Source: Candidatus Moraniibacteriota bacterium | GTDB lineage: Bacteria; Patescibacteriota; Minisyncoccia; Moranbacterales; UBA1568 | DNA: 64,000 bases | Reading direction: 5' to 3' | Assembly: GCA_028688415.1 (NCBI GenBank) | Contig: JAQTYF010000001.1 | Coordinates: 464,627 to 528,626 of the forward strand | Shown here: piece by piece, positions 1 through 64,000 of the stretch | Position numbering within the stretch: the stretch's first letter is position 1 | How the letters are laid out: every line of letters begins with the position of its first letter | Translations under genes and position numbers: made by a program | The notes under the pieces: model-generated | Told to the model about the DNA's origin: nothing | The model's database searches: none | Seen by the model: only the letters and a program-made list of their open reading frames with translations

Positions 1-310
1 GAACTTCATCATAATTCCCGAACATGAGTTCGTAGATACCAAGACGGAGAATATTTCGATCGATAACCGTGATTTGATCAATAGGCCACTCTGGAGCACA
101 TTTTTCTATCAGTTTGTCGATAGTAGACCGTTCGAGAAGTGTCCCTTCCATCAAGTGTTCAGCAAAAATAGACTCTTCCATTCCAGGAGCGAACTCAGCG
201 ATGTTTCGTTTCAAAACCTCACGAGATTTGTCATCGTGCTTACCCTGAAAATCCCACTCGAAGAGGGATTGCATCGCGACTGATCTTTGAAGGTGCCTGT
301 TTGCCATTTT
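1..310 (-). CDS. nusB: Transcription antitermination factor NusB, partial (runs off window start)
   Basis: Reverse-strand translation from ATG at 308-310 gives MANRHLQRSVAMQSLFEWDFQ...IDRNILRLGIYEL, which matches NusB family signatures. No stop within the window, so it is absent from the ORF track. Confidence 0.6.
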
Positions 311-373
311 TATTGAAAAAGCTGAAGAAAATTCTTGCCTCTTTTCATTCAAAAAAGAAGGCCGCTCTTTTCC

Positions 374-586
374 TTAAGCAGCTTGTTTTGTTTTTTCGGA
401 TTTGAGTTTTGGAGCCATATCGATCATTTCTTTCCCCTTGTAGGTGCCACAAGTAGGGCAAACACGGTGAGAAAGCACACGAGCTTTGCATTTTGGGCAT
501 TCTTGGGTATTGATCAATTGGACATCATACTGCTTACGAGCACGGTCACGTCGATGATGGGTATGTCTCTGTTTTGGGTTTGCCAT
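374..586 (-). CDS. rpmF: 50S ribosomal protein L32
   Basis: 70 aa basic protein MANPKQRHTHHRRDRARK...ECPKCKARVLSHRVCPTCGTYKG, a typical L32 zinc-ribbon motif. Confidence 0.85.
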   Translation of the reverse strand: MANPKQRHTHHRRDRARKQYDVQLINTQECPKCKARVLSHRVCPTCGTYKGKEMIDMAPKLKSEKTKQAA

Positions 587-676
587 ATCAGTAGAAAATT
601 ATTAACATTCCCACTATAACATCCCTTTTCACTTTTGGCAAGAAGATGATAGACCAAATCACAAAACTCAATACAC

Positions 677-781
677 AAAAACCAAACAGAACACAAATTC
701 CAACGCTCAAAGCACAAATTCTCGTCTGCACACGTTTTGGTTCTGTGTTTTGAATATTTGTGCTTTGTTTGGTTTTTGTGC
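677..781. repeat. Imperfect AT-rich palindrome (ACACAAAAACCAAACA.. / ..TGTTTGGTTTTTGTGC)
   Basis: Arms around 677-702 and 756-781 are near reverse complements. It lies between rpmF and the duplicated rnhB end. Confidence 0.4.
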
Positions 782-796
782 TTTAAAAATTGTGTT

Positions 797-855
797 TTAT
801 CTCTTCTTCGGTTTGAGTACATTCGCGAATCGTTTATTCACATTTTCAGGAAAGA
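797..855. repeat. Direct repeat copy 1: duplicated 3-prime end of rnhB (encodes ..PENVNKRFANVLKPKKR-stop on minus strand)
   Basis: Nucleotide identity of about 38/40 with 2814-2858. Minus-strand translation reproduces the last 18 aa of RNase HII with 7 synonymous codon changes. Confidence 0.8.
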
Positions 856-2797
856 CGAGCTCATTCTTTATTCACCTTTTGGAGGAAAATGCTCTTTTAT
901 CTTTTGTACAAGATCAGGATGATAATGTTCTGCTTCTTTACTTCTCGTTTTCTGTTTTTCGAACCATTCTGGATTTGCAACTCGAAATTGTTCTACAAAT
1001 TTTTTGATAGATATATGACTTGAAGATATTTTACCCTGAAGACTTCTAGCGCTTTCCCATCCCTCCTTCTTTTGTGGAATAGATGTGAAATGTTCCATTA
1101 TTTTCTCCACTAATTCGGGATGATAATGTTCTGCTTCCATATTTCTATTTTTCTGTTTTTCGAACCATTCTGGATGTGCAACTCGAAATTGTTCTACAAA
1201 GATTGCGATAGGTTTATAATCTGAAGATATTTTATCACGAAGACCATTAGCGCTTTCCCATCCCTCCTTCTTTTGTGGAATAGATGTGAAATGTTCCATT
1301 ATTTTCTCCACTAATTCGGGATGATAATGTTCTGCTTCTTTTCCACTTGCTTTCTGTTTTTCGAACCATTCTGGATGTTCAACTCGAAATTGTTCTACAA
1401 AGATTGCGATAGGTTTATAACCTGAAGATGTTCTATTACAAAGACTGCTGGCGCTTTCCCATCCCTCCTTCTTTTGTAGAATAGATGTGAAATGTTCCAT
1501 TATTTTCTCCACTAATTCGGGATGATAATGTTCTGCTTCTTTAGAGTTCGTTTTCTGTTTTTCGAACCATTCTGGATGTTCAACTCGAAATTGTTCTGCA
1601 AATGTTTTGATAACATAGAAATCTGCGATCTTTCTGTTGTGGAAACTCCCCGCGCTTTCCCATCCTTCTTTCTTTTGTGGAACAGATGTGAAATGTTCCA
1701 TTATTTTCTGCACCAAATCAGGATGATAATGTTCTGCTTCTTTGCCTCTCGCTTTCTGTTTTTCGAACCATTCCGGATGCTCAACTCGAAATTGTTCTAC
1801 GAATGCCATGATAGATTTATAATAATCTGAAGATATTTTTCCCCTAAGACCACTGGCACTTTCCCATCCCGCCTTTTTCCGAGGCACCTCAACTCGTGGC
1901 ACAAAATCAGATTGAGGAATATTTACTGTAGTTTGTTTTTCTCCTTCATCTTTACTATTTACCTCTGCAAAAAACTCCTCTGTAAGATAAGCAACCATCT
2001 TCTTCCTCCAAAGAGGACTCTGGATGAGTCGTCTGCCTGCTTCTGGAGTCTCTTTGATCAAATCATTGAATGCATTTTTGTTTCGAACATCAAGTTGTTC
2101 AATCGGAACAGCAAGAACTTCTGTATCAAGGATATATGAAGCATTTCCTTCTTCTTCACAAAGATAGACGACTCTATTCAAAGACTCTATCAAGACTCTG
2201 TAGTAGGGGTGCTGTCGCATCATTTCATCTGTTGTGGTTCCTTCTGTAATACGGATAGATGTTTCTTCTCCTTCTTGTGAAAGAGTGTAACCAAGGTCAT
2301 TTTCGAGTATATAGAGGAGGGTAAGAAGACGTGGTATGAGTTTTTTTCGTTCCACTCCAGCACCTGATCCAGAAATAATGCCGCCTTTTCCTTCTTGAGG
2401 AGGAAGAATGACTGTGTCTCTCATCTCTGTCTGTGAAACAATGAGGTTCCGTAGCTGTGTCATAGTTTGCTCTCTTTCTGAGACAGCCTGAAGGGTTTCT
2501 GTGACATCGGGGATGTTCATTGCTTGTAGAGCTCTGTTTTCCACTTCTGCATCTACAAGAGGAATGACACTCTGTGTTTTTTTGTATTCAGTCACTGCTT
2601 TTTCAATCAATACTACAAGCTCATTTAATGTAGTATCAAAAAATGTCTGGACATTCTCAGGAGAAACTGAAGTGCTCAGTATTTTTTGATAGATTTTTTG
2701 GAGTTCTACTTTCAACTGTTCTTTGGGTGGTTGGAATTCGAATGAGGGCATAACGGATAGAAAGATATTATTAAGTTTATCATAACACAGAAAATCT
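856..2797. mobile_element. Candidate single-gene insertion between duplicated rnhB 3-prime ends
   Basis: Bounded by the direct repeats at 797-855 and 2798-2858. The only cargo is the 651-aa repeat-protein gene. No recombinase inside. Confidence 0.4.
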
Positions 2798-2823
2798 TTA
2801 CCGTTTTTTTGGCTTGAGTACAT
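868..2823 (-). CDS. Hypothetical protein with a roughly 300-aa N-terminal domain and 5-6 C-terminal tandem repeats of about 67 aa (HPEWFEKQK...EAEHYHPELVEKIMEHF...KKEGWESA)
   Basis: 651-aa ORF. DNA periodicity is about 200 bp between 870 and 1900. The first 26 nt overlap rnhB, so the true start may be the internal Met near 2751. Confidence 0.6.
   Translation of the reverse strand: MYSSQKNGKDFLCYDKLNNIFLSVMPSFEFQPPKEQLKVELQKIYQKILSTSVSPENVQTFFDTTLNELVVLIEKAVTEYKKTQSVIPLVDAEVENRALQAMNIPDVTETLQAVSEREQTMTQLRNLIVSQTEMRDTVILPPQEGKGGIISGSGAGVERKKLIPRLLTLLYILENDLGYTLSQEGEETSIRITEGTTTDEMMRQHPYYRVLIESLNRVVYLCEEEGNASYILDTEVLAVPIEQLDVRNKNAFNDLIKETPEAGRRLIQSPLWRKKMVAYLTEEFFAEVNSKDEGEKQTTVNIPQSDFVPRVEVPRKKAGWESASGLRGKISSDYYKSIMAFVEQFRVEHPEWFEKQKARGKEAEHYHPDLVQKIMEHFTSVPQKKEGWESAGSFHNRKIADFYVIKTFAEQFRVEHPEWFEKQKTNSKEAEHYHPELVEKIMEHFTSILQKKEGWESASSLCNRTSSGYKPIAIFVEQFRVEHPEWFEKQKASGKEAEHYHPELVEKIMEHFTSIPQKKEGWESANGLRDKISSDYKPIAIFVEQFRVAHPEWFEKQKNRNMEAEHYHPELVEKIMEHFTSIPQKKEGWESARSLQGKISSSHISIKKFVEQFRVANPEWFEKQKTRSKEAEHYHPDLVQKIKEHFPPKGE
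870..1900. repeat. Intragenic tandem repeats, period about 200-204 bp, about 5.5 units
   Basis: The recurring motif gctttcccatccctccttcttttgtggaatagatgtgaaatgttccattattttct.. appears near 1051, 1251, 1453, 1654 and 1856. Confidence 0.8.
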
Positions 2824-2858
2824 TCGCGAATCGTTTGTTCACATTCTCAGGAAGAGCG
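2798..2858. repeat. Direct repeat copy 2 (authentic rnhB 3-prime end)
   Basis: Matches 797-855; see copy 1. Confidence 0.8.
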
Positions 2859-3514
2859 AGAAGGACGGGGCGGAATGACATTCGATGGATAGGACACGGG
2901 CCGAGATGACGCAGGGCATCCATATGGACTTTCGTCCCATAGCCTTTGTGCTGTGCGAATCCATACCCCGGATATTCCTTGTCCGCTGTTTCGATGATGC
3001 GATCACGAGTCACTTTCGCGATGATAGATGCGGCAGCAATCGATTTCACAATACCATCCCCTCCTACCACCGCTTCTTGTGACGATGAATAACTCGGAAT
3101 AAGCTGATTACCATCAACCAAAAGATGAGTGTTTCCTACTGATTCACGAGGGAGTTGTTTCGTCAGTTGTGACACAGCGCTTTTCATCGCGAGAAATGTG
3201 GCCTGGAGAATATTCACTCGATCAATCGTTTCGGCACTGACGATGCCGACACCGACGTAAAAATATTCATGGATAAAATCAAAAAGTTCTTCCCGTTTTT
3301 TCTCAGAAAGCTTCTTGGAATCACGGATGAGTGCAAACGTTTTGGCGAGTTCCTCTGGAATCTGGAAAGAGAGGTCTCGATAGCACACTGCCCCCGCGAC
3401 GACTGGTCCTGCGAGCGGGCCCCTCCCTGCTTCATCGATGCCAATGACAAACAAGGGTGGCTGTCCATCCCCTCGTATCAGACTCTGTTCTTTATCAAAC
3501 GTTGTTTCAAACAT
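2798..3514 (-). CDS. rnhB: Ribonuclease HII
   Basis: FVIGIDEAGRGPLAGPVVAGAV catalytic motif, 238 aa. Confidence 0.9.
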   Translation of the reverse strand: MFETTFDKEQSLIRGDGQPPLFVIGIDEAGRGPLAGPVVAGAVCYRDLSFQIPEELAKTFALIRDSKKLSEKKREELFDFIHEYFYVGVGIVSAETIDRVNILQATFLAMKSAVSQLTKQLPRESVGNTHLLVDGNQLIPSYSSSQEAVVGGDGIVKSIAAASIIAKVTRDRIIETADKEYPGYGFAQHKGYGTKVHMDALRHLGPCPIHRMSFRPVLLALPENVNKRFANVLKPKKR

Positions 3515-3595
3515 ACGTCAAGTATACCGTACATCGCAGAAACTCTCAAAAGTATCTCTCTTACACTAATAGAGTGATCCATCAAAAGAATTTTC

Positions 3596-3874
3596 TCAGC
3601 ATCCTTTCCACACTGACTGAGCAAGAGCTCTCAGATCGAAAAAAGAAGTTATGATTGTGTCGATTGGGGACTGCTTTTTTCGTAATACTGAGAGCTCTTG
3701 TGAGAGGTGGAACGATGATGAAAAATTGGCTTTTGATGGATCAATACCTATGAGATAATAAGGTTTCACTTTTTTCTCGAGAGATGGTATACTTTTCTTA
3801 CAATAAATTTCTCTGCAAAACCCATGGAGTTCCTCCGGGCTATGAGAGAACTGAAAGCAATGTCTAATACCCAA
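3596..3874 (-). CDS. Hypothetical protein (92 aa)
   Basis: ORF only; no recognisable motifs. Confidence 0.3.
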   Translation of the reverse strand: MGIRHCFQFSHSPEELHGFCREIYCKKSIPSLEKKVKPYYLIGIDPSKANFSSSFHLSQELSVLRKKQSPIDTIITSFFDLRALAQSVWKGC

Positions 3875-4033
3875 TACCTAATATCTAATAACTTGCCCCG
3901 CTCTTTTTATTGCGTGGTTTTTTAATTTTCAATTTCCCCTTTTAAACGAAGTTTTTGAATTAAAAAAAATTTGATATTGAGATATTGATTAGATATTAGA
4001 AATTAGAAATTAATAATTAGAAATTAAATTGCT

Positions 4034-7000
4034 ATGCAATTTACTCATCTCCACGTTCACTCACACTATAGCCTCCTCACGGCACTCCCGAAGCTCGAGG
4101 AACTTTTGGCGCAGGCCAAAGAATACGGCATGACATCACTCGCACTTACCGACACCTCTGCTCTCTATGGTGCCGTCGAGTTCTACATGAAGGCCAAGGA
4201 AGTCGGCATCAAACCAATTTTTGGTGCAGAAATATTCGTTTGTGAGAATCTCGAAAGCAAAAACAATACAGCAGAGGATCGTCGTCGTCATCAGCTCGTA
4301 CTCCTCGTCAAGAATGAAGCTGGCTACAAGAATTTAATGAAAATCATTTCGATTGCTCAGCTCGATGGATTCTACTACAAGGCCAGAGCTGACAAAAAAC
4401 TCCTGAGACAATATCACGAGGGACTTATCGCACTCTCAGGATCACTCCAGGGAGAAGTCCCTTCGGAAGTCATCTACGGCAATCAAGAACGAGCCAAGAT
4501 GGCTGCTCTCGAATATCAGGACATATTTGGCACAGGAAATTTCTATCTCGAACTCGGACCAAATTTCGAGTATGAGAATCAGATGATTGCCAACCAAGGA
4601 CTCATCCAAATCAATCGTGAAACAGGCATTCCAATAGTTGCCGCCTCGGATGTACACTACGTCAAGAAAGAACACGCAGAAATACAAGACATTCTCCTTT
4701 GTATCCGAGACAACAAAAAAGTGACTGACAAAGAACGTTTCAGTATGATGTCGCTCGATCTCTCGATGCGCTCGGAAGAAGAAATGACTCAGATTTTCCG
4801 AGACTTTCCAGAAGCTATTACCAATACACAAGTCATCGCCGATGCTTGTGATTTCACCATTCATCTCGGAGAAAATCACCTCCCATCATTCCCTCTCCCA
4901 GAAGGTGAGACGGCAGATACATTCTTACGTAAACTCTGTGAAATAGGACTGACGAAACGTTATGAGAGACAAACCATCACCGAAGAACAAAAAAGTCGTA
5001 TGGACTATGAGCTCGGTGTTATCGAAAAAACAGGATTTGCATCTTACTTCCTCATCGTGCAAGATTTCGTCAACTGGGCAAAGGAAAATGGCGTCGTCGT
5101 CGGTCCCGGACGTGGATCGGCAGCAGGGAGCTTTGTCGCCTATCTCACAGGCATCACCGATCTTGATCCGATCAAGTATGTCCTCCTCTTCGAACGATTT
5201 TTGAACCCTGAACGTATTTCAATGCCAGATATCGATATGGACTTTGCAGATACTCGCCGTGATGATGTGCTCAATTATGTTCGTGAGAAATATGGCAATG
5301 ATCACGTCGCACAGATCATCACGTTTGGGACGATGGCAGCACGCGCTGCGATACGCGATGTCGGTCGTGCTCTCGGATTTGCCTATGACATTTGCGACAA
5401 AACTTCCAAGATGATTCCGATGTTTACTTCTATCACCAAAGCTCTTGCTGAAGTGCCAGAATTCAAAAAATGGTATGCAGAGAATGCTGATGCGAAAAAA
5501 CTAATCGACGCTGCTATGAAAGTCGAAGGTCTCGTACGTCATGCTTCGATGCACGCGTGTGGTGTCGTGATTACGAAAGACCCTGTCACAGAATACACTC
5601 CCCTCCAACGTGTATCCGGTACTCGTGTTGGTGTTGTGACGCAATATGCCAACTCGACCAAATGCGCTGCTGTCGAAAAAATTGGTTTGCTCAAGATGGA
5701 CTTTCTCGGACTCAAAAACCTCACCATTATCCAGAATGCTCTTCGTATCATCGAAAAAACACGAAACGAAGTGATCGACATCGAAAAAATTCCTATCGAT
5801 GATGCACTCACATTCAAACTCCTTCAAGAAGCACACACAACTGGTGTTTTTCAGTTGGAAAGTTCTGGGATGAAACGGTATCTCAAACAACTCAAACCGA
5901 CCATCTTCGAAGATATCATCGCAATGGTCGCCCTCTATCGTCCAGGTCCGATGGACTATATACCTGACTTCATCGGTGGCAAACATGGAACAAAGAAAAT
6001 CGAATACCTCCATCCCTCACTCGAACCGATTCTCCAAAACACATACGGTGTCGCTGTATATCAGGAACAGCTGATGCAGATCGCTCGTGAATTGGCTGGA
6101 TTCAGTTATGGTGAAGCTGACGTGCTCCGTAAAGCGGTCGGCAAAAAAATTCTCGCTCTCGTCGTCGAGCAACGAGAAAAATTCATCGATGGTTGTATCA
6201 AAAATGGAGTGCAGAAAAAAGTAGCAGAAAAAGTTTTCTCATTCATCGAGCCATTTGCTGGATACGGATTCAACCGTTCTCACGCCGCCTGTTATGCTCT
6301 CATCGGATACCAGACTGCTTATCTCAAAGCGCATTATCCAGCAGAATTCATGGCAGCGCTTCTCACTTCTGATCAGGACAACATCGAACGTATCGCCATC
6401 GAAGTACGTGAAGCCAAAGAAATCGGTATCGAAGTACTCGCTCCTCATATCAATGAAAGTTTCGGTGAATTTGCTGTAGTGGCCACCAAAGACACCACTA
6501 CCAAACGTGTCCGATTTGGACTCAATGCTATCAAAAACGTCGGGACGGTCGTTGCTGAAGAAATCGTACTCGAACGCAAACGGAACGGAAAATATATTTC
6601 GCTCGAGAATTTTGTCGAACGAGTGAAAACCAAAGATCTCAATAAAAAATCTCTCGAGGCACTCATCAAAGTCGGTGCGCTCGAAGGTTTTGGTGAGAAA
6701 AATCAACTCCTCGAGAGTATTGACGCTATCTTGCAATATGGGAAAAATCTCAAAACGATTGCTGAAACACATTCAAGCAGTCTCTTCGGAGAGATGACCA
6801 TGGAAACAAGTAAAATAAAATTGATTCCAGCTCTCATCGCTACCAAAAAAATGACGCTTGGATGGGAAAAGGAACTCCTCGGTCTCTATGTAAGCGATCA
6901 TCCCGTGAGTGAATATCGATCCTATTTCAACAAAACAACCGTATCGATACACGACCTCGAGAAACAACCCGATGACAGTCGTGTCCGTATCGGAGGAGTC

Positions 7001-7507
7001 ATCACTGATATCCGAAAAATTCTTACCAAGAAACAGAACACGATGTATTTTATCGGTCTTGAAGACATGACAGGACGCGTCGAAATCCTCGTCTTTGGGA
7101 AAACAGCCGAACGTACAGGAGATTCTTGGATAGACGGAGAGGTTGTGATCGTCGATGCTCGCATATCACAACAGGATGGTGCACTTCGTTGTATCGCCGA
7201 AGGTGTCGAAAAAATATCTGAAAGTACCCTCACTCAATTTGCCCGTGCTGAAGCTACACGAGCCAAAAGTACAACGAGAAAATCATCAGTAGAAGAAGGA
7301 AATCGCATTCTCATTACTATCAAAAAAGATGCTCCAGAAAAAATTATCGAGCATCTCTCCCAATGTCTCAAGACCATTCCAGCAGGTTCACAGAAAGTAG
7401 CCGTCAAAATTCAAAATGCTGTTATCGAAACAACATTTTCCATCGCTCCTACAAAAGAACATCTCATACAGTTACAAAATCTCGATGGTGTCGAATCTCT
7501 TTCGTAG
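4034..7507 (+). CDS. dnaE: DNA polymerase III alpha subunit
   Basis: N-terminal PHP domain (HLHVHSHYSLL), 1157 aa, polymerase core motifs. Confidence 0.95.
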   Translation: MQFTHLHVHSHYSLLTALPKLEELLAQAKEYGMTSLALTDTSALYGAVEFYMKAKEVGIKPIFGAEIFVCENLESKNNTAEDRRRHQLVLLVKNEAGYKNLMKIISIAQLDGFYYKARADKKLLRQYHEGLIALSGSLQGEVPSEVIYGNQERAKMAALEYQDIFGTGNFYLELGPNFEYENQMIANQGLIQINRETGIPIVAASDVHYVKKEHAEIQDILLCIRDNKKVTDKERFSMMSLDLSMRSEEEMTQIFRDFPEAITNTQVIADACDFTIHLGENHLPSFPLPEGETADTFLRKLCEIGLTKRYERQTITEEQKSRMDYELGVIEKTGFASYFLIVQDFVNWAKENGVVVGPGRGSAAGSFVAYLTGITDLDPIKYVLLFERFLNPERISMPDIDMDFADTRRDDVLNYVREKYGNDHVAQIITFGTMAARAAIRDVGRALGFAYDICDKTSKMIPMFTSITKALAEVPEFKKWYAENADAKKLIDAAMKVEGLVRHASMHACGVVITKDPVTEYTPLQRVSGTRVGVVTQYANSTKCAAVEKIGLLKMDFLGLKNLTIIQNALRIIEKTRNEVIDIEKIPIDDALTFKLLQEAHTTGVFQLESSGMKRYLKQLKPTIFEDIIAMVALYRPGPMDYIPDFIGGKHGTKKIEYLHPSLEPILQNTYGVAVYQEQLMQIARELAGFSYGEADVLRKAVGKKILALVVEQREKFIDGCIKNGVQKKVAEKVFSFIEPFAGYGFNRSHAACYALIGYQTAYLKAHYPAEFMAALLTSDQDNIERIAIEVREAKEIGIEVLAPHINESFGEFAVVATKDTTTKRVRFGLNAIKNVGTVVAEEIVLERKRNGKYISLENFVERVKTKDLNKKSLEALIKVGALEGFGEKNQLLESIDAILQYGKNLKTIAETHSSSLFGEMTMETSKIKLIPALIATKKMTLGWEKELLGLYVSDHPVSEYRSYFNKTTVSIHDLEKQPDDSRVRIGGVITDIRKILTKKQNTMYFIGLEDMTGRVEILVFGKTAERTGDSWIDGEVVIVDARISQQDGALRCIAEGVEKISESTLTQFARAEATRAKSTTRKSSVEEGNRILITIKKDAPEKIIEHLSQCLKTIPAGSQKVAVKIQNAVIETTFSIAPTKEHLIQLQNLDGVESLS

Positions 7508-7585
7508 TCACTTGACCTTTTGTACGAAAAACGCTATAAAAAGGTATTCTTTAACAACTTTCCACATTCTACAAGGAGCATTATC

Positions 7586-8308
7586 ATGAATAATGAACGA
7601 CCTCTCATGGCTATGACTCTGAGATCGAGACATCAGGTGCCTCGTTGGTATTCTCTCGCCTCAATTCACAATCCACATGGACTGGAACTTTTTGTTCACT
7701 TCGAGACATGGCAAAGAATGCTTTCTTTTTGTGAGACAGAAATACAACCAAAAAACTTTCAAGTAAAAACGAAGGGGTACGATCTGGTCAATGTCAAATT
7801 TCCTTTCCCTGCTGATTGGTCAGGAGATGATTGCAAATCACTTCAAAAAACTCTCTCTGTCTTATTTGGTGCGTTGGACTCTGTAAGAAAAGATACTCAA
7901 TCGGACAAGTTTCAGCTTGTCACTTACGGAATCATGCGGTCAGTCAACGAATTGAAGGGATATGTACTCGATGCCTATATTTCGTATGAAATGAAATGTC
8001 TCCTCGCAAATAATAGGGACAAGGCAAGTGAGATCGCAACTGAGGCCATGAGAAAAGCCGTACGACGTCTCCATCATCCAGTAAGGCCGGAAGAATTCAA
8101 AGCCTTCGTTGATCAAGAAGGGTTTTTATGTTTATATGTCTCTGATGGTGGTGGAACTTTCTTGGGTGCGGACTACAGAGACAGAGAGCTCTCTTCCGAC
8201 AGACCTGTCGGGTATAGCATGACAGGAGACAATATTGATTCTCCTTCTTCTCAACTCATTTTCCTCTCCGCCCTCGCTGCCATCTCTGCCTGGGGTGATG
8301 AACAATAA
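7586..8308 (+). CDS. Hypothetical protein
   Basis: The ORF spans 7520-8308; the start is probably at MNNERPL. No recognisable domain. Confidence 0.4.
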   Translation: MNNERPLMAMTLRSRHQVPRWYSLASIHNPHGLELFVHFETWQRMLSFCETEIQPKNFQVKTKGYDLVNVKFPFPADWSGDDCKSLQKTLSVLFGALDSVRKDTQSDKFQLVTYGIMRSVNELKGYVLDAYISYEMKCLLANNRDKASEIATEAMRKAVRRLHHPVRPEEFKAFVDQEGFLCLYVSDGGGTFLGADYRDRELSSDRPVGYSMTGDNIDSPSSQLIFLSALAAISAWGDEQ

Positions 8309-8385
8309 TCGGTCGAAAAAACTTTGAGAGTCTGACCAACTCTCTTTTTCTTTGCCAAAAATGAAAACTGTGACATACTATCTGG

Positions 8386-9411
8386 ATGAAAAAAATGTAT
8401 GATAAAACTATTGTGATCGTCGGACCGACGGCTTCTGGGAAGTCGGATTTGGCTATTGCTCTGGCAAAAAAATATAATGGCGAAATCATCTCCGCCGATA
8501 GTCGCCAAGTCTACCGTGGAATGGATATCGGAACGGGAAAAGTGATCCGTGACAAAGTCGTGAATCATTCTGAGCTTGTCGAAGGGTCTTCAAAAAAAGA
8601 AGTGTTCTTTTCAGAGGGAATTATTCATCATCTCCTCGATGTGGCCAGTCCTAAGAGGACATACAATGTCACCCACTTCGTCCGTGATACGAAGAAAATT
8701 ATCATTGATATTCGTAACCGAGAAAAGATACCTATTATTTGTGGTGGGACAGGATTCTGGGTGCAATCATTCATCGATGGCACTCTCTTCCCGGTCGTCA
8801 AACCAAACACACTGTTACGGAAAAAACTCAGCAAACTTTCCGCGGAAGAACTCTTTCTCTTACTCCAAAAAAAGGATCCAAGCCGGGCACAAAATATTGA
8901 TGCAAAAAATAAAGTCCGTCTCATTCGCGCTCTCGAAATCTGTGATGCTCTCGGGACAGTCCCTACTCTTCGTTGTCTTCCCCGACTTGATCGGGGATCC
9001 ATGGATTCCCGTCTTCCTGCCCGAATCGCTACGCGAATCGTTGCGGGCGGGCACGGGAATGACACAGTGATTATTGCTCTCTGTCCACCACAAGAAACAC
9101 TTCATAAAAATATCGAGGCTCGTCTCGAAAAAAGACTCGCACAGGGTATGATTGCCGAGATAGAAACACTCCGCGCAAACGGTATCAGCTGGAAGCGACT
9201 TGAAAGTTTTGGACTCGAGTACAAATATGTCGCACTTTTTCTCCAAAAGAAAATCGCCCTAGAAAAAATGAAAGAGCGTCTCAATTTTGAAATCAGACAC
9301 TATGCAAAACGTCAGATCACTTGGCTCAGGCGATGGGAGAAGATGGGTGCCACCATTCACTGGGTCACCAAGCCGAAAGAAGTTACTGAAATTCTTAAAA
9401 AAAACACATAA
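8386..9411 (+). CDS. miaA: tRNA dimethylallyltransferase
   Basis: IVGPTASGKSDLAIALA P-loop and SADSRQVYRGMDIGTGK, which is the MiaA signature. Confidence 0.9.
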   Translation: MKKMYDKTIVIVGPTASGKSDLAIALAKKYNGEIISADSRQVYRGMDIGTGKVIRDKVVNHSELVEGSSKKEVFFSEGIIHHLLDVASPKRTYNVTHFVRDTKKIIIDIRNREKIPIICGGTGFWVQSFIDGTLFPVVKPNTLLRKKLSKLSAEELFLLLQKKDPSRAQNIDAKNKVRLIRALEICDALGTVPTLRCLPRLDRGSMDSRLPARIATRIVAGGHGNDTVIIALCPPQETLHKNIEARLEKRLAQGMIAEIETLRANGISWKRLESFGLEYKYVALFLQKKIALEKMKERLNFEIRHYAKRQITWLRRWEKMGATIHWVTKPKEVTEILKKNT

Positions 9412-9617
9412 AACGTTCAGATACTTTTCTCAAAGTATCACTCACATTTTTTCACAAGAATTTTTCTGGAGGAATTGGAGGGTTTTCGAGCATGGTTCCG
9501 GTCGTTTCGACCGGATCGAAAAAACTCCATTAAGAGAAGTCCGTCGCTGGACGGACGGAATGACCTCCAGGAAGATTGCTTGTGATAGAAATGTATTACT
9601 TACAAATAGAAAAATCA

Positions 9618-9698
9618 AAAAAGTCTAAAAAGTTTTTAGATGATCCTTGTTAAAGCAGTTTTAACAAATGGCTCCCTAAAAAACTTTTTAGACTTTTT
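9618..9698. ncRNA. Structured hairpin element, family copy 1 (22-bp A/T-tract stem, 36-nt loop with an inner hairpin capped by GCAGT)
   Basis: The 5-prime stem aaaaagtctaaaaagtttttag pairs with the 3-prime stem ctaaaaaactttttagacttttt with a 1-nt bulge. The loop is atgatccttgttaaagcagttttaacaaatggctcc. It lies between convergent miaA and gatB and may simply act as a bidirectional terminator. Confidence 0.45.
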
Positions 9699-9712
9699 TC
9701 TTCTTCGGACTA

Positions 9713-9811
9713 CTTCAGTTTCTCTTTTAATACATCTGCTACAACTTTCGGATTGGCCCCGCCCGCAACGATTCGCAAGCGAAGCGTAGCGATTCGGGCA
9801 GGCTTTCCCCT
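9713..9811. pseudogene. Decayed, GC-rich duplicate of the gatB 3-prime end
   Basis: Minus-strand translation gives RGKPARIATLRLRIVAGGANPKVVADVLKEKLK-stop, compared with the real GatB C-terminus ..QVMSATKGKANPKIVQELLKKKLS-stop. Nucleotide similarity is about 70 percent over about 60 nt. Confidence 0.55.
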
Positions 9812-9850
9812 TTATTTTCTTTCCACCAGAGGTGGATCGGAAATTATCAG

Positions 9851-11332
9851 CTAGCTGAGTTTCTTCTTCAATAATTCCTGTACGATTTTCGGATTGGCCT
9901 TCCCTTTCGTAGCCGACATCACCTGCCCGATGAGAAACTGGAAAGCATTCTGCTTGCCGGCGCGATAATCAGCCACTGATTTTTCGTTGGCAGAAAGTAC
10001 TGACGAGACAATCGTCTCCAATTCTGAAGTATCGCTCATCTGAGACAGATTCAATCGTTCGATAATATGCGATGGATCATTATCTCCTCCTTTGTACATT
10101 TCCGCAAGTACTGTCTGAGCAGCACTGGAGTTTATTTTTCCTTCGGCGACAATGCCAATGAATTCTGCGTAGTTTTCTGGCGTAATTTTGATATTCGTAA
10201 TATCTTCTCCGTGCTCTGTAAAATATTTTCGTAACTCAGTGAGGACATAATTGGAAGCGAGTTTCATCGCGCGCTCAAATGGCACGGTGACTTCTCGAGA
10301 CTTGACCTTCTCAGCAAGTTCACTCGCTACTGCTTCAAAATAATTTGCGAGATGATGATCGTCTGTCAGTGTCACTACATCCGCGAGAGGGAGACCATAT
10401 TCCGTCACAAACCGATGAAGCTTCGCATCAGGCAATTCGGGCAGTGTCGCACGCAACTTCTCTACGTATTCTGAATCAAATTCAAACGGAGGAATATCTG
10501 GTTCCGGGAAATATCGATAGTCATGAGCAGATTCTTTCTTCCGCTGAGAAACAGTGAGATTTTTTGCCTCGTCCCATCCTCTGGTTTCCTGTACGAGTTT
10601 TTCTCCTGCCTCAAGCACGCTCGTCTGTCTTACAATCTCATATTCGATAGCACGTTCGACAGAACGAAATGAATTGATATTTTTCACTTCTACTTTGGTA
10701 CCAGACAATCGATCCGCTCCATCGGGATAAAGTGAGATATTCACCTCACAACGCATCTGACCCTTTTCCATATCAGCATCTGATACATCGAGATAGCGAA
10801 GTGTCTGACGGAGTTTCTGACAGAATAATCGCACATCTTTCCCTGTCGAAAAATCAGCTTCGGTGACAAGCTCCATAAGTGGTACACCAGCACGGTTAAA
10901 ATCCACCAATGTGAAATGTTCTCCCGTTGGATGCATCGACTTTCCTGTATCTTCTTCGAGATGGATACGAGTAATACGAAATGATTTCTTGGTCTCACCA
11001 TCTTCTATTTCCATCACTCCGTGTTCACAAAACGGTTCATCGTACTGAGAAATTTGATACCCCTTTGGAATATCTGGATAGAAGTAATTCTTTCGATCAA
11101 ATTTGGAATTGAGACGAAGTGTACAGCTCAAAGCGAGACCGACGCGCTGGACCGCTTCTATCGCTTTGCGATTCGGCACAGGAAGAGTTCCTGGTTGAGC
11201 AGTACAGACAGGACAAATATTGACATTTGGTACCGTCTCCACGCCGAGTCCATTTTTGCACGCACAAAACATCTTGGAAGCTGTTTTCAGCTCTGCATGA
11301 ATTTCCATTCCTATCGTAACGTTGTATTTCAT
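9851..11332 (-). CDS. gatB: Asp/Glu-tRNA amidotransferase subunit B
   Basis: MKYNVTIGMEIHAELKTASKMFC.. N-terminus with a full-length GatB/GatE fold. The ORF extends to 11350; the likely start is MKYNV. Confidence 0.9.
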   Translation of the reverse strand: MKYNVTIGMEIHAELKTASKMFCACKNGLGVETVPNVNICPVCTAQPGTLPVPNRKAIEAVQRVGLALSCTLRLNSKFDRKNYFYPDIPKGYQISQYDEPFCEHGVMEIEDGETKKSFRITRIHLEEDTGKSMHPTGEHFTLVDFNRAGVPLMELVTEADFSTGKDVRLFCQKLRQTLRYLDVSDADMEKGQMRCEVNISLYPDGADRLSGTKVEVKNINSFRSVERAIEYEIVRQTSVLEAGEKLVQETRGWDEAKNLTVSQRKKESAHDYRYFPEPDIPPFEFDSEYVEKLRATLPELPDAKLHRFVTEYGLPLADVVTLTDDHHLANYFEAVASELAEKVKSREVTVPFERAMKLASNYVLTELRKYFTEHGEDITNIKITPENYAEFIGIVAEGKINSSAAQTVLAEMYKGGDNDPSHIIERLNLSQMSDTSELETIVSSVLSANEKSVADYRAGKQNAFQFLIGQVMSATKGKANPKIVQELLKKKLS

Positions 11333-11433
11333 AAAGATATTGAGAAACACTCTTCAATTAAACAAATTCTTACACATCAATTCTAACACCATCTGCATAT
11401 TCTCTCAATCTCTCATCTTTCTCTACGAACACT

Positions 11434-11988
11434 CTACATCTCCAGTTTTTTCACCATTTCATCCACCTGTGCATAGAGTTCTTCGAGCGTTCCATCATTA
11501 TTGATGACGAAATCAGCACGTTCTTTCAAGGCACGAATCTGCGTTTCTGATTCGAGCAATGCATCTTTCTCAAATTGTGCTTCTGTCTTGATGGTGTCAT
11601 CAGTATTCTGATGTCTCTGAATCAATCGTTTGTATCGTGCTTCAGGAGAAGTCTCCACATAGACAAAATAGAAATGTTCTTCATTTTCCAAATGGATGAT
11701 ATCTGGTGATCGACGTATACCATCGACAACAACGAGTTTGTTTTCACTTTTTTCTGCCTCTGCCAATATCACCCGAGAAAATATATCCTCTCCAAAAGCT
11801 TTTCGAAGATGGAGAGAAAGTTTTGCCATATTCTCTCGATTTTGCTCCAGATACAATCGATCGAGCATATCTCGGAGTGGTTGCGAAAAACGAAGCGAGG
11901 ATGCCTGATATTTCTCTACCATATATTTTCCTACTGTATCTTTGCCGGATGCTATTTCTCCTGAAATACCCAAAATAATTTTCTGCAT
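11434..11988 (-). CDS. P-loop deoxynucleoside monophosphate kinase-like protein
   Basis: KIILGISGEIASGKDTVGKYM resembles the N-terminus of T4 dNMP kinase and CoaE. It sits in the thymidylate gene cluster. Confidence 0.5.
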   Translation of the reverse strand: MQKIILGISGEIASGKDTVGKYMVEKYQASSLRFSQPLRDMLDRLYLEQNRENMAKLSLHLRKAFGEDIFSRVILAEAEKSENKLVVVDGIRRSPDIIHLENEEHFYFVYVETSPEARYKRLIQRHQNTDDTIKTEAQFEKDALLESETQIRALKERADFVINNDGTLEELYAQVDEMVKKLEM

Positions 11989-12008
11989 ACAACTCTTTTT
12001 CTTATAAA

Positions 12009-12497
12009 TTAATTCCTCTCTCGCACAACAAATGAAAATGTATATTGACCATTATTCTGTTTTTCTTCACTCACTACTTTTGTAAAGTCGCTATAATCAG
12101 GGAAAAATGTATCAGCATCATGAACACCCACTACTTCTGTCACATACAAACGGTCAACAATGGGCAAAAATTGTTTATAGATACTCGCCCCACCGATAAT
12201 AAAAATTTCTTCTGATTCGTGCTCTTTGGCAACACTCAAAGCCTCATCAATAGAACGAACTACGAAACATCCTTCGGGCGCAAACTCTGGTGTCAACGAG
12301 AGAATGATATTCGTACGATTTGGAAGCGGTCGTCCGATAGAATGATAGGTATTTTCCCCCATCACTACGGTATGACTGGTCGTCAATTCTTTGAAGTGTT
12401 TCAGATCTTCTGGGATGTGCCACAAAAGCTGGTTATCTTTTCCGATAGCCCGCTTTTCATCTACTGCAACGATAATACTCAGCCTAGGCTTTGTCAT
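12009..12497 (-). CDS. folA: Dihydrofolate reductase
   Basis: IVAVDEKRAIGKDNQLLWHIPEDLKHFKELT...VVMGENTYHSIGRPLPNR. Confidence 0.9.
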   Translation of the reverse strand: MTKPRLSIIVAVDEKRAIGKDNQLLWHIPEDLKHFKELTTSHTVVMGENTYHSIGRPLPNRTNIILSLTPEFAPEGCFVVRSIDEALSVAKEHESEEIFIIGGASIYKQFLPIVDRLYVTEVVGVHDADTFFPDYSDFTKVVSEEKQNNGQYTFSFVVRERN

Positions 12498-12558
12498 AGA
12501 ATGCTTTTATTTCTTATAGTCACAAAAAATGGAACGAATAATATTAAAAACTTTTTAT

Positions 12559-12639
12559 ATTCAGGAGCAAGAATTTTTAGATAAACCCGTCCGAAGCAGT
12601 TTCGCCCAATGGTTTTCTAAAAAATTCTTGCTCCTGAAT
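12559..12639. ncRNA. Structured hairpin element, family copy 2
   Basis: Stem attcaggagcaagaatttttag pairs with ctaaaaaattcttgctcctgaat, with the same 1-nt T-run asymmetry as copy 1. The 36-nt loop is ataaacccgtccgaagcagtttcgcccaatggtttt. It lies between thyA and folA. Confidence 0.45.
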
Positions 12640-12723
12640 TCTCTCCTTACTGTAAATACTTTTTTTATTTTTAAGTATTCTCCTTCAAAAATTATAGTTT
12701 ACAATGACTGGACGTTGTAAATA

Positions 12724-13740
12724 TTATTTCACTTTCTTCTCAAACCCACCGATATTCGCAATTTCTCCTCGAATAGCAGGATGTGGATCATAGCCTTCGA
12801 TGATGATGTCTTCAAACACGAAATCATCGATATTTTTTCTTTCTGGATTGAGTGTCAATTTCGGGAATGGTCGCGGTTCACGAGTGAGCTGCTCTTTCAC
12901 CTGGTCGAAATGATTGCTATAGATGTGTGCATCACCAAAAAAGTGTACAAATTCCCCTGGTTTGAATCCTGTCACCTGTGCCACCATATGGAGCAACAAC
13001 GCATAACTCGCAATGTTGAACGGTACGCCGAGGAAAGTATCTGCACTTCGTTGGTAGAGTCCGAGATTGAGCGTATCATTCCCTGTTACCTGAAATTGGA
13101 ATGTTGTATGACAAAATGGTGGGACCTCATTCTCATTACCTGCTGACGCCATTGCATAGATGAAATCCGGATTCCATGCAGAAATAACATAGGATTTGCG
13201 AAACGGTTTGTCTTTCAGTCCATCGATAACCCAACCGAGTTGATCGATTTCTCTCCCGTCACTCGCTGGCCAACGTCGCCACATTCGTCCATAAATAGTG
13301 ATGAGATCACCCCATTCTCGCACAAAAGCATCATCTTCCGGAAGCGATTTCAATTTTTCAATAAACTCTTTCTGTTCCATCTGAGGAAGTCCTGTAGCAA
13401 GAGCTTGTTTGTTATACCGTTTCCATGCCCACTCGTCCCAGATATGAACATCGTTGTCGACGAGGTATTTAATATTCGAATCCCCCTTGAGAAACCAGAG
13501 GAGTTCATGAATGATACCCCGATGAAAGACCTTCTTGGTCGTGAGAAGAGGAAATCCGTCAGCCATATCATATCGCATCGAGTACCCAAAAACAGAACGG
13601 ATAGAAGGCGGTGTCACTCCTCGCTCTTTGTATTGCGCCAAAATTTCTTTCGTGAAGAATACTTCTTTGTCCGATCCTTTTTCGAGAATCGTTTTCACCA
13701 TATCGAGATATTGATATTCAGGATGTCGTTTTGTTTCCAT
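12724..13740 (-). CDS. thyA: Thymidylate synthase (long form)
   Basis: [29 protein letters not shown] and the remaining ThyA core motifs. Confidence 0.9.
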
Positions 13741-13758
13741 AGATGGTTTCGAAAAATA

Positions 13759-14319
13759 TTATTTCTTCTTTGCCTCACGTTTCTTTTCTGGTTGGAAATG
13801 TTTCCAATTGTTTTTACTGAAACGACCTACTTTTTTGTAGTTATTCTCTACAGGACTCGTCAGTGTCGAAAAAACAAACTGCGCTATTTGCATACCAGGA
13901 CGGAGGACGAGTGGTACACGATTGATATTCGATAATTCGAGAGTAAGATTCAAAAAATGTCCTGGGTTGATGAGCCCGGCGGTATTGTGTACGACGAGAC
14001 CGACACGAGCGAGACTGCTTTTTCCAGAAATTTGTATGAGGTATTTGTCACTTCCGACGAAATCACGCACTTTCCCGAGTACCGTCTCTCCAGGAAACAG
14101 ATAGAATGCCTCCCCTTCTTTCACATGATGCTCTACTGTGTGAGGGAAAACTTTTTTTACCGGATCAATAAATGGCGTATTGTGAACATCAGTCACCATA
14201 AAATCATTATCCAGAATCACATCATAACTGACCGATCCGAGACGTTTTGGATCGAAGTCTTTGATAGTAATCGTGCCGTCTTTCACTGCCTGCTTGATAT
14301 CGTGGTCAGAGAGATACAT
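13759..14319 (-). CDS. dcd: dCTP deaminase
   Basis: SYDVILDN and LIQISGKSSLARVGLVVHNTAGLINPGH. The ORF extends to 14376; the start is taken at MYLSDHDI. Confidence 0.8.
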   Translation of the reverse strand: MYLSDHDIKQAVKDGTITIKDFDPKRLGSVSYDVILDNDFMVTDVHNTPFIDPVKKVFPHTVEHHVKEGEAFYLFPGETVLGKVRDFVGSDKYLIQISGKSSLARVGLVVHNTAGLINPGHFLNLTLELSNINRVPLVLRPGMQIAQFVFSTLTSPVENNYKKVGRFSKNNWKHFQPEKKREAKKK

Positions 14320-14330
14320 AAAGGGATGTA

Positions 14331-15014
14331 TTAGGAAATAGTAAATGTCTTGTCGGTGCCATAGTACTCTGACCAATGTTCATTGTAATACGCGAACATA
14401 CGCTCGAGTCGGTCTTGTGACAATTCCTCGATACCAAGTGTTTCCATGAGTGTCCGGAGATCACGCTTCACCTGTTCTGCGGAAGTACCATCTGTCACTA
14501 TTTTTTCCAATTCTACTACATATCCGTAACCAGCATTTCTATCAATACAAGCCGTCGTATCTTGAAAGATATATTCTCTCCGATCACGAGACCATTTGGC
14601 CTGATACGTACAACCGGCTTCGAGCAAAACTCGGTCAAGTGCTTCAAGCGATAGCTCTGGTATTTCTGCTTCAAATTCTATGCGAGCTGTACCGTTGGAA
14701 CTTGTTGTATCGTCTATAGAAGCCTTGGCGACGAACAAAACTTTTTTGTTTGCTTGTCGAGTACGGAGAGAGAGATTGTTTCCTTCGTTCAGCACCTTCT
14801 TAAATGCTTCGATTTTCTTTTTGGCAATATGAGAAGTAAGAGCGATACATATCTTCTCACCATCTCCACCGACAAAATAATGATTGAGTTGGGAGCTTTT
14901 TGAAACGAGCTTCGTCGATGGATCAATACTCTGCATTTTTTGTATTAGATTGTTGGCATTTTCTTCACTACCGAGGAGAGATTTGATCTCTATTTCATAT
15001 TGCTGTACGGTCAT
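14331..15014 (-). CDS. CYTH-domain protein (triphosphate tunnel metalloenzyme family)
   Basis: N-terminal YEIEIKSLL and EFEAEIPE acidic strand motifs typical of CYTH proteins; about 227 aa. Confidence 0.55.
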   Translation of the reverse strand: MTVQQYEIEIKSLLGSEENANNLIQKMQSIDPSTKLVSKSSQLNHYFVGGDGEKICIALTSHIAKKKIEAFKKVLNEGNNLSLRTRQANKKVLFVAKASIDDTTSSNGTARIEFEAEIPELSLEALDRVLLEAGCTYQAKWSRDRREYIFQDTTACIDRNAGYGYVVELEKIVTDGTSAEQVKRDLRTLMETLGIEELSQDRLERMFAYYNEHWSEYYGTDKTFTIS

Positions 15015-15144
15015 AGTTTTCTTGAAAAAAGCAATTTAACACCCCTTTAGTATATCATATCTTCTTCTGATAAAGAAAACTCAAAAATGATATACCTTTC
15101 TACAAAAAACAGACCATTGCTGGTCTGTTTGGAGTCGAAATATA

Positions 15145-15834
15145 TTACAACTTGATTGGGAGGCTCGGACTCATTGTAGAACACAAAAAGAGAGATTTCA
15201 CAAACTTTCCTTTCATGTTTTCTGGCTTGGAGCGATCAAGGGTTTCACGAAACATCGTATAGTTCTCGAGCAATGCCTCAGGAGTAAAAGACGTTTTTCC
15301 GATAACCTGATGGATATTTCCTGTGTCATCGTTTTTGAAACTCACTTTTTTCCCTTTTTTGAGCATCTCTACTGTTTCTTTGATCTTTGGAGTGACAGTC
15401 TCTGTCTTTGGGCTTGGCATCACACCTTTTTGTCCGAGAATTTTGGCTACGAGAGCAAGCTTTGGCATCATTTCAGGCGTTGCGAGCAATACATCGAAAT
15501 CTTGGCCAGGAACGATTTTCCCATTCTTGATATCAGCAATCAATTCTTCTCCACCGATGAGGTCGGCTTTTGCTTCTTCTGCTTCTTTCTGCTTCGTACT
15601 GGTGATGACCGCTACTTTTTTACTACGACCCGTTCCTTGTGGCAGGATAAGGGTGACACGCACCATTTCATCTGATTTCTTGGTATTGATACCGAGATGA
15701 GCGTGTACTTCAATAGCTTCATCGAATTTCGTCATTTTGTGTGACTGCAAAAAAGCAAAAGCTTCTTCTGGGGTGTATGCCTTCTCTGCTTCTACTTGAG
15801 TGGCGACTCCTGTGTATTTCTTTCCTCTGTGCAT
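15145..15834 (-). CDS. rplA: 50S ribosomal protein L1
   Basis: KKYTGVATQVEAEKAYTPEEA...LGINTKKSDEMVRVTLILPQGTG. The start is taken at MHRGKKY. Confidence 0.9.
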   Translation of the reverse strand: MHRGKKYTGVATQVEAEKAYTPEEAFAFLQSHKMTKFDEAIEVHAHLGINTKKSDEMVRVTLILPQGTGRSKKVAVITSTKQKEAEEAKADLIGGEELIADIKNGKIVPGQDFDVLLATPEMMPKLALVAKILGQKGVMPSPKTETVTPKIKETVEMLKKGKKVSFKNDDTGNIHQVIGKTSFTPEALLENYTMFRETLDRSKPENMKGKFVKSLFLCSTMSPSLPIKL

Positions 15835-15905
15835 AGTATTGTACGTGGTGCAAACGAGTTTTTCATGACTCTTCCACATAATAAAAAATTATCTTCTAAA
15901 AAACA

Positions 15906-16331
15906 CTAGTCGACTACTTTGATACCCATCGAACGAGCAGATCCAGCAATGATCTTCATCGCCTGTTCGACATCATTCGCATTCAGATCTTCCATTTTTT
16001 TCTCAGCGATTTCACGAACCTGTGCCATTGTGACAGAACCAGCCTTGTCCTTGAGCGGATTAGAGGCTCCTTTGGCGACATTGGCTGCTTTCTTGAGCAA
16101 ATCAGAAGCAGGAGAGGTCTTCAGAACGAATGTGAATGTACGATCTTCGAACACAGTGATTTCAGCTGGAACGACATCTCCCATACGATCTTGAGTAGCA
16201 GCGTTAAACTTCGAACAGAAATCCTGAATATTGAGTCCGTGCTGACCAAGAGCTGGACCAACTGGTGGAGCTGGGTTTGCTTTACCGGCAGGGATCTGCA
16301 ACTTGATAACGGTTTTTATTGCCTTTGCCAT
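15906..16331 (-). CDS. rplK: 50S ribosomal protein L11
   Basis: [35 protein letters not shown]. Confidence 0.9.
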
Positions 16332-16352
16332 AATGAGTACTCTTTTGATAAA

Positions 16353-16898
16353 TTATGCTTTTCTTACTTGCAGAAAGTCCAGTTCGACAGGTGTTTCGCG
16401 ACCGAAGAGAGAAACAAACACTTTGACTTTTCCTTTCTCTTCATCTACTTCCTGGATTTTTCCATCAAAATCTTTGAATGGTCCGTCAGTGATCTTGATA
16501 GCATCGCCCACATGGACATCGATTTTGTATTTCGGTTCTGCGACACCCATACGTTTTTTGAGGGCATCGATTTCCTTAGGATCGATAGGTGTCGGGGTCG
16601 TACCAAGTCCGATGAATCCTGTCACGTTCGGAGTGTTGCGGACGACATACCACGAGGCATCAGTCACAATCATATCGACGAGCACATATCCAGGGTAGAT
16701 ACGTTCTTCGACGACGACGCGCTTCCCTCCTTTGATCTTGATCTTTTTTTCTTTGGGAACAAGGACGTCAAAAATGAGTTCTTGCATATCCATCGAATCG
16801 ATTCTTTGCTTCAGGTTACGGGTTACGTTTTCTTCGTATCCAGAATACGTATGAAGTACGTACCACGCGCGTCCGTGATGTTGTGTCTGCTTTGCCAT
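16353..16898 (-). CDS. nusG: Transcription termination/antitermination factor NusG
   Basis: WYVLHTYSGYEENV NGN domain and a C-terminal KOW (VGDAIKITDGPFKDFDGKIQEV). Confidence 0.9.
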   Translation of the reverse strand: MAKQTQHHGRAWYVLHTYSGYEENVTRNLKQRIDSMDMQELIFDVLVPKEKKIKIKGGKRVVVEERIYPGYVLVDMIVTDASWYVVRNTPNVTGFIGLGTTPTPIDPKEIDALKKRMGVAEPKYKIDVHVGDAIKITDGPFKDFDGKIQEVDEEKGKVKVFVSLFGRETPVELDFLQVRKA

Positions 16899-16953
16899 AG
16901 GAATAAAATCACCAATAACCGATCCGCTACAACGAGCGAATCAATAACTGGAC

Positions 16954-17139
16954 TTATTGAATGAGAAACTTGGTAACGAGAGTACTGAAAAAATAATCTA
17001 AACTTCCGAGGAAAAATGCGACAAAAAGACTGATGGCAATAACCAAGATGGTATACATCGTGATTTGTTTGCGAGTCGGCCAGTTCACACGCGAAAGCTC
17101 GACTTTGGCTTCACTGAGAAATGCGATCATCTTGTTCAT
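16954..17139 (-). CDS. secE: Preprotein translocase subunit SecE
   Basis: 61 aa with a single C-terminal TM helix; conserved position upstream of nusG. Confidence 0.75.
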   Translation of the reverse strand: MNKMIAFLSEAKVELSRVNWPTRKQITMYTILVIAISLFVAFFLGSLDYFFSTLVTKFLIQ

Positions 17140-17152
17140 ATCAATTTCTCTC

Positions 17153-17178
17153 TTAAAAAAAGCCCCGAGGGCTTTGTG
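17153..17178. terminator. Hairpin aagccc-cga-gggctt with flanking A/T runs
   Basis: Lies downstream of the minus-strand gene that ends at 17276. Confidence 0.4.
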
Positions 17179-17275
17179 AATATATACTATCAGAAACGGT
17201 CTGCTTTGTCAATTGACGAAATGTCTGTACTCAGAAGAAAAAAATGCCTCATATAAAGCTCCTAAGCAAATATCC

Positions 17276-17806
17276 TCAGAACAGTTCCATCTCACGGAAA
17301 AATGCTTCGTACGATTCGAGACACGACTTGGCCTCTTCACGACTCATAACAAAATCTGCTTCGTGAATGATACGATTACGAATCTGATGTGCATCGATCA
17401 ACCTTTCTCGATTCTCGATTTGTCCAGGGTGTACCGAGGCGAGTTTGTCCGCCATAGTCTCTCCTGTGTATCCCATACCAGAGACGATTTCCTCAGCAAA
17501 CGCATCCGCTTCGAGAACGGCGACCTTGTACTGGGAAGGATTGGCATCGCCGAGTCGTGCGAGAATTTTTTCCCATCGTATGATGGATTTTGATTTCGAT
17601 ATGAGGGGACGAGTGGTGCCGAACAATGTTTTCTTGATATCTCCCGATACACCGCGCAGAATGAGAAGCATCACAACATCAGCAAATAACACAACGACAT
17701 AAACGAAAAGAAAAAACTTGATTGCTTTGACGACAATAGAGGCAGAAAGAAAAATATTCAAATTTTTCCAAAAATCCAACGCGAGAGCGAGCCAATCAAT
17801 TTCCAT
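17276..17806 (-). CDS. Hypothetical membrane-anchored protein
   Basis: N-terminal TM segments with a soluble C-terminal domain; no recognisable family. Confidence 0.4.
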   Translation of the reverse strand: MEIDWLALALDFWKNLNIFLSASIVVKAIKFFLFVYVVVLFADVVMLLILRGVSGDIKKTLFGTTRPLISKSKSIIRWEKILARLGDANPSQYKVAVLEADAFAEEIVSGMGYTGETMADKLASVHPGQIENRERLIDAHQIRNRIIHEADFVMSREEAKSCLESYEAFFREMELF

Positions 17807-17814
17807 AAACGTTT

Positions 17815-19275
17815 TTATTTACTTTTTTTGTATTCTTTCTCGAACGCATCCGCCATACAAAGAAGGGTTTCTTCATCGAACCATTTTCCCTGGAGTTGTC
17901 CTCCTATAGGGAGTTCTTTTCCTTCTTCAGTCACTGTACCGATAGGAAAAGAAATCGCTGGCACCCCTGTCAGATTGGCGGTGATGGTATAGATATCGCC
18001 GAGATACATTTTGATTGGATCAGCGGATTTGTCTCCGATCTTGAATGCTGGCTCAGGAGCGGTCGGAGAAAAAATAAAATCTACTTGTTCGAACGCTTTT
18101 TCGAAATCTTGTTTGAGGAGTGCACGTACTTTCTGTGCCTTGAGATAATACGCATCATAGTATCCTGCTGACAGACTATAGGTACCGAGCATGATACGAC
18201 GTTTCACTTCTGGGCCAAACCCATGACGACGCGTATCGAGATACGTCTCGAGGAGTGTGCTCGTCTGTTCCGCCGAATCCTTCTCATCATTGATAGAAAG
18301 TCCATAACGAATACCATCATAACGAGCGAAGTTTGAACTCACTTCACACGGCTGAATGATATAGTAGGTCGGAAGAGCATACGAACTGTGAGGAAGTGAT
18401 ATCTCGATAATTTCCACACCGAGAGCGGTAAAATGTTTGATCGCAGTATCACAGAGTGCTCGAATTCTCGGATCGAGATCGGAAGAAAAATATTCTTTGG
18501 GAATACCAATTTTCTTCCCACGCACATCACCTCCGAGATAGTCCTCGTATTTCTTCTCATGTCCACTGTCAGCAGTGGTCGCATCGTGTGGATCGTGTCC
18601 GGCAATACGAGAGAGGACTATAGCGACATCTTCTACTGTTTGTCCGATGGGACCAATCTGATCCAGACTCGATGCTCCTGCCATCAACCCATAACGACTC
18701 ACTCTACCATATGTTGGTTTCAGTCCGACGACACCGCAGAAAGAAGCTGGCTGACGGATAGAACCACCTGTATCTGATCCGAGTGCCCACACCGCCTCTC
18801 CTGCTGCAACAGCCGCAGCTGATCCTCCTGATGTCCCTCCTGGCACACGAGTGAGATCATGAGGATTTTTAGTAATCTGATAGGCGCTATTTTCTGTCGA
18901 AGAACCGAGAGCAAATTCGTCCATATTGGTCTTTCCGAGTACTGACACGTGTACTGATTTCAGTTTGGCGATGACTGTTGCGTCATATGGAGCGATGTAG
19001 TTATCGAGAATTTTGGAAGCCGATGTCGTACGAATACCTTCAATCAAAATATTGTCTTTGATAGCTCCAGGGATACCTGCGAGAAGATCAATTGTTTCTC
19101 CGCGTTTCAATTGCTCATCGACAAAAGAAGCCTCCTTGAGCATCTGTTCTTCGAGCACGGTCAAATAAGCAAGAATCTCACCATCTTTTTCTTTGATGAT
19201 TTTCAGATACTGCTTGGCCAGATCAACCGCAGTGATTTCCCCTGCAACAAGTTTGTTGTGTAATAGACGAATCAT
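17815..19275 (-). CDS. gatA: Glu-tRNA(Gln) amidotransferase subunit A
   Basis: Amidase signature GGSSGGSAAAVAAGE; 486 aa. Confidence 0.9.
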   Translation of the reverse strand: MIRLLHNKLVAGEITAVDLAKQYLKIIKEKDGEILAYLTVLEEQMLKEASFVDEQLKRGETIDLLAGIPGAIKDNILIEGIRTTSASKILDNYIAPYDATVIAKLKSVHVSVLGKTNMDEFALGSSTENSAYQITKNPHDLTRVPGGTSGGSAAAVAAGEAVWALGSDTGGSIRQPASFCGVVGLKPTYGRVSRYGLMAGASSLDQIGPIGQTVEDVAIVLSRIAGHDPHDATTADSGHEKKYEDYLGGDVRGKKIGIPKEYFSSDLDPRIRALCDTAIKHFTALGVEIIEISLPHSSYALPTYYIIQPCEVSSNFARYDGIRYGLSINDEKDSAEQTSTLLETYLDTRRHGFGPEVKRRIMLGTYSLSAGYYDAYYLKAQKVRALLKQDFEKAFEQVDFIFSPTAPEPAFKIGDKSADPIKMYLGDIYTITANLTGVPAISFPIGTVTEEGKELPIGGQLQGKWFDEETLLCMADAFEKEYKKSK

Positions 19276-19283
19276 ACGAACAT

Positions 19284-19571
19284 TTAGAAAACTGATTTTA
19301 CTTTGACAAATCCATCTTTTTTCGCTGGAACATTGTTCATAATATGTGTTCTTCCAGTATCACCAAAATCTTCACATACATCACTTCGCATCACATCTGT
19401 CCTCCCGGTGATATGTCCGATAGGGACGACGTCATCTGTCGGAAGCGTCTCGAGTTCACGGAAAAAATCAAAAACAGCCGACAAATCCTTCTGATATTTC
19501 GGTAATTCTTCCTCTGTCAGTCCGATACGACTGAGGAGTGCCACTTTTTTTACTTCTTCTTCGGTCAACAT
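19284..19571 (-). CDS. gatC: Glu-tRNA(Gln) amidotransferase subunit C
   Basis: 95 aa; LTEEEVKKVALLSRIGLTEEEL. Confidence 0.85.
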   Translation of the reverse strand: MLTEEEVKKVALLSRIGLTEEELPKYQKDLSAVFDFFRELETLPTDDVVPIGHITGRTDVMRSDVCEDFGDTGRTHIMNNVPAKKDGFVKVKSVF

Positions 19572-19688
19572 AATTCTGAAATAATTTTCAATTTCTAATT
19601 TTCAATTTTCAAACAATGATACAATTCTCCAGTTTCGAAATTAATTCATTAAAAATTGTTTAGAAATTAAAAATTGTAAATTGAAAAT

Positions 19689-21845
19689 TTACGTTTCTAA
19701 TAATTTCTTTAACTCGTCTTCATTGAGAATATTTATACCGAGCTTCTTTGCATTGACATATTTGCTTCCTGGATTCTCCCCTGCCACGACATAGTCTGTT
19801 TTTCGACTGACCGTAGACGAGACTGTTCCTCCTTTTTCTTTAATAATAGCCTTCAACTCATCTCTTGTAAAGGAAGCGAGTTCTCCTGTCAGAACAAATA
19901 CTTTCCCAGAAAAAATCTGTGTCGAGAGATCGTGTTTTTCTGGCACAACGATCTCGACTTCTTGCTCTCTCAGTGTTTCCAAGAGTTCTTGATTCCTTGT
20001 ATCACCGAACCATTCTACGAGACTCTGAGCACTTTTGATTCCGATACCGTCTACCGACAACCATGCCTCTTCTGTTATCTCAGGAAAATATTTGATAATA
20101 TCTGAAAGGTTTTTGATTTGAAAATGCAAAGACTGTTTCATCGTAGCATCGACAATGAGATTTGCCGTCTCTTCTCCGACATAACGTATACCGAGTGCGA
20201 AGAGCAATTTATCAAATGGTACTTGCTTGGCATTCTGTATCGCTCGTGCCAGCTTCTCTGCTGATTTGTCCCCAAAACGTTCGAGCGGTGAGAGATCTCC
20301 TGCGGTCAGAGAAAAAATATCACCGATGTTTTTGATGAGACCTTCTTGCAAGAGCACTTCGACAATTTTTTCTCCCAAACCGACAATATTCAATCCTTTC
20401 TTCGAAACACTGTGGATAATTTGTTCTCGCTCGATAGCAAAACAGCGTGGATTCGTACAATACAGAGCAGCACTCATATCATTCGTTCCCATCACCATAC
20501 GTTCCACTCTACTTTCACATATCGGACATTTTTCTGGTGCGACGATTATTGTTTCCTTCCCAGTACGGAGACTCTCTATCACCGAAACAATTTCTGGGAT
20601 GATATCTCCAGCTTTTTGGATGATCACGGTATCACCGATACGCACACCCAGGCGATCAATCTCATCGAAATTATGGAGTGTCGCCCGACTCACGACTGAT
20701 CCTGCGACACGAACTGGTCTCAGATGTGCGACTGGAGTGAGTGCACCTGTCCGTCCGATCTGTACCTGTACATCTTGGATAATCGTCGTCGCTTGCTCGG
20801 CAGGAAATTTGTATGCGACACCAAACCGTGGTGATTTCCCACGATAACCGAGAGCGTCCTGCAGATTCTTGGCATTCACTTTGATGACAATACCATCGAG
20901 CGCGTACGGAACGCTCTCTCGTTTTATATTCCACTCTTCGTAATACGCTTCGACATCTGCCGTTGTCTGGCATACTCGATATTCTCTATTCACATGAAAT
21001 CCGAGTTCTTGCAAAAGTAAGAGTTCTGCTTCCTGTGTCTTGGGAAACGGTATTCCTATTATTGCATCGATATCATAGACAAAGGCATCGAGTTTCCGTC
21101 CTGCGATCACTCGTGAATCGAGCTGACGAAGAGACCCTGCTGCCGCATTACGAGGATTGGCAAACAGTGGCTCATCTTTTGCTCTGCGTTCGTTATTGAT
21201 ACGGATGAGCTCATCTTTAGAGAGCCACACCTCACCAACAACCGTGATATCGATCGGGCGAGTGAGTGTGAGTGGTATATGTTCGATCGTTCGCAAGTTG
21301 GCTGTCACATCTTCTCCTATCTCCCCGTCTCCGCGTGTCGCTCCTCGAACCAATATTCCCTTCTCATAGGTGAGGACTGCTTTCAATCCATCGATTTTCA
21401 ATTCACAGACATACTGAGGAACAGAATTTCTAATTTCCAACCCGTCTGTCGAACGGACAGGTTTCCAATTTCTAACTTCCTTATTCAAAAAACGCTTGAT
21501 ACGCTCATCCCAAGCCCTAAGTTCCGCAAAATCAAAAACATCATCGAACGACCATTGTCTGTTCTGATGTTTCACTTTTTGAAAGGAGGTGAGAGGCTCT
21601 GCTCCGACTCTCTCTGTCGGACTATTGGTACGTTTCAGTGATGGAAACGCTTGTTCGAGAGTAGCGAGCTCTGACAAGAGAGAATCGTACGCTTCATCAG
21701 AAATCGTCGGTTGATCGAGCGTGTGATAGAGACGCCGATGTCGTTCGATTTCCTGCGAGAGATTGTGTATGCGAAGGAGAGCTTCTTTCTGAGTTATTTT
21801 TCGTATCATAGCTCCAGTATACCCCAGTATCAGGAGAAAATCCAT
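19689..21845 (-). CDS. ligA: NAD-dependent DNA ligase
   Basis: KIDGLK adenylation motif, OB fold, zinc finger, HhH and a C-terminal BRCT. The start may be the internal Met at about 21809. Confidence 0.9.
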   Translation of the reverse strand: MDFLLILGYTGAMIRKITQKEALLRIHNLSQEIERHRRLYHTLDQPTISDEAYDSLLSELATLEQAFPSLKRTNSPTERVGAEPLTSFQKVKHQNRQWSFDDVFDFAELRAWDERIKRFLNKEVRNWKPVRSTDGLEIRNSVPQYVCELKIDGLKAVLTYEKGILVRGATRGDGEIGEDVTANLRTIEHIPLTLTRPIDITVVGEVWLSKDELIRINNERRAKDEPLFANPRNAAAGSLRQLDSRVIAGRKLDAFVYDIDAIIGIPFPKTQEAELLLLQELGFHVNREYRVCQTTADVEAYYEEWNIKRESVPYALDGIVIKVNAKNLQDALGYRGKSPRFGVAYKFPAEQATTIIQDVQVQIGRTGALTPVAHLRPVRVAGSVVSRATLHNFDEIDRLGVRIGDTVIIQKAGDIIPEIVSVIESLRTGKETIIVAPEKCPICESRVERMVMGTNDMSAALYCTNPRCFAIEREQIIHSVSKKGLNIVGLGEKIVEVLLQEGLIKNIGDIFSLTAGDLSPLERFGDKSAEKLARAIQNAKQVPFDKLLFALGIRYVGEETANLIVDATMKQSLHFQIKNLSDIIKYFPEITEEAWLSVDGIGIKSAQSLVEWFGDTRNQELLETLREQEVEIVVPEKHDLSTQIFSGKVFVLTGELASFTRDELKAIIKEKGGTVSSTVSRKTDYVVAGENPGSKYVNAKKLGINILNEDELKKLLET

Positions 21846-21855
21846 CGTGTGTCGC

Positions 21856-22413
21856 CTAGTTCTGCACTCCGCTTATCTGATAATCTCGGAGAGAAACTGT
21901 CGTCTGGAGATGTGTCGGAGCAGCCTGACCTGAGTCAACAAAAAGAGAAATGGTCACCTTGCCAACTCTTGGAGAGTTGCTTGATCGTCGAACATAAAAA
22001 CGACCCCTTGTGATATGGCTGACAATAGAAGTGCTTGTACTATAGCCTCCTCCGTTACAATTACCAAGAGTCGTCCCTGGTTTACTCCGTACACTCAGTG
22101 TTCCTGCGTCTGCACTTATCGTATACCTAAAACAGAGCTTTTGAGAATAATCAAAAAATCTTATACTCGTATTATTGCCATTCAAAGTCGAATTAGAGAC
22201 AGATGCTGTACGAAGCTCCTTGGCCATTGTGTTCAATGCAAACTGAGCCGATTCAATATCGGACTGCAAGCGTTTCTGCTCACGATACCCGACGAATGCT
22301 CGTGTGAAAATCTGTGAAGTCGCCCCGATAACGAGAGTAAAAATAAACATCGCTACAAGCATTTCTACGAGCGAGAATCCTCGATATGGTTTTGTTAGAA
22401 ACATCTTTCTCAT
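21856..22413 (-). CDS. Prepilin-type N-terminal cleavage/methylation domain protein (pseudopilin)
   Basis: RGFSLVEMLVAMFIF class III signal peptide. Confidence 0.7.
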   Translation of the reverse strand: MRKMFLTKPYRGFSLVEMLVAMFIFTLVIGATSQIFTRAFVGYREQKRLQSDIESAQFALNTMAKELRTASVSNSTLNGNNTSIRFFDYSQKLCFRYTISADAGTLSVRSKPGTTLGNCNGGGYSTSTSIVSHITRGRFYVRRSSNSPRVGKVTISLFVDSGQAAPTHLQTTVSLRDYQISGVQN

Positions 22414-22416
22414 ACG

Positions 22417-23025
22417 TTATGGTCTCCAATTATTGAGTGTTATTTTTGTATAAACACATTTCTTGAGCATGGTACAGTCTGTTATATTTCCATTATTCCC
22501 ATTTGCTGCCTGAAACATACCTGTCTGATTATATCCCCAATAGACGAAACTCGTCACGTCAGCAGATTCTGATCCTACTGTACTGTCTGTAAAGTTGATA
22601 TATATGTATCGATAGAATTTCCCATTTGCGTTATGAAGAAAAAAACCATCGTTATTTGTCTGGAGAGAATATTTGGTTTCTGGATTGATAGTAGTATCAT
22701 GATTCAAATTATCATTATACTGATCATCGTAATCGATATAATAATGTGGCTCTGTATTATCTTTACTGAAATGAGCAAAAACATCAGTCTGGTCTTGCAC
22801 AAACCCATTATCACGTACATTGCGTATGAGCTCGGCCCCTTCCTGAGCGAGGAGGGTTGCAGTGATGATATTTCGGCTCTCGATCGACTCACGAAGACTG
22901 TTTGCGATGAGACTCACAACCGTGAGAATACCCATAGAGAGAACAAACAAAGCAAGAATCACTTCGGGAAGGAGAAATCCTCTCGTCAATCGTTGTTTTT
23001 TTTGTATTTGTATTTGCTCTGACAT
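22417..23025 (-). CDS. Pseudopilin / minor pilin
   Basis: TRGFLLPEVILALFVL prepilin N-terminus. Confidence 0.7.
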   Translation of the reverse strand: MSEQIQIQKKQRLTRGFLLPEVILALFVLSMGILTVVSLIANSLRESIESRNIITATLLAQEGAELIRNVRDNGFVQDQTDVFAHFSKDNTEPHYYIDYDDQYNDNLNHDTTINPETKYSLQTNNDGFFLHNANGKFYRYIYINFTDSTVGSESADVTSFVYWGYNQTGMFQAANGNNGNITDCTMLKKCVYTKITLNNWRP

Positions 23026-23038
23026 ACTCCTAGGAGTT

Positions 23039-23533
23039 TTATGGACACGATGACTTATCCTCTATCTTCCCGTCAGCAGAGACACAGACATAATAACGAT
23101 TGTCTCCCTTGGAAAATATCACAGCACCTACTGATGATGGCACTCCTCGTGGCAGGACGAATGTGATAGAAGATGTCCCGCTTAGCCCCACACCATTTTT
23201 CAGCGTGTATGTAGTGATAAGCTCAGCTGTTCCAGTCCCACAGGCAATAGCAGACAATGTATATTGAGTACTAGAAATCTGAGATACCAAAAAAGAGCAG
23301 GTATTGGTACCAGCTACATTCGCTTGTTTGCCTGTCAGAGCATAATTCTGAGCTTCACGGACGACGCTCGCAAACTCTCGCGCATTGGTCTCGAGCTCTC
23401 GCTGTGTCTTGGCACCGCTATTTATCCCGCTTATTGCTACCGAAGTCAGGATAGAAACAATAGCTATCGTCACGATCACTTCTATCAATGTGAATCCTGA
23501 CCATCTCTGCGTATGAGCACCAGCATTCTGCAT
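23039..23533 (-). CDS. Pseudopilin / minor pilin
   Basis: SGFTLIEVIVTIAIVSIL prepilin N-terminus. Confidence 0.7.
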   Translation of the reverse strand: MQNAGAHTQRWSGFTLIEVIVTIAIVSILTSVAISGINSGAKTQRELETNAREFASVVREAQNYALTGKQANVAGTNTCSFLVSQISSTQYTLSAIACGTGTAELITTYTLKNGVGLSGTSSITFVLPRGVPSSVGAVIFSKGDNRYYVCVSADGKIEDKSSCP

Positions 23534-23595
23534 AATATTACGTTCAAAAATATTTTTATTTTCTTTTTCTGCTCTTCTATTCTATCAGAAAACCA

Positions 23596-24384
23596 CTAAA
23601 TCACAAACAATGAAAAGAAAGGGAAAAACTTGGCACTAAAAAGAATGAGTATGATTCCTGCGGTGAGGAATGGAGCAAACGGTATCTGACTCTTCATCCC
23701 CTTCTTCTGGAGCGCAATAGCGACGAGACCGACGAGCGCCCCGAGACCAAACGATAATGTGAGCATCGGAAGAACGAGTGGCAATCCGACGATGAGTCCC
23801 GCGACCGCACCGAGCCACACATCTCCCCATCCCATCCATGTCTCGTGCGACATCCACACAAGAAGGAAGAAGAATCCCCCGATGACGAATGCACCGAGAA
23901 GCCCGTACCAGAGCGATGAAGCGAGGAACGCCTCTCCCGAAAGGAGAAATGTCTGCACGAGATAGAGAAGTGTGGCGACCGCACTCACACCAAGTACTAT
24001 CATCGGTATTTCCATAAAACGGAGATCATACGCTCCGATGACGAGGAGACAACTCACCGTCACAACAAGCCAGAGCGTTTCAGAGAGAGCTGATCCGACG
24101 AGCGGGTCGAAGAACAGATATCCGATCAGACCAAATACAATACCCGTCAGAAGCTCGAGAGCAGGATACTGCCAAGAAATCCGCGTTTCACAGTCTCGGC
24201 ACGAGCCACGGAGTACAATGAAACTCACGAGAGGAATGTTGTCATACCAGCGTATCTGATGTTTGCACTGGCGACAAAACGACCGTCCCATGAGCGTCTC
24301 GGCATCTCGCAATCGATACACAAGCACATTGAGAAAGCTCCCGATGATGAGTCCAAAAACAAAAAAGATGAAGAAAAAATTCAT
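23596..24384 (-). CDS. pilD: Prepilin peptidase (A24 family)
   Basis: Polytopic membrane protein with an N-terminal CxxC...CxxC zinc-binding region (CRQCKH...CRDCE). Confidence 0.85.
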   Translation of the reverse strand: MNFFFIFFVFGLIIGSFLNVLVYRLRDAETLMGRSFCRQCKHQIRWYDNIPLVSFIVLRGSCRDCETRISWQYPALELLTGIVFGLIGYLFFDPLVGSALSETLWLVVTVSCLLVIGAYDLRFMEIPMIVLGVSAVATLLYLVQTFLLSGEAFLASSLWYGLLGAFVIGGFFFLLVWMSHETWMGWGDVWLGAVAGLIVGLPLVLPMLTLSFGLGALVGLVAIALQKKGMKSQIPFAPFLTAGIILILFSAKFFPFFSLFVI

Positions 24385-24570
24385 AGGAAATATTTAATAT
24401 CATTATTTATTCTCAGTATATCACTGAAATAATATCAATGATATAGAGAACGTCCTTAGTCTTCTTTATTCTTGGACGACGTATTACATTTTGAACATAA
24501 AAGATTCTACTCAATAAATGTGCTAAGATCATTTCTTTCTTTTTATATCTTATATCATCATATTATAGAT

Positions 24571-24610
24571 AAAAAAAACAGCCCATCATAGATGGGACTG
24601 TTCTAAAAAA
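24571..24610. terminator. Rho-independent terminator downstream of the pilin gene
   Basis: aaaaaaaacagcccatcatagatgggactgttctaaaaaa: a GC stem flanked by A and T runs. Confidence 0.6.
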
Positions 24611-24622
24611 GTGCTCGATTTT

Positions 24623-25006
24623 TTAACAAGCATTTGTGTATGTGATGCCTGTATTGGTAATATGCGTCAATCCACAAGCCGTATTCACGGCCGATACAAC
24701 TGGAGAAACGGTAACATCAAAAACACCACTACCACTCACGCCACAATCAGCTGTAGAACCACCTGTGACTATGACCCCTACGGTATGATTCGAAGTTACT
24801 GGAAGATTAGCGGCTGTTAAAACAGCGGTATCACATGCAATAGTTAATCCAGGAATAGCTCCTGATACTTCTGATTTGAAAGATGCTACTTGAGCTTTGA
24901 CACGAGCTCCAGACAAACTCACCAACACAACTGAGGCGAGAATACCAATGATGGCAATAACGATGAGGAGTTCGATAAGGGTAAAACCCTTCAATACTTT
25001 TTTCAT
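24623..25006 (-). CDS. Type IV pilin (PilA-like), paralog 1
   Basis: [24 protein letters not shown]-terminus; 127 aa; C-terminal Cys pair. Confidence 0.8.
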
Positions 25007-25033
25007 ACAATTACTTTTATTTTTTAGATATAC

Positions 25034-25414
25034 TTATGGACAATTGGTAAAATCAGGACCACTTCCTGTGGTGTTGACATTGATATCTGCGCCTGTGCAA
25101 CCGGTAAGAGTAGCAAAAGGAGCGATACCTGTAATCGTAATTTGTCCATCGCCTGTAGGCCCACAATCGTTGAGATCAATTGAGGCTCCTGCCCAGTTTG
25201 TTGTAGCAGTATCAGCAGGTAGAGCAATCAATGCATCATCACAAGCAGAAATAAAACCAGGAACAGCTCCAGTCACTTCTGATTTGAAAGATGCCTTCTG
25301 AGCCTTTGCTCTTGCTCCAGACAAGCTCACCAACACAACTGAGGCGAGAATACCAATGATGGCAATAACGATGAGGAGTTCGATAAGGGTAAAACCCTTC
25401 TTTATATTTTTCAT
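25034..25414 (-). CDS. Type IV pilin (PilA-like), paralog 2
   Basis: Same N-terminal 36 aa as paralog 1, with a divergent C-terminal globular domain. Confidence 0.8.
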   Translation of the reverse strand: MKNIKKGFTLIELLIVIAIIGILASVVLVSLSGARAKAQKASFKSEVTGAVPGFISACDDALIALPADTATTNWAGASIDLNDCGPTGDGQITITGIAPFATLTGCTGADINVNTTGSGPDFTNCP

Positions 25415-25546
25415 ATTCTCACCTCCTTTCTTTTTATGTTTTTATTTTTTGTGTGAAATTTTTCATTCATACACTTGTTTTCAGTATACATTTTTTCGGA
25501 AATATTGTAAACCCACACACCAATCATATTTCAATTTTGTCAACCC

Positions 25547-26755
25547 TTACAATTGACCAGCGACATTGTAGATCGGCATGAGCACACCGACAACCAATAT
25601 ACCGACACCGATACCGAGGAGCACGATCATTACTGGTTCCATCAGTGAGGTGAGGTTCTTGGTCGTCGTATCTACTTCTTGGTTATAGAATGTTCCGACG
25701 CTATTCAATACCTGTGGGAGTGTTCCTGATTCTTCACCGATACGGATCATTTGAGCGACGATCATCGGCATATCTCTCGCTTGCAAGAAAGAAGTACTCA
25801 TCGATCCTCCTACTTTGACATCTTCGGCTGCTTTGAGAATCATCTCTTTGTATACATGATTCCCGACGACATCTGCGACGATGATGAGCGATCGTACGAC
25901 AGGGATACCACTCACGAGGAGAGCACTCAGGTTCTCTGCAAAACGGGTGATATAGATATTACGAAGGAGTCCTCCTACTACAGGAATCTTGAGGGCGATG
26001 ATCTGCCACTCATATTTCCCTTCATCGGTCTTCAGATAGTACACGATACCGCCTATGAGAGCTGCAATAAGGAAAAGAGTCCCTATCCAATACTCGCTCA
26101 TAAAGTCTCCGAAATTGATGAGTACCTTGGTATACCATGGAATAGGAACGTTGAGATCCTTGATCATCACGGTGATTTTCGGGAGGATGAATGTCACGAC
26201 GAGAAATCCGACGATGAACGCAAAAGAAAGAACGAAGGCTGGATAGTACAGAGCACTCTTTATCTTGGACGTGAGCTCATAATTTTTCTGGATACTCTGA
26301 GCGACAAACTCGAGAGACTGTCGCAGGTTGCCCGATACTTCTCCGGCACGGATCATACTGACTGTGAGTGAAGAAAAGACGTCCTCATGTTTTCCGAGAG
26401 CGTCAGAGAACGACGCACCATCCTTGATATCATTACCGATTTCGTTGATGATAATTCGCAAATACTGATTTTCTGATTGTTCACCGATAGTTTGGAGAGA
26501 GAGGACAATGGAAACGCGTGCCTCGACGAGTGTCGCCAACTGACGAAAGAAAATCATCAATTCCTTCTGACTGACACCGTTCAACATTTTTGCAAAATTT
26601 TTCCCGAAAAAATCAACGGTTTTGTCCTCTGCAATCGTGATTGGTGTATACCCATTCTTCTCGAGAATCTTGGCAGCGAGATCCTGACTGATCGCTTCGA
26701 TCACCCCTTCACGTATCTGCCCTGCATCGTTCTTGGCTTTGAATAAAAATTTCAT
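25547..26755 (-). CDS. pilC: Type IV pilus assembly platform protein PilC (GspF family)
   Basis: 402 aa with two GspF repeats and 3 TM segments. Confidence 0.9.
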   Translation of the reverse strand: MKFLFKAKNDAGQIREGVIEAISQDLAAKILEKNGYTPITIAEDKTVDFFGKNFAKMLNGVSQKELMIFFRQLATLVEARVSIVLSLQTIGEQSENQYLRIIINEIGNDIKDGASFSDALGKHEDVFSSLTVSMIRAGEVSGNLRQSLEFVAQSIQKNYELTSKIKSALYYPAFVLSFAFIVGFLVVTFILPKITVMIKDLNVPIPWYTKVLINFGDFMSEYWIGTLFLIAALIGGIVYYLKTDEGKYEWQIIALKIPVVGGLLRNIYITRFAENLSALLVSGIPVVRSLIIVADVVGNHVYKEMILKAAEDVKVGGSMSTSFLQARDMPMIVAQMIRIGEESGTLPQVLNSVGTFYNQEVDTTTKNLTSLMEPVMIVLLGIGVGILVVGVLMPIYNVAGQL

Positions 26756-26795
26756 ATACTCGTGCTTAGTATTTTAATAACAACACAACTTCTTT

Positions 26796-27875
26796 CTATT
26801 CTTTACTCATAAGCATCTGGAGATAATCACGATTCTTCGCAAAAGAGAAGGCATCATCCACACTGATCAACCCTTTTCTCACATAATCAGCCAAAACACG
26901 ATCGAGTGATATCATCCCCTCTTTCAGTCCTGTTTCGATCACTGAGTCGATCTGATTGATCTTGTTCTCGCGTATGAGGTTTTCTACTGCATGGTTCCTA
27001 AACATCAGTTCTACGGCAGGTATACGTCCACCGCCGATACGAGGGATCAATCGTTGTGAGACAACACCGAGAAGCACACTCGCCAACTGGAAACGAATCT
27101 GGTTCTGCTGGTGTGATGGGAAAACGTCGATAATACGATCGATGGTCTGTGTACTGTCATTGGTATGGAGAGTTGCAAAGATGAGGTGTCCTGTCTCGGC
27201 AGCGGTCATCGCAGTACTGATGGTTTCGAGATCACGGAGCTCACCGAGGAGTACTACGTTCACGTCTTCACGAAAAATAGCTCGGAGTGCATCGGGAAAA
27301 CTCTTGGCATCACGTCCGATCTCACGCTGGTTGATGATACATCGGTCCTGATTATAGACAAACTCGATCGGGTCTTCGATAGTGACGATGTGTTTTTCTT
27401 GATTGTGATTGATATAATCAATGAGAGCAGCGAGTGTCGTCGATTTACCATGGCCGACTGGACCCGTGATGAGCACCAACCCTTGGGAATACTTGGCAAA
27501 TTCGTAGAGAGACTCTGGGATACTCAATTCTTCGAGGTTACGCAATCGATCCATCACGAACCGCATGGTAATACTGATATATCCTTTCTGAAGAAAGACG
27601 TTCGTACGAAAACGGATCGTGTCATCGAGACTATAGGAAAAGTCTGTCTGTCCGAGAGAGACGAGCTCTTGTTTTTTTTCTTCGGTCAAGAGAATTCCAC
27701 TCAGTGCCTTGGTATCAGCAGGAGTCAGGATGGTCTCTTCTCCGACTGGACGGAGTTTGCCATCGATACGAAATGTCGGGTAACGACCGACCACAAGATG
27801 TAAATCAGAAGCTCCCTGCTGACCCATCAGGAGGAGAAGTTTCTTCAATCGTTGTTCTACGTCTAGAGTATCCAT
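26796..27875 (-). CDS. pilT: Type IV pilus retraction ATPase PilT
   Basis: 359 aa; Walker A GPVGHGKSTT, Asp box, His box LHTNDST. Confidence 0.85.
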   Translation of the reverse strand: MDTLDVEQRLKKLLLLMGQQGASDLHLVVGRYPTFRIDGKLRPVGEETILTPADTKALSGILLTEEKKQELVSLGQTDFSYSLDDTIRFRTNVFLQKGYISITMRFVMDRLRNLEELSIPESLYEFAKYSQGLVLITGPVGHGKSTTLAALIDYINHNQEKHIVTIEDPIEFVYNQDRCIINQREIGRDAKSFPDALRAIFREDVNVVLLGELRDLETISTAMTAAETGHLIFATLHTNDSTQTIDRIIDVFPSHQQNQIRFQLASVLLGVVSQRLIPRIGGGRIPAVELMFRNHAVENLIRENKINQIDSVIETGLKEGMISLDRVLADYVRKGLISVDDAFSFAKNRDYLQMLMSKE

Positions 27876-27917
27876 TTTTTTATTTTTTATCAGATATCAC
27901 GTTGTTTTCTTTTGTCT

Positions 27918-29588
27918 CTATTCTTCATCGACGAGAATCGATCCCTGTGTCACGCGTTCGATTTCTTCGAGTGAAGTGATTTTTTTGAGAGCCACGAGGA
28001 TACCATTCTGTTTCATCGTTGTCATACCCTGATTGATAGCTGCTTGTCGCGTCTCCCCTTCATTTCCTTTTTTATCAGAGATGATCGCACGCATTATATT
28101 GTCTACTTCTATAACCTCATAAATAGCGATACGTCCCTTGTATCCGGATTGGTTGCATTTTTCACACCCTTTTCCTCTCGCGAATACCATTTCTTGCTTT
28201 TTATCGAAACCGAATGCGACTATTTCCTCAAGAGGAATAGCTTCGAACAATTCTCGAATATACTTTTCTTGTTCTGGGGAAGGGAAAAACTCTTCTTTGC
28301 AGTGTTCGCACAGACGACGTACGAGGCGCTGAGCCGCCACGACTTGGAGGGCCGAGGCCAGGAGGAATGGTTCCATCCCCATATCGATCAGACGTGGAAT
28401 AGAACCTAGTGCATCATTCGTATGGAGCGTCGAAAAAACGAGGTGTCCTGTGAGAGCAGCGTGAATCACGAGTTCTGCCGTCTCCACATCACGGATTTCT
28501 CCCACCATGATCACGTTTGGATCTTGACGGAGGATAGATCGGAGTCCACTCGCAAACGTATAACCGATTTCTGGTTTGATCTGACTCTGATTGATTCCTT
28601 CAACATAGTATTCAACAGGATCTTCGAGAGTGACGATATTGCGATCTTCCTTATTCAAAGTTTGCAAAAAGGAATAGAGTGTTGTCGTCTTTCCTGAACC
28701 AGTCGGTCCAGTGAGGAGAACAACTCCGTATGGTTCTTGTATACGTTTTTCGAGAACAGTACGATTTCTTCCCCAAAGTCCGAGTTCTTCCATATCCGTC
28801 GAGTTCGCACTCTTGTCGAGAACACGCATCACGATTTTTTCTCCTTCGACAACAGGAAGACTGGATACACGTAAATCGATAGAGGTACCATCCTGTTTAT
28901 CGAATTGGAAACGACCATCTTGTGGTTTACGCTTCTCATCTATCTTGAGATTGGCCAGAATCTTGATACGAGCGATCACTGCCCGACCTATTTCTATAGG
29001 AAAAATAAGCTGTGACTGGAGGATACCGTCCACACGAAAACGAACACGAAAATTATTCTCGATAGGTTCGATATGGATATCGCTCGCTCTCCCGTCGATA
29101 GATTTTTGGACAATGGTTTCGACAAGGTTGGCAATAGGAGCATCCTGAAATCCTTCGACAGCAACACCTTCTCGACTCTGTCTGGCAGTCCCTTGAATAT
29201 TTTCATCTGCATTTTTTTTGAGAGAGACAATAGCATCTCTCAGTGCTATATCCGCACTCGTATAATATTTGGCAATTTCAGCAAAAATTTTCTTTGAAAC
29301 AAGTGTGATCTGTATAGTGATATGCTCTTTCTCGGCAAGAAAACGGAGTACATTCAAAGCCTCATAATCTTCCGGATCTACCATGGCGATAGAAAGTGCA
29401 GACTTGGTTTTCTTGAAGGGAACCATCTGATACCTTCTTGCAGTATCTTCGGGAATGAGAGCGAGGATTGTCTTGTCCAATTCTCTCGGAATAACAGACA
29501 GAAGAGCAATGCCGAGTTTTTTAGCACGTTCGGCGAGCTCTGTCTCTTCGACATCGAGTGTTTGTGATGTTGCTGTAGCTTCTGGCAT
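27918..29588 (-). CDS. pilB: Type IV pilus assembly ATPase PilB (GspE family)
   Basis: 556 aa; GPTGSGKTTT Walker A; tetracysteine CEHC...CEKC. Confidence 0.9.
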   Translation of the reverse strand: MPEATATSQTLDVEETELAERAKKLGIALLSVIPRELDKTILALIPEDTARRYQMVPFKKTKSALSIAMVDPEDYEALNVLRFLAEKEHITIQITLVSKKIFAEIAKYYTSADIALRDAIVSLKKNADENIQGTARQSREGVAVEGFQDAPIANLVETIVQKSIDGRASDIHIEPIENNFRVRFRVDGILQSQLIFPIEIGRAVIARIKILANLKIDEKRKPQDGRFQFDKQDGTSIDLRVSSLPVVEGEKIVMRVLDKSANSTDMEELGLWGRNRTVLEKRIQEPYGVVLLTGPTGSGKTTTLYSFLQTLNKEDRNIVTLEDPVEYYVEGINQSQIKPEIGYTFASGLRSILRQDPNVIMVGEIRDVETAELVIHAALTGHLVFSTLHTNDALGSIPRLIDMGMEPFLLASALQVVAAQRLVRRLCEHCKEEFFPSPEQEKYIRELFEAIPLEEIVAFGFDKKQEMVFARGKGCEKCNQSGYKGRIAIYEVIEVDNIMRAIISDKKGNEGETRQAAINQGMTTMKQNGILVALKKITSLEEIERVTQGSILVDEE

Positions 29589-29601
29589 AATAAACGCAGA
29601 T

Positions 29602-30342
29602 TTATTGGAAAGGATTTGGTTTGCCAGATGGCGTCTTCTGAAGGGCGGGAATATCAGTAATAAGACTCTTGAGAGTACTTATCTCAGCGAGTTTCAATTC
29701 ACCATTCGTAAAGAGAGGCATATCAAGAGCAGACGAAACAGTTTTTTTAGGAAGGAAACCATACACCACTGAAAAAGTACCTTTCAGGTTTCCTGATGCC
29801 ACCTCAGGAGATGTCGATTCTTTCTTTTCTTCTTCTATAGAAAAGAATTGCATCTCTTGGTAACGATTCATATGATTCATCAGAGCAAAAAATGTCTTGA
29901 TATTCTCATACGATCCATTCGCAGAACCAGTAAACGATATTTTCTTCGGTTGAAAAACCGTCTTCGGAGCGACGGAGGTATCATCGACAGGCAGACTGTC
30001 TTCTTCAAGAGTGGCATCTTTTGCAACTACTTCGACTTTCATATCTGAAATGTAGAGACCTCTCTGTGTCGCGAGAAAACTGAAAGCATCGATGAATTGC
30101 TCCTGATCCATCTTGAGAGGGAGATACTGAAAGAAAAAATCTTCCGTCTCTTTCTCTTGGTCGATCAGTTGATCAAATCGTGTGATATTTGACGATACAG
30201 CACTGGCAATAGCAAGTTTCTCGTCTACCGAAGCAATAGCGTCTCTTTTTGTCAGAATATCATCGAAAGAAGGCTTGATATAGAGAATGGCAACAATAAC
30301 CGAAAGGAGGAGGAAAAATGGGAGAAGAAGTATTTTGATCAT
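29602..30342 (-). CDS. pilO: PilO-like pilus assembly protein
   Basis: N-terminal TM plus coiled coil; positioned after pilN. Confidence 0.45.
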   Translation of the reverse strand: MIKILLLPFFLLLSVIVAILYIKPSFDDILTKRDAIASVDEKLAIASAVSSNITRFDQLIDQEKETEDFFFQYLPLKMDQEQFIDAFSFLATQRGLYISDMKVEVVAKDATLEEDSLPVDDTSVAPKTVFQPKKISFTGSANGSYENIKTFFALMNHMNRYQEMQFFSIEEEKKESTSPEVASGNLKGTFSVVYGFLPKKTVSSALDMPLFTNGELKLAEISTLKSLITDIPALQKTPSGKPNPFQ

Positions 30343-30351
30343 AGATATAAA

Positions 30352-30867
30352 TTAAAGGGTTATTTTGAAAGTAAACTGCACAATCCCTTCTTTTCTCTCT
30401 AGTGATTCAACGGCAACATCCCGGGCCAGCCCATTTGTTTTGAAACTCGCAATTTGTTGGGCTATGTATTTGAAATCATCTGTCTCACCTTCTATCGAAA
30501 CAGACCCTGTCTCCTTGTTGAATTCATATTTTGTCAAACGGATATTTGAAATAACAGAAGATTCGAGCTGATTCAATATCTCATCCGTATTTACAGCAGT
30601 TTTTATTTGATCTCGAGCAAAAGTCACACGAGCATCCAGTGCAGCGATCCGATCCACTTTCGCTCCTTTAATATCCTGAGAGTTTGTCGCAAGGAGAGTT
30701 TGTTTTTCAGAAAACGTTTTATCCAATGATTTGATATAGAATTGCATCCCACCCCATACTGCCAAAAGGAGAAAGAATACAAAAATAATAAGAGACGAGC
30801 TATTGAAAAACCGTGACGTTTCCCTGCTCCGCTCTGGCACTGATGATGAGAGATTGATCCCTTCCAT
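30352..30867 (-). CDS. pilN: PilN-like pilus assembly protein
   Basis: Single TM after a short cytoplasmic N-terminus; positioned after pilM. Confidence 0.55.
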   Translation of the reverse strand: MEGINLSSSVPERSRETSRFFNSSSLIIFVFFLLLAVWGGMQFYIKSLDKTFSEKQTLLATNSQDIKGAKVDRIAALDARVTFARDQIKTAVNTDEILNQLESSVISNIRLTKYEFNKETGSVSIEGETDDFKYIAQQIASFKTNGLARDVAVESLERKEGIVQFTFKITL

Positions 30868-30928
30868 TTTTTTATGTTTTATTATTTTGATTTAGATATG
30901 AAAAAAAATGAGAACAATTCTTTTTACT

Positions 30929-32053
30929 TCATAATTTTTTTGTAAATATATCTTTGAAAGAAAATTTCTTTTTTGTCATGAGAGGATTTTCGGTATTTTC
31001 TTTCTCTGCTGAGAGAGCGTCAACTCCTGCAAGAGCAAGTCCGACTGCTACAGAGAAGGATGTGCCGAGCTCTTGAATCTGAGTTTCGAGTGCTGAATCA
31101 TATTGGATACGTTGCCAAGGATTACCCATCACCACAGGCAGATGCAGTAGTTCAGTATAATAGTCGACAATACCAGCAAAATGCGCTGTCCCACCCGAAA
31201 GAAATACTTTCTCACATTTTGTTTCGGGGTGTTTCACTTGATATGACTCGAGCATCCGCAGAGCTTCGTTCCCGATGGATTGCAACGAAAGAAAAGAGAG
31301 GCTCGTTCCTTGGGAAGTAAAGAAATTTTTTCCACTCTTTTTCAATGATTCGGCTCGTTCATTCGTCACGCCGAGACTCTCCTGTATGACATGAGTCACG
31401 TCTCTCCCGCCAGTATCGAGATTGCGACTGATTTTCACTATGCCATTGTCCACCAAGATGAGATTGGTCGCGCGAGAACCGATATCGATAATAAGAAACA
31501 CGCCCTTTTCATTCCCGACAATTGATCGTGTCAGAGAAAATGTTTCGAGTTCGAGTGTGTCTATTTTCAGGCCAGTTTCTATCGCATATCGCTCATAACG
31601 TGCAATTTCTTTGTTGAGAGCTGATACGAGCAGAACTTCCATTTGTTTTCCTTTGTCAGGAGTATCCACGACACCGATCACTTTCCAGCTCAGAGCGATT
31701 TCATCCAAAGATGAAGGGATGTATTTTCGTGCTTCAAAGCGTACGGCTTCTTTGAGCTCTGACTCTTCCATAAGAGGAAGCTCAACAAAAAATATCAGTC
31801 CTGAAAAAGCAGGCATCGCCATGTATGCCGACACACTTTCTGGTTTCATATTCTGCTGTAACGTCTTCAGATAGTCGATGGTCTGTTGTTCATACGAGAC
31901 AGCCGGATCGTCACCGACAGATTGATTGACATAGACCTGTCCGTAATTGACGAGTACAGGTTGATTATTTTTGAGAGAAAGTTCCACAGCTTTTATCGAA
32001 CCCGTTCCGAAATCAATACCGAGGAAATGAGGTGTTCCAAAACCAAATGCCAT
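30929..32053 (-). CDS. pilM: Type IV pilus assembly ATPase-fold protein PilM
   Basis: Actin-like fold with FLGIDFGTGSIKAVEL. The ORF extends to 32098; the start is taken at MAFGFG. Confidence 0.8.
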   Translation of the reverse strand: MAFGFGTPHFLGIDFGTGSIKAVELSLKNNQPVLVNYGQVYVNQSVGDDPAVSYEQQTIDYLKTLQQNMKPESVSAYMAMPAFSGLIFFVELPLMEESELKEAVRFEARKYIPSSLDEIALSWKVIGVVDTPDKGKQMEVLLVSALNKEIARYERYAIETGLKIDTLELETFSLTRSIVGNEKGVFLIIDIGSRATNLILVDNGIVKISRNLDTGGRDVTHVIQESLGVTNERAESLKKSGKNFFTSQGTSLSFLSLQSIGNEALRMLESYQVKHPETKCEKVFLSGGTAHFAGIVDYYTELLHLPVVMGNPWQRIQYDSALETQIQELGTSFSVAVGLALAGVDALSAEKENTENPLMTKKKFSFKDIFTKKL

Positions 32054-32300
32054 ATATGTGTATTTATATTTTCTTTCTACAAAAATACTATAGCACATTT
32101 TGAGAAAGAACCAAAATATTTCTCCATCCTTCTCATCATGTCATTCTCTCTCCATTTTCCATACAAAAAATGCTTTCTCTTCTCTTGTGAAAGAGCACAA
32201 GAAAACAAGAAGACTGACATTGACATATCGCTTGAGAAAAAATAGAATAGATGTACTCTATTTATCTCATAGAGAGTATGTATGATTTCCATAAAAATGT

Positions 32301-34781
32301 ATGTTTGAAACGAATTTCAGCCAAAAATTGACACTCCACGCGAAACACAGTCTGAAAGAGGCTCGTGATATTGCTCGTTTCACCCGACACAACACGATAG
32401 AACCAGAACACCTCCTCATTGCTCTCTTTCTCGAACAGACGAGTCTCGGGAGCATACTTCTCGAAAATATGGGTTTCGAGAAAGAATCTCTTGCCAAACT
32501 CTGTTTCAAGAAAAAAACAGGCGGAAAAATACTTCCTGAATCAACCGTCATACCACTCTCTTCATCGGTCAAAGATATTCTTCGTCGTTCCTATGCTCTC
32601 GCCAATCAATTCCATTATCCCTATGTTGGTACGGAACACCTCGCTTTTGCCCTTTTTGAATCAGAAGAAAAAAATGCACTCGAAAAAATACTCGTGACAC
32701 TTCACATCAGTCGAGCCAAGATACAATCTACATTCAAAGCGCACCTCAATTTCGATCATTTTCCTCAACTCGCCAAAATGCTCGATCTTCCTGACAATCT
32801 CCTGACCAAACAAACCACTTCCAGAGGCCTCACTCCATTTCTCGATCAGTACGCTGTCGATATGGCCAAAGGGTCAGTCTATGCGAGCGATATCCTCATC
32901 GGACGAGAGAATGAGACTGACCGCATCATACAAATACTCACTCGGAAACAGAAGAACAACCCCCTCCTTATCGGTGAGCCAGGTGTCGGAAAGACAGCTC
33001 TCGTAGCCGCTCTCGCCAAGATGATCTCGTCTGGTGGTGCTCCTCATTCACTTCATGGCAAACGTATTCTCCTCCTCGACCTCACACTCGTCGTGGCAGG
33101 GACCAATTTCCGTGGCGAATTCGAATCGCGTCTCAAAGAAATCCTGCGTGAAGCAATGCAAAACAAAAACATCATTCTTTTCATCGATGAGATACATACG
33201 ATTGTCGGAGCGGGCAATACGAGCGGTGGCCTCGATGCAGCGAACATACTCAAACCTGCTCTCTCTCGTGGCGAAATCCAAGTGATAGGAGCGACCACTT
33301 TTGCTGAATACAAGCGTCATATCGAAAAAGATCCTGCGCTCGATCGTCGTTTTCAGTCTGTCATCGTCGCAGAACCAACCGTCGAAGAAACCAAAGAAAT
33401 TCTCTGGAATATCAAAAAAAGTTACGAGGACTTTCATCACATCGCTCTCTCAAAGGATGTGATCGATACCGCTGTCGATATGAGTGTTCGGTTCATCCCT
33501 GATCGTTTCTTGCCAGACAAAGCGCTCGATATCATCGATGAGGCATCTGCTCTCGCCAAGCAAAAACGTGAAGCTTCCGAAACTATCAAACTCTTGATGG
33601 AACTCGAGGAAGAACTCATCACCACAAAAGAACTCAAGGAATCACTCATCCAAGGTGAGAAATACGATGATGCTGGTAAGTGGCTCGCTCGAGAAAAAAC
33701 TCTTCAGAAAAAAATCGCTGGACTCCAAGTAGCACACAAACACCATCCAGAAAGTGAGCGTGTCGTAGTCACTCTCGAGCACATTCTCAAAACCGTCTCA
33801 CATATGGCACATATTCCTTTTGCGAAACTTGCCAAAGAAAATCCGCGCCAGAAACTCACTCATATACAGAAGGCTCTCGGACAATACCTCGTCGGTCAGG
33901 CAGAAGTGAGTCAGGCGCTCGAACAAACACTGACTCGATCACTTTCGAATATCGGTGACCCTGATCGTCCTCTTGGATCATTCCTCTTCCTTGGTCCTAC
34001 AGGAGTCGGCAAGACACTCACTGCCAAAATTCTCGCTCGGGAATTCTTCGGTGATGAAAACAATCTCATCCGTCTCGATATGAGCGAGTTTATGGAACGT
34101 CACAGTGTCGCACAGATTCTCGGTGCTCCCGCAGGATATATCGGGTATGGTGAAGGCGGAAAATTGACCGAACAAGTCCGTCGTAAACCCTATTCTGTCA
34201 TATTATTCGATGAAATCGAAAAAGCACATCCCGATATCTTCAATATTCTCCTTCAGATCTTAGACGAAGGGGTACTTACCGATGCCGAAGGACGCAAGGT
34301 GAGCTTCCGTAACACGCTTATTGTACTCACATCCAATATTGGTACGAGCTCTTTCACGCAGACCGCTCGTATCGGTTTTGCCAAGAATATCAATACTTCA
34401 GATCTCCACGAACAATTCGATTCAATCAAACGCGAGGTACTGAACACTCTCAAGAAAGAACTTCGTCCAGAACTCCTCGCTCGTCTCGACCACACGCTTG
34501 TGTTTAATGCCCTGAGTGAAAAAGCAGTCGAACAGGTTGTCGCTCTCGAACTCTCCTCACTTGTCAGACGACTCGAAAAACAAGGTATCACACTCACCTA
34601 TCCTCGATCGCTCGAACAGTATATTGCCAAGAAAAGCTTTGCGCCAGAACAAGGTGCTCGTCTCGTCAAGAAAAATATACAGGATATAGTAGAAAGAAGT
34701 ATTGCGACGAGACTCCTCGATATGCCTAACAAAAAAACACTTCGTCTTTCGTTGAAAAAAGATTCTGTTTTGTGCATCTAA
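32301..34781 (+). CDS. clpC: Clp/Hsp100 family AAA+ chaperone ATPase (ClpC/ClpB-like)
   Basis: Clp_N repeats and two AAA modules (GEPGVGKTA, GPTGVGKT); 826 aa. Confidence 0.85.
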   Translation: MFETNFSQKLTLHAKHSLKEARDIARFTRHNTIEPEHLLIALFLEQTSLGSILLENMGFEKESLAKLCFKKKTGGKILPESTVIPLSSSVKDILRRSYALANQFHYPYVGTEHLAFALFESEEKNALEKILVTLHISRAKIQSTFKAHLNFDHFPQLAKMLDLPDNLLTKQTTSRGLTPFLDQYAVDMAKGSVYASDILIGRENETDRIIQILTRKQKNNPLLIGEPGVGKTALVAALAKMISSGGAPHSLHGKRILLLDLTLVVAGTNFRGEFESRLKEILREAMQNKNIILFIDEIHTIVGAGNTSGGLDAANILKPALSRGEIQVIGATTFAEYKRHIEKDPALDRRFQSVIVAEPTVEETKEILWNIKKSYEDFHHIALSKDVIDTAVDMSVRFIPDRFLPDKALDIIDEASALAKQKREASETIKLLMELEEELITTKELKESLIQGEKYDDAGKWLAREKTLQKKIAGLQVAHKHHPESERVVVTLEHILKTVSHMAHIPFAKLAKENPRQKLTHIQKALGQYLVGQAEVSQALEQTLTRSLSNIGDPDRPLGSFLFLGPTGVGKTLTAKILAREFFGDENNLIRLDMSEFMERHSVAQILGAPAGYIGYGEGGKLTEQVRRKPYSVILFDEIEKAHPDIFNILLQILDEGVLTDAEGRKVSFRNTLIVLTSNIGTSSFTQTARIGFAKNINTSDLHEQFDSIKREVLNTLKKELRPELLARLDHTLVFNALSEKAVEQVVALELSSLVRRLEKQGITLTYPRSLEQYIAKKSFAPEQGARLVKKNIQDIVERSIATRLLDMPNKKTLRLSLKKDSVLCI

Positions 34782-35521
34782 CTATTGCTTCATTTTTTCG
34801 TTCTCCTGCCTTCAGGACATTCTGGGACTCGTGTCTCGATACATTCTTCCCTGTTTTTTGTCTGGGCTGTGGCGCATACGGGACTGCTCTCTGCGATCAC
34901 TGTCTCCAGATATTTCCCCGTCGACTAGAACAACGATGTCCGACATGTGTACGAAATACGACACCACGAGGAGAGGTCTGCTTCGACTGTGTCGGAAAAA
35001 GCGCTCTCGACGGACTCTTCGCTGGATCGATCTACCGATTTCCTCTTGTATCTCACACGCTTCATACGTTCAAATACCGATTTATTGCGCCTCTCGCCTC
35101 CTCGCTCGGTACCTGGCTCGCAGAGAGGGTACAAGAGACCAATCTTCCCCTCCCTGATGCCATCATCCCTGTCCCACTCCATCCCAGACGACTGCGATTT
35201 CGTGGGTTCAATCAGTCCCTCCTCATCGCAGAAGTACTCGCGGATACACTCACTCCGGGTCTCGATACTCTGGTACTCGCAAACGTATTGCTCCGCACCC
35301 GATATACCAAACCACAGATGAAGACGCAAAGTAAAGAAGAGCGTCAGGGTAATCTCACGGGAGCATTCACGATCGCCCCAGAATATACATCACTCATACA
35401 AGACAAATCCATCTGGCTCATCGATGATGTCTCGACAACAGGTACAACTCTCGAAGAATGTGCTCTCGTCCTCAAAAAATCTGGTGCCAAGAGTGTTTTC
35501 GGTATTGTTCTCGCACGCTAA
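34772..35521 (+). CDS. comFC: ComF family phosphoribosyltransferase-domain protein
   Basis: N-terminal Cys-rich zinc finger and C-terminal PRTase motif LIDDVSTTGTTL. Confidence 0.75.
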   Translation: MHLTIASFFRSPAFRTFWDSCLDTFFPVFCLGCGAYGTALCDHCLQIFPRRLEQRCPTCVRNTTPRGEVCFDCVGKSALDGLFAGSIYRFPLVSHTLHTFKYRFIAPLASSLGTWLAERVQETNLPLPDAIIPVPLHPRRLRFRGFNQSLLIAEVLADTLTPGLDTLVLANVLLRTRYTKPQMKTQSKEERQGNLTGAFTIAPEYTSLIQDKSIWLIDDVSTTGTTLEECALVLKKSGAKSVFGIVLAR

Positions 35522-35524
35522 AAC

Positions 35525-35559
35525 AAAAAAGTTACGTAATGAATTACGTAACTTTTTTT
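35525..35559. terminator. Bidirectional intrinsic terminator
   Basis: aaaaaagttacgtaat-gaa-ttacgtaactttttt: a perfect 13-bp stem flanked by A6 and T7. Confidence 0.7.
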
Positions 35560-35580
35560 ATGAGAGATTGAAAAGGAGAA

Positions 35581-36333
35581 CTAGTATTCGACGAAGTACT
35601 GAATTTTCGCTTTTTCTTTGAGATCATTCACCCATTTCTCTGCCTCTGTATTGAATTTTTGTCCTTTCAGTTGTTCGCGCACTTGATTCTTCATATCTTC
35701 TGAATTTGTTCCTTTCGGCAGAAGCGTCTTATTTTCTTCGAGATATGTGTTGATTTCTTCATCACTTACCGCCACTTTGTCCGCCAACACCTGCTCCAAT
35801 TGTTTACTGATGATGATCTGATCACGGAGCTCTGTCACTGTCATTCCTTGTGAAGCAAGTGCTTCTTCGAGTGTTCCTCCTTGTGTAGATACCTGATCTT
35901 CTATTTTCTTCATTTCTGCATCGATATCCGCATCACTCACCACGATTCCTGCTTTCTTGATTTCTCCATCAATAAGTTTCTTGGTGATCATCGTTTCCAC
36001 AATACTCTTTCCTGCCTTGCTTTCGAGTTCCTTCACGACACTGAGACGGCTGATCGGACTTCCATTGACTGTTGCTACGACAAATACTCCTCGATACATA
36101 TAGAAAGCAAGAGAAAACACAGCAAAGATAGCAATCACTACAACGAAACTCTTCGTCGTACGGCTCGTCCCTGCGACAAAGTCTTTCCATTCCTGCATTT
36201 TCATCACCAAAGTTTTTTTCGATTCCGAAGATTTTGTATCAAAACTTTCTTCCTCGATTCTTTCTGTTTTTGGTGTTTCTACCACTTCTGTTTCTGGTTT
36301 CTTTACTTCTTCTTTGATTGTTTCATTTTCCAT
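35581..36333 (-). CDS. SurA-N/PpiC-like chaperone domain protein (membrane anchored)
   Basis: N-terminal acidic low-complexity region, a TM helix, then a SurA_N-like helical domain. Confidence 0.45.
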   Translation of the reverse strand: MENETIKEEVKKPETEVVETPKTERIEEESFDTKSSESKKTLVMKMQEWKDFVAGTSRTTKSFVVVIAIFAVFSLAFYMYRGVFVVATVNGSPISRLSVVKELESKAGKSIVETMITKKLIDGEIKKAGIVVSDADIDAEMKKIEDQVSTQGGTLEEALASQGMTVTELRDQIIISKQLEQVLADKVAVSDEEINTYLEENKTLLPKGTNSEDMKNQVREQLKGQKFNTEAEKWVNDLKEKAKIQYFVEY

Positions 36334-36474
36334 AACCGTATCTGCTAAAAAAATTAATCTGATTTACTTAAAAAAAGAAAAGATAGCGTTTCTTCTTTGA
36401 TGTATTTTAGCATAAAATGAAAAAGGTGTCATTCAATAAAAATCAAGTCGCAAACGGTCTATGCTCAGCATTAT

Positions 36475-38346
36475 CTAACGAATATTGTCCAATAGTTGAT
36501 TAAAGTCTGTGCCAATCCATCGCTTTACCTCCTTCCCCTCGCTACCAAGAAGAATCAGTGTTGTTTGAAGGGTTACCTTATGCTTTATTTTCATTTCACG
36601 ATCCTTATCAAAATCAACCTTCACAACAATTACATCCTGAGGCAATTCATTCAAACGCTCACGGATTTCCTGGTCAAGAACGACACAATTCGAACACCAC
36701 GTCGTAGCAGCGAAGAAAAGCACTACTCTACCTGATTGCTTCGCAAAGACATACGACTCTGGTGAATAGTCCACATACTGCAGATGATTTGCGAAAACCT
36801 GATTCTTCAAATCTGGGCGCACAGCAGAGAGAGTGACGTCATCTTGTTCGATAGAAGCGGTATATAACACAAACACAAACCCGAAGACGATCACTCCAAG
36901 AGCTAATAATCGGGAAGTACGAGTTTGTTTCATATGAAAGAGAAATGCGAGAAGTTTCTTCGATTGATCAGTGAGTTTTCTGCTCATAAATTGGAGTGCG
37001 ATCGATCGGTTGATGCGTGTTGCAGTCGGATACGGATACACCTTATTCAAAAACTTCTTCAAACTTAGCTTATTCGCTTGAGCGAACATGAGCTCTTGCG
37101 TGAGTTCTCCTGCATTATGCGCTACCATCGTACCGCCCAGCACAATTCCTTTTCTAGAAACAAAAAGTTTCATCTTCCCCTGTACATATTCATCTACAAT
37201 CGCACGATCATCACTTAAGAAATCACTTTTCAAAACATCATAATCCACCGATCGTTCTCTTAAAGTCTTCTCATCGAGTCCAAAAGTGGCAATTTCCGGA
37301 CTCGTATACGTCACCCAGGCCATCGCATCGGCATTGAGTTTCTTCGGTATTGGAGAAAAAAAGTTTTTGATAATGAGCGACGCATGAAGCTCTGCTGCAT
37401 GGGTAAACATATGCCCTCCCGCCACATCACCACATACAAGAACACCTTTATTCGTCGTTCGTAAATATGAATCAACAATAAGTCCGCCTCGATCATTGAC
37501 TTCTATGCCAGCTGATTCGAGGTTCAGCCCATCGAGATTCAATTCTCGTCCGATAGAAACAAGCAGTGCATCTGCGAGGATTTCACGCGTTTCACCTACT
37601 TCATTACTCACCACGAGTACCTTGCCATCTTTCACTGCTTTTGGTCTATAGCCGAGCAAGAAATCCACTCCGTCTTTTTCAAGTCGTTCTCTCAGCACCG
37701 AAACCATCTCAGGATCTTCTTTATCGAGCAGACCTGATCCGACAACCGTTACTTTGGTTCCTAAAAGAGCGAGTGATTGTCCGAGTTCAATACCGATTGG
37801 ACCAGCGCCAATTACAACGAGTCTCTCTGGTAAAGTATTCAGTGAAAAAATAGTTTCATTCGTGAATACTTTCATCAATTCTATTCCAGGAATACTTAAT
37901 TGACGCGGACGAGATCCTGTCGCAAGGATAATTTTTTTACCACAATACTGTTTACCTGCAACTTCGATTGTTTCGCTGTCAACAAACTGCGCCTTCCCCA
38001 ATACAACAGTCATACCAAGCTTGCGAAAATGATCCGCGTTTTCATGTGTACGGATAGTTTCTTGTTTCTTAGAGACATACTCCATCACTTTCTTCACATC
38101 AATAGCTCCAGATATTGTGAGTCCAAACTTCTTAGCCTCTCTGCCATCATGTACCAATCGTGCAACATGTATCAGCGCTTTGGATGGCACACAACCGAAG
38201 TTCAAACAATCTCCTCCAATAGATCGGTCTTCTTTATCGACGAGCAGTACAGAGAATCCAACGCGATTCATAAATCCAGCGATATTGAGTCCACCTGAGC
38301 CAGCACCAATAACAATTACATCAAATGTATTAGAATTTTTTTTCAT
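36475..38346 (-). CDS. Class I pyridine nucleotide-disulfide oxidoreductase fused to a C-terminal TM segment and thioredoxin-like domain
   Basis: FAD site VIVIGAGSGG, redox disulfide GGDCLNFGCVPSK, a hydrophobic helix LLALGVIVFGFVFVLY, then the Trx motif ATTWCSNCVVL. Confidence 0.75.
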   Translation of the reverse strand: MKKNSNTFDVIVIGAGSGGLNIAGFMNRVGFSVLLVDKEDRSIGGDCLNFGCVPSKALIHVARLVHDGREAKKFGLTISGAIDVKKVMEYVSKKQETIRTHENADHFRKLGMTVVLGKAQFVDSETIEVAGKQYCGKKIILATGSRPRQLSIPGIELMKVFTNETIFSLNTLPERLVVIGAGPIGIELGQSLALLGTKVTVVGSGLLDKEDPEMVSVLRERLEKDGVDFLLGYRPKAVKDGKVLVVSNEVGETREILADALLVSIGRELNLDGLNLESAGIEVNDRGGLIVDSYLRTTNKGVLVCGDVAGGHMFTHAAELHASLIIKNFFSPIPKKLNADAMAWVTYTSPEIATFGLDEKTLRERSVDYDVLKSDFLSDDRAIVDEYVQGKMKLFVSRKGIVLGGTMVAHNAGELTQELMFAQANKLSLKKFLNKVYPYPTATRINRSIALQFMSRKLTDQSKKLLAFLFHMKQTRTSRLLALGVIVFGFVFVLYTASIEQDDVTLSAVRPDLKNQVFANHLQYVDYSPESYVFAKQSGRVVLFFAATTWCSNCVVLDQEIRERLNELPQDVIVVKVDFDKDREMKIKHKVTLQTTLILLGSEGKEVKRWIGTDFNQLLDNIR

Positions 38347-38956
38347 AAAATTTTCCTACGTAGGTTAATAAAACAATACCAATAAGAGCAAACAATACAT
38401 TTACTGGACTCAACATTCGAAGAGACTCTCCGAAATACACAAACAAAAATGTTCCCGGAATCATTCCAAAGAATGATCCTACGATGTACTGTTTCAAAGA
38501 AACGCTCGTCAAACCAAAAAGAAAATTTAAAACATTAAAAGGAAAGAGGGGTATGAGCCGAAGAGCAATAACCGTTGCAAGTGGCTTTCTTTCTAATCTT
38601 TCTTCATAGATTTTGAGAGTCGGATATTTGGCGAGAAGCATATTCTGCACATATTCTCTCAGAGTATATCGTGCCAAAAGAAAAGCGAGTGTCGCTCCCA
38701 AAGTATTGCCTACGAGCGCCGTGATGGTTCCGAGTAAATTGCCGAGCAATGAACCAGACAGAAGCGTGAGTGGCGTTCCAGGAAAACCAATGACAGCAAA
38801 CAGACCTTTTAATACAATAAGCGTACCAATTGTCATCATAATATTTCCAACACTCTGAGCTTCCAAATTTTTTACAAAAGACAACACTTCTATCCGATAC
38901 AGAAATGTCAGTAGTGAAAGCATGGCGACTACTATAATCAGTATAATCTTTTTCAT
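38330..38956 (-). CDS. DedA/TVP38 family membrane protein
   Basis: SNARE-associated-type core motif; 208 aa polytopic. Confidence 0.65.
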   Translation of the reverse strand: MKKIILIIVVAMLSLLTFLYRIEVLSFVKNLEAQSVGNIMMTIGTLIVLKGLFAVIGFPGTPLTLLSGSLLGNLLGTITALVGNTLGATLAFLLARYTLREYVQNMLLAKYPTLKIYEERLERKPLATVIALRLIPLFPFNVLNFLFGLTSVSLKQYIVGSFFGMIPGTFLFVYFGESLRMLSPVNVLFALIGIVLLTYVGKFYEKKF

Positions 38957-39600
38957 ATTTTCTTTTGAATAATTGATTGTCGTATCATATACACTACCAT
39001 CAGAAATGCGCCTATCTCGACGAGAACAATCATCTGAGAACCAATCGGAAGTGTACCTGCATAAGAAAAAAGAATCGCAAACGGAGTCACTCCTATCAAT
39101 GTAGAAAGAAAAAAGAGACGATGAGACAAGGATGAGAATAATCCGATACCATAAGAGAGCACATCAACAGGAACGATCATTCGAAGGAACACAATAGTCC
39201 AAAAAATATTTTTCTGAGAAAGTTGTTTCTCAAAATTTGTAATTTTCTCCAATGAAATAAACTTTTTCACAAACAAACGCCCATATCTTCGGGAGAGAAA
39301 AAAAGCAATTTGCGAACCCATAGTCCACCCGATGACAGAGAGTACGCTGGTTATTTGAAAGCCCCATACACTTACAGCAATCGGTATGAGAGGAAGCGTA
39401 GAGACTGGGGCGAACACGATAGCGAGTCCTGTAATGAAAACGTAGCTGACCATACCAAAAACTCCCTGATACTTTACAATATTTTGAATATCATTTTGAT
39501 ATGTCTGTGCAAATATGGTGGCTATAACGAAAAAAATCACAACAACAAGAAAACCAATTGTTGCACCGATTATTTTTTTATTGAAGAACTTCTCTAACAT
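38953..39600 (-). CDS. DedA/TVP38 family membrane protein (second paralog)
   Basis: 215 aa polytopic; tandem with the previous gene. Confidence 0.6.
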   Translation of the reverse strand: MLEKFFNKKIIGATIGFLVVVIFFVIATIFAQTYQNDIQNIVKYQGVFGMVSYVFITGLAIVFAPVSTLPLIPIAVSVWGFQITSVLSVIGWTMGSQIAFFLSRRYGRLFVKKFISLEKITNFEKQLSQKNIFWTIVFLRMIVPVDVLSYGIGLFSSLSHRLFFLSTLIGVTPFAILFSYAGTLPIGSQMIVLVEIGAFLMVVYMIRQSIIQKKI

Positions 39601-39650
39601 ATCCCTTCCCTATTATTTCCTATATTGTACCCTATCGACATTTCAACATT

Positions 39651-40367
39651 TCAACGGAGAAATTTAGTTTCGATTTGACTCACATCAAAATAACCCTGTT
39701 CGATAAGGAACGATTCCGCTTCTTTGTCCCATCCGAATATGATAGCCAATCCAACAAAAATAAGGATTCCTCCTAATATCTTCTTGAATTTTCCTTGCGG
39801 ATCAGAAGCCCATTTCATCTTACCAATCGCCCTCTGACCGAAAAACGCAACAAGTAGCAGTACCACCGAAAGACCAACTGCATACGCTATGAGATTAGCA
39901 ATCCCAACAGCAAAACTCTGTGGCAATACTATAGCAACTATCAGTGCGTATGTCGGACTACAGCTCGAAAAAACTGGACCGAGCGCCATACCAACCAATA
40001 CCCCGCCCCACCTCCCGCTGTGCTGATGCGAATCATGCAGAAGGTTTTGTGATCGATTACCAAAACCAAAAGCAGTCTCGATCTTCCCCCACAACTGAGG
40101 GAAGAACGTAACAAAACCAAAAACAAGAACAATGCCACCAGAAATTCCTTTCCAGACTTCCGGAGGCACAGCAATCAGAGCAGTACTCGACTTCAAAAGT
40201 AATGTAAAAAGAACAATCGATAGTGCGAGTGATCCTGTAACAATAAACGGTCTCAGACGATCACGATCTACCACTGATCCGCCGATAATCACAGGAAGTA
40301 CAGGGAGTACGCACGGTGCTAAAATTGTGAGTACTCCTGCTAGAAATGAGAAAAAAAGAATTTCCAT
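39651..40367 (-). CDS. ccdA: Cytochrome c-type biogenesis / thiol-disulfide transmembrane electron transfer protein CcdA (DsbD family)
   Basis: LAGVLTILAPCVLPVLPV with the second Cys in SSCSPTYALIV. Confidence 0.8.
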   Translation of the reverse strand: MEILFFSFLAGVLTILAPCVLPVLPVIIGGSVVDRDRLRPFIVTGSLALSIVLFTLLLKSSTALIAVPPEVWKGISGGIVLVFGFVTFFPQLWGKIETAFGFGNRSQNLLHDSHQHSGRWGGVLVGMALGPVFSSCSPTYALIVAIVLPQSFAVGIANLIAYAVGLSVVLLLVAFFGQRAIGKMKWASDPQGKFKKILGGILIFVGLAIIFGWDKEAESFLIEQGYFDVSQIETKFLR

Positions 40368-40368
40368 A

Positions 40369-40902
40369 TTATTCTATTTCACGTACAAGATCATTCAGTG
40401 TCACCGAGCCACCCCACTTCGCAATTTCTTTCCCGTCCGCATCGACTTGCACAATCGTGTGTTGCATCACAACGCCATATTTCTTTTTTAAATCAGTATA
40501 TTTGTCATAATCAACATCCAAGATAGTCACATTTGCCGGAATCTCATTTAGATGCGCACGAATATCAGCATCGAGAGCTTTACACGAAGGACACCAAGAT
40601 GCTCTGAAGAAGAGTGCTACTTTCCCGTCATTAGCCTTGACCAATTTGACTGGATCATACACTTCATATGAACCAACGCCTTGGTTCACTGTCTCTACTA
40701 CTGCTTCCGACTCTTCAGTTTCGATCACGACGCTTTGCTGATTTTCTTGTTTTACAACGTTTTTAATAGGAGTATTTTTTCTCGCAAGAAATATGTACCC
40801 ACCAGCTACTATCAGTACGAGTACTATTCCTACGAACATTTTATCATGTACACACATTCCTACTTTTTCTTGACACCCACTCATTGGACAAACTTTAGAC
40901 AT
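40369..40902 (-). CDS. Membrane-anchored thioredoxin-like protein (TlpA/ResA-like)
   Basis: N-terminal CPMSGC..C.H, a TM helix, and the Trx motif FFRASWCPSCK. The Trx domain is paralogous to the C-terminus of the 36475-38346 protein. Confidence 0.7.
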   Translation of the reverse strand: MSKVCPMSGCQEKVGMCVHDKMFVGIVLVLIVAGGYIFLARKNTPIKNVVKQENQQSVVIETEESEAVVETVNQGVGSYEVYDPVKLVKANDGKVALFFRASWCPSCKALDADIRAHLNEIPANVTILDVDYDKYTDLKKKYGVVMQHTIVQVDADGKEIAKWGGSVTLNDLVREIE

Positions 40903-40937
40903 ACTCTTTTATTTTAAAAAATTATTTATATTTTCAA

Positions 40938-41258
40938 TTATTTTTTATCAACTTTCAACAACTGCACCATTCGCTGTACCTCTTTTTCATCCTTGATTTC
41001 ATAACACACCATCTGCCCTGTCTTGACTCGATAGACAAGTCCAACTCGCTCAAGGATTTTGAGCTGTTGAGAAACTGCAGAAACAGTGATATCAAATATG
41101 GCTGCAACTTCAGTGACACAGAGTTCTTTATAATCCATCAGAAGACGGAAAATACGAAACCTGCCTGGATCGCCCAAAGCCTCGAAGATGAGCTGGGTAC
41201 GATTATCGTTTTTCGCCATTTCTTGCTTTACTCTCATCAATTCCTCTTTGGTTAACAT
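40938..41258 (-). CDS. ArsR/SmtB family transcriptional regulator
   Basis: wHTH EALGDPGRFRIFRLL...ELCVTEVAAIF...VSQQLKIL. Confidence 0.8.
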   Translation of the reverse strand: MLTKEELMRVKQEMAKNDNRTQLIFEALGDPGRFRIFRLLMDYKELCVTEVAAIFDITVSAVSQQLKILERVGLVYRVKTGQMVCYEIKDEKEVQRMVQLLKVDKK

Positions 41259-41370
41259 AACATTATATTAAGTATTTACTTAACTACTAAATATAATAAC
41301 AAAAAGGAAAAGAGCTGTCAAAAAAAATTTATTTGCTGAGGAAAGCGATCGAAAATTGAAAAGCAGTCAC

Positions 41371-41757
41371 TTACTTTTTTCTTGTTAGCTCTTCCGTACG
41401 AAAAATAATCATCTTTTTTATCAATGCATAAGGAATCGTTTTATTGAGCGGAAACTGAACCGAACCCTTTGCACTCTTATATATTGCTAATTCCTCCTTG
41501 AATGCTTCTATCCCTGATGGGGTCGGATAAAATCCAATATGACTGTCAAATGCGGAAAAATGTACGAGATTTTTTCCATTCAATTTGAATGTGGGAATAC
41601 CATAAGCAATCACTTCTTGTACGTCCGGTACTACTTCTCTGACGATAGCACGTATTTTTTGCAAAATAACTTGGATATCTTTCGGATATTTTGTGATGAA
41701 CGCATCGACACTTTCCATCTTTTCCATATTGTTCAATTTTTTACATTTTTGAAACAC
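41371..41757 (-). CDS. DUF1801 (YdhG-like) protein
   Basis: 128 aa with a YdhG-like pattern. Confidence 0.5.
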   Translation of the reverse strand: MFQKCKKLNNMEKMESVDAFITKYPKDIQVILQKIRAIVREVVPDVQEVIAYGIPTFKLNGKNLVHFSAFDSHIGFYPTPSGIEAFKEELAIYKSAKGSVQFPLNKTIPYALIKKMIIFRTEELTRKK

Positions 41758-41773
41758 AAAATAAAAAAACTCT

Positions 41774-42256
41774 TTACGGCTTATCCCTACCTACAAATCT
41801 TTCTTTGCCAAGCAAAAAATTTATTGCTCTTACTATATTTCTATCAAGACTCTTTTCTGTTTTTAAATTGCTCAAGTATCTGACTATTTCATGTTTCTTC
41901 GATGGAGATAAACTTTCAAAAACATTTTTTGCTTCAACGTTGCTACCGAGTGACTGAATAAATTTCTGTGGCGGAATAATTTCCCTACTTTCAGGATCAA
42001 ATGTGATCGTTAATTCTACAGTTTCACTGATCCGCTGAGGAGAATTTTTGAGCATCGTTGTGTTGATATAGAGTCTCCATTCACCAGCATATTTTACCAA
42101 AGTCTGCTTGTAGGGTTTTCCATTGATAGTTCCTTTGATAGGAATGTGTCCTCTCTCTTTTTTGGCTTGATCGAATATATCCTGCAAAATATCTTCAGGT
42201 ACGGAAACAAACGGATTCACTCCAATAATCTTTATTTCTGCTTTGAATTTTTTCAT
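41774..42256 (-). CDS. DUF1905 / YdeI-like protein
   Basis: 160 aa with a DUF1905-like N-terminus. Confidence 0.45.
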   Translation of the reverse strand: MKKFKAEIKIIGVNPFVSVPEDILQDIFDQAKKERGHIPIKGTINGKPYKQTLVKYAGEWRLYINTTMLKNSPQRISETVELTITFDPESREIIPPQKFIQSLGSNVEAKNVFESLSPSKKHEIVRYLSNLKTEKSLDRNIVRAINFLLGKERFVGRDKP

Positions 42257-42285
42257 ATCGTAGAGATTGCCGTCTTATTCCTTTT

Positions 42286-42810
42286 TTATTGTCTGGCCAA
42301 ATATCTAGCAGTATTCACATTTCTCACCGTCATAAACTGATAAAGTTTGTGGCTAATTATCTTATTCAGATGGCTCTTGTTATAATTTTTCCTATCAACA
42401 TTCCAAAAAATCGCCCCTTTGACATAACGGATGTCCATAAATTCTTTTTTGATTGGCAGATCATCTATGGTTTTCTTCGAATCAATTTCTGGGAATAGGT
42501 AAGCAATATCGGATCGCTGTGTGATATCATTTTTCCAGTTTTTTGGTATCGATTCGACTATCTGTATCATTTCCTTTTCTGTCTTGATAAGGATTGTGGC
42601 ATCAAAACCGAATTCTTTTTTAAAATTCAATTTCAGTTTTTTGCATATTTCTTGTTGTTTATCTTTCCCTTCAAAAATAACATTGCCTGAGTTTATATAG
42701 GTTGAAACGTTGTCATAGCCCAAAGATTCAAAAAGCACCTTAAGTTTTTTCATATCAACCCTGCGTTCTTTTCCGGCGTTTATTCCTCTGAGTAATGCAA
42801 TATATTTCAT
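42286..42810 (-). CDS. DUF1697 protein
   Basis: MKYIALLRGINAGKERRV N-terminus characteristic of DUF1697. Confidence 0.55.
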   Translation of the reverse strand: MKYIALLRGINAGKERRVDMKKLKVLFESLGYDNVSTYINSGNVIFEGKDKQQEICKKLKLNFKKEFGFDATILIKTEKEMIQIVESIPKNWKNDITQRSDIAYLFPEIDSKKTIDDLPIKKEFMDIRYVKGAIFWNVDRKNYNKSHLNKIISHKLYQFMTVRNVNTARYLARQ

Positions 42811-42821
42811 AATTTATTCCA

Positions 42822-44027
42822 TTAAATCATCGACACGTTTTTATAAGCACCCGATTGATACCTACGAGCTATATATAAATATAGCGGAAAAAGTATCACA
42901 AGGAAAATAATTCCTGAATATAAAAATCCGTATTGATAGGATACGCGCTCGATTATGAATCCAACTCCAAAACTTGAAACTACCGAAACAGCCTGATCAA
43001 TTTGTGAACCCGTTGACAACAATGTGGCCTTAAATTTACTTGATTTAATAATATCAAGTCGATAACCCTCATCAATTTTACTTAACCCCCAATGGAATGC
43101 GTTTATGATAATAAAAGCGGTTACAACAACCCACCAACTTGATATCATTCCCAAAACAAGAATTAAAAGAGTATAAATAACAAGTTGAAACCCATAAAAA
43201 GAAGGTAAGGTAAAATATTTTTTAATCTTTCCGCTATACGCAAGCATAAGCGAAGCAAATGCTCTCCCTATACCAAAGAATACCCCGAACCAAATTACAG
43301 GTATTTCAAGAAATGTCTGATAAGGGGCACGGAACCCTCCAATACTAAACAATGTTCCACCAATAATTCCCGAAAACAAAGCAATGCTAAAAAAGTTAAG
43401 GTGATATCCTTCTTGTAATACCTGTCTGAAATTTGTCGCCCCAATTTCTTCAATGTGTTCCTGAGGGACAGGAGGTACCACCAAGGAAATTGCTACCAAT
43501 AATCCAATCACATCAATAACAAAAGCAATCAGAAATGGTGTTTTGTAACTTATGCTCACTAAAAATGGTACCAGCACCATAAATATTATCGGCACCGCAA
43601 ATCCTATAGAACTGATTTTTCCCATCACTCTTGCATAGTCGTGTTCTCTTTTAAGACCTTGTAAAGTTTCGTGCATAAAGGCACTACCTGTACCACTTTG
43701 AAAAGCGGCACTCGCACTCAAAAAAATTGCGCCGAGTATCAAGAAGGAAATGTTATTCGCAAAAAGAAAAAAGACTGTTGACATCAACATCAATACTCGA
43801 GAAATAACTAGCGTTAGTTTATGTCCGATTTTATCAGACATATATCCGCTGGGAATTTCAAAAAGAAAACCAGAAAGACTCCCTGCAAGCAAAATTGTTC
43901 CAATTATTTTTGGTGTTACGTCTGGTATGGTCAGATAGTACGCTCCCAAAACCGCAACAAAAATTCTTTTATTGGCGATTAACAATATGGTGTATTTCCA
44001 AATATTACTTTGTAGATTTTTTTCCAT
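42822..44027 (-). CDS. MFS transporter
   Basis: 401 aa with about 12 TM segments. Confidence 0.7.
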   Translation of the reverse strand: MEKNLQSNIWKYTILLIANKRIFVAVLGAYYLTIPDVTPKIIGTILLAGSLSGFLFEIPSGYMSDKIGHKLTLVISRVLMLMSTVFFLFANNISFLILGAIFLSASAAFQSGTGSAFMHETLQGLKREHDYARVMGKISSIGFAVPIIFMVLVPFLVSISYKTPFLIAFVIDVIGLLVAISLVVPPVPQEHIEEIGATNFRQVLQEGYHLNFFSIALFSGIIGGTLFSIGGFRAPYQTFLEIPVIWFGVFFGIGRAFASLMLAYSGKIKKYFTLPSFYGFQLVIYTLLILVLGMISSWWVVVTAFIIINAFHWGLSKIDEGYRLDIIKSSKFKATLLSTGSQIDQAVSVVSSFGVGFIIERVSYQYGFLYSGIIFLVILFPLYLYIARRYQSGAYKNVSMI

Positions 44028-44029
44028 AT

Positions 44030-44100
44030 TTATTTCAATAATTCGCCAACTGATACTCCAAGCGTATTAGCTAGTTTTTCTATCGGGAAAGAAGATTCCA
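44030..44100 (-). pseudogene. Remnant of an XRE-family HTH gene C-terminus
   Basis: Encodes MESSFPIEKLANTLGVSVGELLK-stop, which resembles the C-terminus of the XRE protein at 49774-49971 (ISKALEVSVDELIK-stop). Confidence 0.35.
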
Positions 44101-44205
44101 TAGATTCTGTTCTTACTTTCACAGTCAGTATATAAACTTCTCACAAAACGGTCAAAGAAAAGGAAAAAAACCTCTTTGTAGAGATTTTTTCAGATTCGGG
44201 AATTC

Positions 44206-44278
44206 TTGGCGGGAATGCGTTTGTGTCGGCGCGAAGCTATGACCCCATTTCGGCTTCAGATTCCGATTTCCAATTTTG
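44206..44278. repeat. Diverged copy of the 116-bp unit found at 50328-50447 and 51853-51968
   Basis: About 60 percent identity, same orientation as the 51853-51968 copy, and contiguous with the left inverted repeat. Confidence 0.5.
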
Positions 44279-44500
44279 GCGGTGCATATTGGACGAAGTT
44301 CGAATGTATTTCGCCAAAAACCCTGAGTAAGAAAGCGGAAGCCGTCCCCACCGTAGTCCTGAAGCCTCGGGACTCCCCATCAGAAAAACCTTTCTTTGCA
44401 TTTCGGATTTGCGCGCGCCGGATCTTTTCTTCTCTTAAGGAAAAGAAAGCTTTTCTGATGAGGACTGCTCTTTGGAGCAGTGCGGTGGGGAACGGCTGCT
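44279..44500. repeat. Left arm of the 222-bp inverted repeat
   Basis: Reverse complement of 50108-50330 with a single mismatch (221/222). It is GC-rich relative to the surroundings. Confidence 0.9.
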
Positions 44501-44628
44501 ATTGGTACGTCGCCAAGATGGAAATAAACGAGCTTGTAGTTATTCTATCACATCAGACAATATTGAATTTGCTCATTTCTCCATCTTGGCGACGGTACCA
44601 TCCAAGTGAATGGTATTGCGATGACAAT

Positions 44629-45114
44629 TTATTTGCCGAGTTCAACTCGTCTTTTGATATATGAAGTTTGCTTCCTGTACGAGAACAAAAACATCACAAA
44701 AAGCACTGTAAGCAAAATATTTATGCTGTACTTTTCCAAAAATAGACATCGGTAGGAAAATAATTCGTACGCTTTTGCTACCATAAACAAGAAGAACATC
44801 GAAACGAAAGTACGGTACATGTTATTTGTCTCCGAAAATTCCTCAATTTTCGGATCCACTTTTGCGACAGCAACAAAATCAGAATACGACGCAAACTTAA
44901 GAAAGGAAATCCATTTCAAGATAGGCTCAATAGCCAAAGACCCAAACCTACTTATAACGAGACCAACGAAGTAGTAGACGAACGCTCCGATAACCAGATT
45001 TTCTTGTGTGAAAGAATAGGGTGTAAAGCGTTCCAACACTACAACGAAAAGAACACCAGGAAGTAGGTAGTTGAATAGATTATAGGACGTTATCTTGTCT
45101 AAAACTTTTTCCAT
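44629..45114 (-). CDS. Hypothetical 4-TM membrane protein
   Basis: Hydrophobic profile only. Confidence 0.4.
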   Translation of the reverse strand: MEKVLDKITSYNLFNYLLPGVLFVVVLERFTPYSFTQENLVIGAFVYYFVGLVISRFGSLAIEPILKWISFLKFASYSDFVAVAKVDPKIEEFSETNNMYRTFVSMFFLFMVAKAYELFSYRCLFLEKYSINILLTVLFVMFLFSYRKQTSYIKRRVELGK

Positions 45115-45117
45115 AAG

Positions 45118-46170
45118 TTACTCATCTACTTGATTAAAGAAGGTTTCCGGTGCGAGAGGCCCCCAACCATCTCTTTGTGGAGCATCTGCACTAGGATGAC
45201 AAATTGTTTTTCCGTTCCTTGTAGAGCCAGGATTGCAATTTCGACGTATAAGCGCATTGATTACCTTACGTGATGGATGTTTAGGATCGCCCTGTGGTGG
45301 ACACGAGATAAACGCATGAACCGGCATAAGTCGATTCAGTATAGTCGGCCCAAGATTACGTTTACTGCCATGATGTGGAACATCGAGGAAGTCTATTTTA
45401 TTCAAAGAGACATTATTTGCTTCCGCAAAATCAATAGCCCTGCCAAGTGCATCCTTTCCAGCGTCACCAGTAAAAAGGAATTTTTTTCCATCAACGACAA
45501 GCAGTAACACCAAACTGGAATTATTTTCGTGGCTTGTATCTAGGTAGTCGTCTGATAGGGTTTCGATATGCAGTTCCTCCGCGATCCAACCAACTGCCTC
45601 TTTCACCGCACCGATGAACTGTTCAATTTTGTGTTCATCCTTCACTTCTGGTGTCACACCGAAATTAGCAAGGAGTTGCTGGTAATACTCTTCGGTAGGT
45701 CCCAAAATATATAGCCCGTCATGCACCTGTTCTCCCGCGAATGGCTGAACGACCACTACACCCTTCTCAGTGGCCATATCAACGAGATCCGAGAGCATTG
45801 AAAGTGATTTCTCAAGTCGCGTCTCCAGACCCTTTTGTGTCACAGACATGTTCGTCATTTTCTGGATTGCTTTAGTGTAATCCCAAGGACAATGGGCAAC
45901 CAACTTACCGACGGTTAAGTTTTCGAAAACCTCTGAAAGACCAGAGATATGGTCGTTGTGAAGATGTGATGCAACAACAAGGTCAACATATGTCGTTCCA
46001 TAATGTATCTTGATGTGCTCGACAAGTGCCTTGCCCGAATCCTTTGTACCTCCATCTATAACTACAACATTCTGTGTTGTAGGCGAACTGAAATCTCCAT
46101 ACCGAATTGCGATTGCATCACCGCCTTTTTCTCCGATCCCAACTGGGATGTAATCAATCTCATATGCCAT
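45118..46170 (-). CDS. MBL-fold metallo-hydrolase (ComEC C-terminal domain-like)
   Basis: ASHLHNDHISGL (HxHxDH) and VPHHGSKRN motifs. Confidence 0.65.
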   Translation of the reverse strand: MAYEIDYIPVGIGEKGGDAIAIRYGDFSSPTTQNVVVIDGGTKDSGKALVEHIKIHYGTTYVDLVVASHLHNDHISGLSEVFENLTVGKLVAHCPWDYTKAIQKMTNMSVTQKGLETRLEKSLSMLSDLVDMATEKGVVVVQPFAGEQVHDGLYILGPTEEYYQQLLANFGVTPEVKDEHKIEQFIGAVKEAVGWIAEELHIETLSDDYLDTSHENNSSLVLLLVVDGKKFLFTGDAGKDALGRAIDFAEANNVSLNKIDFLDVPHHGSKRNLGPTILNRLMPVHAFISCPPQGDPKHPSRKVINALIRRNCNPGSTRNGKTICHPSADAPQRDGWGPLAPETFFNQVDE

Positions 46171-46245
46171 ATGTTTTTTGTATAATTTGAACTTGTTTAG
46201 GTTAACATTAGGTATTATAATTTAGGTATGGTATACTAGTCAAGT

Positions 46246-46854
46246 ATGAGAATAGAACAGCCATCAAAACGGCAGGCCGAAATACTTGAATTCGTATCTT
46301 TTTTTCGTCAAAAAAAAGGCTACGCCCCTTCTCTGACCGAAATAGCAGCGCATTTTGACGTGTCTGTGCCAACAGTACACCAACATATTGCGTATCTACG
46401 CAAGAAGAACCTTCTCTCGACCGAGAAGGGAAAACAAAGGTCTATACAAGCATTCAACGACCATAATCGTGGCGTCGTTGAAATTCCGCTTATGGGGATT
46501 ATTGCCGCAGGCGGACCGATTGAGGCCATCAGAGACCCTCGTCCTATAGAAGTTCCAAAAAGCATGCTTTCCGCAGGATCGGATTATTATGCCTTGAAAG
46601 TCGCGGGCGTAAGCATGATCGAAGACGGTATTTTTGACGGTGATATCGTTATCGTTCGGGATCAGCCAACGGTTGAAAACGGAGAAAAAGCAGTCGCTTA
46701 CCTACCAGATCAAGATGCGGTTACTCTAAAAAGAATCTATCACGAAAAAAATCGAATCAAACTTGTTCCCGCAAATCAAAAGATGGAACCTTTTTATGAG
46801 ACAAATGTAGAAATTCAAGGAAAGGTTGTTGGTGTGTTGAGAACTGAAAAATAA
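46246..46854 (+). CDS. lexA: LexA repressor (S24 peptidase family)
   Basis: N-terminal wHTH (LTEIAAHFDVSVPTVHQHIAYLRKKNLL), cleavage site AAG, and catalytic GVSM...K of the S24 domain. Confidence 0.8.
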   Translation: MRIEQPSKRQAEILEFVSFFRQKKGYAPSLTEIAAHFDVSVPTVHQHIAYLRKKNLLSTEKGKQRSIQAFNDHNRGVVEIPLMGIIAAGGPIEAIRDPRPIEVPKSMLSAGSDYYALKVAGVSMIEDGIFDGDIVIVRDQPTVENGEKAVAYLPDQDAVTLKRIYHEKNRIKLVPANQKMEPFYETNVEIQGKVVGVLRTEK

Positions 46855-46869
46855 GGCCAAAAAATATCC

Positions 46870-47745
46870 TTATTTTTGCTCTAAAAACTTTCTCAATTCC
46901 TCCTGTCTTTCCTTAAATCCACCAAATTCTCTTTGAAAGTCGGTCTTTTTGTAAAGCTGATATACAAATCCCTTCTCCGTCAAAATTACTCGCGAGTCGC
47001 CATCATTGGAGTTTTCTATTTCTGAATCAAACAACCTTTTTTCTACGTTTTTCTTTTTTGCAAACAACCCCTTAAAAACTTCCCTGCTCATATCAGAAAC
47101 AAACTTATCAAGACCGTTGGCCAAAGCGTTACTTTTCTCAGTGATCTTTTCTTCTAAAGACAGGAGATCCTTCCTCTCATCTTCTATGATGGCTTCATCC
47201 TTCATCAGACTAAGCATAGAATAGCTGCTTAGCTTTCTCTGATATTCCAACAAATCTTCAGCGAAGATTATCTCAAGATCAAAGAGAAACTTCGACTCCC
47301 TATCTATCTTTTCAGAAAACAACGCTTTCCAAAATTGGAAAAATTCGTAGAATATTTGAAAATCAGCCTGAAGATTACTTACTTTTTTACTAAGTTCCTT
47401 GCTATTTCGCTGGAGAGTTTCCGTAGGATAATCATCTGTATTTTTCGGATTACTTTTCTCAAGGAAAAAAGAATTCGTTACAAAAGGACTCAGAGCATAA
47501 AAAGACTTATGTAGTCCATCGACGAGCAAATTTGTTATTTTTTCATGGACATCTAGTTTTTTCTTAAAAGAAATTTCTCTCGTCAAAATAAAATACGTAA
47601 CAAAAAAACCAAATATCAATACAAATGATTGAAACAAAGATGAAAACGCATCCCAATTAAAAGAACTTTCGCTGTTTGAAAAAATCAAGCCGGAAAACAC
47701 GGCTTGAAGTATAAGAATTAATACGAGTAGGATTTTCTCAAACAT
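46870..47745 (-). CDS. Hypothetical membrane-anchored coiled-coil protein
   Basis: Two N-terminal TM segments and a long predicted coiled coil. Confidence 0.4.
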   Translation of the reverse strand: MFEKILLVLILILQAVFSGLIFSNSESSFNWDAFSSLFQSFVLIFGFFVTYFILTREISFKKKLDVHEKITNLLVDGLHKSFYALSPFVTNSFFLEKSNPKNTDDYPTETLQRNSKELSKKVSNLQADFQIFYEFFQFWKALFSEKIDRESKFLFDLEIIFAEDLLEYQRKLSSYSMLSLMKDEAIIEDERKDLLSLEEKITEKSNALANGLDKFVSDMSREVFKGLFAKKKNVEKRLFDSEIENSNDGDSRVILTEKGFVYQLYKKTDFQREFGGFKERQEELRKFLEQK

Positions 47746-47964
47746 ATCGTATTAGTAGGTTACGCATATTTATTATATTGCGTAAGTTCCTTTTTCGAAA
47801 TCTTCCAAATAACTTTCAACTTCTTGAGGAAGTTTTGCAAAAATAGATCAAAGATCAGTCGAGAGCCGTCCTCGGCCAGATTATTATTTCTTCAGAAGCT
47901 TTCTGCATTTTCACACAAATTTATTGGACATATTTATAAAAATACAGCGCTATTACAAAACTTA

Positions 47965-48618
47965 TCATTCTTTAACAACCATCCATTTTTTCTTTTCATC
48001 GCCATACATCACAAAATATATCATCCGCTGTATAACGCCAAAATAGATTGGAAATAGGATGAACCAACTAAAAAATGACACTACCCAACCTACAATCGTA
48101 ATCAGCCTATGCGAAATATGATCATGTCTCACCTGCGGATAAATTAATCTCCACGCCATAAGAATAAATTCCTTAAATCCAATTTTATCCATTGACTCTC
48201 TATTTTTTGCTTTTTGTATTAAAATAATTAGCCGTACAATATCAAAAAATATTCCAAAAAAAACAAAAGTGATAACTACACCCCATATGGGGAAAAAATA
48301 TAAAAATGGCACCCCCACAATAATCCATAAAATTGCAACTCCAAAAAACAAAGATATCAAATTACTATCAAATTTGAATTCTTGAGCATCAAGCGTTGCA
48401 AGTTTTTTAACATTTCTTATTATCCAGTAGCCAATAGAGCTCAATGATAATCCAGCAAAAATAACCCAGATTAAAATATCAGTGAATTTTGAATCTCCTT
48501 TTAAAACAATAAAATAAAAAGCAAGCGAGAGAATAATAATTCCAATGCCTACTATCAATGCTGAGCTTGCAATAAAATGCATACGTGAATACATTTTTTG
48601 AATTCTTTCATTGATCAT
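47965..48618 (-). CDS. Hypothetical polytopic membrane protein
   Basis: Hydrophobic profile only. Confidence 0.4.
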   Translation of the reverse strand: MINERIQKMYSRMHFIASSALIVGIGIIILSLAFYFIVLKGDSKFTDILIWVIFAGLSLSSIGYWIIRNVKKLATLDAQEFKFDSNLISLFFGVAILWIIVGVPFLYFFPIWGVVITFVFFGIFFDIVRLIILIQKAKNRESMDKIGFKEFILMAWRLIYPQVRHDHISHRLITIVGWVVSFFSWFILFPIYFGVIQRMIYFVMYGDEKKKWMVVKE

Positions 48619-48651
48619 ATGTTAAAAAATTTTAATAATTATTAATTGTTA

Positions 48652-49764
48652 CTATTTTTTGCACTGTTTCTGATAATATGGGATTGATTTTACAAAATTC
48701 AATGCTTTTTCATCTATAAGATCTCCCTCATTTTTTGCTATGACCAGTAGAGTTTGAAACAATTGCGCAACTTCCTGAGTTTTTGTCATTCTCGATTGTA
48801 AAGATTTTTCTTCCTCATCATTTAATACATGGTAAACAAACCTTCCCTCTGAAATAAATGCGCTCGCTTCTGCCCTATAACATCCATCTTCAGAATTAAC
48901 ATCTTCATTATTAGCATACTGAAAAACATGAGTTAATTCATGACGCAATAAAACTGCAGTCAATAAATCATCTTTTATGCTGTATTTAGGAGAAACTTTT
49001 ATCAAATATTCATCTAGTGAATGCATAGGAGAAAAAACAAAAACTCCTTCTGCACCATTAATTTCCTTGCTAGATTCTGAATATTCAATTTTGAGACAAT
49101 TTTTGATGCTTTCTAAGCGACCTGACTCCTCGATATTCCCGCGATTTCTGTATCTCTGTTCAATAAGACTTAGCGACCGCTTAAACTCTTCTGACATTTC
49201 ATATCCACTTTCTCTAATACAATAAATAGGTGTTTCATTAAAAACAATCAGCCATTCGTTGTTAATTTTGATAAATTTTCTATATATTCTTTTTGGGTAA
49301 TCCTTATCAGCTAAGTTAAAAATGCTTGTTTCATCAACATGTCCTATATCATTTTTTATAATCACCTTATTTACTTCTACGGTTTTTCCTTTCTTTAAAT
49401 CATTTAAAAATATTTTAGATCTTTCATCTTCTGGATTTTGTTGTGCATACTCAATTAGTCGTTGCAATACTGATTCCTGCGAATATATAGCACCTCGTTT
49501 TTCGATATATTTTTCTCTACTTATTTTATGCTTAGACTCTGGCGATAAATAAGAATCATATATTTTTCCAAAATCATTATTGCTTTCCAATTCAAATATT
49601 TCATTGAATCTTTTGACAAGCTTATCTTCATCACTGATGCTTATTGATTGCTCCTGTTTGTTTTTTAAAAAAGAAAAATTTTCTAATTCATAAAGTTTAA
49701 TATAAACGCCTAAAGCCACTATCAACACTACACTTATTAGGATAACTATCAATTTTTTATTCAT
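48652..49764 (-). CDS. Putative zinc metallopeptidase (HExxH) with an N-terminal TM anchor
   Basis: LRHELTHVFQY motif. Co-oriented with and adjacent to the XRE HTH gene, an ImmR/ImmA-like arrangement. Confidence 0.45.
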   Translation of the reverse strand: MNKKLIVILISVVLIVALGVYIKLYELENFSFLKNKQEQSISISDEDKLVKRFNEIFELESNNDFGKIYDSYLSPESKHKISREKYIEKRGAIYSQESVLQRLIEYAQQNPEDERSKIFLNDLKKGKTVEVNKVIIKNDIGHVDETSIFNLADKDYPKRIYRKFIKINNEWLIVFNETPIYCIRESGYEMSEEFKRSLSLIEQRYRNRGNIEESGRLESIKNCLKIEYSESSKEINGAEGVFVFSPMHSLDEYLIKVSPKYSIKDDLLTAVLLRHELTHVFQYANNEDVNSEDGCYRAEASAFISEGRFVYHVLNDEEEKSLQSRMTKTQEVAQLFQTLLVIAKNEGDLIDEKALNFVKSIPYYQKQCKK

Positions 49765-49773
49765 AAATTTATT

Positions 49774-49971
49774 TTATTTGATTAACTCATCAACACTAAC
49801 CTCAAGCGCTTTAGAAATCTTCTTGAGCGTATCAAGTGTTGGATTTTGGTTTTTACCAACTTCAATCTTGATGATTGTGTTATTGGCAACATCAGCCAAT
49901 CGTGCCAGTTTTTCTTGTGATAATCCCTTGGCTTCTCGTAACTTCCTCAGATTTTTTGTTATATTTGACAT
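49774..49971 (-). CDS. XRE-family HTH transcriptional regulator
   Basis: LREAKGLSQEKLARLADVANNTIIKIEVGK, a classic Cro/C1 HTH; 65 aa. Confidence 0.75.
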   Translation of the reverse strand: MSNITKNLRKLREAKGLSQEKLARLADVANNTIIKIEVGKNQNPTLDTLKKISKALEVSVDELIK

Positions 49972-50107
49972 ACTTATATTATAGTAGTAGAATTATAGTG
50001 TTAGTACTATTTCTTTTCTATTACTTTGATGCTACACCAAAATTTCAGACAAATCAAACTAAATGACTTTTTATGTTATTAGTAAAAATCTATTCCGATC
50101 GTAAATC

Positions 50108-50330
50108 AGCAGCCGTTCCCCGCCGCACTGCTCCAAAGAGCAGTCCTCATCAGAAAAGCTTTCTTTTCCTTAAGAGAAGAAAAGATCCGGCGCGCGCAAA
50201 TCCGAAATGCAAAGAAAGGTTTTTCTGATGGGGAGTCCCGAGGCTTCAGGACTACGGTGGGGACGGCTTCCGCTTTCTTACTCAGGGTTTTTGGCGAAAT
50301 ACATTCGAACTTCGTCCAATATGCACCGCA
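50108..50330. repeat. Right arm of the 222-bp inverted repeat
   Basis: Reverse complement of 44279-44500. Confidence 0.9.
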
Positions 50331-50447
50331 AAAATTCGGAATTCAAAACTGGAGAAGAAATAGCGTCGACGCGTAGCGCCGTCTGTTCTGCATTCCCCCC
50401 ACGAAATCCCCAATCTGAAAGGATTCGCCACGCGGAGCGGGGCTCCT
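50328..50447. repeat. 116-120 bp unit, inverted relative to the copy at 51853-51968
   Basis: About 95 percent identity to the reverse complement of 51853-51968. It is contiguous with the right inverted-repeat arm, so 50108-50447 forms one roughly 340-bp unit. Confidence 0.85.
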
Positions 50448-50466
50448 CGTTTGCCAATGCAATCTT

Positions 50467-52005
50467 ATGAATCACACCAGAAAGTTCTTTATCTATACAC
50501 GAAAGAGTACCGATACGGAAGATCGGCAGGTCAGAAGCATTTCGGATCAACTGGCCGAACTCAAAGAATTGGCGGTAAAAGAAAATATCGAGGTTGTTGA
50601 TGTCTTTGTGGAAAAACAGACCGCCAAAGTCCCCGGCCGACCAGTCTTTAATGAAATGCTTCTACGTATCGAAGCAAATGAAGCGAGCGGGATTTTATCG
50701 TGGCATCCCGATCGTTTGGCTCGAAACTCCGTAGATGGTGGCAAGATCATCTATTTGCTCGATACGGGAAAAATAACCGAACTGAAATTTCCAACGTTCT
50801 GGTGTGATCCGACACCGCAAGGAAAGTTCATGCTCTCCATCGCTTTTTCCCAATCCAAGTATTACGTGGACAATTTGAGTGAAAATATCAAGCGTGGGCA
50901 CCGCAACAAAGTGAAGGATGGTATCTGGCCTCAAATGGCTCCTCTGGGGTATGTAAACGTCAAAGGAAGAGGTATTGCGCCACATCCAGAGCTTGCGCCC
51001 CTCATATGCAAGGCATTTGAGGCCTACGCCACAGGCAACTTCACTTTGCGTCAGATTCGCGAAAAGTTTAACGCGCTTGGATTGAAAGGAAAAAGTACAG
51101 AGCTTTCAGTGTCGAACTATCAGACGATTCTCCATAACCCTATCTACTGCGGATTGATCCGCTACAATGGCGAAATCTACGAAGGTAAGTACGAGCCGAT
51201 TATCCCAAAGAAACTTTTTGATCTCTGTCAGGAAGTGATGACAAGAAAGAGCAAGCCGAAAGGCAAAGGTTTGAAAACATATTTGTATCGAGGATTTTTC
51301 CGTTGCGGAGAATGCGGGTGTTTCATTACAACCGAAACACAAAAAGGTCATAACTATTTGCGATGTACGAAACGGAAAAATCCTTGTTTGCAAAAATATG
51401 TCCGTGAAGAACTCATCACTTCTCAAATTAAAGAAGAAATCAAAAAAGTTTCTTTGCCACTCGATTGGGCAAATTGGATGATTGTCGAAAATGAAAAAGA
51501 CCGACAATCAGAAAATCAACCAAGCGAGCTTTTTGCTCAAAAAACCAAAGATGAAATTTCTCTTTTGGATTCTAAAATTGAGAAGCTGATGACTGCGTAT
51601 TTAGAGAGTGTGCTTTCATTGGAAGAATATCGAACAATGAAAAGCAAGCTGGTCAATCAAAAACAGCTTCTCAAAGAGAAATTGGCTGCTTTTGAGCAAA
51701 AAGCGAATAATCGGTTCGAACTCACTAACAAGTTTCTAAAACTCAATCTGGAAGCCAAGGAATTGGCAAACGAGCGAACAGACGAAGAAAATCTTCATCT
51801 GTTCAAAAAGATCGGTTCGAACTTTATTTTGGAAGCTCGAACCATATCTTTTGAGCCCCGCTCCGCGTGGCGCATCCTCTCAGATCGGGGATTTCGTGGG
51901 GGGAACGCAGAACAGACGGCGCTACGCGTCGACGCTATTTCTTCTCCAATTTTGAATTCCGAATTTTTGCGGAGAGGGAGGGATTCGAACCCTCGAGAGT
52001 TGTAA
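50467..52005 (+). CDS. Large serine recombinase (resolvase catalytic domain, recombinase domain, zinc ribbon, coiled coil)
   Basis: YTRKSTDTEDRQ (catalytic Ser), DRLARN, recombinase domain, CGECGC...C..C zinc ribbon. The ORF reads through the repeat at 51853-51968 and into the tRNA, so the true 3-prime end is uncertain. Confidence 0.85.
   Translation: MNHTRKFFIYTRKSTDTEDRQVRSISDQLAELKELAVKENIEVVDVFVEKQTAKVPGRPVFNEMLLRIEANEASGILSWHPDRLARNSVDGGKIIYLLDTGKITELKFPTFWCDPTPQGKFMLSIAFSQSKYYVDNLSENIKRGHRNKVKDGIWPQMAPLGYVNVKGRGIAPHPELAPLICKAFEAYATGNFTLRQIREKFNALGLKGKSTELSVSNYQTILHNPIYCGLIRYNGEIYEGKYEPIIPKKLFDLCQEVMTRKSKPKGKGLKTYLYRGFFRCGECGCFITTETQKGHNYLRCTKRKNPCLQKYVREELITSQIKEEIKKVSLPLDWANWMIVENEKDRQSENQPSELFAQKTKDEISLLDSKIEKLMTAYLESVLSLEEYRTMKSKLVNQKQLLKEKLAAFEQKANNRFELTNKFLKLNLEAKELANERTDEENLHLFKKIGSNFILEARTISFEPRSAWRILSDRGFRGGNAEQTALRVDAISSPILNSEFLRRGRDSNPREL
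51853..51968. repeat. 116-bp unit immediately 3-prime of tRNA-Ser(GCU)
   Basis: Inverted copy of 50328-50447. Confidence 0.85.
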
Positions 52006-52056
52006 CACTCTACCACGTTAGCAGTGTGGGGCCTTCAGCCGCTCGGCCACCTCTCC
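51970..52056 (-). tRNA. tRNA-Ser (anticodon GCU), long variable arm
   Basis: Reverse complement reads GGAGAGGTGGCCGAGCGGCTGAAGGC..CTGCTAA..GAGGGTTCGAATCCCTCCCTCTCC, with the same layout as E. coli tRNA-Ser(GCU). Confidence 0.8.
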
Positions 52057-52069
52057 TTTTTTGCTTTAT

Positions 52070-53098
52070 CTAAGCCATTTTATATCTTTCCAAGTGTTTC
52101 GGATTATGTGTCCCGACGACCTGAAAATACTTTTCGACATCCTTCCTCGCTTCTATACGTATATCCCAACCATTTTTCATTATGCGGTGTTTGATACCTA
52201 AAATCAAGAGGATCTCACTCGCTGACTGGAGAAGCGGATGTGATCGACTGGTAAAACCAATCTTTTTGTAACAATATCTCTTCCCTTTTGAGAGGTACTT
52301 ATGCAGTATAATACAACCATCAGTATCAATCAAGCCACGCAGGCAAGCAATGGAATAGCACTGATTTTTCTTTACCCATAACGGAATGTCGACTTGTTGC
52401 TTTACTTTGTTCCCCTGCTTCAATCCTAGTTCATCAATAAGATACGTGATGAGAGCAGTTCGTGAGACCATAATACGTTCAGCAAGAAATTTCTTATTCA
52501 GACAAACCCCAAAAGAAACCTCAAAAAGATTGTTGATTAATTGCTGAACAAATATTGAGTACTTTTTATCGGTTAGAGTGTTGAGGGTAATTGTAAATTG
52601 ATGTTTACTTATTCCTCCGTCTCCGAGCATTATTCCGACAAACTCAGCGAGGTCTTCTGACGGTGTCGGTCTCTTGAAAGGAAGTGCTTGAGTAATTTTT
52701 GATGGGTTGAGATGTCCTTCTTTTTCCCACCATTCTCGCCACTTCGTTTTGCGATATTCGGGGTCACCTCCTACGATGCCGTATTTCTTCAGAACTGCTT
52801 TTCCTCCAGCTGATGAACCTTGCTTGGTATACCAATAAGCATCTTTGATAACAATGTTTTCCGGCATTTCTCTTTTTCTTTTCTTGCAAATCTGCTCGAC
52901 AGCAAAAAGTGACATCGAAATTTTTTCATTCCTCCAATCATTGAGATTGCGCACGCTCGTCCCAGCGACTTCCGCTAATTTTTCCCACGTACCAAAAAAT
53001 TCTTCTTTCGATTGCAAAAGAAACTCTTTTTGTTTTCCTTTTGGAAATATAACTCTTTTAGAATTCAACTGTTCAGCCATATCTCCATAATAGCACAA
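52070..53098 (-). CDS. Free-standing double-motif LAGLIDADG endonuclease-like protein with an N-terminal HTH-like extension
   Basis: Motif 1 EFVGIMLGDGGIS and motif 2 LRGLIDTDGCII, spaced about 100 aa apart as in single-chain LAGLIDADG enzymes. Confidence 0.6.
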   Translation of the reverse strand: MCYYGDMAEQLNSKRVIFPKGKQKEFLLQSKEEFFGTWEKLAEVAGTSVRNLNDWRNEKISMSLFAVEQICKKRKREMPENIVIKDAYWYTKQGSSAGGKAVLKKYGIVGGDPEYRKTKWREWWEKEGHLNPSKITQALPFKRPTPSEDLAEFVGIMLGDGGISKHQFTITLNTLTDKKYSIFVQQLINNLFEVSFGVCLNKKFLAERIMVSRTALITYLIDELGLKQGNKVKQQVDIPLWVKKNQCYSIACLRGLIDTDGCIILHKYLSKGKRYCYKKIGFTSRSHPLLQSASEILLILGIKHRIMKNGWDIRIEARKDVEKYFQVVGTHNPKHLERYKMA

Positions 53099-53163
53099 AA
53101 CGTATGTATTCCAAAAAAAATTGTTTTCTCTGCTATACTAAAGAGAACCAATATGTACCACCT

Positions 53164-53766
53164 ATGAAAACACGATGTCAGTGGGTGCCGGAGGGAGATG
53201 CACTCTATGAAAAATATCACGATGAAGAATGGGGTGTCCGCACGTATGATGATCGGAGACTATTCGAGTTTCTCGTGCTCGAGAGTGCGCAGGCCGGTCT
53301 CTCGTGGGCGACGATTCTCAAAAGACGATCAGGATACAAGAAAGCCTTCGTCAATTTTGATCCGAAGAAAGTGGCAAAGTTCACTCGTCGTGATATCGAG
53401 AGACTCTCGAAAGATGCTTCTATCATCAGACATCGCCTCAAAATAGAATCAGCGGTGAGCAATGCGAGACTCTTCCTCGAAGTACAGAAGGAATATGGAT
53501 CGTTCGCCAACTATCTCGCTCAGTTCCTGAACCCTTATCAAGACAAGAAAAAGAAACGCTCTTTCGCAGATGTTCCTCTCTTCACAGAGGAAGCAGAAAT
53601 GCTTGCCAAAGATTTGAAGAAACGTGGGTTCAAATTCTTTGGTCCGCTCATCGGTTATGCATATATGCAGGCGATCGGTATGGTGAACGATCACACGACT
53701 GACTGCTTCCGATACAACGAAATCGAAAAAGAGAAGGATTTACTTAGCGGTCCAACCGCTAAGTAA
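53164..53766 (+). CDS. tag: DNA-3-methyladenine glycosylase I
   Basis: CQWVPEGDALYEKYHDEEWGVRTYDDRRLFEFLVLESAQAGLSW. The ORF spans 53104-53766; the start is taken at MKTRCQW. Confidence 0.85.
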   Translation: MKTRCQWVPEGDALYEKYHDEEWGVRTYDDRRLFEFLVLESAQAGLSWATILKRRSGYKKAFVNFDPKKVAKFTRRDIERLSKDASIIRHRLKIESAVSNARLFLEVQKEYGSFANYLAQFLNPYQDKKKKRSFADVPLFTEEAEMLAKDLKKRGFKFFGPLIGYAYMQAIGMVNDHTTDCFRYNEIEKEKDLLSGPTAK

Positions 53767-53780
53767 ATAAAAGGAAATAA

Positions 53781-53817
53781 AAAAAACAACCCCGATCGCT
53801 CAAGGTTGTTTTTTTGG
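53781..53817. terminator. Bidirectional intrinsic terminator between tag and the RRM gene
   Basis: aaaaaacaacc..ggttgttttttt. Confidence 0.6.
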
Positions 53818-53855
53818 ATTGCATCAAGAGAGTTGCCTACCTCGATGCATCGCTA

Positions 53856-54182
53856 CTACCAACGGCTTGCGCCCTGATCATTGCTTCCGCTGTTGTTGTA
53901 ACTGCGGTTGCCACCAGTGCGAGGAGCACGCTCTTCCATAGGACGAGCTTCGTTGACAGTGAGTGTACGTCCGTCGAGTTCTTTGCCATTCCAGAGAGCG
54001 ATAGCTTTTTGAGCATCTTCTTCTGAAGCCATCTCAACAAATGCGAAACCGCGTGAGCGACCTGTCATTTTGTCGATGATGATTTTGGCAGAAACGACTG
54101 CACCTGCTTGAGCAAAAGCTGCTTGCAGAGCATCCTCGGTAGAACCGTAGGAAACGCCACCAACATACAATTTGGTTGCCAT
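53856..54182 (-). CDS. RRM-type glycine-rich RNA-binding protein
   Basis: KLYVGGVSYGSTEDAL (RNP2) and RGFAFVEM (RNP1). Confidence 0.85.
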   Translation of the reverse strand: MATKLYVGGVSYGSTEDALQAAFAQAGAVVSAKIIIDKMTGRSRGFAFVEMASEEDAQKAIALWNGKELDGRTLTVNEARPMEERAPRTGGNRSYNNSGSNDQGASRW

Positions 54183-54370
54183 ATTCGAATCTACTAACCT
54201 GATTACTGTGTAAGGTGACCTTTCCCAGAGCCTGCAAAACAGGCTCCCTCTGGCTCTACTGCGAACATTCGAGATTTGGCAACCTCTGTCGTCGAGCGTT
54301 ACTCCAGAAAGAAAAACTTACAACACATCTATTGTAGCACAAAGAACAGAAAAAAGCAAGAGAAAAGGCT

Positions 54371-54571
54371 CTAATCAGAGGAACAGCGTCCATTTGTTAC
54401 CTGGATATCCAGCCGATTCAAAGCAATGACAGCCTGTTCTAGCGTCTCCCCTGCCTGCACCGTCATTTCTATCGTATCATCATTGATTTTCTTCACACCA
54501 AAACGTGCGATAAGTTCCTCGGTCGATGAAGAGAGAGGTGTGATGAGATCAAAAAGGAATGTTTTTTTCAT
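54371..54571 (-). CDS. Small hypothetical protein at the 3-prime end of the Ehr-like operon
   Basis: The ORF spans 54371-54688; the start is taken at MKKTFLFD to avoid overlap. Confidence 0.3.
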   Translation of the reverse strand: MKKTFLFDLITPLSSSTEELIARFGVKKINDDTIEMTVQAGETLEQAVIALNRLDIQVTNGRCSSD

Positions 54572-54593
54572 ACGCGTTCTCCTATTATAGACA

Positions 54594-56153
54594 CTACAAA
54601 TCATTTCCCGAATAGGAAAGATTGAAACTTTTGTTGATAAGTGGGAAATCTGGAACAACATTGTCGAAACCAGCACTCCGAAGAGCATTCCAGTTCACAA
54701 ACGACGGGTCCCGAGGAAACACACGACTCACTCGTCCGTCACTATCAGTGGTGATGAAATACATAATCTCTCCTCGCCAACCCTCTACCGCACTCAGTGC
54801 AAGAGCGTTCTTCTGAAGAACAATCGGCTCTGTGACATCCGCACGAATCAGTCCGAGAGGAAGAGTTTCGAGAAGAGAGGTAATAATATGGAACGATGTG
54901 TATACTTCTTTCACGCGTATATGGAATCGAGCGAATGCGTCACCCTCTGATTCGATAGGGATATCACCAAGAGAAACCATAGTGTATCCTGCATACGGAT
55001 AGTCCCATCGTGTGTCTTGTACGATACCGCTCGCTCGTCCTGCAACACCGATGATACCCATATCGCTCGCTACATCACTGACGAGTGTGCCGGTCTCTCT
55101 CATACGATTGAGAAGTGATGTACTGTTCTCTGCGACATCAATAATCTCTGTAAAATCTCGTTTAAGAGACTGTATCTCTTCTCCGAGCAGATGCTGTTGT
55201 TCTGGTGTCATGTCCCGAGTCACACCACCGACGACATTGACCCCGCGAAGAAACCGGCTTCCTGTCAATCGTTCATTGATACGAAGCACTGTCTCTCGAA
55301 TCCTCGCACCCTGAGCCCCACCAAAATTAAATCCTGTATCCATCATCATCGCTCCGATATCTCCGAAATGATTCGCGAGTCGTTCGAGCTCTGCATAGAT
55401 CACTCGAAGGGCGAGACCGCGTATTGGTACGGATATCGCTCCCAGTTGCTCGATTGCCTGACAGAATGCAAATGAATGAGAAAAAGAACTGTCTCCAGAT
55501 ATTTTTTCAGAAAGACGTACCTGATCACTCATTGACAACGCTTCGAACAATTTCTCAGTGCCTTTGTGAGTAAATCCAAGACGAGCTTCAAGAAGAACAA
55601 TACTCTCCCCTGCTACACTAAAACGGAAATGTCCCGGCTCGATAATCCCCGCATGAATCGGACCAACGGGAATTTCATAAATACCCTCTCCGGATACTTC
55701 CTGAAAATCGTATCTCCCACTCACTCTCTCTGGTCTCGTCTGCATATCAAAATCCAGGCGGAGCGGGAATACGTCCTCTGGCCAATGCTCATGCAAGATG
55801 AGTGATCGCAGATCGGGATGATCGACTGGGGTCAGTCCAAAAAAAGTATGTACACGTCGTTCATAATTCCATGCCGAATGAATGAATGGTGCGAGTGAAG
55901 GAAAATCCGTGGTATCACGGAGGAGAGTCGAAAGAACAACAAAGGAATGCTGTTTTGCATCACCAAAGACATACCAAAGATTGAAACCGTTTTGTGTTTC
56001 ACGTTCGTCCGTAGCAGTCATCAGTTTGAATACGAGATGATCTTTTTCTACAAGATCAATCGCTGTTTGTACGATATCAACAACCGGTACTTCTACAACA
56101 GTCATCGTACCAACAGTCATTGTTTTGAAATTTTTCGAAAATGAATAGGTCAT
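54594..56153 (-). CDS. Ehr-type NuoC/NuoD-like fused large subunit lacking NiFe-ligand cysteines
   Basis: GPIHAGIIEPGHFRF resembles HycE/EchE. KISGDS stands where RICGIC is expected, and DPSFVNW stands at the C-terminal DPCxxC position. Confidence 0.8.
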   Translation of the reverse strand: MTYSFSKNFKTMTVGTMTVVEVPVVDIVQTAIDLVEKDHLVFKLMTATDERETQNGFNLWYVFGDAKQHSFVVLSTLLRDTTDFPSLAPFIHSAWNYERRVHTFFGLTPVDHPDLRSLILHEHWPEDVFPLRLDFDMQTRPERVSGRYDFQEVSGEGIYEIPVGPIHAGIIEPGHFRFSVAGESIVLLEARLGFTHKGTEKLFEALSMSDQVRLSEKISGDSSFSHSFAFCQAIEQLGAISVPIRGLALRVIYAELERLANHFGDIGAMMMDTGFNFGGAQGARIRETVLRINERLTGSRFLRGVNVVGGVTRDMTPEQQHLLGEEIQSLKRDFTEIIDVAENSTSLLNRMRETGTLVSDVASDMGIIGVAGRASGIVQDTRWDYPYAGYTMVSLGDIPIESEGDAFARFHIRVKEVYTSFHIITSLLETLPLGLIRADVTEPIVLQKNALALSAVEGWRGEIMYFITTDSDGRVSRVFPRDPSFVNWNALRSAGFDNVVPDFPLINKSFNLSYSGNDL

Positions 56154-56163
56154 AGAAAGTGTG

Positions 56164-57615
56164 TTAGTAATGAGCTACGACATCATCTATCAGTGTCTGG
56201 AGAAATGTCGGAAGCGTAAAACTCAAGACAATAATGAGAATCACGAAAAAAATCTGAGGAATAACAAGCCAGATATTTTTTTCTCCATGTTCTTGATCTC
56301 CTTCTTGCTCTGTACTCTCGGAAAGAAACATCGCAGTAATGTGCCGAAGGAAACCAATGAACACAAGTGTCATAAAGAAAATAGCAGAAAAAGTAACATA
56401 CGGATGTTCTGCAATACCTGCAGAAAGAATATAAATCTTGCTCAAGAATATCCCAAACGGCGGTGTCCCTGTCACGATAAGAAAACCAAGGATGAAAAGC
56501 ACACTCGTGACAGGGATGACGCGCAAGGCATTCTTTACATTACCTATTTTTGCCGATCCATACGTAAGGAGGAGATTGCCTGCAGAGAAAAACATCACGA
56601 CTTTCACACAGGAATGATAGATCATGTGAAGCACTGCACCGAGCACTCCGAGTCCCCCGAAACCAAAACCAAGAGCGATGATACCAGCGTTTTCGATACT
56701 CGAATAGGCGAGAAGACGTTTGTAATTTCTCGCGTTGAACATGATAAGTGCAGCGACAACAATAGAGAGGAGACCAAAGACAAGGAAGAGTTGATGAGAG
56801 AATGACTGTCCGACAACAGCATCGGTGATTCTCTGAAATCGAAGAATAACAAAAAATGCGACTGGGAGGAGCGCTCCAGCAAGCAATGCCCCGAGTGGTG
56901 CAGGAGCTTTACTATACGCATCTGGCTTCCACGTGTGCATCGGAGCGAGTCCTACTTTGGTTCCATAACCGATGAGCACAAAAACAAAAGCGATCTTGGC
57001 AATAAGCGGATCGAGATGATCGGTATTTGAAAGGAGATCACTCCACCCAATAAAACCGCCATTAAGTGTCGATGGAACAGATGTGAAATAGAGCATCGTC
57101 CCAAAAAATCCGAGGAGGAGACCAACAGCATTGATAATGAGATATTTCCAAGCACCTTCGATAGATGATGGTTTGTTATAAAAACTGATGAGAAATGCTG
57201 TCGAGAGTGTCGTCGCTTCGATAGCGATCCAAGCAAAGATAGGACTCGTGGCTGTCGTTGCTAGATACATCGCCACAAGAAAGACAAAGAGAAGTACAAA
57301 ATATTCCTTCACTCGTGTGAAACCGACAATCCCCTTCTTGGTTTCTTGATTGAAATAGGCAACCGAATAGAGAGATGTCGCACATCCAATACAACCGATA
57401 ATAAGGATGATGATCGCTCCAAGGGCGTCCACCGAAAAGAAGAGAGAAGATGTATAGATACCCTCATTCGCAACCGAGAGAGCAATAAGGAAAGAATACA
57501 CCAATACAACGACGCTCGAAAAAATAGAAAGGAGTTCGATGACACGTCGATTCTTGATCAAGACAAGAAGAAGAGAAGTAATAAAAAGTGTCGAAAGAAG
57601 AAGTATGAGGTACAT
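56164..57615 (-). CDS. NuoN/NuoM (MrpD-type antiporter-like) membrane subunit
   Basis: 483 aa with about 14 TM segments and antiporter-like repeats. Confidence 0.75.
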   Translation of the reverse strand: MYLILLLSTLFITSLLLVLIKNRRVIELLSIFSSVVVLVYSFLIALSVANEGIYTSSLFFSVDALGAIIILIIGCIGCATSLYSVAYFNQETKKGIVGFTRVKEYFVLLFVFLVAMYLATTATSPIFAWIAIEATTLSTAFLISFYNKPSSIEGAWKYLIINAVGLLLGFFGTMLYFTSVPSTLNGGFIGWSDLLSNTDHLDPLIAKIAFVFVLIGYGTKVGLAPMHTWKPDAYSKAPAPLGALLAGALLPVAFFVILRFQRITDAVVGQSFSHQLFLVFGLLSIVVAALIMFNARNYKRLLAYSSIENAGIIALGFGFGGLGVLGAVLHMIYHSCVKVVMFFSAGNLLLTYGSAKIGNVKNALRVIPVTSVLFILGFLIVTGTPPFGIFLSKIYILSAGIAEHPYVTFSAIFFMTLVFIGFLRHITAMFLSESTEQEGDQEHGEKNIWLVIPQIFFVILIIVLSFTLPTFLQTLIDDVVAHY

Positions 57616-57618
57616 AGA

Positions 57619-58266
57619 TTAATCTGTTAAATTTTTCATAGTCGTTACATCGTGTGATCGAAAGTGTTTGTAAATCATCGAAACAAAGACCGTCGCGATC
57701 ATAATCCACACAAAAATATTAAAGAGTATTCCTATCTGCAAGTTCGGAGATTGTTCAAGTCCGGCAAAAATGATGAATACGACGATACTGTTTTCGAGAG
57801 ACAATATGCTCAGGATTTGAGAGAGAGCTTCTTTGCGATTGACGATGAGGAAGAGTGCAATGAAAATTGACGAAAGTGTGAGAGAAAGCAAGACTTGATG
57901 TTCTGGGACGATATGTGTGAGAGGAAGGAACTTGTTCGAGTGTGCCATAAATGTCAGTACGGCAATCAAGATGAGAGTGATAGGCATATTCAAATAGGTA
58001 TTCACCGAAAAAGAAAGATTGTTTTTTCGTATCAGTCGGAAGAAGAACATCGGTGCAAGTACTACTTTGATCACAAAAGTAAAAAGCACCATCAGAAGAA
58101 TAGAAGCATTTCCTGTCTCGAGAAAAGAAGAGAAGAAAAGAAGAGCGAGGACGAATGATTGTACACCAAATGCAACCACTGCGACAAAATTCTTTTTTGT
58201 CAGATGCATTACGACGAGTGTGAGAAATATCACATCAACAAGAAATTGGAGAAAAAGTATACTCAT
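57619..58266 (-). CDS. HyfE/NuoK-like small membrane subunit
   Basis: 215 aa polytopic; position in the operon. Confidence 0.5.
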   Translation of the reverse strand: MSILFLQFLVDVIFLTLVVMHLTKKNFVAVVAFGVQSFVLALLFFSSFLETGNASILLMVLFTFVIKVVLAPMFFFRLIRKNNLSFSVNTYLNMPITLILIAVLTFMAHSNKFLPLTHIVPEHQVLLSLTLSSIFIALFLIVNRKEALSQILSILSLENSIVVFIIFAGLEQSPNLQIGILFNIFVWIMIATVFVSMIYKHFRSHDVTTMKNLTD

Positions 58267-59195
58267 AAAGAATGGACGAGGCCGATAGCCACAGCGTTAA
58301 GGATGAACGATGCTACGAGGAGATCAGGGAGACGGAAAAATCGAAACTTCGCCATACTTGATTCTATCAGAGCGATGACAATACAAAATACAAACAATTT
58401 CAGAAGGAGCGCTCCAATACCGATCAGAAGAGCGCTCATCGACACGCTCGAAGAGAGACCGATAGGAAAGAAAATATTCGCCCCAAGGGCAAAGAACACG
58501 ACAAGCTTGTTCGCTGATGCCCATTCCATCAGTGCGAGACGTTTACCTGAATATTCGAGAATCATTGCCTCGTGAATCATCGTAAGCTCGAGATGCGTCG
58601 CAGGATTGTCGAATGGAAAACGTGCCGTCTCTGCAAGGAGAACAATGAAAAATCCTGAGAATGCAAGTACAACAGGAATAAAGTATTGTCCATTATGAAA
58701 AAGCGGATGAGAGGCGATATCAAAAAGATCAGTCGTCCCCGCCATGAGTGCGAGTGTCAAAAGTGAGAAAATAAATCCCCCTTCAGCGAGAGCTGAAAGA
58801 GTCATCTCGCGACTCGAGCCAAACCCTCCGAAAGCTCCTCCAATATCCATACCAGAAAGAGCGAGGAAGAACGTTCCGAGAGCGAGTGCGTAGACAATTA
58901 CAAGTGCATCACTTGTAAGAGAGAGTCCTGACACAAGAGAGAAGAGAGGTATGTTCCAACCGACAAAGATCGTCACAGTAAAGACGATGAATGGTGCAAC
59001 AAAAAATATCCATGAAGCATCTCTACTCACACGTTCATCTTTGTGGAACAGCTTCCAGAGGTCTCGATATGGCTGTACGATACTGGCGCCCTGTCTGTTT
59101 TGCAACCTCGCCTTGATTTTTTTGATCACACCGACACACAGAGGTGAAACCACTGGAACAAACAAACCTTGAAGAAGAAAAAGAAAGAATGTCAT
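58263..59195 (-). CDS. NuoH/HycD-like membrane subunit
   Basis: QPYRDLWKLFHKDE motif typical of NuoH/HycD. Confidence 0.8.
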   Translation of the reverse strand: MTFFLFLLQGLFVPVVSPLCVGVIKKIKARLQNRQGASIVQPYRDLWKLFHKDERVSRDASWIFFVAPFIVFTVTIFVGWNIPLFSLVSGLSLTSDALVIVYALALGTFFLALSGMDIGGAFGGFGSSREMTLSALAEGGFIFSLLTLALMAGTTDLFDIASHPLFHNGQYFIPVVLAFSGFFIVLLAETARFPFDNPATHLELTMIHEAMILEYSGKRLALMEWASANKLVVFFALGANIFFPIGLSSSVSMSALLIGIGALLLKLFVFCIVIALIESSMAKFRFFRLPDLLVASFILNAVAIGLVHSL

Positions 59196-59198
59196 AGG

Positions 59199-61250
59199 TT
59201 AGAGCACAACAAATAAAGAAAGAATCAACGCAAGAAAAATATATGAAATATACATATTGATATTGCCTCCCTGAATAGTTTTGGAACGGAGAGATGCTTC
59301 GTCAATCATTTTCTGAAGCGGTTGATAGAAATGCGTCAGATAAATATTACCGACACTCATCGTCACTGTTCGAGATTTCGGTATATAACGACTCTTGGCG
59401 TCATGGTATTTGACTGTTTGTTGGATACTTGGCTTCAAAACATTTTTGAACACAAGAATGATCGAGCGAGCAAAACCAGTCGTCGTAATCTCCATCCGCG
59501 TATCGAGATGTGTCCCACAGTCCCATGTGTCCCCAAATGATATTTTCTGAGTGCTATTGATACCGAATCGTACAAGAAGAAAAACTCCAAAAAGAATAAT
59601 CGCCAAAAAAGAAAATATTGCTGGTGCTGATACGAGAGCAAATCCGTCAGTCAATTGAAGTGTCTGCATAGACGATACAGAGACAAACACTTTCACATTG
59701 TGAAAAATATCAAGACGCTGTCCGACGAAAGCAATCGTTTCTGTCACGAACCCCGCAAAAAGACCGAAAAGTATGGAGAGGAATGCGAGTCCTCCCATCG
59801 CGAGACGCATCGAGAGTACTGACTCTTTTACGTGCATCACTTCTTTACTTCGAGGTCGGGCGAGAAATATCCCTGCGAATGCTTTCACAAAACATGTGAG
59901 TGCGAGACCTCCTGTGAAAGCAAGTGATCCCGCTGCCAGCACGAAAATAAATTGGAGAGAAAAAGAAAGTGTCGCAATCCCCTGAAACAATGATTGGAAC
60001 GTCAACCATTCACTGAAAAATCCATTGAAGGGAGGGAGGGCAGATATCGCCATCGAACCAATAAGAAAGAAGAGTGCTGTCTGTGGCATGTACCGGATGA
60101 GCCCTCCATATTCTTCCATATTCTTCGTGTGCATCTGATCAATGACCGAACCAGCACCGAGGAAAAGGAGGGATTTGAAAAGTGCATGATTGATCGTATG
60201 GAACAGTCCTGCAATCAGTCCAAGGAGGGCGAGTGATTTCATATCGAGAGCATAGAACGTGATCGAACTTCCGATACCGAGTAAGATGATTCCAATATTT
60301 TCGATACTATGATATGCGAGAAGTCTTTTGATATCATGTTCGGTTAGTGCATAGAGCACACCAAGGATCGATGACACCATACCGATCACGAGTACGACCT
60401 CTCCCCACCAGAGAGGTACTGGTGCGAGCACATCGAGGAAGAGACGAATCATCATATAAATACCTGTCTTGATCATCACGCCCGACATCATCGCGGACAC
60501 ATGAGAGGGAGCGGCTGGGTGTGCGGCAGGGAGCCAGATGTGAAACGGGATAATACCCGCCTTGGTCCCAAACCCGATAAGAGCACAGGCAAACATCGCA
60601 TTCTGAATCATCTGTGGTATGAGTGCATGATGCAGTTTGATCACGTCAAACTGAAATGATCCAGTATATTTGTACGCCATGAGAAAAAACGCAATGATGA
60701 ATGCGGTGCCGACATACGTCATAATGAGATACAAAAATCCTGCTTTCACATTGCTCGCATCACGACGATCATACACCACGAGAAAATATGATGCGATGGA
60801 CATTGTCTCCCATGCAATGAGAAAGAAGAGCGCATTGGAGGTCGTCACGACGAGAAGCAAACTTCCCAGAAGAATATGGTAGAGAAATCCAAGTACTCCG
60901 ATACTGTATTTTCCATAATAATGCTTCACATACCCGAATCCATAGAGGGAGCAGAAGAAACCAACGAGAGAAATAGCAAATATGAAAAAAGCTGACAACA
61001 TATCAATACGAAGAGAGAACTGCAAAAATACAAATGATGTCTGAAAAAGTGAAAACGACATTTCTCGTCCTTGTATCAACATTAGAAGAGAAAAAATAAT
61101 TCCCACGAGAGAACCGAACAAAGCAAAAAAACTACTCCAAACATTGGCCCATGTATCATGATTGCGAAACACAAGTGATCCGATCGCTCCCACAGCAAAA
61201 ACAGAAAGTAATACGAGGAATCCTGCTTGCGATGAAATGAAGGCAATCAT
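59199..61250 (-). CDS. NuoL/HyfB-like antiporter-type membrane subunit
   Basis: 683 aa; WLPAAHPAAPSHVSAMMSGVMIKTG core. Confidence 0.8.
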   Translation of the reverse strand: MIAFISSQAGFLVLLSVFAVGAIGSLVFRNHDTWANVWSSFFALFGSLVGIIFSLLMLIQGREMSFSLFQTSFVFLQFSLRIDMLSAFFIFAISLVGFFCSLYGFGYVKHYYGKYSIGVLGFLYHILLGSLLLVVTTSNALFFLIAWETMSIASYFLVVYDRRDASNVKAGFLYLIMTYVGTAFIIAFFLMAYKYTGSFQFDVIKLHHALIPQMIQNAMFACALIGFGTKAGIIPFHIWLPAAHPAAPSHVSAMMSGVMIKTGIYMMIRLFLDVLAPVPLWWGEVVLVIGMVSSILGVLYALTEHDIKRLLAYHSIENIGIILLGIGSSITFYALDMKSLALLGLIAGLFHTINHALFKSLLFLGAGSVIDQMHTKNMEEYGGLIRYMPQTALFFLIGSMAISALPPFNGFFSEWLTFQSLFQGIATLSFSLQFIFVLAAGSLAFTGGLALTCFVKAFAGIFLARPRSKEVMHVKESVLSMRLAMGGLAFLSILFGLFAGFVTETIAFVGQRLDIFHNVKVFVSVSSMQTLQLTDGFALVSAPAIFSFLAIILFGVFLLVRFGINSTQKISFGDTWDCGTHLDTRMEITTTGFARSIILVFKNVLKPSIQQTVKYHDAKSRYIPKSRTVTMSVGNIYLTHFYQPLQKMIDEASLRSKTIQGGNINMYISYIFLALILSLFVVL

Positions 61251-61262
61251 AATATGTCTGAA

Positions 61263-61802
61263 TTATTTCGATGATTCATGCTCTATTGTCTGTAGAATAT
61301 TGAGGAGAGCACACAAAATTTTCTTGGGTGATGGCGGATCCCCAGGAATATGATAGTTCACAGGTATTACAGCATCCACACCTCCGACCACGGCATACGA
61401 GTTGCGGAATATCCCACCAGAGAGAGCGTCGTCCCCTACTGCCACGACGATTTTTGGATCTGGAGTAGCATCGTATGCGGACTTCACTGCCTCAGCCATA
61501 TTGCGTGTGATCGGACCAGTCACGAGAAGCATATCAGCATGTCGTGGAGACGCGACAAAATGAATGCCGAATCGTTCGACATCATAGAAACTATTCGAGA
61601 GTGCGACGAGCTCCTGTTCACACGCATTGTCCGAACCTCCATCCACCTGTCGTATAGCGAGTGATCCTCCGAAGAGTCGTTTCACAGAATTTTGTATTTG
61701 TTCACCGACGACGACAATATCTGCATCCTCGAGATCTGTTCGATCATCGATAGCAATAATATTGTTTTTGGTACGAAATATTTTCAAGAAAAGATTCATC
61801 AT
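61263..61802 (-). CDS. NuoB-like small subunit lacking FeS-ligand cysteines
   Basis: At the positions of the NuoB CCxxE, GxCxxxGG and PGCPP motifs it reads SDNACEQE, GDDALSGG and PGDPPSP. Confidence 0.75.
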   Translation of the reverse strand: MMNLFLKIFRTKNNIIAIDDRTDLEDADIVVVGEQIQNSVKRLFGGSLAIRQVDGGSDNACEQELVALSNSFYDVERFGIHFVASPRHADMLLVTGPITRNMAEAVKSAYDATPDPKIVVAVGDDALSGGIFRNSYAVVGGVDAVIPVNYHIPGDPPSPKKILCALLNILQTIEHESSK

Positions 61803-61915
61803 ATCTGTTTGTCATTCTTATCCCTATTCAATCAAAACGACAAAGAAGTCTGCCTCTAGAGTATAAACGGATTTTTATTTTTTTCAAAGAAGTTGATATT
61901 TCTCTCAATTCCACT

Positions 61916-61932
61916 GCGGAAGCGGTGAGATT
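61916..61932. repeat. 17-bp direct repeat of the tRNA-Ser(UGA) 3-prime end (att-like)
   Basis: gcggaagcggtgagatt, identical to 61958-61974 inside the tRNA. Confidence 0.7.
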
Positions 61933-61958
61933 TGTTTTATTTTCTTATCCAGTCAAAG

Positions 61959-62045
61959 CGGAAGCGGTGAGATTCGAACTCACGATACCCTTCCGGGTAT
62001 GATAGTTTTCAAGACTATTGCCTTCAACCGCTCGGCCACGCTTCC
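61959..62045 (-). tRNA. tRNA-Ser (anticodon UGA), long variable arm
   Basis: Reverse complement reads GGAAGCGTGGCCGAGCGGTTGAAGGCAATAGTCTTGAAAACTAT..GGTATCGTGAGTTCGAATCTCACCGCTTCCG. Confidence 0.8.
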
Positions 62046-62238
62046 GCTTTGACAAGATATAATTTAGTTTTTCAGCCAGAGGCTGATCAGCCCTGGGCTG
62101 GGACCACGCTTCCAGATTTTATTCTTTTCTTATGGTAGCAAGTGATCGCATATTTGTACAGATAGGATCTCATTTACCCATTCGATCAGCATCCTCTCAG
62201 AACTGTGCTATACTGAGAGTAAATAATTTCAATTTTCT

Positions 62239-62757
62239 ATGCAATATTCATCCTCATCACAGTCTCGAGAAGAAAAACCTGTTTCTTCGGCATATGGTCA
62301 AGTCCTCCTCCACTGGAGATCTCCCGAGCATGAGCCACTTGATCTCGGACCACGCTCCTCTATCGTAGTCACTGTTCTTCTCGTCTGTATTATTGCCTAC
62401 GCTCTCTATACCAATAGTCCACTGATGGCTATTACCTTTATCTTGATCGGTATCGTCGGGTACCTGATGCTCTATCGAGAACCGAGTATTCTCGACTTCA
62501 TGCTCACAAGTAAAGGCATCATCGCTGGGAAAGAATTTTATGAGTATGATACTCTTGAATCTTTCTTCCTTTACACAGAACCTCCTTTCGAAAATATATT
62601 AAGCATTCAAACAGAAGGAAAACTCGTTCCATACGTCCACATTCCCGTAATGAATGTCGATACAGACAAATTGCGAGATATTCTCGATGAGTTTGTTCCC
62701 GAAGAAAAGCACGAACCCGGACTAGTTGACACATTGGAGAAATTACTGCATATTTAG
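62239..62757 (+). CDS. Hypothetical membrane protein
   Basis: Two TM helices; no recognisable family. Confidence 0.4.
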   Translation: MQYSSSSQSREEKPVSSAYGQVLLHWRSPEHEPLDLGPRSSIVVTVLLVCIIAYALYTNSPLMAITFILIGIVGYLMLYREPSILDFMLTSKGIIAGKEFYEYDTLESFFLYTEPPFENILSIQTEGKLVPYVHIPVMNVDTDKLRDILDEFVPEEKHEPGLVDTLEKLLHI

Positions 62758-62858
62758 AGGTACTTTCCTCCTGTATCCAAAAGGAAGGTATATGTGTTTT
62801 TGCGCTTGTTCCGTTCCATCCGCCAGCTGGCGGAGGCGGATCAGTGGATAGTAAATAT

Positions 62859-62931
62859 GCGCTTGTAGCTCAGTGGATAGAGCATCTGGTTGCGGTCCAG
62901 AGGGTCGCAGGTTCGATTCCTGCCAAGCGCA
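62859..62931 (+). tRNA. tRNA-Arg (anticodon GCG)
   Basis: GCGCTTGTAGCTCAGTGGATAGAGCATCTGGTTGCGGTCCAGAGGGTCGCAGGTTCGATTCCTGCCAAGCGCA: a cloverleaf with a TTGCGGT anticodon loop. Confidence 0.7.
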
Positions 62932-63132
62932 CATTAAGTGAAACGAAATGGGAGATTGGAATAAGCCAACTGCTTGGCTTATGGAAGGAATCGAACGCCG
63001 GAATGATATTCCGTCAGCAGACGAAATCATGAGGCGATGCCCAGACAAACTTTTGTGTCGACAAAAGTTTAGTCGAGGGAGTTTCCTGCTAAGCTCTAAC
63101 AATAAAATCTGTCAGGAAATTTACTTGTGACA

Positions 63133-63152
63133 GATTCCTGCCAAGCGCACAT
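63133..63152. repeat. 20-bp direct repeat of the tRNA-Arg 3-prime end (att-like)
   Basis: gattcctgccaagcgcacat, identical to 62915-62934. Confidence 0.7.
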
Positions 63153-63345
63153 CATAATAAGAAAGAACTCAAGCTGGGTTCTTTTTTATAATGCATCCTC
63201 AATCATACAAGATAAACGTTTCTCATTATACTTGACTTTTGATACCGCCTATACCATAGTAATGACGTATCAGAATCACAAGAAACTGTTACTTTTTACG
63301 ATAATAATGTCGTAGAAAATTGTACCTTTACAAGGAGTAGAAATA

Positions 63346-63585
63346 ATGAAAGATTTCTTTTATCGTACAGCCTCCTACGCCGTCGCGTCCTGCGCTGGAT
63401 TTACTGTTGTCAACTTTGGTGTTCAGTTTTTGGCCGATATTCCCCAATGGAACGTGGCCATCCATCTTACTCTCTTTGAATTTTTCATTACCGTCATGGT
63501 ATGGACCATATTGGTGGTGTTGAAAATTTTCTGGCAGCCATCCAATGAGTATCCATCACCCGATGAATACCCGATGGAGCGTTAA
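63346..63585 (+). CDS. Small hypothetical membrane protein
   Basis: 79 aa with two hydrophobic helices. Confidence 0.3.
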   Translation: MKDFFYRTASYAVASCAGFTVVNFGVQFLADIPQWNVAIHLTLFEFFITVMVWTILVVLKIFWQPSNEYPSPDEYPMER

Positions 63586-63679
63586 AAAGAATATGGTAAG
63601 AAAACTTGCATTCTGACTGTGCTTTGGTGCGAATTGTTGTCTAGCAATCCGTTTATGTAAACAAATTCTTCTAGGAGAT

Positions 63680-64000
63680 TTATGATGGTTTTCCTCGTCT
63701 TTGCTCTCTTTATCATCATGGGGCTATTCTTTGGTTCTTTGCCGTTGTTTGGCCCAATTATTCTTGGGTTTTTAGCTAGTTCTATTAATTCGCGTTTCAA
63801 ACAAAAGTCACGAGATGAAGGGATTTCAAAACAATATATTCAGCTTATTTTGATGGTAAGTATCATCTGTTTCTTTATCGGAGTCTCGATTGGAAGCTTT
63901 TTTGCATTCGGTGACGAGAGTGTGGAGATGGGTTTGGACAAGATGGAGATGGTGTATTGGCAAGGAGGATTATTTCTTCTCGTGTACTTCTTTGCACGCA
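63680..64000 (+). CDS. Hypothetical membrane protein, partial (runs off window end)
   Basis: ATG at 63680 begins MMVFLVFALFIIMGLFFGSL...; there is no stop within the window. Confidence 0.3.

Follow-up and report, generated by a model that had tools for sequence, protein, structure and literature searches.

REP, BIME and REPIN sequences of proteobacteria are short, imperfect intergenic palindromes that occur in both orientations between convergent or co-transcribed genes, and their hairpins terminate or stabilize mRNA. They are mobilized by RAYT, a Y1 HUH transposase, and this enzyme recognizes the REP hairpin with its asymmetric bulges. In the REP and IS200/IS605 systems, the Y1 transposase recognizes a folded single strand. 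Integron attC sites are also recognized as folded single-stranded hairpins, in which the structure and the extrahelical bases are conserved and the stem sequence is variable. IS1397 and ISKpn1 insert in PU loops, so that a mobile sequence lands at or in a pre-existing extragenic palindrome. CPR bacteria have tiny genomes, and to our knowledge descriptions of mobile elements in them are few. IS110-family targeting of REPs is mentioned in PMC11208160. Among the MITEs, Chunjie sits within an operon without disrupting it (review PMC10969869).

Here we describe a palindromic repeat of Candidatus Moranbacteria, two copies of which lie in a 64,000-nt stretch of contig JAQTYF010000001.1 (GCA_028688415.1), hereafter the window. 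The repeat resembles REP and REPIN sequences in being a dispersed, intergenic, imperfect palindrome present in both orientations (eight loci). However, REPs have a conserved stem and a GT(A/G)G head, whereas in the Moranbacteria repeat the apex is conserved, the arms are unique to each locus and the core begins with TTTTTAGAT. It also differs from REPs in its few copies and in having no GTAG head. No RAYT or Y1 HUH transposase gene is found among the window ORFs (Pfam) or the Pfam labels of the fetched loci. Like MITEs, the repeat is small, non-coding, intergenic and interspersed, and forms stable hairpins that can mimic terminators (PMC10969869); the position of copy 2 between thyA and folA resembles that of Chunjie within its operon. 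MITEs usually span 100-400 bp, have target-site duplications and a parent IS, and end in conserved inverted repeats of 10 bp or more; in contrast, the Moranbacteria repeat has a ~51-bp core and 7-bp terminal repeats, and no parent element was found. Its invariant ends, TTTTTAG/CTAAAAA, cover 7 bp only and the adjacent AAAAG/CTTTT is partly conserved, which falls short of the ~10-bp repeats expected of a MITE. IS1397/ISKpn1 and IS110 are autonomous, transposase-encoding elements of 1.2-1.5 kb, whereas the Moranbacteria repeat encodes nothing. In attC sites the conserved part is located at the base of the hairpin, and here it is located at the apex; an attC identity was rejected, as the alignment shows no RYYYAAC/GTTRRRY boxes and no tyrosine recombinase lies nearby. 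With bidirectional intrinsic terminators the repeat shares an A-tract, a long stem and a T-tract at gene ends, but the usual 3-8-nt loop is replaced by a conserved 36-nt structured interior.

Results

Two copies of a nested hairpin

The window copies and the genes that flank them are listed by position.

8386-9411, + strand: miaA, flanking copy 1
9617-9699, + strand: copy 1 (A-type), whole nested hairpin (sequence read, folds, covariance-model scores)
9617-9632, + strand: copy 1 left arm, AAAAAAGTCTAAAAAG, 16 nt, pairing perfectly with 9684-9699
9633-9683, + strand: copy 1 conserved core (alignments, pair counts, DNA fold)
9633-9639, + strand: copy 1 TTTTTAG
9640-9675, + strand: copy 1 interior, 36 nt
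9676-9683, + strand: copy 1 CTAAAAAA
9684-9699, + strand: copy 1 right arm, CTTTTTAGACTTTTTT
9851-11350, - strand: gatB, flanking copy 1
12009-12497, - strand: folA, flanking copy 2
12559-12639, + strand: copy 2 (B1-type), whole nested hairpin (sequence read, folds, covariance-model scores)
12559-12573, + strand: copy 2 left arm, ATTCAGGAGCAAGAA, 15 nt
12574-12624, + strand: copy 2 conserved core (alignments)
12574-12580, + strand: copy 2 TTTTTAG
12581-12616, + strand: copy 2 interior, 36 nt
12617-12624, + strand: copy 2 CTAAAAAA
12625-12639, + strand: copy 2 right arm, TTCTTGCTCCTGAAT
12724-13740, - strand: thyA, flanking copy 2

In both copies a ~51-nt conserved core forms the centre of a perfect palindrome with locus-unique arms of 15-16 nt. 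The core of copy 1 reads, in order, TTTTTAG, AT, GATCC, TTGTTAAA, GCAGT, TTTAACAA, AT, GGCTC, C and CTAAAAAA. The first-pass annotation had ascribed to the two loci one architecture, with runs of five and six T that leave a 1-nt bulge, and a base-for-base reading agrees: T5 faces A6 in copies 1 and 2, which results in one extra A. It had also noted that the GCAGT pentaloop is kept between the copies and that the inner stem differs, as the sequence confirms (pentaloop at 9655-9659 and 12596-12600; stem TTGTTAAA/TTTAACAA in copy 1 versus CGAA/TTCG in copy 2). The 36-nt loop that it described is exact in length in both copies; the segment is, however, a two-helix rod with conserved bulges rather than a loop. 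A degenerate 50-nt pattern shared by the copies matches the window twice, once at each copy, with 0.00 matches expected (100 shuffles). No arm of either copy occurs a third time in the window, which indicates that the arms were not copied from nearby sequence.

Copy 1 lies between the convergent genes miaA (+) and gatB (-), as had been stated, with a conserved structured RNA and miaA on one side and the gatB 3´ region on the other. Copy 2 occupies the 226-nt thyA-folA spacer and is antisense to both neighbours, since thyA and folA are both on the - strand. The two copies enclose housekeeping genes that are syntenic, a further difference from integron attC sites. The best protein matches of the window and all the related loci belong to Candidatus Moranbacteria/Moraniibacteriota (CPR), the best ThyA match being 89% identical, and by Pfam the window encodes the usual housekeeping genes of CPR bacteria plus type IV pilus genes.

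Other features of the window

The structured RNA beside copy 1 is a Y-shaped candidate of ~130 nt at window 9455-9588 (+), which also occurs at L009:4528-4662 (-) and L045:4985-5122 (-). It has a 20-bp closing stem and two hairpins, and 11 of 48 predicted pairs covary among the three sequences. The L045 sequence is 87% identical and lies in another gene context, upstream of a glycosyltransferase; the candidate has no Rfam match, even at E<10. Copy 1, ~30 nt downstream, may act as its terminator.

The gatB 3´ end is present twice, at 9710-9758 and 9851-9899, 141 bp apart and 73% identical. The downstream duplicate is a detached pseudo-end that encodes ...ANPKVVADVLKEKLK* and resembles the relative L009; the duplication is a rearrangement scar adjoining copy 1. 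Another small palindromic repeat, rich in G+C (CCGCCCGCAACGATTCGC..(2 or 11 nt)..AGCGATTCGGGCAGG), occurs at 9016-9055 (-, within the miaA frame) and at 9759-9803 (+, between the two gatB ends), and is absent from all fetched loci.

Elsewhere, a low-GC stretch at 47000-53100 (30% at 48-50 kb) contains unannotated ORFs. The sole recombinase of the window, a large serine recombinase at 50467-52005 (+), overlaps with its end a tRNA at 51970-52056 (-), and a LAGLIDADG-domain protein follows at 52070-53098; the stretch, the only mobile island of the window, is probably a mobile element integrated at the tRNA. Four to five tandem 201-bp repeats, 79-86% identical, occupy 887-1789 within ORF 868-2823 (-), which encodes a 651-aa protein with 67-aa repeats and no real Pfam domain. 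A 208-nt direct repeat (24830-25037 and 25238-25445; 81% identical, 408 bp apart) adjoins the type IV pilus cluster and probably represents duplicated small pilin-like genes.

A family of eight loci in Moranbacteria

The core pattern takes the form TTTTAGAT-N26-36-ATGGNTNNCTAAAA with paired arms. Species-representative genomes and JGI metagenomes were scanned with a loose pattern, and the true matches in both are confined to Moranbacteria. A covariance model built from four copies (R1) scores copy 1 at 100.8 bits and copy 2 at 104.3 bits. R1 finds no third copy in the window, where its weak matches are plain A-tract/stem/T-tract palindromic terminators, and reveals a diverged second Crystal Geyser copy at L006:12763-12854 (CG-b), together with two copies in L049 and one in L053 within orthologous regions fetched via helicase and TopA homologs. 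A refined model of eight core sequences (R2) scores copies 1 and 2 at 86.6 bits each, and, used to search for more diverged copies, it adds none from the window or from 267 kb of Moranbacteria loci. The two strands are well separated by R2 (about 86 versus 24-31 bits), which makes the orientation calls reliable. The family thus comprises eight distinct loci in five Moranbacteria genomes: the window, L003 (genome JBAQEZ01), the Crystal Geyser (CG) lineage (L004/L006/L007/L051/L052), L049 (GCA_028699965.1) and L053 (GCA_037441965.1). The first-pass annotation had proposed a scan of related genomes as the check that could refute it: copies do occur elsewhere, but the nearest relatives lack the element in their orthologous spacers.

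Neither copy matches Rfam 15 at the gathering threshold, which returns three tRNAs only in the window; ranking by E-value gives generic long-hairpin noise at both loci (e.g. Plastid-psbA-2, 36 bits against a threshold of 55.8). No description of the repeat family was found in the literature searched; the family is undescribed so far, and small intergenic palindromic repeats are already known as a kind. A phage or plasmid origin was rejected, as two patterns give no true copies in IMG/VR, no phage record matches and plasmids give a 24-nt chance match. The core ends GTTTTTAGA...AATGGYTCC.AAAAC resemble type II CRISPR repeats; an orphan CRISPR repeat or tracr-like RNA was rejected, with no array and no cas domains in the window. 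An SRP RNA domain and group II intron domain 5 were also rejected because their helix and bulge geometry misfits (judged by eye against the consensus).

The copies fall into the following subtypes.

Subtype A: GATGATCC...ATGGCTCC, 8-bp inner helix; copy 1, CG-b and L053
Subtype B1: T5...GGTTTTC...A6; copy 2 and L049b
Subtype B2: T4...GGTTTCC...A5; CG-a and L049a
Intermediate subtype: between A and B; L003

The interior of B-type copies reads GATAAACCCGTCCGAAGCAGTTTCGCCCAATGGTTT(T/C)C. About 30% of the interior positions distinguish subtype A from subtype B, which disfavours a single essential binding site. Within a subtype, the copy 2 core is identical at 51/51 positions to the L049b core (L049:3335-3397, dprA-topA spacer), and the CG-a and L049a B2 cores are identical at 49/49 positions; one subtype is thus sequence-identical between genomes with coding DNA more than 20% diverged.

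Fold and covariation of the core

The core folds into TTTTTAG/CTAAAAA(A), an AT/C internal loop, a 5-bp helix (GATCC/GGCTC or AAACC/GGTTT), an AT bulge, a 4-8-bp helix and a G-N-N-R-T pentaloop. The first-pass annotation had named fold prediction as a check, and both loci lie well below shuffles as RNA and as DNA: 96-nt stretches of both copies reach z scores of -5.9 to -7.9 as RNA (both strands) and of -7.3 to -9.1 as single-stranded DNA. The RNA stability of the whole element is -29 to -39 kcal/mol, and the copy 1 core alone is a DNA hairpin of -8.4 kcal/mol.

In the eight-copy alignment, 89% of the cells are paired and 20 of 35 pairs show double changes, which is matched in 0 of 500 shuffles; a one-column shift of the partners collapses the pairing signal. 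Covariation of the arms could simply stem from unrelated palindromes, but the inner-helix pairs 31-63 (AU in four copies, GC in three, GU in one), 37-55 (GC, CG or UA), 40-52 and 41-51 (AU in four copies, GC in four), which are internal to the core, covary too. Even among A-type copies the inner helix is TTGTTAAA/TTTAACAA in copy 1 versus GCATCAAA/TTTGATGC in the second Crystal Geyser copy. TTTTAG, AT, CC...GG, the AT bulge, CTAAAA and the extra A are invariant across all eight copies. The core-internal covariation and the invariant positions indicate long-term constraint on the fold of the core as a single strand, and the proposal of a selected structure, made from two copies, now extends to compensatory changes in the inner helices and arms at six further loci.

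These properties would suit a functional structured RNA, that is, a protein-binding or RNase III-released module in 3´ UTRs or intergenic transcripts, the arms of which provide a stem for termination or processing. In favour of such an RNA are the covarying inner helices, the conservation of the loop and of the junction nucleotides, and the high stability of the RNA folds; a perfect stem of 22-30 bp is also an ideal RNase III substrate. All the copies are also intergenic, most of them directly after a gene on the same strand, and copy 1, ~30 nt past a conserved structured RNA, could terminate it. G-U versus A-C mismatches, however, show no consistent bias that would indicate a preference for either strand, no conserved promoter accompanies the copies, as their flanks are unrelated, and the element is missing from the nearest relatives. 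Together with the orientation data given below, these points make a functional RNA an unlikely, if still credible, explanation.

Relation to host terminators

Long near-perfect A-tract/T-tract palindromes occur as plain terminators at window 35525-35558, 44165-44190 and 53738-53768 and at L004:3245-3282, and are likely bidirectional. The left arm of copy 1 has the A6-stem-T6 design of the plain terminator at 35525-35558, and its AAAAAAGT...ACTTTTTT is comparable to AAAAAAGTTACGTAAT-ga-ATTACGTAACTTTTTT of that terminator. The inner arm ends carry a loose AAAAG/CTTTT motif that has no counterpart in plain terminators. The 36-nt 'loop' explains why a terminator consensus scan of 9300-12900 calls neither copy. 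Runs of T6 or longer are present on both strands of copy 1; along the thyA-folA sense strand, the sequence after copy 2 is AUAUAAAAAG.

The copies could accordingly be taken for ordinary intrinsic terminators that are alike by chance or local duplication, since copy 1 and several others have A-tracts and U-tracts flanking the stem and the weak model matches in the window are plain terminators. We give this explanation very little credence: identical 49-51-nt cores recur in different genomes at unrelated sites, the chance expectation of the shared pattern is 0.00, and copy 2 lacks a U-tract on the sense strand. The cross-genome identity of the cores thus upholds the earlier view that the element is not a chance terminator.

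Turnover and inversion at orthologous sites

All eight copies are intergenic, at unrelated sites: miaA/gatB, thyA/folA, NUDIX/ABC-F, queH/PIF1-helicase and dprA/topA. Flank similarity is found at orthologous sites only, so shared flanks give no indication of a larger mobile unit. Filled and empty spacers between related genomes are found at thyA-folA, queH-helicase and dprA-topA, the pattern of an insertion polymorphism. The thyA-folA gap is 1-14 nt in L009, L010-L017 and L018-L025, which indicates that the 226-nt spacer of copy 2 is derived. Copy 1 is absent from the miaA-gatB spacer of L009, and no copy is present in 85 kb of sequence from the relatives L009, L010-L017 and L018-L025.

In the queH-helicase spacer, the CG and L049 cores have opposite orientations relative to flanks that are 75-78% identical, and their arms are unrelated. 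L056, the closest relative of L049 (TopA 93%), has a copy at neither queH-helicase nor dprA-topA; only 10 nt separate its queH stop from a conserved block upstream of the helicase. The queH-helicase spacer is also empty in L045-L048 and L053. The dprA-topA spacer contains an A-type core in sense orientation in CG, an A-type core in antisense orientation with decayed arms in L053 (86-88% identical to CG-b, about as the flanks), and a B1 core in 23-nt perfect arms in L049, and is empty in L054, L056, L057 and L058. At L053:5285-5510, the assembly GCA_037441965.1 contains an N run, and the 5´ half of the element is present both before and after it as a duplicate; assembly seems to have failed here because of the palindromic repeat.

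Relative to flanking transcription, four copies are sense, three are antisense (copy 2, L049a and L053) and one is convergent. The two CG copies are opposite within 3 kb, so the orientation does not follow the direction of replication either. Of the seven copies with an informative orientation, three thus run antisense to both neighbouring genes. This mixture, and the inversion of the core at orthologous sites, are more in keeping with a mobile-type element acting at the DNA level than with a conserved RNA gene. The suggestion of a selected RNA or DNA structure therefore holds for the structure, and its RNA half is disfavoured.

Orientation independence would also be expected of a host DNA-level site, a hairpin or cruciform bound in either orientation by a recombination, replication, uptake or nucleoid protein. 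Combined with strict asymmetric features (the extra A and the AT bulge), it fits the recognition of folded ssDNA, and two of the sites adjoin the DNA-processing genes dprA/topA and PIF1 helicase. Such a site should not, however, be patchy among close relatives, as it is in L056, which shares 93% TopA identity with L049 and is without copies, or be so low in copy number, and we consider it improbable.

Discussion

The family is real: its fold is kept by compensatory change, and its copies have been gained, lost, inverted or swapped in intergenic spacers. The conserved fold, the indifference to transcription, the intergenic turnover and the cross-genome identity make a selfish or gene-converting DNA repeat the best explanation: a palindromic element of the REP/MITE/SPRITE kind, mobile or gene-converting, with hairpins that resemble terminators. 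We hold this reading to be about as likely as not. At the DNA level, the core would spread by transposition, with an enzyme recognizing its single-stranded hairpin, or by conversion from active copies. The asymmetric features flip with the core and must therefore serve something intrinsic to the element; as no Y1-type enzyme was found here, recognition of the folded core by an enzyme is what we infer. The arms resemble host bidirectional terminators, so the simplest origin of the copies would be insertion at the centre of terminator palindromes. No matching empty palindrome and no clean filled and empty pair with the same arms was found. Direct repeats are unreadable at the junctions because the flanks are inverted repeats and A/T runs.

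For the host, each copy would be a very stable intergenic hairpin and, where U-tracts are present, a bidirectional terminator or 3´-end protector. Copy 1, with U-tracts on both strands between convergent units, probably terminates both. Copy 2, without a U-tract on the thyA-folA sense strand, is probably a tolerated non-terminating hairpin between the cistrons.

A different origin of the arms is conceivable, in which the core is a minimal mobile hairpin whose ends self-prime or meet a hairpin-specific enzyme, so that insertion creates its own perfect inverted duplication of the flank through fold-back or rolling-hairpin-like synthesis. We give this only a slim chance. Arms made at insertion would explain why they are unique and perfect (up to 23 nt in L049b) and why decayed arms accompany diverged cores. 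The lack of a third copy of any arm nearby, and the AAAAG/CTTTT motif of the inner arm ends that plain terminators do not have, are compatible with fold-back synthesis of the arms.

Against the mobile or gene-converting reading, no transposase, recombinase or longer element sharing the ends of the core was found, whether beside a copy or elsewhere in the roughly 330 kb scanned. In about 390 kb, core 5´ ends and genuine core 3´ ends all belong to complete ~51-nt cores; one other match to the 3´ pattern, at window 21216 (-), lacks a 5´ partner, and the covariance models do not identify it as a copy. There are also eight loci only, and the core covariation and the identity of the B-type cores could reflect strong selection for a host function. 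The recurrence at the same two spacers could result from vertical inheritance plus loss.

A ~50-nt repeat that is identical across diverged genomes, can split the tightly coupled thyA-folA operon, and recurs, flips or swaps subtype at the same spacers suggests an active DNA-level process, and an enzyme, that are undescribed in the phylum of Moranbacteria. The nested design, with a conserved apex and locus-unique arms, is the reverse of that of REP elements, and arms generated by the element itself would, if true, represent a new insertion mechanism. The strong hairpins of the element break assemblies, and in annotation they could be mistaken for RNA genes or terminators.

Follow-up and report, generated by a model that had tools for sequence, protein, structure and literature searches.

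A putative ArsR-regulated operon in Moranbacteria that may support thiol-redox upkeep outside the cytoplasmic membrane

Results

Organization of the locus

The 64-kb stretch of DNA analysed here ("the window"), from very small, uncultured Candidatus Moranbacteria, contains a cluster of six minus-strand genes running from position 41258 down to 36475. In order, they encode an ArsR-type regulator, a signal-anchored thioredoxin (Trx2), a CcdA-type transporter, two VTT/DedA membrane proteins (VTT_A and VTT_B), and a fusion of a class I pyridine-nucleotide disulfide oxidoreductase (PNDR) to a transmembrane (TM) helix and a thioredoxin (Table 1). An earlier sequence-only reading had proposed this gene content; all six ORFs are present on the minus strand, and every motif it quoted was recovered at its exact position. 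The cluster is not a chance pattern: the ORFs are long, the profile matches are strong, and the proteins are deposited at NCBI under consecutive accessions from two MAG assemblies.

Table 1. Coordinates of genes, domains and motifs in the six-gene cluster.
Feature	Position	Strand	Remarks
Promoter-like site, TTGACA-17 nt-TATTAT	41293..41321	-	upstream of ArsR start codon
Perfect 7-2-7 palindrome, TTAAGTA-NN-TACTTAA	41268..41283		between -10 element and ArsR ATG
ArsR/SmtB-family regulator, 106 aa	40938..41258	-	HTH_5, NCBIfam
Trx2, signal-anchored thioredoxin, 177 aa	40369..40902	-	Pfam Thioredoxin 4.3e-12
Trx2 Cys3His cytoplasmic tail, CPMSGCx6CxH	40846-40890	-	CPMSGCQEKVGMCVH, aa 5-19
Trx2 TM helix	40783-40839	-
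Trx2 active site, WCPSC	40582-40596	-	aa 103-107
Trx2 QHT where the cis-Pro loop is expected	40456-40464	-
CcdA-type transmembrane thiol-disulfide transporter, 238 aa	39651..40367	-	DsbD_TM
CcdA Cys19, APCVLP	40302-40319	-
CcdA Cys136, SSCSP	39954-39968	-
VTT_A, TVP38-type VTT/DedA membrane protein, 215 aa	38953..39600	-	VTT_dom 7.9e-15; no Cys
VTT_B, VTT/DedA membrane protein, 208 aa	38330..38956	-	VTT_dom 5.7e-27; no Cys
PNDR-TM-Trx fusion, 623 aa	36475-38346	-
Class I PNDR domain, aa 1-471	36934..38346	-	Pyr_redox_2, Pyr_redox_dim
PNDR redox-active CLNFGC	38191-38208	-	aa 47-52
PNDR YPYPTATR in place of His-Glu dyad	37015-37038	-	aa 437-444
Fusion TM helix (single), aa 479-499	36850..36912	-	RLLALGVIVFGFVFVLYTASI; mean Kyte-Doolittle 2.4
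Fusion thioredoxin domain, aa 524-622 + stop codon	36475..36777	-	predicted extracytoplasmic
Fusion Trx active site, WCSNC	36685-36699	-	aa 550-554
Fusion Trx QTT at cis-Pro position	36559-36567	-

Intergenic gaps are 35, 1, 50, -4, and -17 bp, and no credible terminator was found inside the cluster. The promoter-like site ahead of the ArsR gene, a putative promoter identified by consensus match, agrees with 11 of 12 consensus positions, has a TG before the -10 element, and is the top-scoring site within 35400-42000. The tight gaps, single strong promoter-like site, and lack of a credible internal terminator make the six genes look like one co-transcribed operon, as the sequence-only reading had suggested. 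The palindrome just downstream is unique in the window with two mismatches tolerated (chance expectation, 0.23), and is a candidate ArsR operator.

The regulator matches Pfam HTH_5 (3.1e-13) and NCBIfam ArsR/SmtB NF033788 (77 bits; cutoff, 55). The CVC and alpha-5 His ligands are missing from its sequence. It has a conserved Cys pair, C47 in ELCV and C85 in VCYE, which is also found in ArsR genes adjacent to the module in six related loci (L002, L005, L016, L028, L029, and L038). The protein resembles a two-Cys switch more than it does a classical metal sensor.

CcdA and the thioredoxin domains

CcdA matches Pfam DsbD_TM (2.2e-07; 30.9 bits; cutoff, 27.1), aligns over its full length with the solved CcdA structure 5vkv (E 7e-4), and keeps both catalytic Cys residues. 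The Trx2 gene ends 1 bp upstream of the CcdA gene, and Trx-CcdA pairing is also seen in seven other lineages (L005, L008, L011, L028, L046, L059, and L085). The Trx2 and fusion thioredoxin domains are paralogous (~38% identity across ~100 aa). A cis-proline is near-universal in thioredoxin folds. Because it is missing from both domains, they may function differently from ordinary reductases.

The oxidoreductase domain

Pfam matches along the fusion protein are Pyr_redox_2 (4.5e-59), Pyr_redox_dim (8.6e-21), and Thioredoxin (3e-08). The PNDR has FAD (GAGSGG) and NAD(P) (GAGPIG) dinucleotide motifs, belongs to a PRK06370-like family, and ends in that family's conserved tail (…KKLLAFLFH). AlphaFold2 models the domain with block-mean pLDDT of about 72-96, mostly >85. 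Known class I enzymes that serve for analogy are GR, lipoamide dehydrogenase (DLD), high-Mr thioredoxin reductase (TrxR), and MerA. The PNDR is not a DLD; alignment with lipoamide dehydrogenase 1dxl pairs Y439 with the catalytic His and R444 with the Glu. Nor is it a TrxR: it is a class I enzyme, not one of the low-Mr TrxR type, and has no tail redox centre. Its only redox Cys residues are the family-invariant C47/C52 pair, and neither a flexible C-terminal Cys/Sec motif nor a third redox centre is present in the sequence. Because it lacks such a motif, the PNDR, by analogy, should not directly reduce a protein disulfide such as that of CcdA.

The fusion junction

Unfused PNDR homologs (~470 aa) all terminate in …LLxxLF(H/Y). 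In the window, the sequence continues past LFH471 with M472, basic residues, the TM helix, and the thioredoxin. The segment at aa 479-499 is the only strong hydrophobic stretch in the protein apart from the NAD-binding Rossmann strand, and it has basic residues before it (M472-KQTRTSR) and acidic residues after it (EQDD), consistent with the positive-inside rule. AlphaFold2 predicts separate confident domains, a lone, unpacked helix at 476-499 (block-mean pLDDT, 40-58), and a disordered linker at 500-520 (pLDDT, 26-32). The unfused gene order VTT-PNDR-Trx-CcdA is present in one relative (L011), and the closest standalone ortholog of the fused thioredoxin (P0243) has WCSNC, QTT, and an N-terminal anchor, and is encoded just 1 bp ahead of a gene for CcdA. 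Because the junction falls at the natural PNDR C-terminus and is followed by a complete signal-anchored thioredoxin, the predicted topology is PNDR in the cytoplasm and thioredoxin outside, with CcdA as the conduit. If so, electrons need not cross through the single helix, and what the sequence-only reading had treated as a topological puzzle dissolves.

The fusion is genuine, because two MAGs (and one Logan contig) carry an identical protein, and it is conserved at 68% identity in a sister lineage (L001 and L003). A database search found the architecture to be rare: of 1.84 billion representatives, a single 50%-identity cluster has it.

VTT-PNDR pairs and their neighborhoods

VTT_A and VTT_B share 28% identity across 102 aa. 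The VTT_B gene shares 4 nt with the VTT_A gene and 17 nt with the PNDR gene, and a close relative of VTT_B is the N-terminal VTT domain of a VTT::PNDR fusion (P0003); this fused form also occurs in three other relatives (P0066, L038, and L066). Among Patescibacteria, 21 of 29 loci have VTT and PNDR next to each other or fused, and outside both Patescibacteria and Bacteroidota the count is 15 of 27 loci; no VTT was detectable with the PNDR in Bacteroidota. In archaea-labelled MAGs and Dadabacteria, VTT-PNDR occurs without nearby CcdA, Trx, or Msr. Side by side or fused in most relatives, VTT-PNDR is the evolutionarily conserved core, and the two DedA genes are no chance addition. The association is already known, and still unexplained: COG0398 (TVP38-type) DedA proteins fused to or paired with PF07992/PF02852 oxidoreductases were described by Todor et al. 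2023 (PMC10127716), where the pairing is neither assigned a function nor connected with CcdA, Trx, Msr, or the pentose-phosphate pathway.

What else lies near the PNDR in relatives? Within 10 kb, across 31 Patescibacteria loci, Pfam-checked families include G6PD/6PGD (12 loci), CcdA (11), MsrAB (11, of which 8 are full-length with a clear N-terminal TM anchor), DUF3179 (8), and Trx (8). At least one of these is found in 24 of the 31 loci; random expectation, as a rough estimate for a 20-kb span of a 1-Mb genome, is ~2% per family. Anchored MsrAB directly abuts VTT-PNDR in at least nine loci. The sister lineage that shares the fusion has a wholly co-directional array: MsrAB-ArsR-Grx-Trx2-CcdA-(pentose-phosphate genes, DUF3179, G6PD, 6PGD)-VTT-VTT-PNDR::Trx. 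Other relatives have TlpA-like redoxins beside the same components, or fuse CcdA to MsrAB, DUF3179, or a TlpA-like domain. A gene for a small cytoplasmic Grx-like protein lies beside ArsR/Trx/CcdA in five loci (L085, L086, L087, L088, and L002), and two Patescibacteria loci (L009 and L045) have TrxB-like genes close to the PNDR. No MsrAB, Grx, DUF3179, or G6PD was found in the 64-kb window. An apparently new aspect of the Patescibacteria VTT-PNDR pair is that it shares one neighborhood with CcdA/Trx, anchored MsrAB, DUF3179, and G6PD/6PGD. In this way, relatives connect the PNDR and the DedA proteins to NADPH supply and to the repair of methionine sulfoxide at the surface.

Discussion

What might the operon do? 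Its genes probably constitute an ArsR-controlled system that, in these Moranbacteria (Patescibacteria), maintains thiol redox state and repairs oxidative damage beyond the cytoplasmic membrane. The operon could be viewed as two modules linked through a gene fusion. The first is the familiar CcdA relay, in which reducing equivalents would cross the membrane and be passed to signal-anchored thioredoxins facing outward; its two paralogous clients would be Trx2 and the thioredoxin domain of the 623-aa protein. The second is the widespread pairing of TVP38-type VTT/DedA membrane proteins with the cytoplasmic class I flavoprotein disulfide reductase. The 623-aa protein likely arose when a PNDR gene lost its stop codon and ran on into the signal-anchored Trx gene downstream, such that the PNDR dimer would sit on the cytoplasmic face, the thioredoxin outside, and the helix between them would serve as a tether rather than a wire. 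The PNDR, most likely using NADPH, may be the cytoplasmic input of reducing power for the envelope system, acting at the membrane jointly with the VTT proteins. From Cys47/Cys52, reducing equivalents could pass outward by either of two routes: one using a small redoxin together with CcdA, the other a thiol, small or lipid, that the VTT proteins move. The outer thioredoxin domains may then act as reductants for proteins at the surface, for example anchored MsrAB and DUF3179, both encoded in relatives' clusters.

The sequence-only reading had envisaged a self-contained pathway delivering reducing power to the cell surface. The operon-like arrangement and the theme of surface delivery are supported, the latter strongly reinforced by relatives that have anchored MsrAB, DUF3179, TlpA-like redoxins, and G6PD/6PGD. 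The topology puzzle falls away. "Self-contained" goes beyond the present evidence: the PNDR has no third redox centre for reducing a protein such as CcdA, and TrxB-like genes lie near it in two relatives. The relatives' Grx-like gene is absent from the window.

The strongest competing view, which we consider possible but well behind the surface-repair reading, is that two independent modules have no more in common than their locus and regulator. The ordinary cytoplasmic TrxB/TrxA system, or a Grx-like one, would feed CcdA and the thioredoxins. VTT-VTT-PNDR would have a membrane-associated task of its own, for example detoxifying a membrane-permeant oxidant or metalloid, or acting on a lipid or small disulfide that DedA handles, and PNDR::Trx would be a tolerated stop-loss accident tethering two co-expressed proteins. 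Indeed, because TrxB-like genes occur near the PNDR, a canonical thioredoxin system could feed CcdA, leaving the PNDR an unrelated job. The autonomy of VTT-PNDR in many lineages, the lack of a protein-directed redox tail, and the restriction of the fusion to a single cluster are consistent with this. However, the fusion has been retained across the divergence from the sister lineage, the co-directional clustering in 24 of 31 loci contrasts with the estimated random expectation, and anchored MsrAB repeatedly adjoins VTT-PNDR directly.

A role in metal or metalloid handling, related to mercury resistance, is unlikely. ArsR would sense the metal, the thioredoxins and the Cys3His tail would bind it, CcdA/VTT would move it, and the PNDR would reduce it. 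The closest solved-structure match of the PNDR is MerA (5x1y; 1e-63), with which it shares the class I fold, a CxxxxC centre, and a Tyr for the catalytic His in the C-terminal loop, its PY(x)T motif aligning with MerA PYLT. The regulator's ArsR/SmtB metalloregulator family, the Cys-rich tail of Trx2, and the cis-Pro-less domains (CxxC plus His/Thr) point the same way; a passage in PMC2757866, citing Su 2007, links cis-Pro loss to metal binding by CxxC sites of thioredoxin folds. Nevertheless, identification as MerA is rejected: the PNDR has neither the C-terminal Cys pair nor NmerA, has Arg where MerA has Glu, and scores 306 against the MerA NCBIfam cutoff of 454. Moreover, the regulator's missing metal ligands argue against metal sensing, and what relatives conserve as neighbors is Msr, pentose-phosphate, and redoxin genes rather than metal transporters or chaperones.

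It is very unlikely that the hydrophobic segment is a buried helix and the PNDR reduces its own thioredoxin in the cytoplasm, despite a superficial similarity to natural TrxR-Trx fusions such as NTRC: the segment lies beyond the end of all unfused PNDRs, is strongly hydrophobic, and is unpacked in the AlphaFold2 model with a disordered linker; standalone CcdA-adjacent orthologs have the same N-terminal anchor; and the PNDR is of the wrong class and has no tail redox centre. Least probable of all is an assembly or sequencing artefact, or a functionally irrelevant fusion owing to separate translation of the thioredoxin from M472, an in-frame ATG exactly at the expected separate-gene start, given the identical protein in independent MAGs and the Logan contig, the Met-free junction of L001 and L003 (…LFRLEISG…), and no recognizable ribosome-binding site ahead of M472.

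How does the proposed envelope system compare with known ones? TrxR-Trx fusions occur naturally, as in NTRC and Mycobacterium leprae. Like these and thioredoxin-glutathione reductase, the window protein joins a pyridine-nucleotide reductase to a thioredoxin-fold domain in one chain. However, those enzymes are soluble, reside in a single compartment, and have a defined inter-domain electron path, whereas the window fusion appears to be split by a membrane helix. DsbD likewise combines a membrane redox component (a CcdA core) with extracytoplasmic Trx-like domains in one polypeptide, but in the window the thioredoxin is joined through a single helix to a cytoplasmic flavoenzyme instead of to a thiol-transporting membrane core; therefore, the fusion partner cannot itself move electrons across the membrane. 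The COG0398 DedA-oxidoreductase pairs resemble the window in that VTT_B overlaps the PNDR gene and relatives fuse the two; the window differs in having two VTT paralogs and a C-terminal TM-Trx on the PNDR. The CcdA-Etrx-MsrAB surface-repair systems of Streptococcus pneumoniae, S. gordonii, and Fusobacterium nucleatum (PMC3914529, PMC7034828, PMC9239216) differ from the window operon in having MsrAB and a two-component system rather than an ArsR-type regulator. In the window, moreover, neither thioredoxin domain has the cis-Pro, a cytoplasmic flavoprotein is fused to one of them, and the unit includes a class I PNDR along with two DedA genes. What these systems share with the window operon is a CcdA conduit and membrane- or lipid-anchored extracytoplasmic thioredoxins within one regulated locus, and the Patescibacteria relatives encode anchored MsrAB in the same array.

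Organization and control of the operon

The locus is probably a compact envelope thiol-redox operon under ArsR control, built from known kinds of parts. The six minus-strand ORFs that the sequence-only reading placed at 36475-41258 are all borne out, with Pfam and NCBIfam backing every assignment, and the motifs it quoted are all where it put them. That observation is real, but its interpretation as a self-contained pathway carrying reducing equivalents to the cell surface, possibly metal-responsive, is only partly right: an envelope redox role stands as probable, and a metal role is possible but weak. The operon proteins have consecutive deposited accessions in two Candidatus Moranbacteria MAGs, with one copy on a 939-kb contig. 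Intergenic distances from ArsR to PNDR::Trx, the fusion of a class I pyridine-nucleotide disulfide reductase (PNDR) to a TM helix and a thioredoxin (Trx), are 35, 1, 50, -4 and -17 bp. The top sigma-70-like site in the region (TTGACA-17-TATTAT) is just upstream of ArsR, and a perfect 7-2-7 palindrome (TTAAGTA-NN-TACTTAA) separates its -10 element from the ArsR start codon. The palindrome has no further copy in the 64-kb window, so a regulon could not be inferred. Both minus-strand terminator-like matches fall inside coding sequence, and such matches are fewer than in shuffled sequences. This layout is most simply read as one operon led by ArsR.

Features of the operon and its flanks
Feature	Coordinates	Strand	Length or basis
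Promoter-like site upstream of ArsR	41321-41293		sigma-70-like
Palindrome	41268-41283		7-2-7
ArsR	40938-41258	-	106 aa; Pfam/NCBIfam
Trx2, membrane-anchored thioredoxin	40369-40902	-	177 aa; Pfam/NCBIfam
Trx2 Cys tail	40846-40890		aa 5-19
Trx2 cis-Pro position (QHT)	40456-40464		alignment to solved thioredoxins
CcdA	39651-40367	-	238 aa; Pfam/NCBIfam
VTT/DedA protein (VTT_A)	38953-39600	-	Pfam/NCBIfam
VTT/DedA protein (VTT_B)	38330-38956	-	Pfam/NCBIfam
PNDR::Trx	36475-38346	-	623 aa; Pfam/NCBIfam
Fused Trx cis-Pro position (QTT)	36559-36567		alignment to solved thioredoxins
Promoter-like site of chaperone gene	36432-36404
SurA-N/PpiC-like chaperone, membrane-anchored	35581-36333	-
ComF-like	34772-35521	+	sequence inspection only
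ClpC-like	32301-34781	+

ArsR matches its winged-helix profile well (NF033788, 77.1 bits against a cutoff of 55). The classical ArsR/SmtB metal sites are absent: the alpha-3 CVC is incomplete (ELCVTE, first Cys only), and there are neither His residues in the C-terminal helix nor ligands of the alpha-5 Asp/His cluster. A conserved Cys pair, C47 (ELCV) and C85 (wing, VCYE), is common to ArsRs beside VTT-PNDR or Trx-CcdA modules in other genome loci (L002, L005, L016, L028, L029, L038). Together, the conserved pair and the missing metal sites suggest a thiol switch.

Directly downstream of the operon, the gene for a membrane-anchored SurA-N/PpiC-like chaperone has its own promoter-like site and represents a second extracytoplasmic protein-quality-control function adjoining the redox genes. 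Beyond it, ComF-like and ClpC-like genes lie on the other strand. On the opposite flank, G+C drops from ~0.43 to 0.35-0.37 across 42001-50000, reaching 0.30 at 48001-50000; this may be a variable or acquired region. The operon itself is mildly AT-rich (0.38-0.39).

The reductase domain

Residues 1-471 of the fusion form a complete class I PNDR by Pfam, with FAD and NAD(P) Rossmann motifs, a C47-x4-C52 pair and a dimerisation domain. To which family does it belong? The closest solved structure is MerA (1e-63), and the redox-active CxxxxC that MerA has beside the FAD is present (CLNFGC, aa 47-52). In MerA, a C-terminal Cys-Cys pair delivers Hg(II) to the active site. No such pair is found here, there being no Cys between aa 306 and 550, and the family tail (…KKLL.FLFH) is Cys-free in all homologs examined. 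MerA identity is rejected because of this absence and a TIGR02053 score of 306.5 bits, below the cutoff of 454.45. The sequence-only reading saw YPYPTATR in place of HPTxxE, and alignment agrees: Y439 and R444, both invariant among PNDR homologs, stand where lipoamide dehydrogenase and glutathione reductase have their catalytic His-Glu dyad. Those identities are excluded by the missing dyad and by TIGR01350 (327.1 bits, cutoff 408.8). The hallmark of high-Mr thioredoxin reductases and TGR is a mobile C-terminal redox motif (Cys-Sec, Cys-Cys or CxxxxC); the Cys-free tail and a TIGR01438 score of 156 bits against a cutoff of 476 exclude them too. The top NCBIfam model, PRK06370.1-3 “FAD-containing oxidoreductase” (NF004991), covers aa 5-473 with 419.7 bits, short of its cutoff of 620; indeed, every PNDR score against the NCBIfam equivalog models is under the cutoff. 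Judged by profiles and motifs, the PNDR is outside all characterised families and is best called PRK06370-like. On sequence inspection only, the acidic residue that makes lipoamide dehydrogenases NADH-specific is missing from its NAD(P) site. An amphipathic membrane-surface helix at the PNDR C-terminus was considered and dropped, since the hydrophobic moment of the conserved tail is moderate (0.34-0.68), with the window sequence at only the 75th percentile of shuffles.

Predicted topology and distribution of the fusion

The ~470-aa PNDR homologs all finish in a basic/hydrophobic …KLTxxxKKLLRxLF(H/Y), and the window PNDR closes likewise at LFH471. There follow M472-KQTRTSR, a 21-residue segment (mean Kyte-Doolittle 2.4), an acidic stretch, a linker and the Trx fold, a layout that matches signal-anchored thioredoxins such as Trx2, with the N-terminus in and the C-terminus out. 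In a Paceibacteria locus (L011), the unfused order is VTT-PNDR-(102 bp)-Trx-CcdA. The nearest standalone ortholog of the fused Trx (P0243; 47% identity, WCSNC, QTT) has an N-terminal anchor, and its gene is followed after 1 bp by one for CcdA. AlphaFold2 models the PNDR confidently (block-mean pLDDT about 72-96, mostly >85), then an isolated helix at 476-499 (pLDDT 40-58), a disordered linker at 500-520 (pLDDT 26-32) and a distinct Trx fold at 524-622 (pLDDT ~80-87). Short Trx homologs were left out of the alignment, and the modelled Trx part therefore rests on two sequences; in a mixed alignment, Trx sequences spread along the PNDR. All of these lines of evidence point to a cytoplasmic PNDR and an extracytoplasmic Trx, with the helix as a predicted tether. 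The sequence-only reading had found it puzzling that one TM helix would put the two domains on opposite sides of the membrane. The puzzle disappears if the fusion is a PNDR end joined to a complete signal-anchored Trx. The alternative, a buried helix, fails: the segment lies past the end of every unfused PNDR and hence cannot belong to the core of that fold, and AlphaFold2 shows it as a lone helix.

The same architecture exists in databases but is rare: of 1.84 billion representatives at 50% identity, a single cluster spans both the PNDR C-terminus and Trx, and among the top 120 PNDR homologs PF00085 occurs only in the query and P0002. The fusion is not an artefact, since an identical protein is found in two MAGs and one Logan contig, and in a second Moranbacteria lineage (L001, L003) there is a version that is 68% identical and differs in its junction sequence.

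CcdA and thioredoxins that lack the cis-proline

CcdA scores 30.9 bits against DsbD_TM (cutoff 27.1), aligns to the CcdA structure 5vkv and has one Cys per membrane half, C19 (APCVLP) and C136 (SSCSP). Trx2, encoded 1 bp upstream, has an N-terminal TM anchor and a predicted outside location. Both Trx domains have a WCxxC active site (WCPSC in Trx2, WCSNC in the fusion), and in both the cis-Pro is replaced, by His in Trx2 (QHT) and by Thr in the fused domain (QTT). Pro is found at this position in 0/121 and 0/194 homologous domains (0/315). QHT occurs in 118 of the 121 close homologs, and the family alternatives are His, Thr, Ser or Asp. By alignment, loss of the cis-Pro is a trait of the whole Trx family that holds both domains (P0121-P0389), many members of which are tandem two- or three-domain proteins. 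The cis-proline is more conserved in the Trx fold than the CxxC itself (PMC2757866), so a large family without it challenges a near-universal rule of the fold. Its loss is connected in the literature with the binding of metal (PMC2757866, citing Su 2007) or Fe-S by proteins of this fold. Trx2 also has a cytoplasmic N-terminal tail just before the membrane anchor, CPMSGC-x6-C-x-H (C-x4-C-x6-C-x-H), that may form a Cys3His knuckle with a metal or redox role. The tail is kept in close Moranbacteria homologs (P0122-P0124, P0132); elsewhere there are variants such as CGVxGCxxxCKHG and shorter forms.

The VTT-PNDR pair and its neighborhood in relatives

DedA/VTT proteins are nearly universal. Both window proteins contain VTT_dom (PF09335, 95.1 and 55.8 bits, cutoff 33.9), and the UptA model (COG0586) matches them weakly, at 25 bits against a cutoff of 250. 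That weak match, and the pairing with PNDR that Todor et al. describe for COG0398 (PMC10127716), would indirectly favor the TVP38/COG0398 type over COG0586 or COG1238. Across 80 genome loci encoding the PNDR family, VTT is adjacent (usually overlapping) or fused to PNDR in 21 of 29 Patescibacteria loci and in 15 of 27 from archaea-labelled MAGs, Dadabacteria and others; none was detected next to Bacteroidota PNDR members among the compared loci. Of the two paralogs, VTT_B lies next to PNDR, and a close relative of it supplies the N-terminal domain of a VTT::PNDR fusion (P0003). On this synteny, VTT-PNDR is the conserved core of these loci. COG0398 DedA proteins are most often fused with PF07992 and PF02852 domains, their function being unassigned (PMC10127716); we found no paper giving the DedA-PNDR pair a function, and none later than PMC10127716 explaining it.

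PNDR family members (49-57% identity), usually with an adjacent VTT, also occur in MAGs that are labelled as archaeal, Woesearchaeota and Pacearchaeota among them (L014, L015, L024, L025, L030, L034-L037, L039, L042, L051, L053, L055, L056, L074, L077). This suggests exchange between episymbiotic CPR and DPANN groups, or mislabelled bins.

Neighbors within 10 kb of PNDR at 31 Patescibacteria loci, with examples checked by Pfam
Neighbor	Loci	Remark
G6PD/6PGD	12/31
MsrA-MsrB	11/31	8 full-length with clear N-terminal TM anchor
CcdA	11/31
DUF3179 (CPLC motif)	8/31
QHT-type Trx	8/31
ArsR	7/31
TlpA/redoxin-like	5/31
At least one of these other than ArsR	24/31

By our own estimate, for a single-copy gene in a 1-Mb genome, chance would give ~2% per family. 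The usual one-strand order is [ArsR]-Trx-CcdA-(TlpA, DUF3179, MsrAB or G6PD-6PGD)-VTT-PNDR, where MsrAB is methionine-sulfoxide reductase and G6PD and 6PGD are NADPH-producing pentose-phosphate enzymes. In at least three full-flank loci (L018, L020, L072), anchored MsrAB is the immediate neighbor of VTT-PNDR and neither CcdA nor Trx is encoded within 10 kb; L057, whose flank is shorter, shows the same. Several neighbors are fused: CcdA::MsrA-MsrB (L046, 7377-9320), CcdA::DUF3179 (L005, 4527-6176), CcdA::TlpA/redoxin-like (L011, 12176-13555), DM13::MsrA-MsrB (L059, 2004-3590) and G6PD::6PGD (L005, 6399-8765). The CcdA and DM13 fusions make it likely that DUF3179 and DM13 are clients of the envelope reducing pathway or partners in it.

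The sister lineage, Moranbacteria with the same fusion, has a co-directional array of ~20 kb on a 28-kb contig (L085, 6008-16534, and L001, 1-11854). It starts with anchored MsrAB, a two-Cys ArsR, a 79-aa Grx-like protein (CSFC), Trx2 with the same CPMSGC tail and CcdA; continues with a 208-aa protein without a Pfam match, TAL, a 311-aa protein, RpiB, RPE and DUF3179; and ends with G6PD, 6PGD, TKT, 6PGL, VTT, VTT and PNDR::Trx. In the window operon the two ends of this array meet, with 50 bp between them. Nowhere in the 64-kb window is there a pentose-phosphate block, MsrAB or Grx; scans by motif and by phmmer turned up no MsrA/B, TrxB, Grx, DUF3179, DM13 or G6PD. As judged from these gene neighborhoods, Patescibacteria provide a redox and repair context for the unexplained DedA-PNDR pair, one that is apparently undescribed, as we found no account of it in the literature.

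Possible electron routes and functional implications

How might reducing equivalents reach the envelope? In CcdA-Etrx-MsrAB systems, CcdA passes them to extracytoplasmic thioredoxins that service surface targets (PMC3914529, PMC7034828, PMC9239216). By analogy, CcdA would be the obvious conduit, and the window would encode one conduit with two Trx clients. Synteny and the fusion suggest that the VTT-PNDR module is a functional part of the same envelope redox system, drawing on NADPH; the recurrent G6PD/6PGD neighbors and the NAD(P) site without an NADH-specifying acidic residue argue for that donor. Direct reduction of CcdA by PNDR is unlikely, by analogy with class I enzymes, because PNDR has no protein-directed redox arm. 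Electrons could instead leave PNDR through a small cytoplasmic redoxin, such as the Grx-like protein encoded in relatives, or on a small or lipid thiol that the VTT proteins, which have no Cys, would handle.

A bolder version, which we consider improbable, is that the VTT/DedA-PNDR pair is its own transmembrane reducing system parallel to CcdA: NADPH-dependent PNDR would reduce a small or lipid-linked disulfide on the cytoplasmic side, DedA would carry the reduced product to the outer leaflet or the surface, and the cis-Pro-less thioredoxins and anchored MsrAB would be fed there. If true, it would make the enigmatic COG0398 DedA proteins redox shuttles and would account both for MsrAB abutting VTT-PNDR without CcdA or Trx and for a PNDR fused to an exported Trx.

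The main rival to any joint function is that the two modules are merely co-regulated and functionally separate. In its favor, many lineages have a VTT-PNDR that stands on its own, and L009 and L045 encode TrxB-like proteins close to PNDR; the synteny and the fusion are what point to a joint system. The same TrxB-like ORFs weaken the idea that PNDR is a plain TrxB substitute. A metal-handling system is possible but weak: the MerA-like Tyr in PNDR, the ArsR/SmtB-type regulator, the cis-Pro-less Trx domains and the Cys3His tail of Trx2 would fit, but PNDR lacks the MerA Cys-Cys pair and scores under the MerA cutoff, and no metal genes recur near PNDR loci.

What are the implications of an envelope redox system of this kind? 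The less ordinary aspects are the rare membrane-straddling fusion, the Patescibacteria redox neighborhood and the cis-Pro-less thioredoxin family. First, the locus and its relatives give a concrete context to COG0398 DedA, whose commonest fusion partner is this kind of flavoprotein. In Patescibacteria, VTT-PNDR travels with NADPH-generating enzymes, CcdA, exported thioredoxins and a surface methionine-sulfoxide reductase, and in one lineage it is physically joined to an exported thioredoxin. Second, if the flavoenzyme feeds envelope redox, extracytoplasmic reduction would have a new route of input and DedA-PNDR a first functional handle; if it does not, the locus would still be a compact oxidative-stress island in minimal-genome organisms.

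Comparison with known systems

Fusions of NTRC type join a low-Mr thioredoxin reductase module (CATC) to Trx through a soluble linker. The window protein instead has a class I reductase with a dimerisation domain, and its linker holds a TM helix; these two differences rule out an NTRC-type fusion. In CcdA-Etrx-MsrAB systems, an extracytoplasmic Trx is encoded with CcdA, a feature shared by the window operon through Trx2, whose location is predicted. Those systems have their MsrAB target in the locus; the window does not, whereas the sister lineage and 11 of the 31 Patescibacteria loci do.

Follow-up and report, generated by a model that had tools for sequence, protein, structure and literature searches.

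A large serine recombinase (LSR) gene and a cassette of other genes lie side by side next to tRNA-Ser(GCU) in a Candidatus Moranbacteria MAG (Patescibacteria/CPR), and long inverted repeats enclose each of them. This raises the question of whether the locus is an integrated mobile element, a DNA-inversion switch or something else. We analysed a 64 kb window, i.e. the whole stretch of DNA available to us around the locus. Positions 44188-51968 probably represent a mobile island, integrated and ~7.8 kb long, that belongs to an LSR-driven family of Patescibacteria islands and is perhaps the most recent arrival in a tandem array that has since decayed.

Repeat architecture

A scan of the window found an inverted repeat of 313 nt with 91% identity (44188-44500 versus 50108-50420) and another of 120 nt with 96% identity (50326-50445 versus 51853-51972). 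These comprise two kinds of unit, termed A and B, with the following arrangement:

44188..44278, - strand: B1, a truncated B unit (approximately the first 90 nt of a unit of about 116 nt) of another subtype
44279..44500, - strand: A1, element arm of attR
50108..50329, + strand: A2, left arm of the internal attP-type site
50330..50445, + strand: B2, right arm of the internal, intact attP-type site and putatively part of the recombinase 5' leader
50467..52005, + strand: large serine recombinase, 512 codons as integrated
51853..51968, - strand: B3, element-derived arm of attL
51969..52056, - strand: tRNA-Ser(GCU), intact (ARAGORN and Rfam), flush with B3

By exact count A1 and A2 were identical at 221 of 222 positions and B2 and B3 at 111 of 116, which confirmed the repeat positions given in the first-pass annotation. 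Repeats of this length and identity cannot have arisen by chance, and no further copies were present within the 64-kb window. The same annotation had described B1 as a diverged third copy contiguous with the left arm. B1 does adjoin A1, but it matches B2 at only 63 of 91 positions and is 87-91% identical to B units of five other elements (L061, L070, L076, L077 and L080), so that it is not a diverged copy of B2 or B3.

The second complete A-B unit, A2/B2 (a slash denotes a junction), is inverted and lies between cargo and recombinase gene; this placement leaves each of the two between long inverted repeats. Across the family the last ~50 nt of A2 are conserved, with a terminal CACCGC that mimics a tRNA-Ser 3' end, while the remainder is variable and rich in hairpins. 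On the + strand B3 supplies the final ~39 codons of the recombinase, and on the tRNA strand it forms the tRNA 3' trailer. Another tRNA-Ser gene is located 10 kb away (61958-62045).

Recombinase gene and protein

The recombinase carries the Pfam domains Resolvase, Recombinase and Zn_ribbon_recom and matches the phrog_95 integrase (2e-78). Its top 120 homologues were 76-100% identical, and R12 and S14 of the N-terminal YTRKST motif were invariant in the homologue alignment. Identity to phage serine integrases including TP901-1 Int was 26-28%. A PDB search at E<=1e-3 returned no full-length match, and no relative was found among IMG/VR viral contigs. A sister LSR with 40.5% identity repeats the layout at a tmRNA gene. 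About 462 codons of the gene are unique sequence; the open reading frame lacks its own stop codon and continues through B3 onto the strand antisense to the tRNA, and B3 and this antisense stretch together encode the protein's tail.

49965..50020, no strand assigned: divergent promoter-like sites, consensus match only

The + strand site (TTGACA-17-TAGAAT) is directed into A2-B2-recombinase and the - strand site serves the XRE gene side, both as consensus matches only. From a reading of the alignment, a -10-like element also lies immediately 5' of A in L002-L004. Given the promoter-like site just upstream, the sequence suggests that A2/B2 may be transcribed as the recombinase 5' leader.

Attachment sites and proposed integration

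Three exact junction types were found, namely tRNA…CTCCGC/B, A…CACCGC/B and A…CACCGC/native tRNA flank. At L004 they read tRNA…CCCTCCGCC/AAAATTCGG, A…ACACCGCC/AAAATTCGG and A…ACACCGCC/TGAAGAC…. The 3' end of tRNA-Ser(GCU) in the window, …GGTTCGAATCCCTCCCTCTCCGC, is the attB-type left half-site of attL. In other loci the native tRNA flank directly follows the outer A, and several of these flanks contain a hairpin with a T-run, as expected for native tRNA terminators.

The distance from the junction to the motif TTCGAA is 21 nt in the tRNA and 26 nt in A. Either TTCGAA or TTCAAA occupied position -21 on 66 of 68 tRNA sides, and position -26 on all 47 A/B sides and all 27 A/F sides. In LSRs the motif of the zinc-ribbon domain is 5 bp nearer the centre in attB than in attP (PMC3783163), and the placement seen here is this 5-bp shift between attB-type and attP-type half-sites of large serine integrases. 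From the exact junctions and this shift we read tRNA/B3 as attL, A1/flank as attR and A2/B2 as a complete inverted attP. The first-pass proposal of an integrative island at tRNA-Ser is thereby upheld, with A/B as the attP-type site and tRNA/B and A/flank as the recombinant ends. A clean symmetric motif was not found in the right half-sites (B start and flank). The family-conserved part of the repeat comprises only ~50 bp around the A/B junction, and this stretch behaves as serine-integrase att sites of 40-50 bp normally do. The earlier objection that such long repeats fit neither pattern of serine recombinases well loses force with so short a conserved core.

51813..51844, - strand (tRNA strand): terminator-like hairpin and T-run just past B3, antisense within the recombinase 3' coding region

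Of 87 recombinase copies, 80 have a hairpin of the form GGTTCG…CGAACC followed by T4-6 at this position, and the one in the window is likely a replacement terminator for the tRNA. Integration would proceed by site-specific recombination between the attP-type A/B junction of the island and an attB made up of any tRNA-Ser 3' end plus its downstream flank, with crossover within the common CCGC. The tRNA would remain intact and gain B3 as its 3' trailer, its transcript probably ending at the hairpin inside the recombinase gene, and the products would be attL (tRNA/B3) and attR (A1/flank, here A1/B1). Excision and a circular form are assumed; neither was observed, nor was a recombination directionality factor identified. 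Canonical serine integrases require just one attP of ~50 bp. It counts against the island model that the 340-bp inverted attP duplicate is left unexplained, and that an exposed attP is tolerated despite other tRNA-Ser genes such as that at 61958-62045.

A probable older element at the left edge

44150..44187, - strand: hairpin and T-run (…AAAAAATCTCTACAAAGAGGTTTTTTT) just past B1, from sequence reading
42822..44027, - strand: MFS transporter gene

B1 appears to be the relic of an older element of a different subtype, into whose attL the present element would have integrated; the attR of the present island reads A1/B1 because its target was that attL. The hairpin past B1 might be the native tRNA terminator, now displaced, or might belong to the older relic, and an analogous hairpin with T-run occurs at several other A/flank junctions. 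The MFS gene was also found (~90% nucleotide identity, window 44082-42838) in metagenome contigs L088-L091, either between A' and A or beside rec'-B'-A', and is possibly leftover cargo of the older element. Because this gene is cargo elsewhere, it is uncertain where the island really ends on the left. A metagenome scan with the neighbouring MFS gene did not find an orthologous unoccupied locus for tRNA-Ser(GCU).

Distribution and concerted evolution of the family

We surveyed the best 80 of 386 loci encoding relatives in a species-genome collection, which contained 87 recombinase copies. The layout A'-cargo-A/B-recombinase-B'/tRNA-Ser was present in dozens of independent Patescibacteria assemblies. 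Among the 87 copies from these best 80 loci, 69 had a tRNA-Ser gene flush with B' (anticodons gga, cga, tga, gct and act) and 58 had A upstream of B. Both A copies were recovered for 25 elements, with lengths of 82-273 nt (188-273 nt in 24 of them) and enclosed cargo of 1.5-6.3 kb. Intact tandem arrays of the type T/B-E2-A/B-E1 occurred in L035, L007 and L038, which supports the reading of B1 as a relic of tandem integration.

Within these 25 elements the two A copies were 95-100% identical, mostly 100%, whereas A copies of different elements fell into four groups that could barely be aligned with each other. In L014 a hairpin inversion was present in both copies. These observations support a concerted evolution of the two copies within an element, in line with the gene conversion that the first-pass annotation had listed as a third option. 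Homogenisation might occur by recombination or by gene conversion.

In three loci (L030, L050 and L062) the recombinase module lay between two real tRNA-Ser genes with exact junctions, and across loci a single A type was joined to several B types. From these loci and the shuffling of types we infer that the internal attP-type site may be recombinationally active; it would occasionally capture another tRNA-Ser gene and thereby rearrange the chromosome.

Alternative explanations

A DNA-inversion switch as the main function is unlikely, although several observations speak for it. In this reading the recombinase, or homologous recombination of the host, flips the B2-B3 module and/or the A1-A2 cargo and so toggles expression of the recombinase (own promoter versus tRNA read-through) or of the cargo. 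Near-perfect inverted repeats bracket both segments, and isomers exist among genomes: the cargo of L039 is inverted, with an XRE gene 98.5% identical to that of L008 adjoining the outer A, and in L016 and L029 the recombinase gene is co-directional with and downstream of the tRNA, with B'/A' at its 3' end. In the canonical state the terminator-like hairpin follows B3 on the tRNA strand, while in the flipped state the tRNA would read straight into the recombinase gene, which would then sit directly downstream of the tRNA promoter. Exchange of B arms between tRNA/B and A/B would restore both site types and be reversible in principle. Against this, orientation is strongly skewed: among genomes the cargo was canonical in 23 of 24 elements and flipped in one, and the recombinase module was canonical in ~69 of ~75 and flipped or rearranged in five. 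The enzyme is not of the small-invertase type, inversion does not account for the tRNA/B and A/flank junctions or the tandem arrays, and published rules restrict LSR synapsis to attP x attB (PMC3783163). The dominance of the canonical arrangement points to an integrative island rather than a demonstrated flip switch, and the skew leaves the switch proposed in the first-pass annotation weakly supported despite the isomers. For the island, inversion of either segment may occur but be rare or selected against. Equal orientations would be expected if the two attP copies of the circle were equivalent, so that the ratio of ~69:5 requires selection or another bias.

It is very doubtful that the locus consists of two separate elements with their own terminal inverted repeats, i.e. 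an autonomous IS-like B-recombinase-B' and a non-autonomous A'-cargo-A cassette side by side, instead of one circle with two attP copies. The B-recombinase-B' module without A between the two tRNA-Ser genes of L030, L050 and L062, the A'-MFS-A cassette forming its own contig in L088, and the mutual shuffling of A and B types would fit such a pair. However, recombination of the internal attP with a second attB, inverting the segment between them, explains the tRNA-recombinase-tRNA loci equally well, and assemblers yield short repeat-bounded contigs at inverted repeats anyway. Module and cassette were adjacent in 58 of 63 informative loci, a tRNA-Ser 3' end or a mimic of it invariably adjoins the ends of the module, neither part occurs on its own elsewhere in the window, and no target-site duplication was seen.

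It is hardly credible that assembly created the repeats, through a collapsed repeat or a fold-back chimera, or that they are a generic dispersed repeat or a structured RNA gene with no link to the recombinase: many MAG contigs do stop inside A or B, and both units fold strongly (z-scores -2.2 and -3.1) with compensatory changes in 13 of 25 predicted A pairs, but the units occurred solely beside this recombinase and had no Rfam match even at E<=10, B1 is of another subtype that a fold-back could not create, and misassembly was excluded since the two nested inverted-repeat pairs recur in >20 independent assemblies from different assemblers and habitats, one of which is a 993-kb contig that was deposited as an entire chromosome.

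Cargo

The cargo of the integrative island comprises the following genes:

44629-45114, - strand: PDC-M48A, membrane protein (PADLOC, 1e-62)
45118-46170, - strand: PDC-M48B, MBL-fold protein (PADLOC, 1.4e-77)
46246-46854, + strand: LexA-like S24 repressor
46870-47745, - strand: 291-aa protein
47965-48618, - strand: 217-aa membrane protein
48652-49764, - strand: 370-aa protein with a HELTH motif
49774..49971, - strand: XRE-type HTH regulator (Pfam HTH_3, 1e-17), first cargo gene, divergent from the recombinase

PDC-M48A and PDC-M48B (44629..46170) are a candidate anti-phage defence pair. An HTH_3/XRE protein was encoded in 16 of 23 other complete elements scanned, and a gene similar to the XRE gene of the window neighboured the inner A in all canonical loci for which a map was drawn up. 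Cargo differed among elements and included XRE, HpaII restriction-modification, Fic, RadC, Ddl and PDC-M48 genes. Phage structural or conjugation genes were not seen in these islands of 4-8 kb.

Comparison with known systems

Large serine integrases of phages and ICEs (TP901-1, A118/LI, Bxb1 and phiC31 type) have the same three domains as the island enzyme (an N-terminal resolvase domain, a recombinase domain and a zinc ribbon). They also share short att sites that are asymmetric, with a motif whose distance to the crossover is 5 bp smaller in the host-type half-site than in that of the element, and hybrid attL/attR products with no target duplication. The island enzyme, however, is just 26-28% identical to characterised members and is encoded by a gene that lacks its own stop codon; its carrier, an island of 4-8 kb, targets the end of every tRNA-Ser isoacceptor and keeps a second, inverted 340-bp attP copy.

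SCC elements (SCCmec etc.) are likewise small cargo cassettes, inserted by the LSRs CcrAB or CcrC at the 3' end of a conserved gene, and they too occur as tandem arrays with relics at a single site and shuffle cargo and recombinase modules. Their target is rlmH/orfX and not a tRNA gene, their flanking inverted repeats are short, and we know of no internal inverted attachment-site copy in them. Hin, Gin, Cin and Pin switches resemble the island in that inverted sites bracket a segment with the recombinase gene inside or beside it and in the occurrence of orientation isomers, which are rare here. These invertases are small (~190 aa) and act on 26-bp sites together with an enhancer, their populations commonly contain both orientations, and to our knowledge they do not integrate DNA. 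If the island excises, its circle would resemble the yeast 2-micron plasmid, with two long inverted repeats and two unique segments, one encoding the recombinase. The plasmid's FLP, however, is a tyrosine recombinase and amplifies copy number by acting on the repeats as such; no replication function is evident in the island, and we know of no LSR that recombines attP with attP.

Islander-type islands and Prochlorococcus tycheposons also form variable-cargo islands and arrays at tRNA 3' ends. They overwhelmingly use tyrosine integrases and restore the tRNA by a duplicated 3' fragment, giving direct repeats, whereas the present island has a serine integrase, a crossover at the very end of the tRNA and long inverted repeats. 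The pTN3 integrase of Thermococcales is reported to mediate chromosomal inversions between tRNA genes (PMC5495485). This system is archaeal with a tyrosine integrase, but recombination of an integrated att site with other tRNA genes to give a rearranged chromosome might be paralleled in L030, L050 and L062.

We could not find this family described in the searchable literature. The island thus appears to represent a widespread and apparently undescribed family of Patescibacteria islands, all members of which retain, in inverted orientation, another intact copy of their own attachment site.

Nested inverted repeats at tRNA-Ser(GCU)

A repeat search in the window returned two inverted pairs, one of 313 nt with 91% identity (44188-44500 versus 50108-50420) and one of 120 nt with 96% identity (50326-50445 versus 51853-51972). 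These comprised two copies of an arm of ~222 nt, here called A, and three of an arm of ~116 nt, here called B; no additional copy of either was found within the 64-kb window. On the minus strand the order was tRNA, B3, the recombinase gene in antisense, inverted B2 and A2, the cargo, A1 and B1, with tRNA to B3 and A1 to B1 running in the same direction and A2 to B2 in the opposite one. The tRNA-Ser(GCU) gene is intact and lies flush against B3. The near-perfect inverted repeats described in the first-pass annotation, and the inverted unit abutting the 3' end of this tRNA, were thus confirmed.

Features of the island (window positions; repeat identities are exact counts)
44188-44278 and 50330-50420: B1 and the corresponding part of B2, 63/91 identical
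44279-44500 and 50108-50329: A1 and A2, 221/222 identical
50330-50445 and 51853-51968: B2 and B3, 111/116 identical
44629-45114 and 45118-46170, minus strand: PDC-M48A/B, candidate anti-phage defence pair (PADLOC, 1e-62 and 1.4e-77)
46246-46854, plus strand: LexA-like S24 repressor
46870-47745, 47965-48618 and 48652-49764, minus strand: three proteins without assigned function
49774-49971, minus strand: XRE regulator
50467-52005, antisense to the tRNA: recombinase open reading frame
51969-52056, minus strand: tRNA-Ser(GCU), 51.3 bits

An XRE gene was also present in at least 16 of 23 other complete elements scanned, and cargo of other complete elements included an HpaII-type restriction-modification pair, Fic, RadC, a D-Ala-D-Ala ligase and a cytochrome d1 protein, among others. 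In the elements scanned, nearly all cargo genes are carried on the tRNA strand. Such variable accessory cargo is typical of islands. The XRE-side half of the window's cargo (47000-50000) had a GC content of ~30%, versus ~42% for the whole window, which suggests a mosaic cargo assembled from several sources. Directly upstream of tRNA-Ser(GCU) we observed a free-standing LAGLIDADG homing endonuclease-like open reading frame (52070-53098, minus strand, 342 aa, PF14528 7e-09), for which the deposited annotation gives 336 aa with a slightly different start.

The recombinase

The recombinase reading frame lacks its own stop codon and reads through B3 into the antisense of the tRNA. It encodes a resolvase-type catalytic domain (PF00239, residues 8-153, 3.6e-19), with R12 and S14 of the motif YTRKST invariant in an alignment of 18 homologues, a recombinase domain (PF07508, 5e-14) and a zinc ribbon (PF13408, 3.5e-07), while a phrog_95 integrase match (2e-78) covered residues 1-458. 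A coiled-coil insertion is presumed solely on the grounds of length and position. Judged by its domains and a length of 462-512 aa, the protein is a predicted large serine recombinase (LSR), or serine integrase. In the PDB, the catalytic domain alone found matches, and these were weak.

More than 7,000 homologues were found in a protein search, and the best 120 were 76-100% identical (76-89% without the query itself), with Moranbacteria, Minisyncoccia, Pacebacteria and Shapirobacteria among their named sources. An identical protein is recorded in a Candidatus Moranbacteria MAG (GCA_028699965.1; Patescibacteria/CPR). The tail …FEPRGAWR…GGN…LNSEFWRRxRDSNPR is read through in nearly all aligned homologues, and the end of this tail corresponds to a tRNA read in reverse complement (CCA, acceptor stem and T-arm), which indicates that the gene abuts a tRNA likewise in most relatives. 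After excision or a flip of the recombinase module, the predicted reading frame would end 15 codons into inverted A (…LRCILDEVRMYFAKNPE, then stop; 517 aa), and a state ending inside inverted A is seen at one related locus (L029).

An element family in Patescibacteria

The same nested inverted repeats, with identities of 97-100%, were found on three long contigs (loci L002-L004); in each, an XRE-type gene is divergent from the recombinase gene and the other cargo differs. A scan of one genome per species returned 386 loci encoding relatives, numbered here with the prefix L, and the best 80 of these 386, with 87 recombinase copies, were analysed. Inverted B was followed by tRNA-Ser in 69 of the 87 copies, with anticodons gga, cga, tga, gct and act, and upstream of B we found A in 58 copies, a real tRNA-Ser in five and a contig end in 17. 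In the 25 elements with both A copies, A measured 82-273 nt (188-273 nt in 24 of them), the paired copies were 95-100% and mostly 100% identical, and the cargo spanned 1.5-6.3 kb. The layout thus recurs at other Patescibacteria loci among these best 80, and one carrier is a 993-kb contig deposited as a chromosome (OY969413.1). The misassembly considered in the first-pass annotation was set aside. Its other suspicion, a dispersed repeat unlinked to recombinases, does not hold, as the units were encountered solely beside this recombinase.

The tRNA-Ser gene that is occupied differed between loci, which would indirectly favour a presence/absence polymorphism. In a divergent tRNA-Ser(gct)/tRNA-Ser(act) pair, the act gene is occupied at L026 and the gct gene at L045, L071 and L038; the nearest relative of the window element (L006, 88% identity) sits at tRNA-Ser(gga), the window element itself at tRNA-Ser(gct). 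One metagenome scan queried with the neighbouring MFS protein recovered no orthologous empty site. Two abundant clusters considered as free circular copies (P0027 and P0086) proved to be contigs of chromosomal origin that break off within the upstream repeat.

Many carrier contigs among L006-L085 stop within A or B, and by their record titles several carriers are filed as Bdellovibrionales, Gammaproteobacteria, Bacteroidota, Actinomycetota or Lentisphaerae. Fragmentation of assemblies by the element is likely, and it may play a part in wrong binning or labelling. Overall, the tRNA-Ser LSR islands appear as a very common element family of Patescibacteria, of which we found no description in the open-access literature.

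Probable attachment sites at the repeat junctions

The ends of the repeats were exact across the loci compared, as illustrated by one of the three long contigs.

Junctions at locus L004 (a slash marks the junction)
Inner A/B: …CAACAAACACCGCC / AAAATTCGGAATTC
tRNA/B: …CCTCCTCCCTCCGCC / AAAATTCGGAATTC
Outer A/flank: …CAACAAACACCGCC / TGAAGACTTTTTATG

Beyond the outer A, sequences were unrelated between genomes, and in several loci they contained a hairpin with a T-run, as would a native tRNA terminator; at L002 this stretch resembles the flank of tRNA-Ser(gga) of the same genome. The junction pattern is that of a conservative crossover between A/B of the element and the chromosomal tRNA/flank, which would yield tRNA/B and A/flank. 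At the junction, the tRNA end and the A end have nothing but CCGC in common, and because the base after it differs between A/B and A/flank of one element (e.g. L046, L010), the crossover would fall inside CCGC. The only direct repeats around the island are remnants of earlier elements, and there is no target-site duplication.

The motif TTCGAA (or TTCAAA), which forms the T-loop of the tRNA, has its start at a distance of 21 nt from the junction on 66 of 68 tRNA sides and of 26 nt on the A sides (47/47 and 27/27). For LSRs, a zinc-ribbon-domain motif has been placed at attP half-site positions 16-24 and 5 bp nearer the centre in attB, with synapsis restricted to attP x attB pairs (Rutherford et al., PMC3783163). 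By this rule the 5-bp shift would make the tRNA end a half-site of B type and the A end one of P type, and hence A/B attP, tRNA/B3 attL and the outer end of A1 attR; we infer that the zinc ribbon domain binds TTCGAA. For the right half-sites, the motif search yielded no more than a loose (A/T)TCG(G/A)A periodicity at +5, +11 and +17. The recombinase is a candidate catalyst of attP x attB recombination; excision by enzymes of this kind requires a directionality factor. A was also considered as a tRNA-like or tmRNA-like RNA, yet its TTCGAA has no pairing T-stem and its spacing is off by 5 nt, which favours a half-site in DNA over mimicry of an RNA. Rfam covariance models gave no hit in A or B, either at the gathering threshold or at E<=10.

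An integrated serine-integrase island at tRNA-Ser, with the repeats as attachment sites, thus explains the locus best. An integrative island with repeats at its ends had been one of the first proposals, and exact tRNA/B and A/flank junctions together with variable cargo support it. Other identities fared less well. Invertases of the Hin/Gin type are small recombinases with a C-terminal HTH and inverted sites of ~26 bp, whereas the recombinase is an LSR of 462-512 aa without small-invertase architecture, in which the phrog_125 DNA invertase matches the catalytic domain only. An insertion sequence or transposon would have inverted repeats as the outer termini of the mobile unit and copies dispersed at many targets; here the inverted repeats lie internally, the outer termini of the island (3' end of A, 5' end of B) are mutually unrelated, and all copies lie at tRNA-Ser ends or mimics thereof. 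A phage or prophage was rejected, as IMG/VR viral contigs held no recombinase relative and phage serine integrases such as TP901-1 Int were just 26-28% identical.

The internal inverted copy and inversion of modules

A second complete, inverted A/B between cargo and recombinase is kept across elements (A precedes B in 58 of the 87 copies). In the window, a promoter-like TTGACA-17-TAGAAT at 49965-49993, a consensus match only, points into A2-B2, which would thus form the 5' leader of the recombinase mRNA; in the alignment of L002-L004 we read a -10-like element just upstream of A. On the tRNA strand, a hairpin with a T-run lies past B3 (51844-51813), antisense within the recombinase coding sequence, and also in 80 of 87 recombinase copies. 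By this hairpin the element seems to give the tRNA a substitute terminator. Because the terminator-like structure is conserved just after B3, antisense silencing of the recombinase through tRNA read-through is less likely.

The first-pass annotation had also proposed an inversion switch. Inverted isomers do exist: at L039 the cargo is flipped, with its XRE, which shares 98.5% identity with the L008 counterpart, located at the outer A, and at L016 and L029 the recombinase gene is co-directional downstream of the tRNA with inverted B/A at its 3' end, either through in-situ inversion or through integration via the other attP. The canonical orientation dominates in the consensus assemblies, with 23 of 24 cargo segments and ~69 of 75 recombinase modules; across genomes, one of 24 cargo segments and two of ~75 recombinase modules were inverted. 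Inversion and rearrangement do occur; these assemblies do not establish a switch of high frequency. At L030, L050 and L062, real tRNA-Ser genes bound the module on both sides, again with exact junctions; recombination of the internal attP with a second attB would give this arrangement. A single A type is joined to several B types among the loci, which suggests that crossovers at the junction shuffle modules.

The internal attP might go further and be a working part of a new LSR behaviour, a reversible exchange of B arms (tRNA/B x A/B) that flips the recombinase gene between silent and expressed states, though we regard this as rather improbable. Such an exchange would regenerate the same two site types and would thus be freely reversible. 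When silent, the recombinase gene would converge on the tRNA behind the embedded terminator; when expressed, it would lie directly downstream of the strong tRNA promoter. If true, DNA inversion would decide between excision and integration without a classical directionality factor, and the paired inverted sites would also permit cassette exchange of cargo between elements. No candidate for a directionality factor was identified among the cargo.

A sister LSR (L026:9428-11813, 40.5% identical) converges on a tmRNA gene and is flanked by 152-nt inverted repeats, the upstream arm ending as a mimic of the tmRNA 3' end (…CTCCAC). The integrase island with an internal inverted site is therefore an old design, kept in at least two recombinase lineages.

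Concerted evolution and folding of the repeats

Sequences of A fell into four groups that are barely alignable outside the last ~50 nt, while copies within an element are essentially identical. One hairpin, whose conserved loop reads TTCCTCCCCAGACCCCTCC, has the opposite orientation at L014 to that in its relatives, and since the A copies there are 100% identical, both carry the inversion. The sequence comparison thus points to concerted evolution of the A copies, in support of the early suggestion that gene conversion keeps the repeats identical. Compensatory changes affected 13 of 25 predicted pairs among 14 related A sequences, and could equally reflect selection on a folded leader RNA or template-switch correction of DNA palindromes.

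Hairpin loops in the A region (L004, L008, L010, L014, L034 and others; L002, L069) carry the C-rich TTCCTCCCCAGACCCCTCC with two CCUCC units, in either orientation depending on the element; the motif is absent from the window's own A. A second loop motif reads CCCCAGA(A/C)AAATTGTT, and the stems covary. In B of all loci there is a short hairpin, GTCGGCGC-GAA-GCGCCGAC, whose loop is GAA (e.g. L004:9895-9920; window ~50365-50390). Its stem shows compensatory changes between subtypes and its opposite strand encodes part of the recombinase tail; structure rather than peptide seems to be conserved.

Relics of older elements and the left edge

The third copy beside the left arm was present as B1, but it is not simply a diverged copy. 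B1 is 69% identical to B2 and 87-91% identical to B units of other elements (L061, L070, L076, L077, L080), and intact tandem arrays, in which tRNA/B, one element (E2), A/B, another element (E1) and A/flank follow one another, were found at L035, L007 and L038. B1 is therefore the stump of an older element of a different subtype, into whose attL the present element integrated.

An MFS transporter gene (42822-44027) adjoins the island. It has ~90% DNA identity, over 42838-44082, to a gene that lies between inverted A and A, or beside inverted recombinase, B and A, on metagenome contigs (L088-L091). This MFS gene could be a remnant of the older element's cargo, which makes the left edge of the foreign DNA uncertain. 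GC content at 41-44 kb was 34-37%, versus 37-47% in the remaining window outside the island. The homology with L088-L091 ends 16 nt before the stop codon.

At L038 (900-14400), three tandem elements share one tRNA-Ser(gct), separated by identical spacers of ~190 nt that each contain a flank-like stretch and a 20-nt piece of the tRNA 3' end; in one of the three, the A repeat measures 433 nt. Elsewhere in the window (~61915-62045), the 3' end of the unoccupied tRNA-Ser(UGA) (61958-62045, minus strand) recurs ~26 nt downstream as a 17-nt direct repeat (AATCTCACCGCTTCCGC), which looks like a scar of earlier integration or excision, or a secondary att site.

Implications for Patescibacteria

The element would account for a recurrent assembly problem, in which many MAG contigs break in A or B and several carriers bear taxon labels outside Patescibacteria. 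In this family the ends are exact, and both the target and the cargo slot are defined. Any tRNA-Ser end, and thus a site in all CPR genomes, is a predictable landing place for its compact integrase; this integrase could become a genetic tool for CPR organisms, which largely lack such tools. The inverted attP shared with the tmRNA-targeting sister (~40% identical) goes beyond current serine-integrase models and therefore poses a concrete, testable biochemical question. Recombinases that are 76-91% identical across Patescibacteria classes suggest recent horizontal spread, and the family thereby bears on the poorly known routes of gene flow in Patescibacteria.
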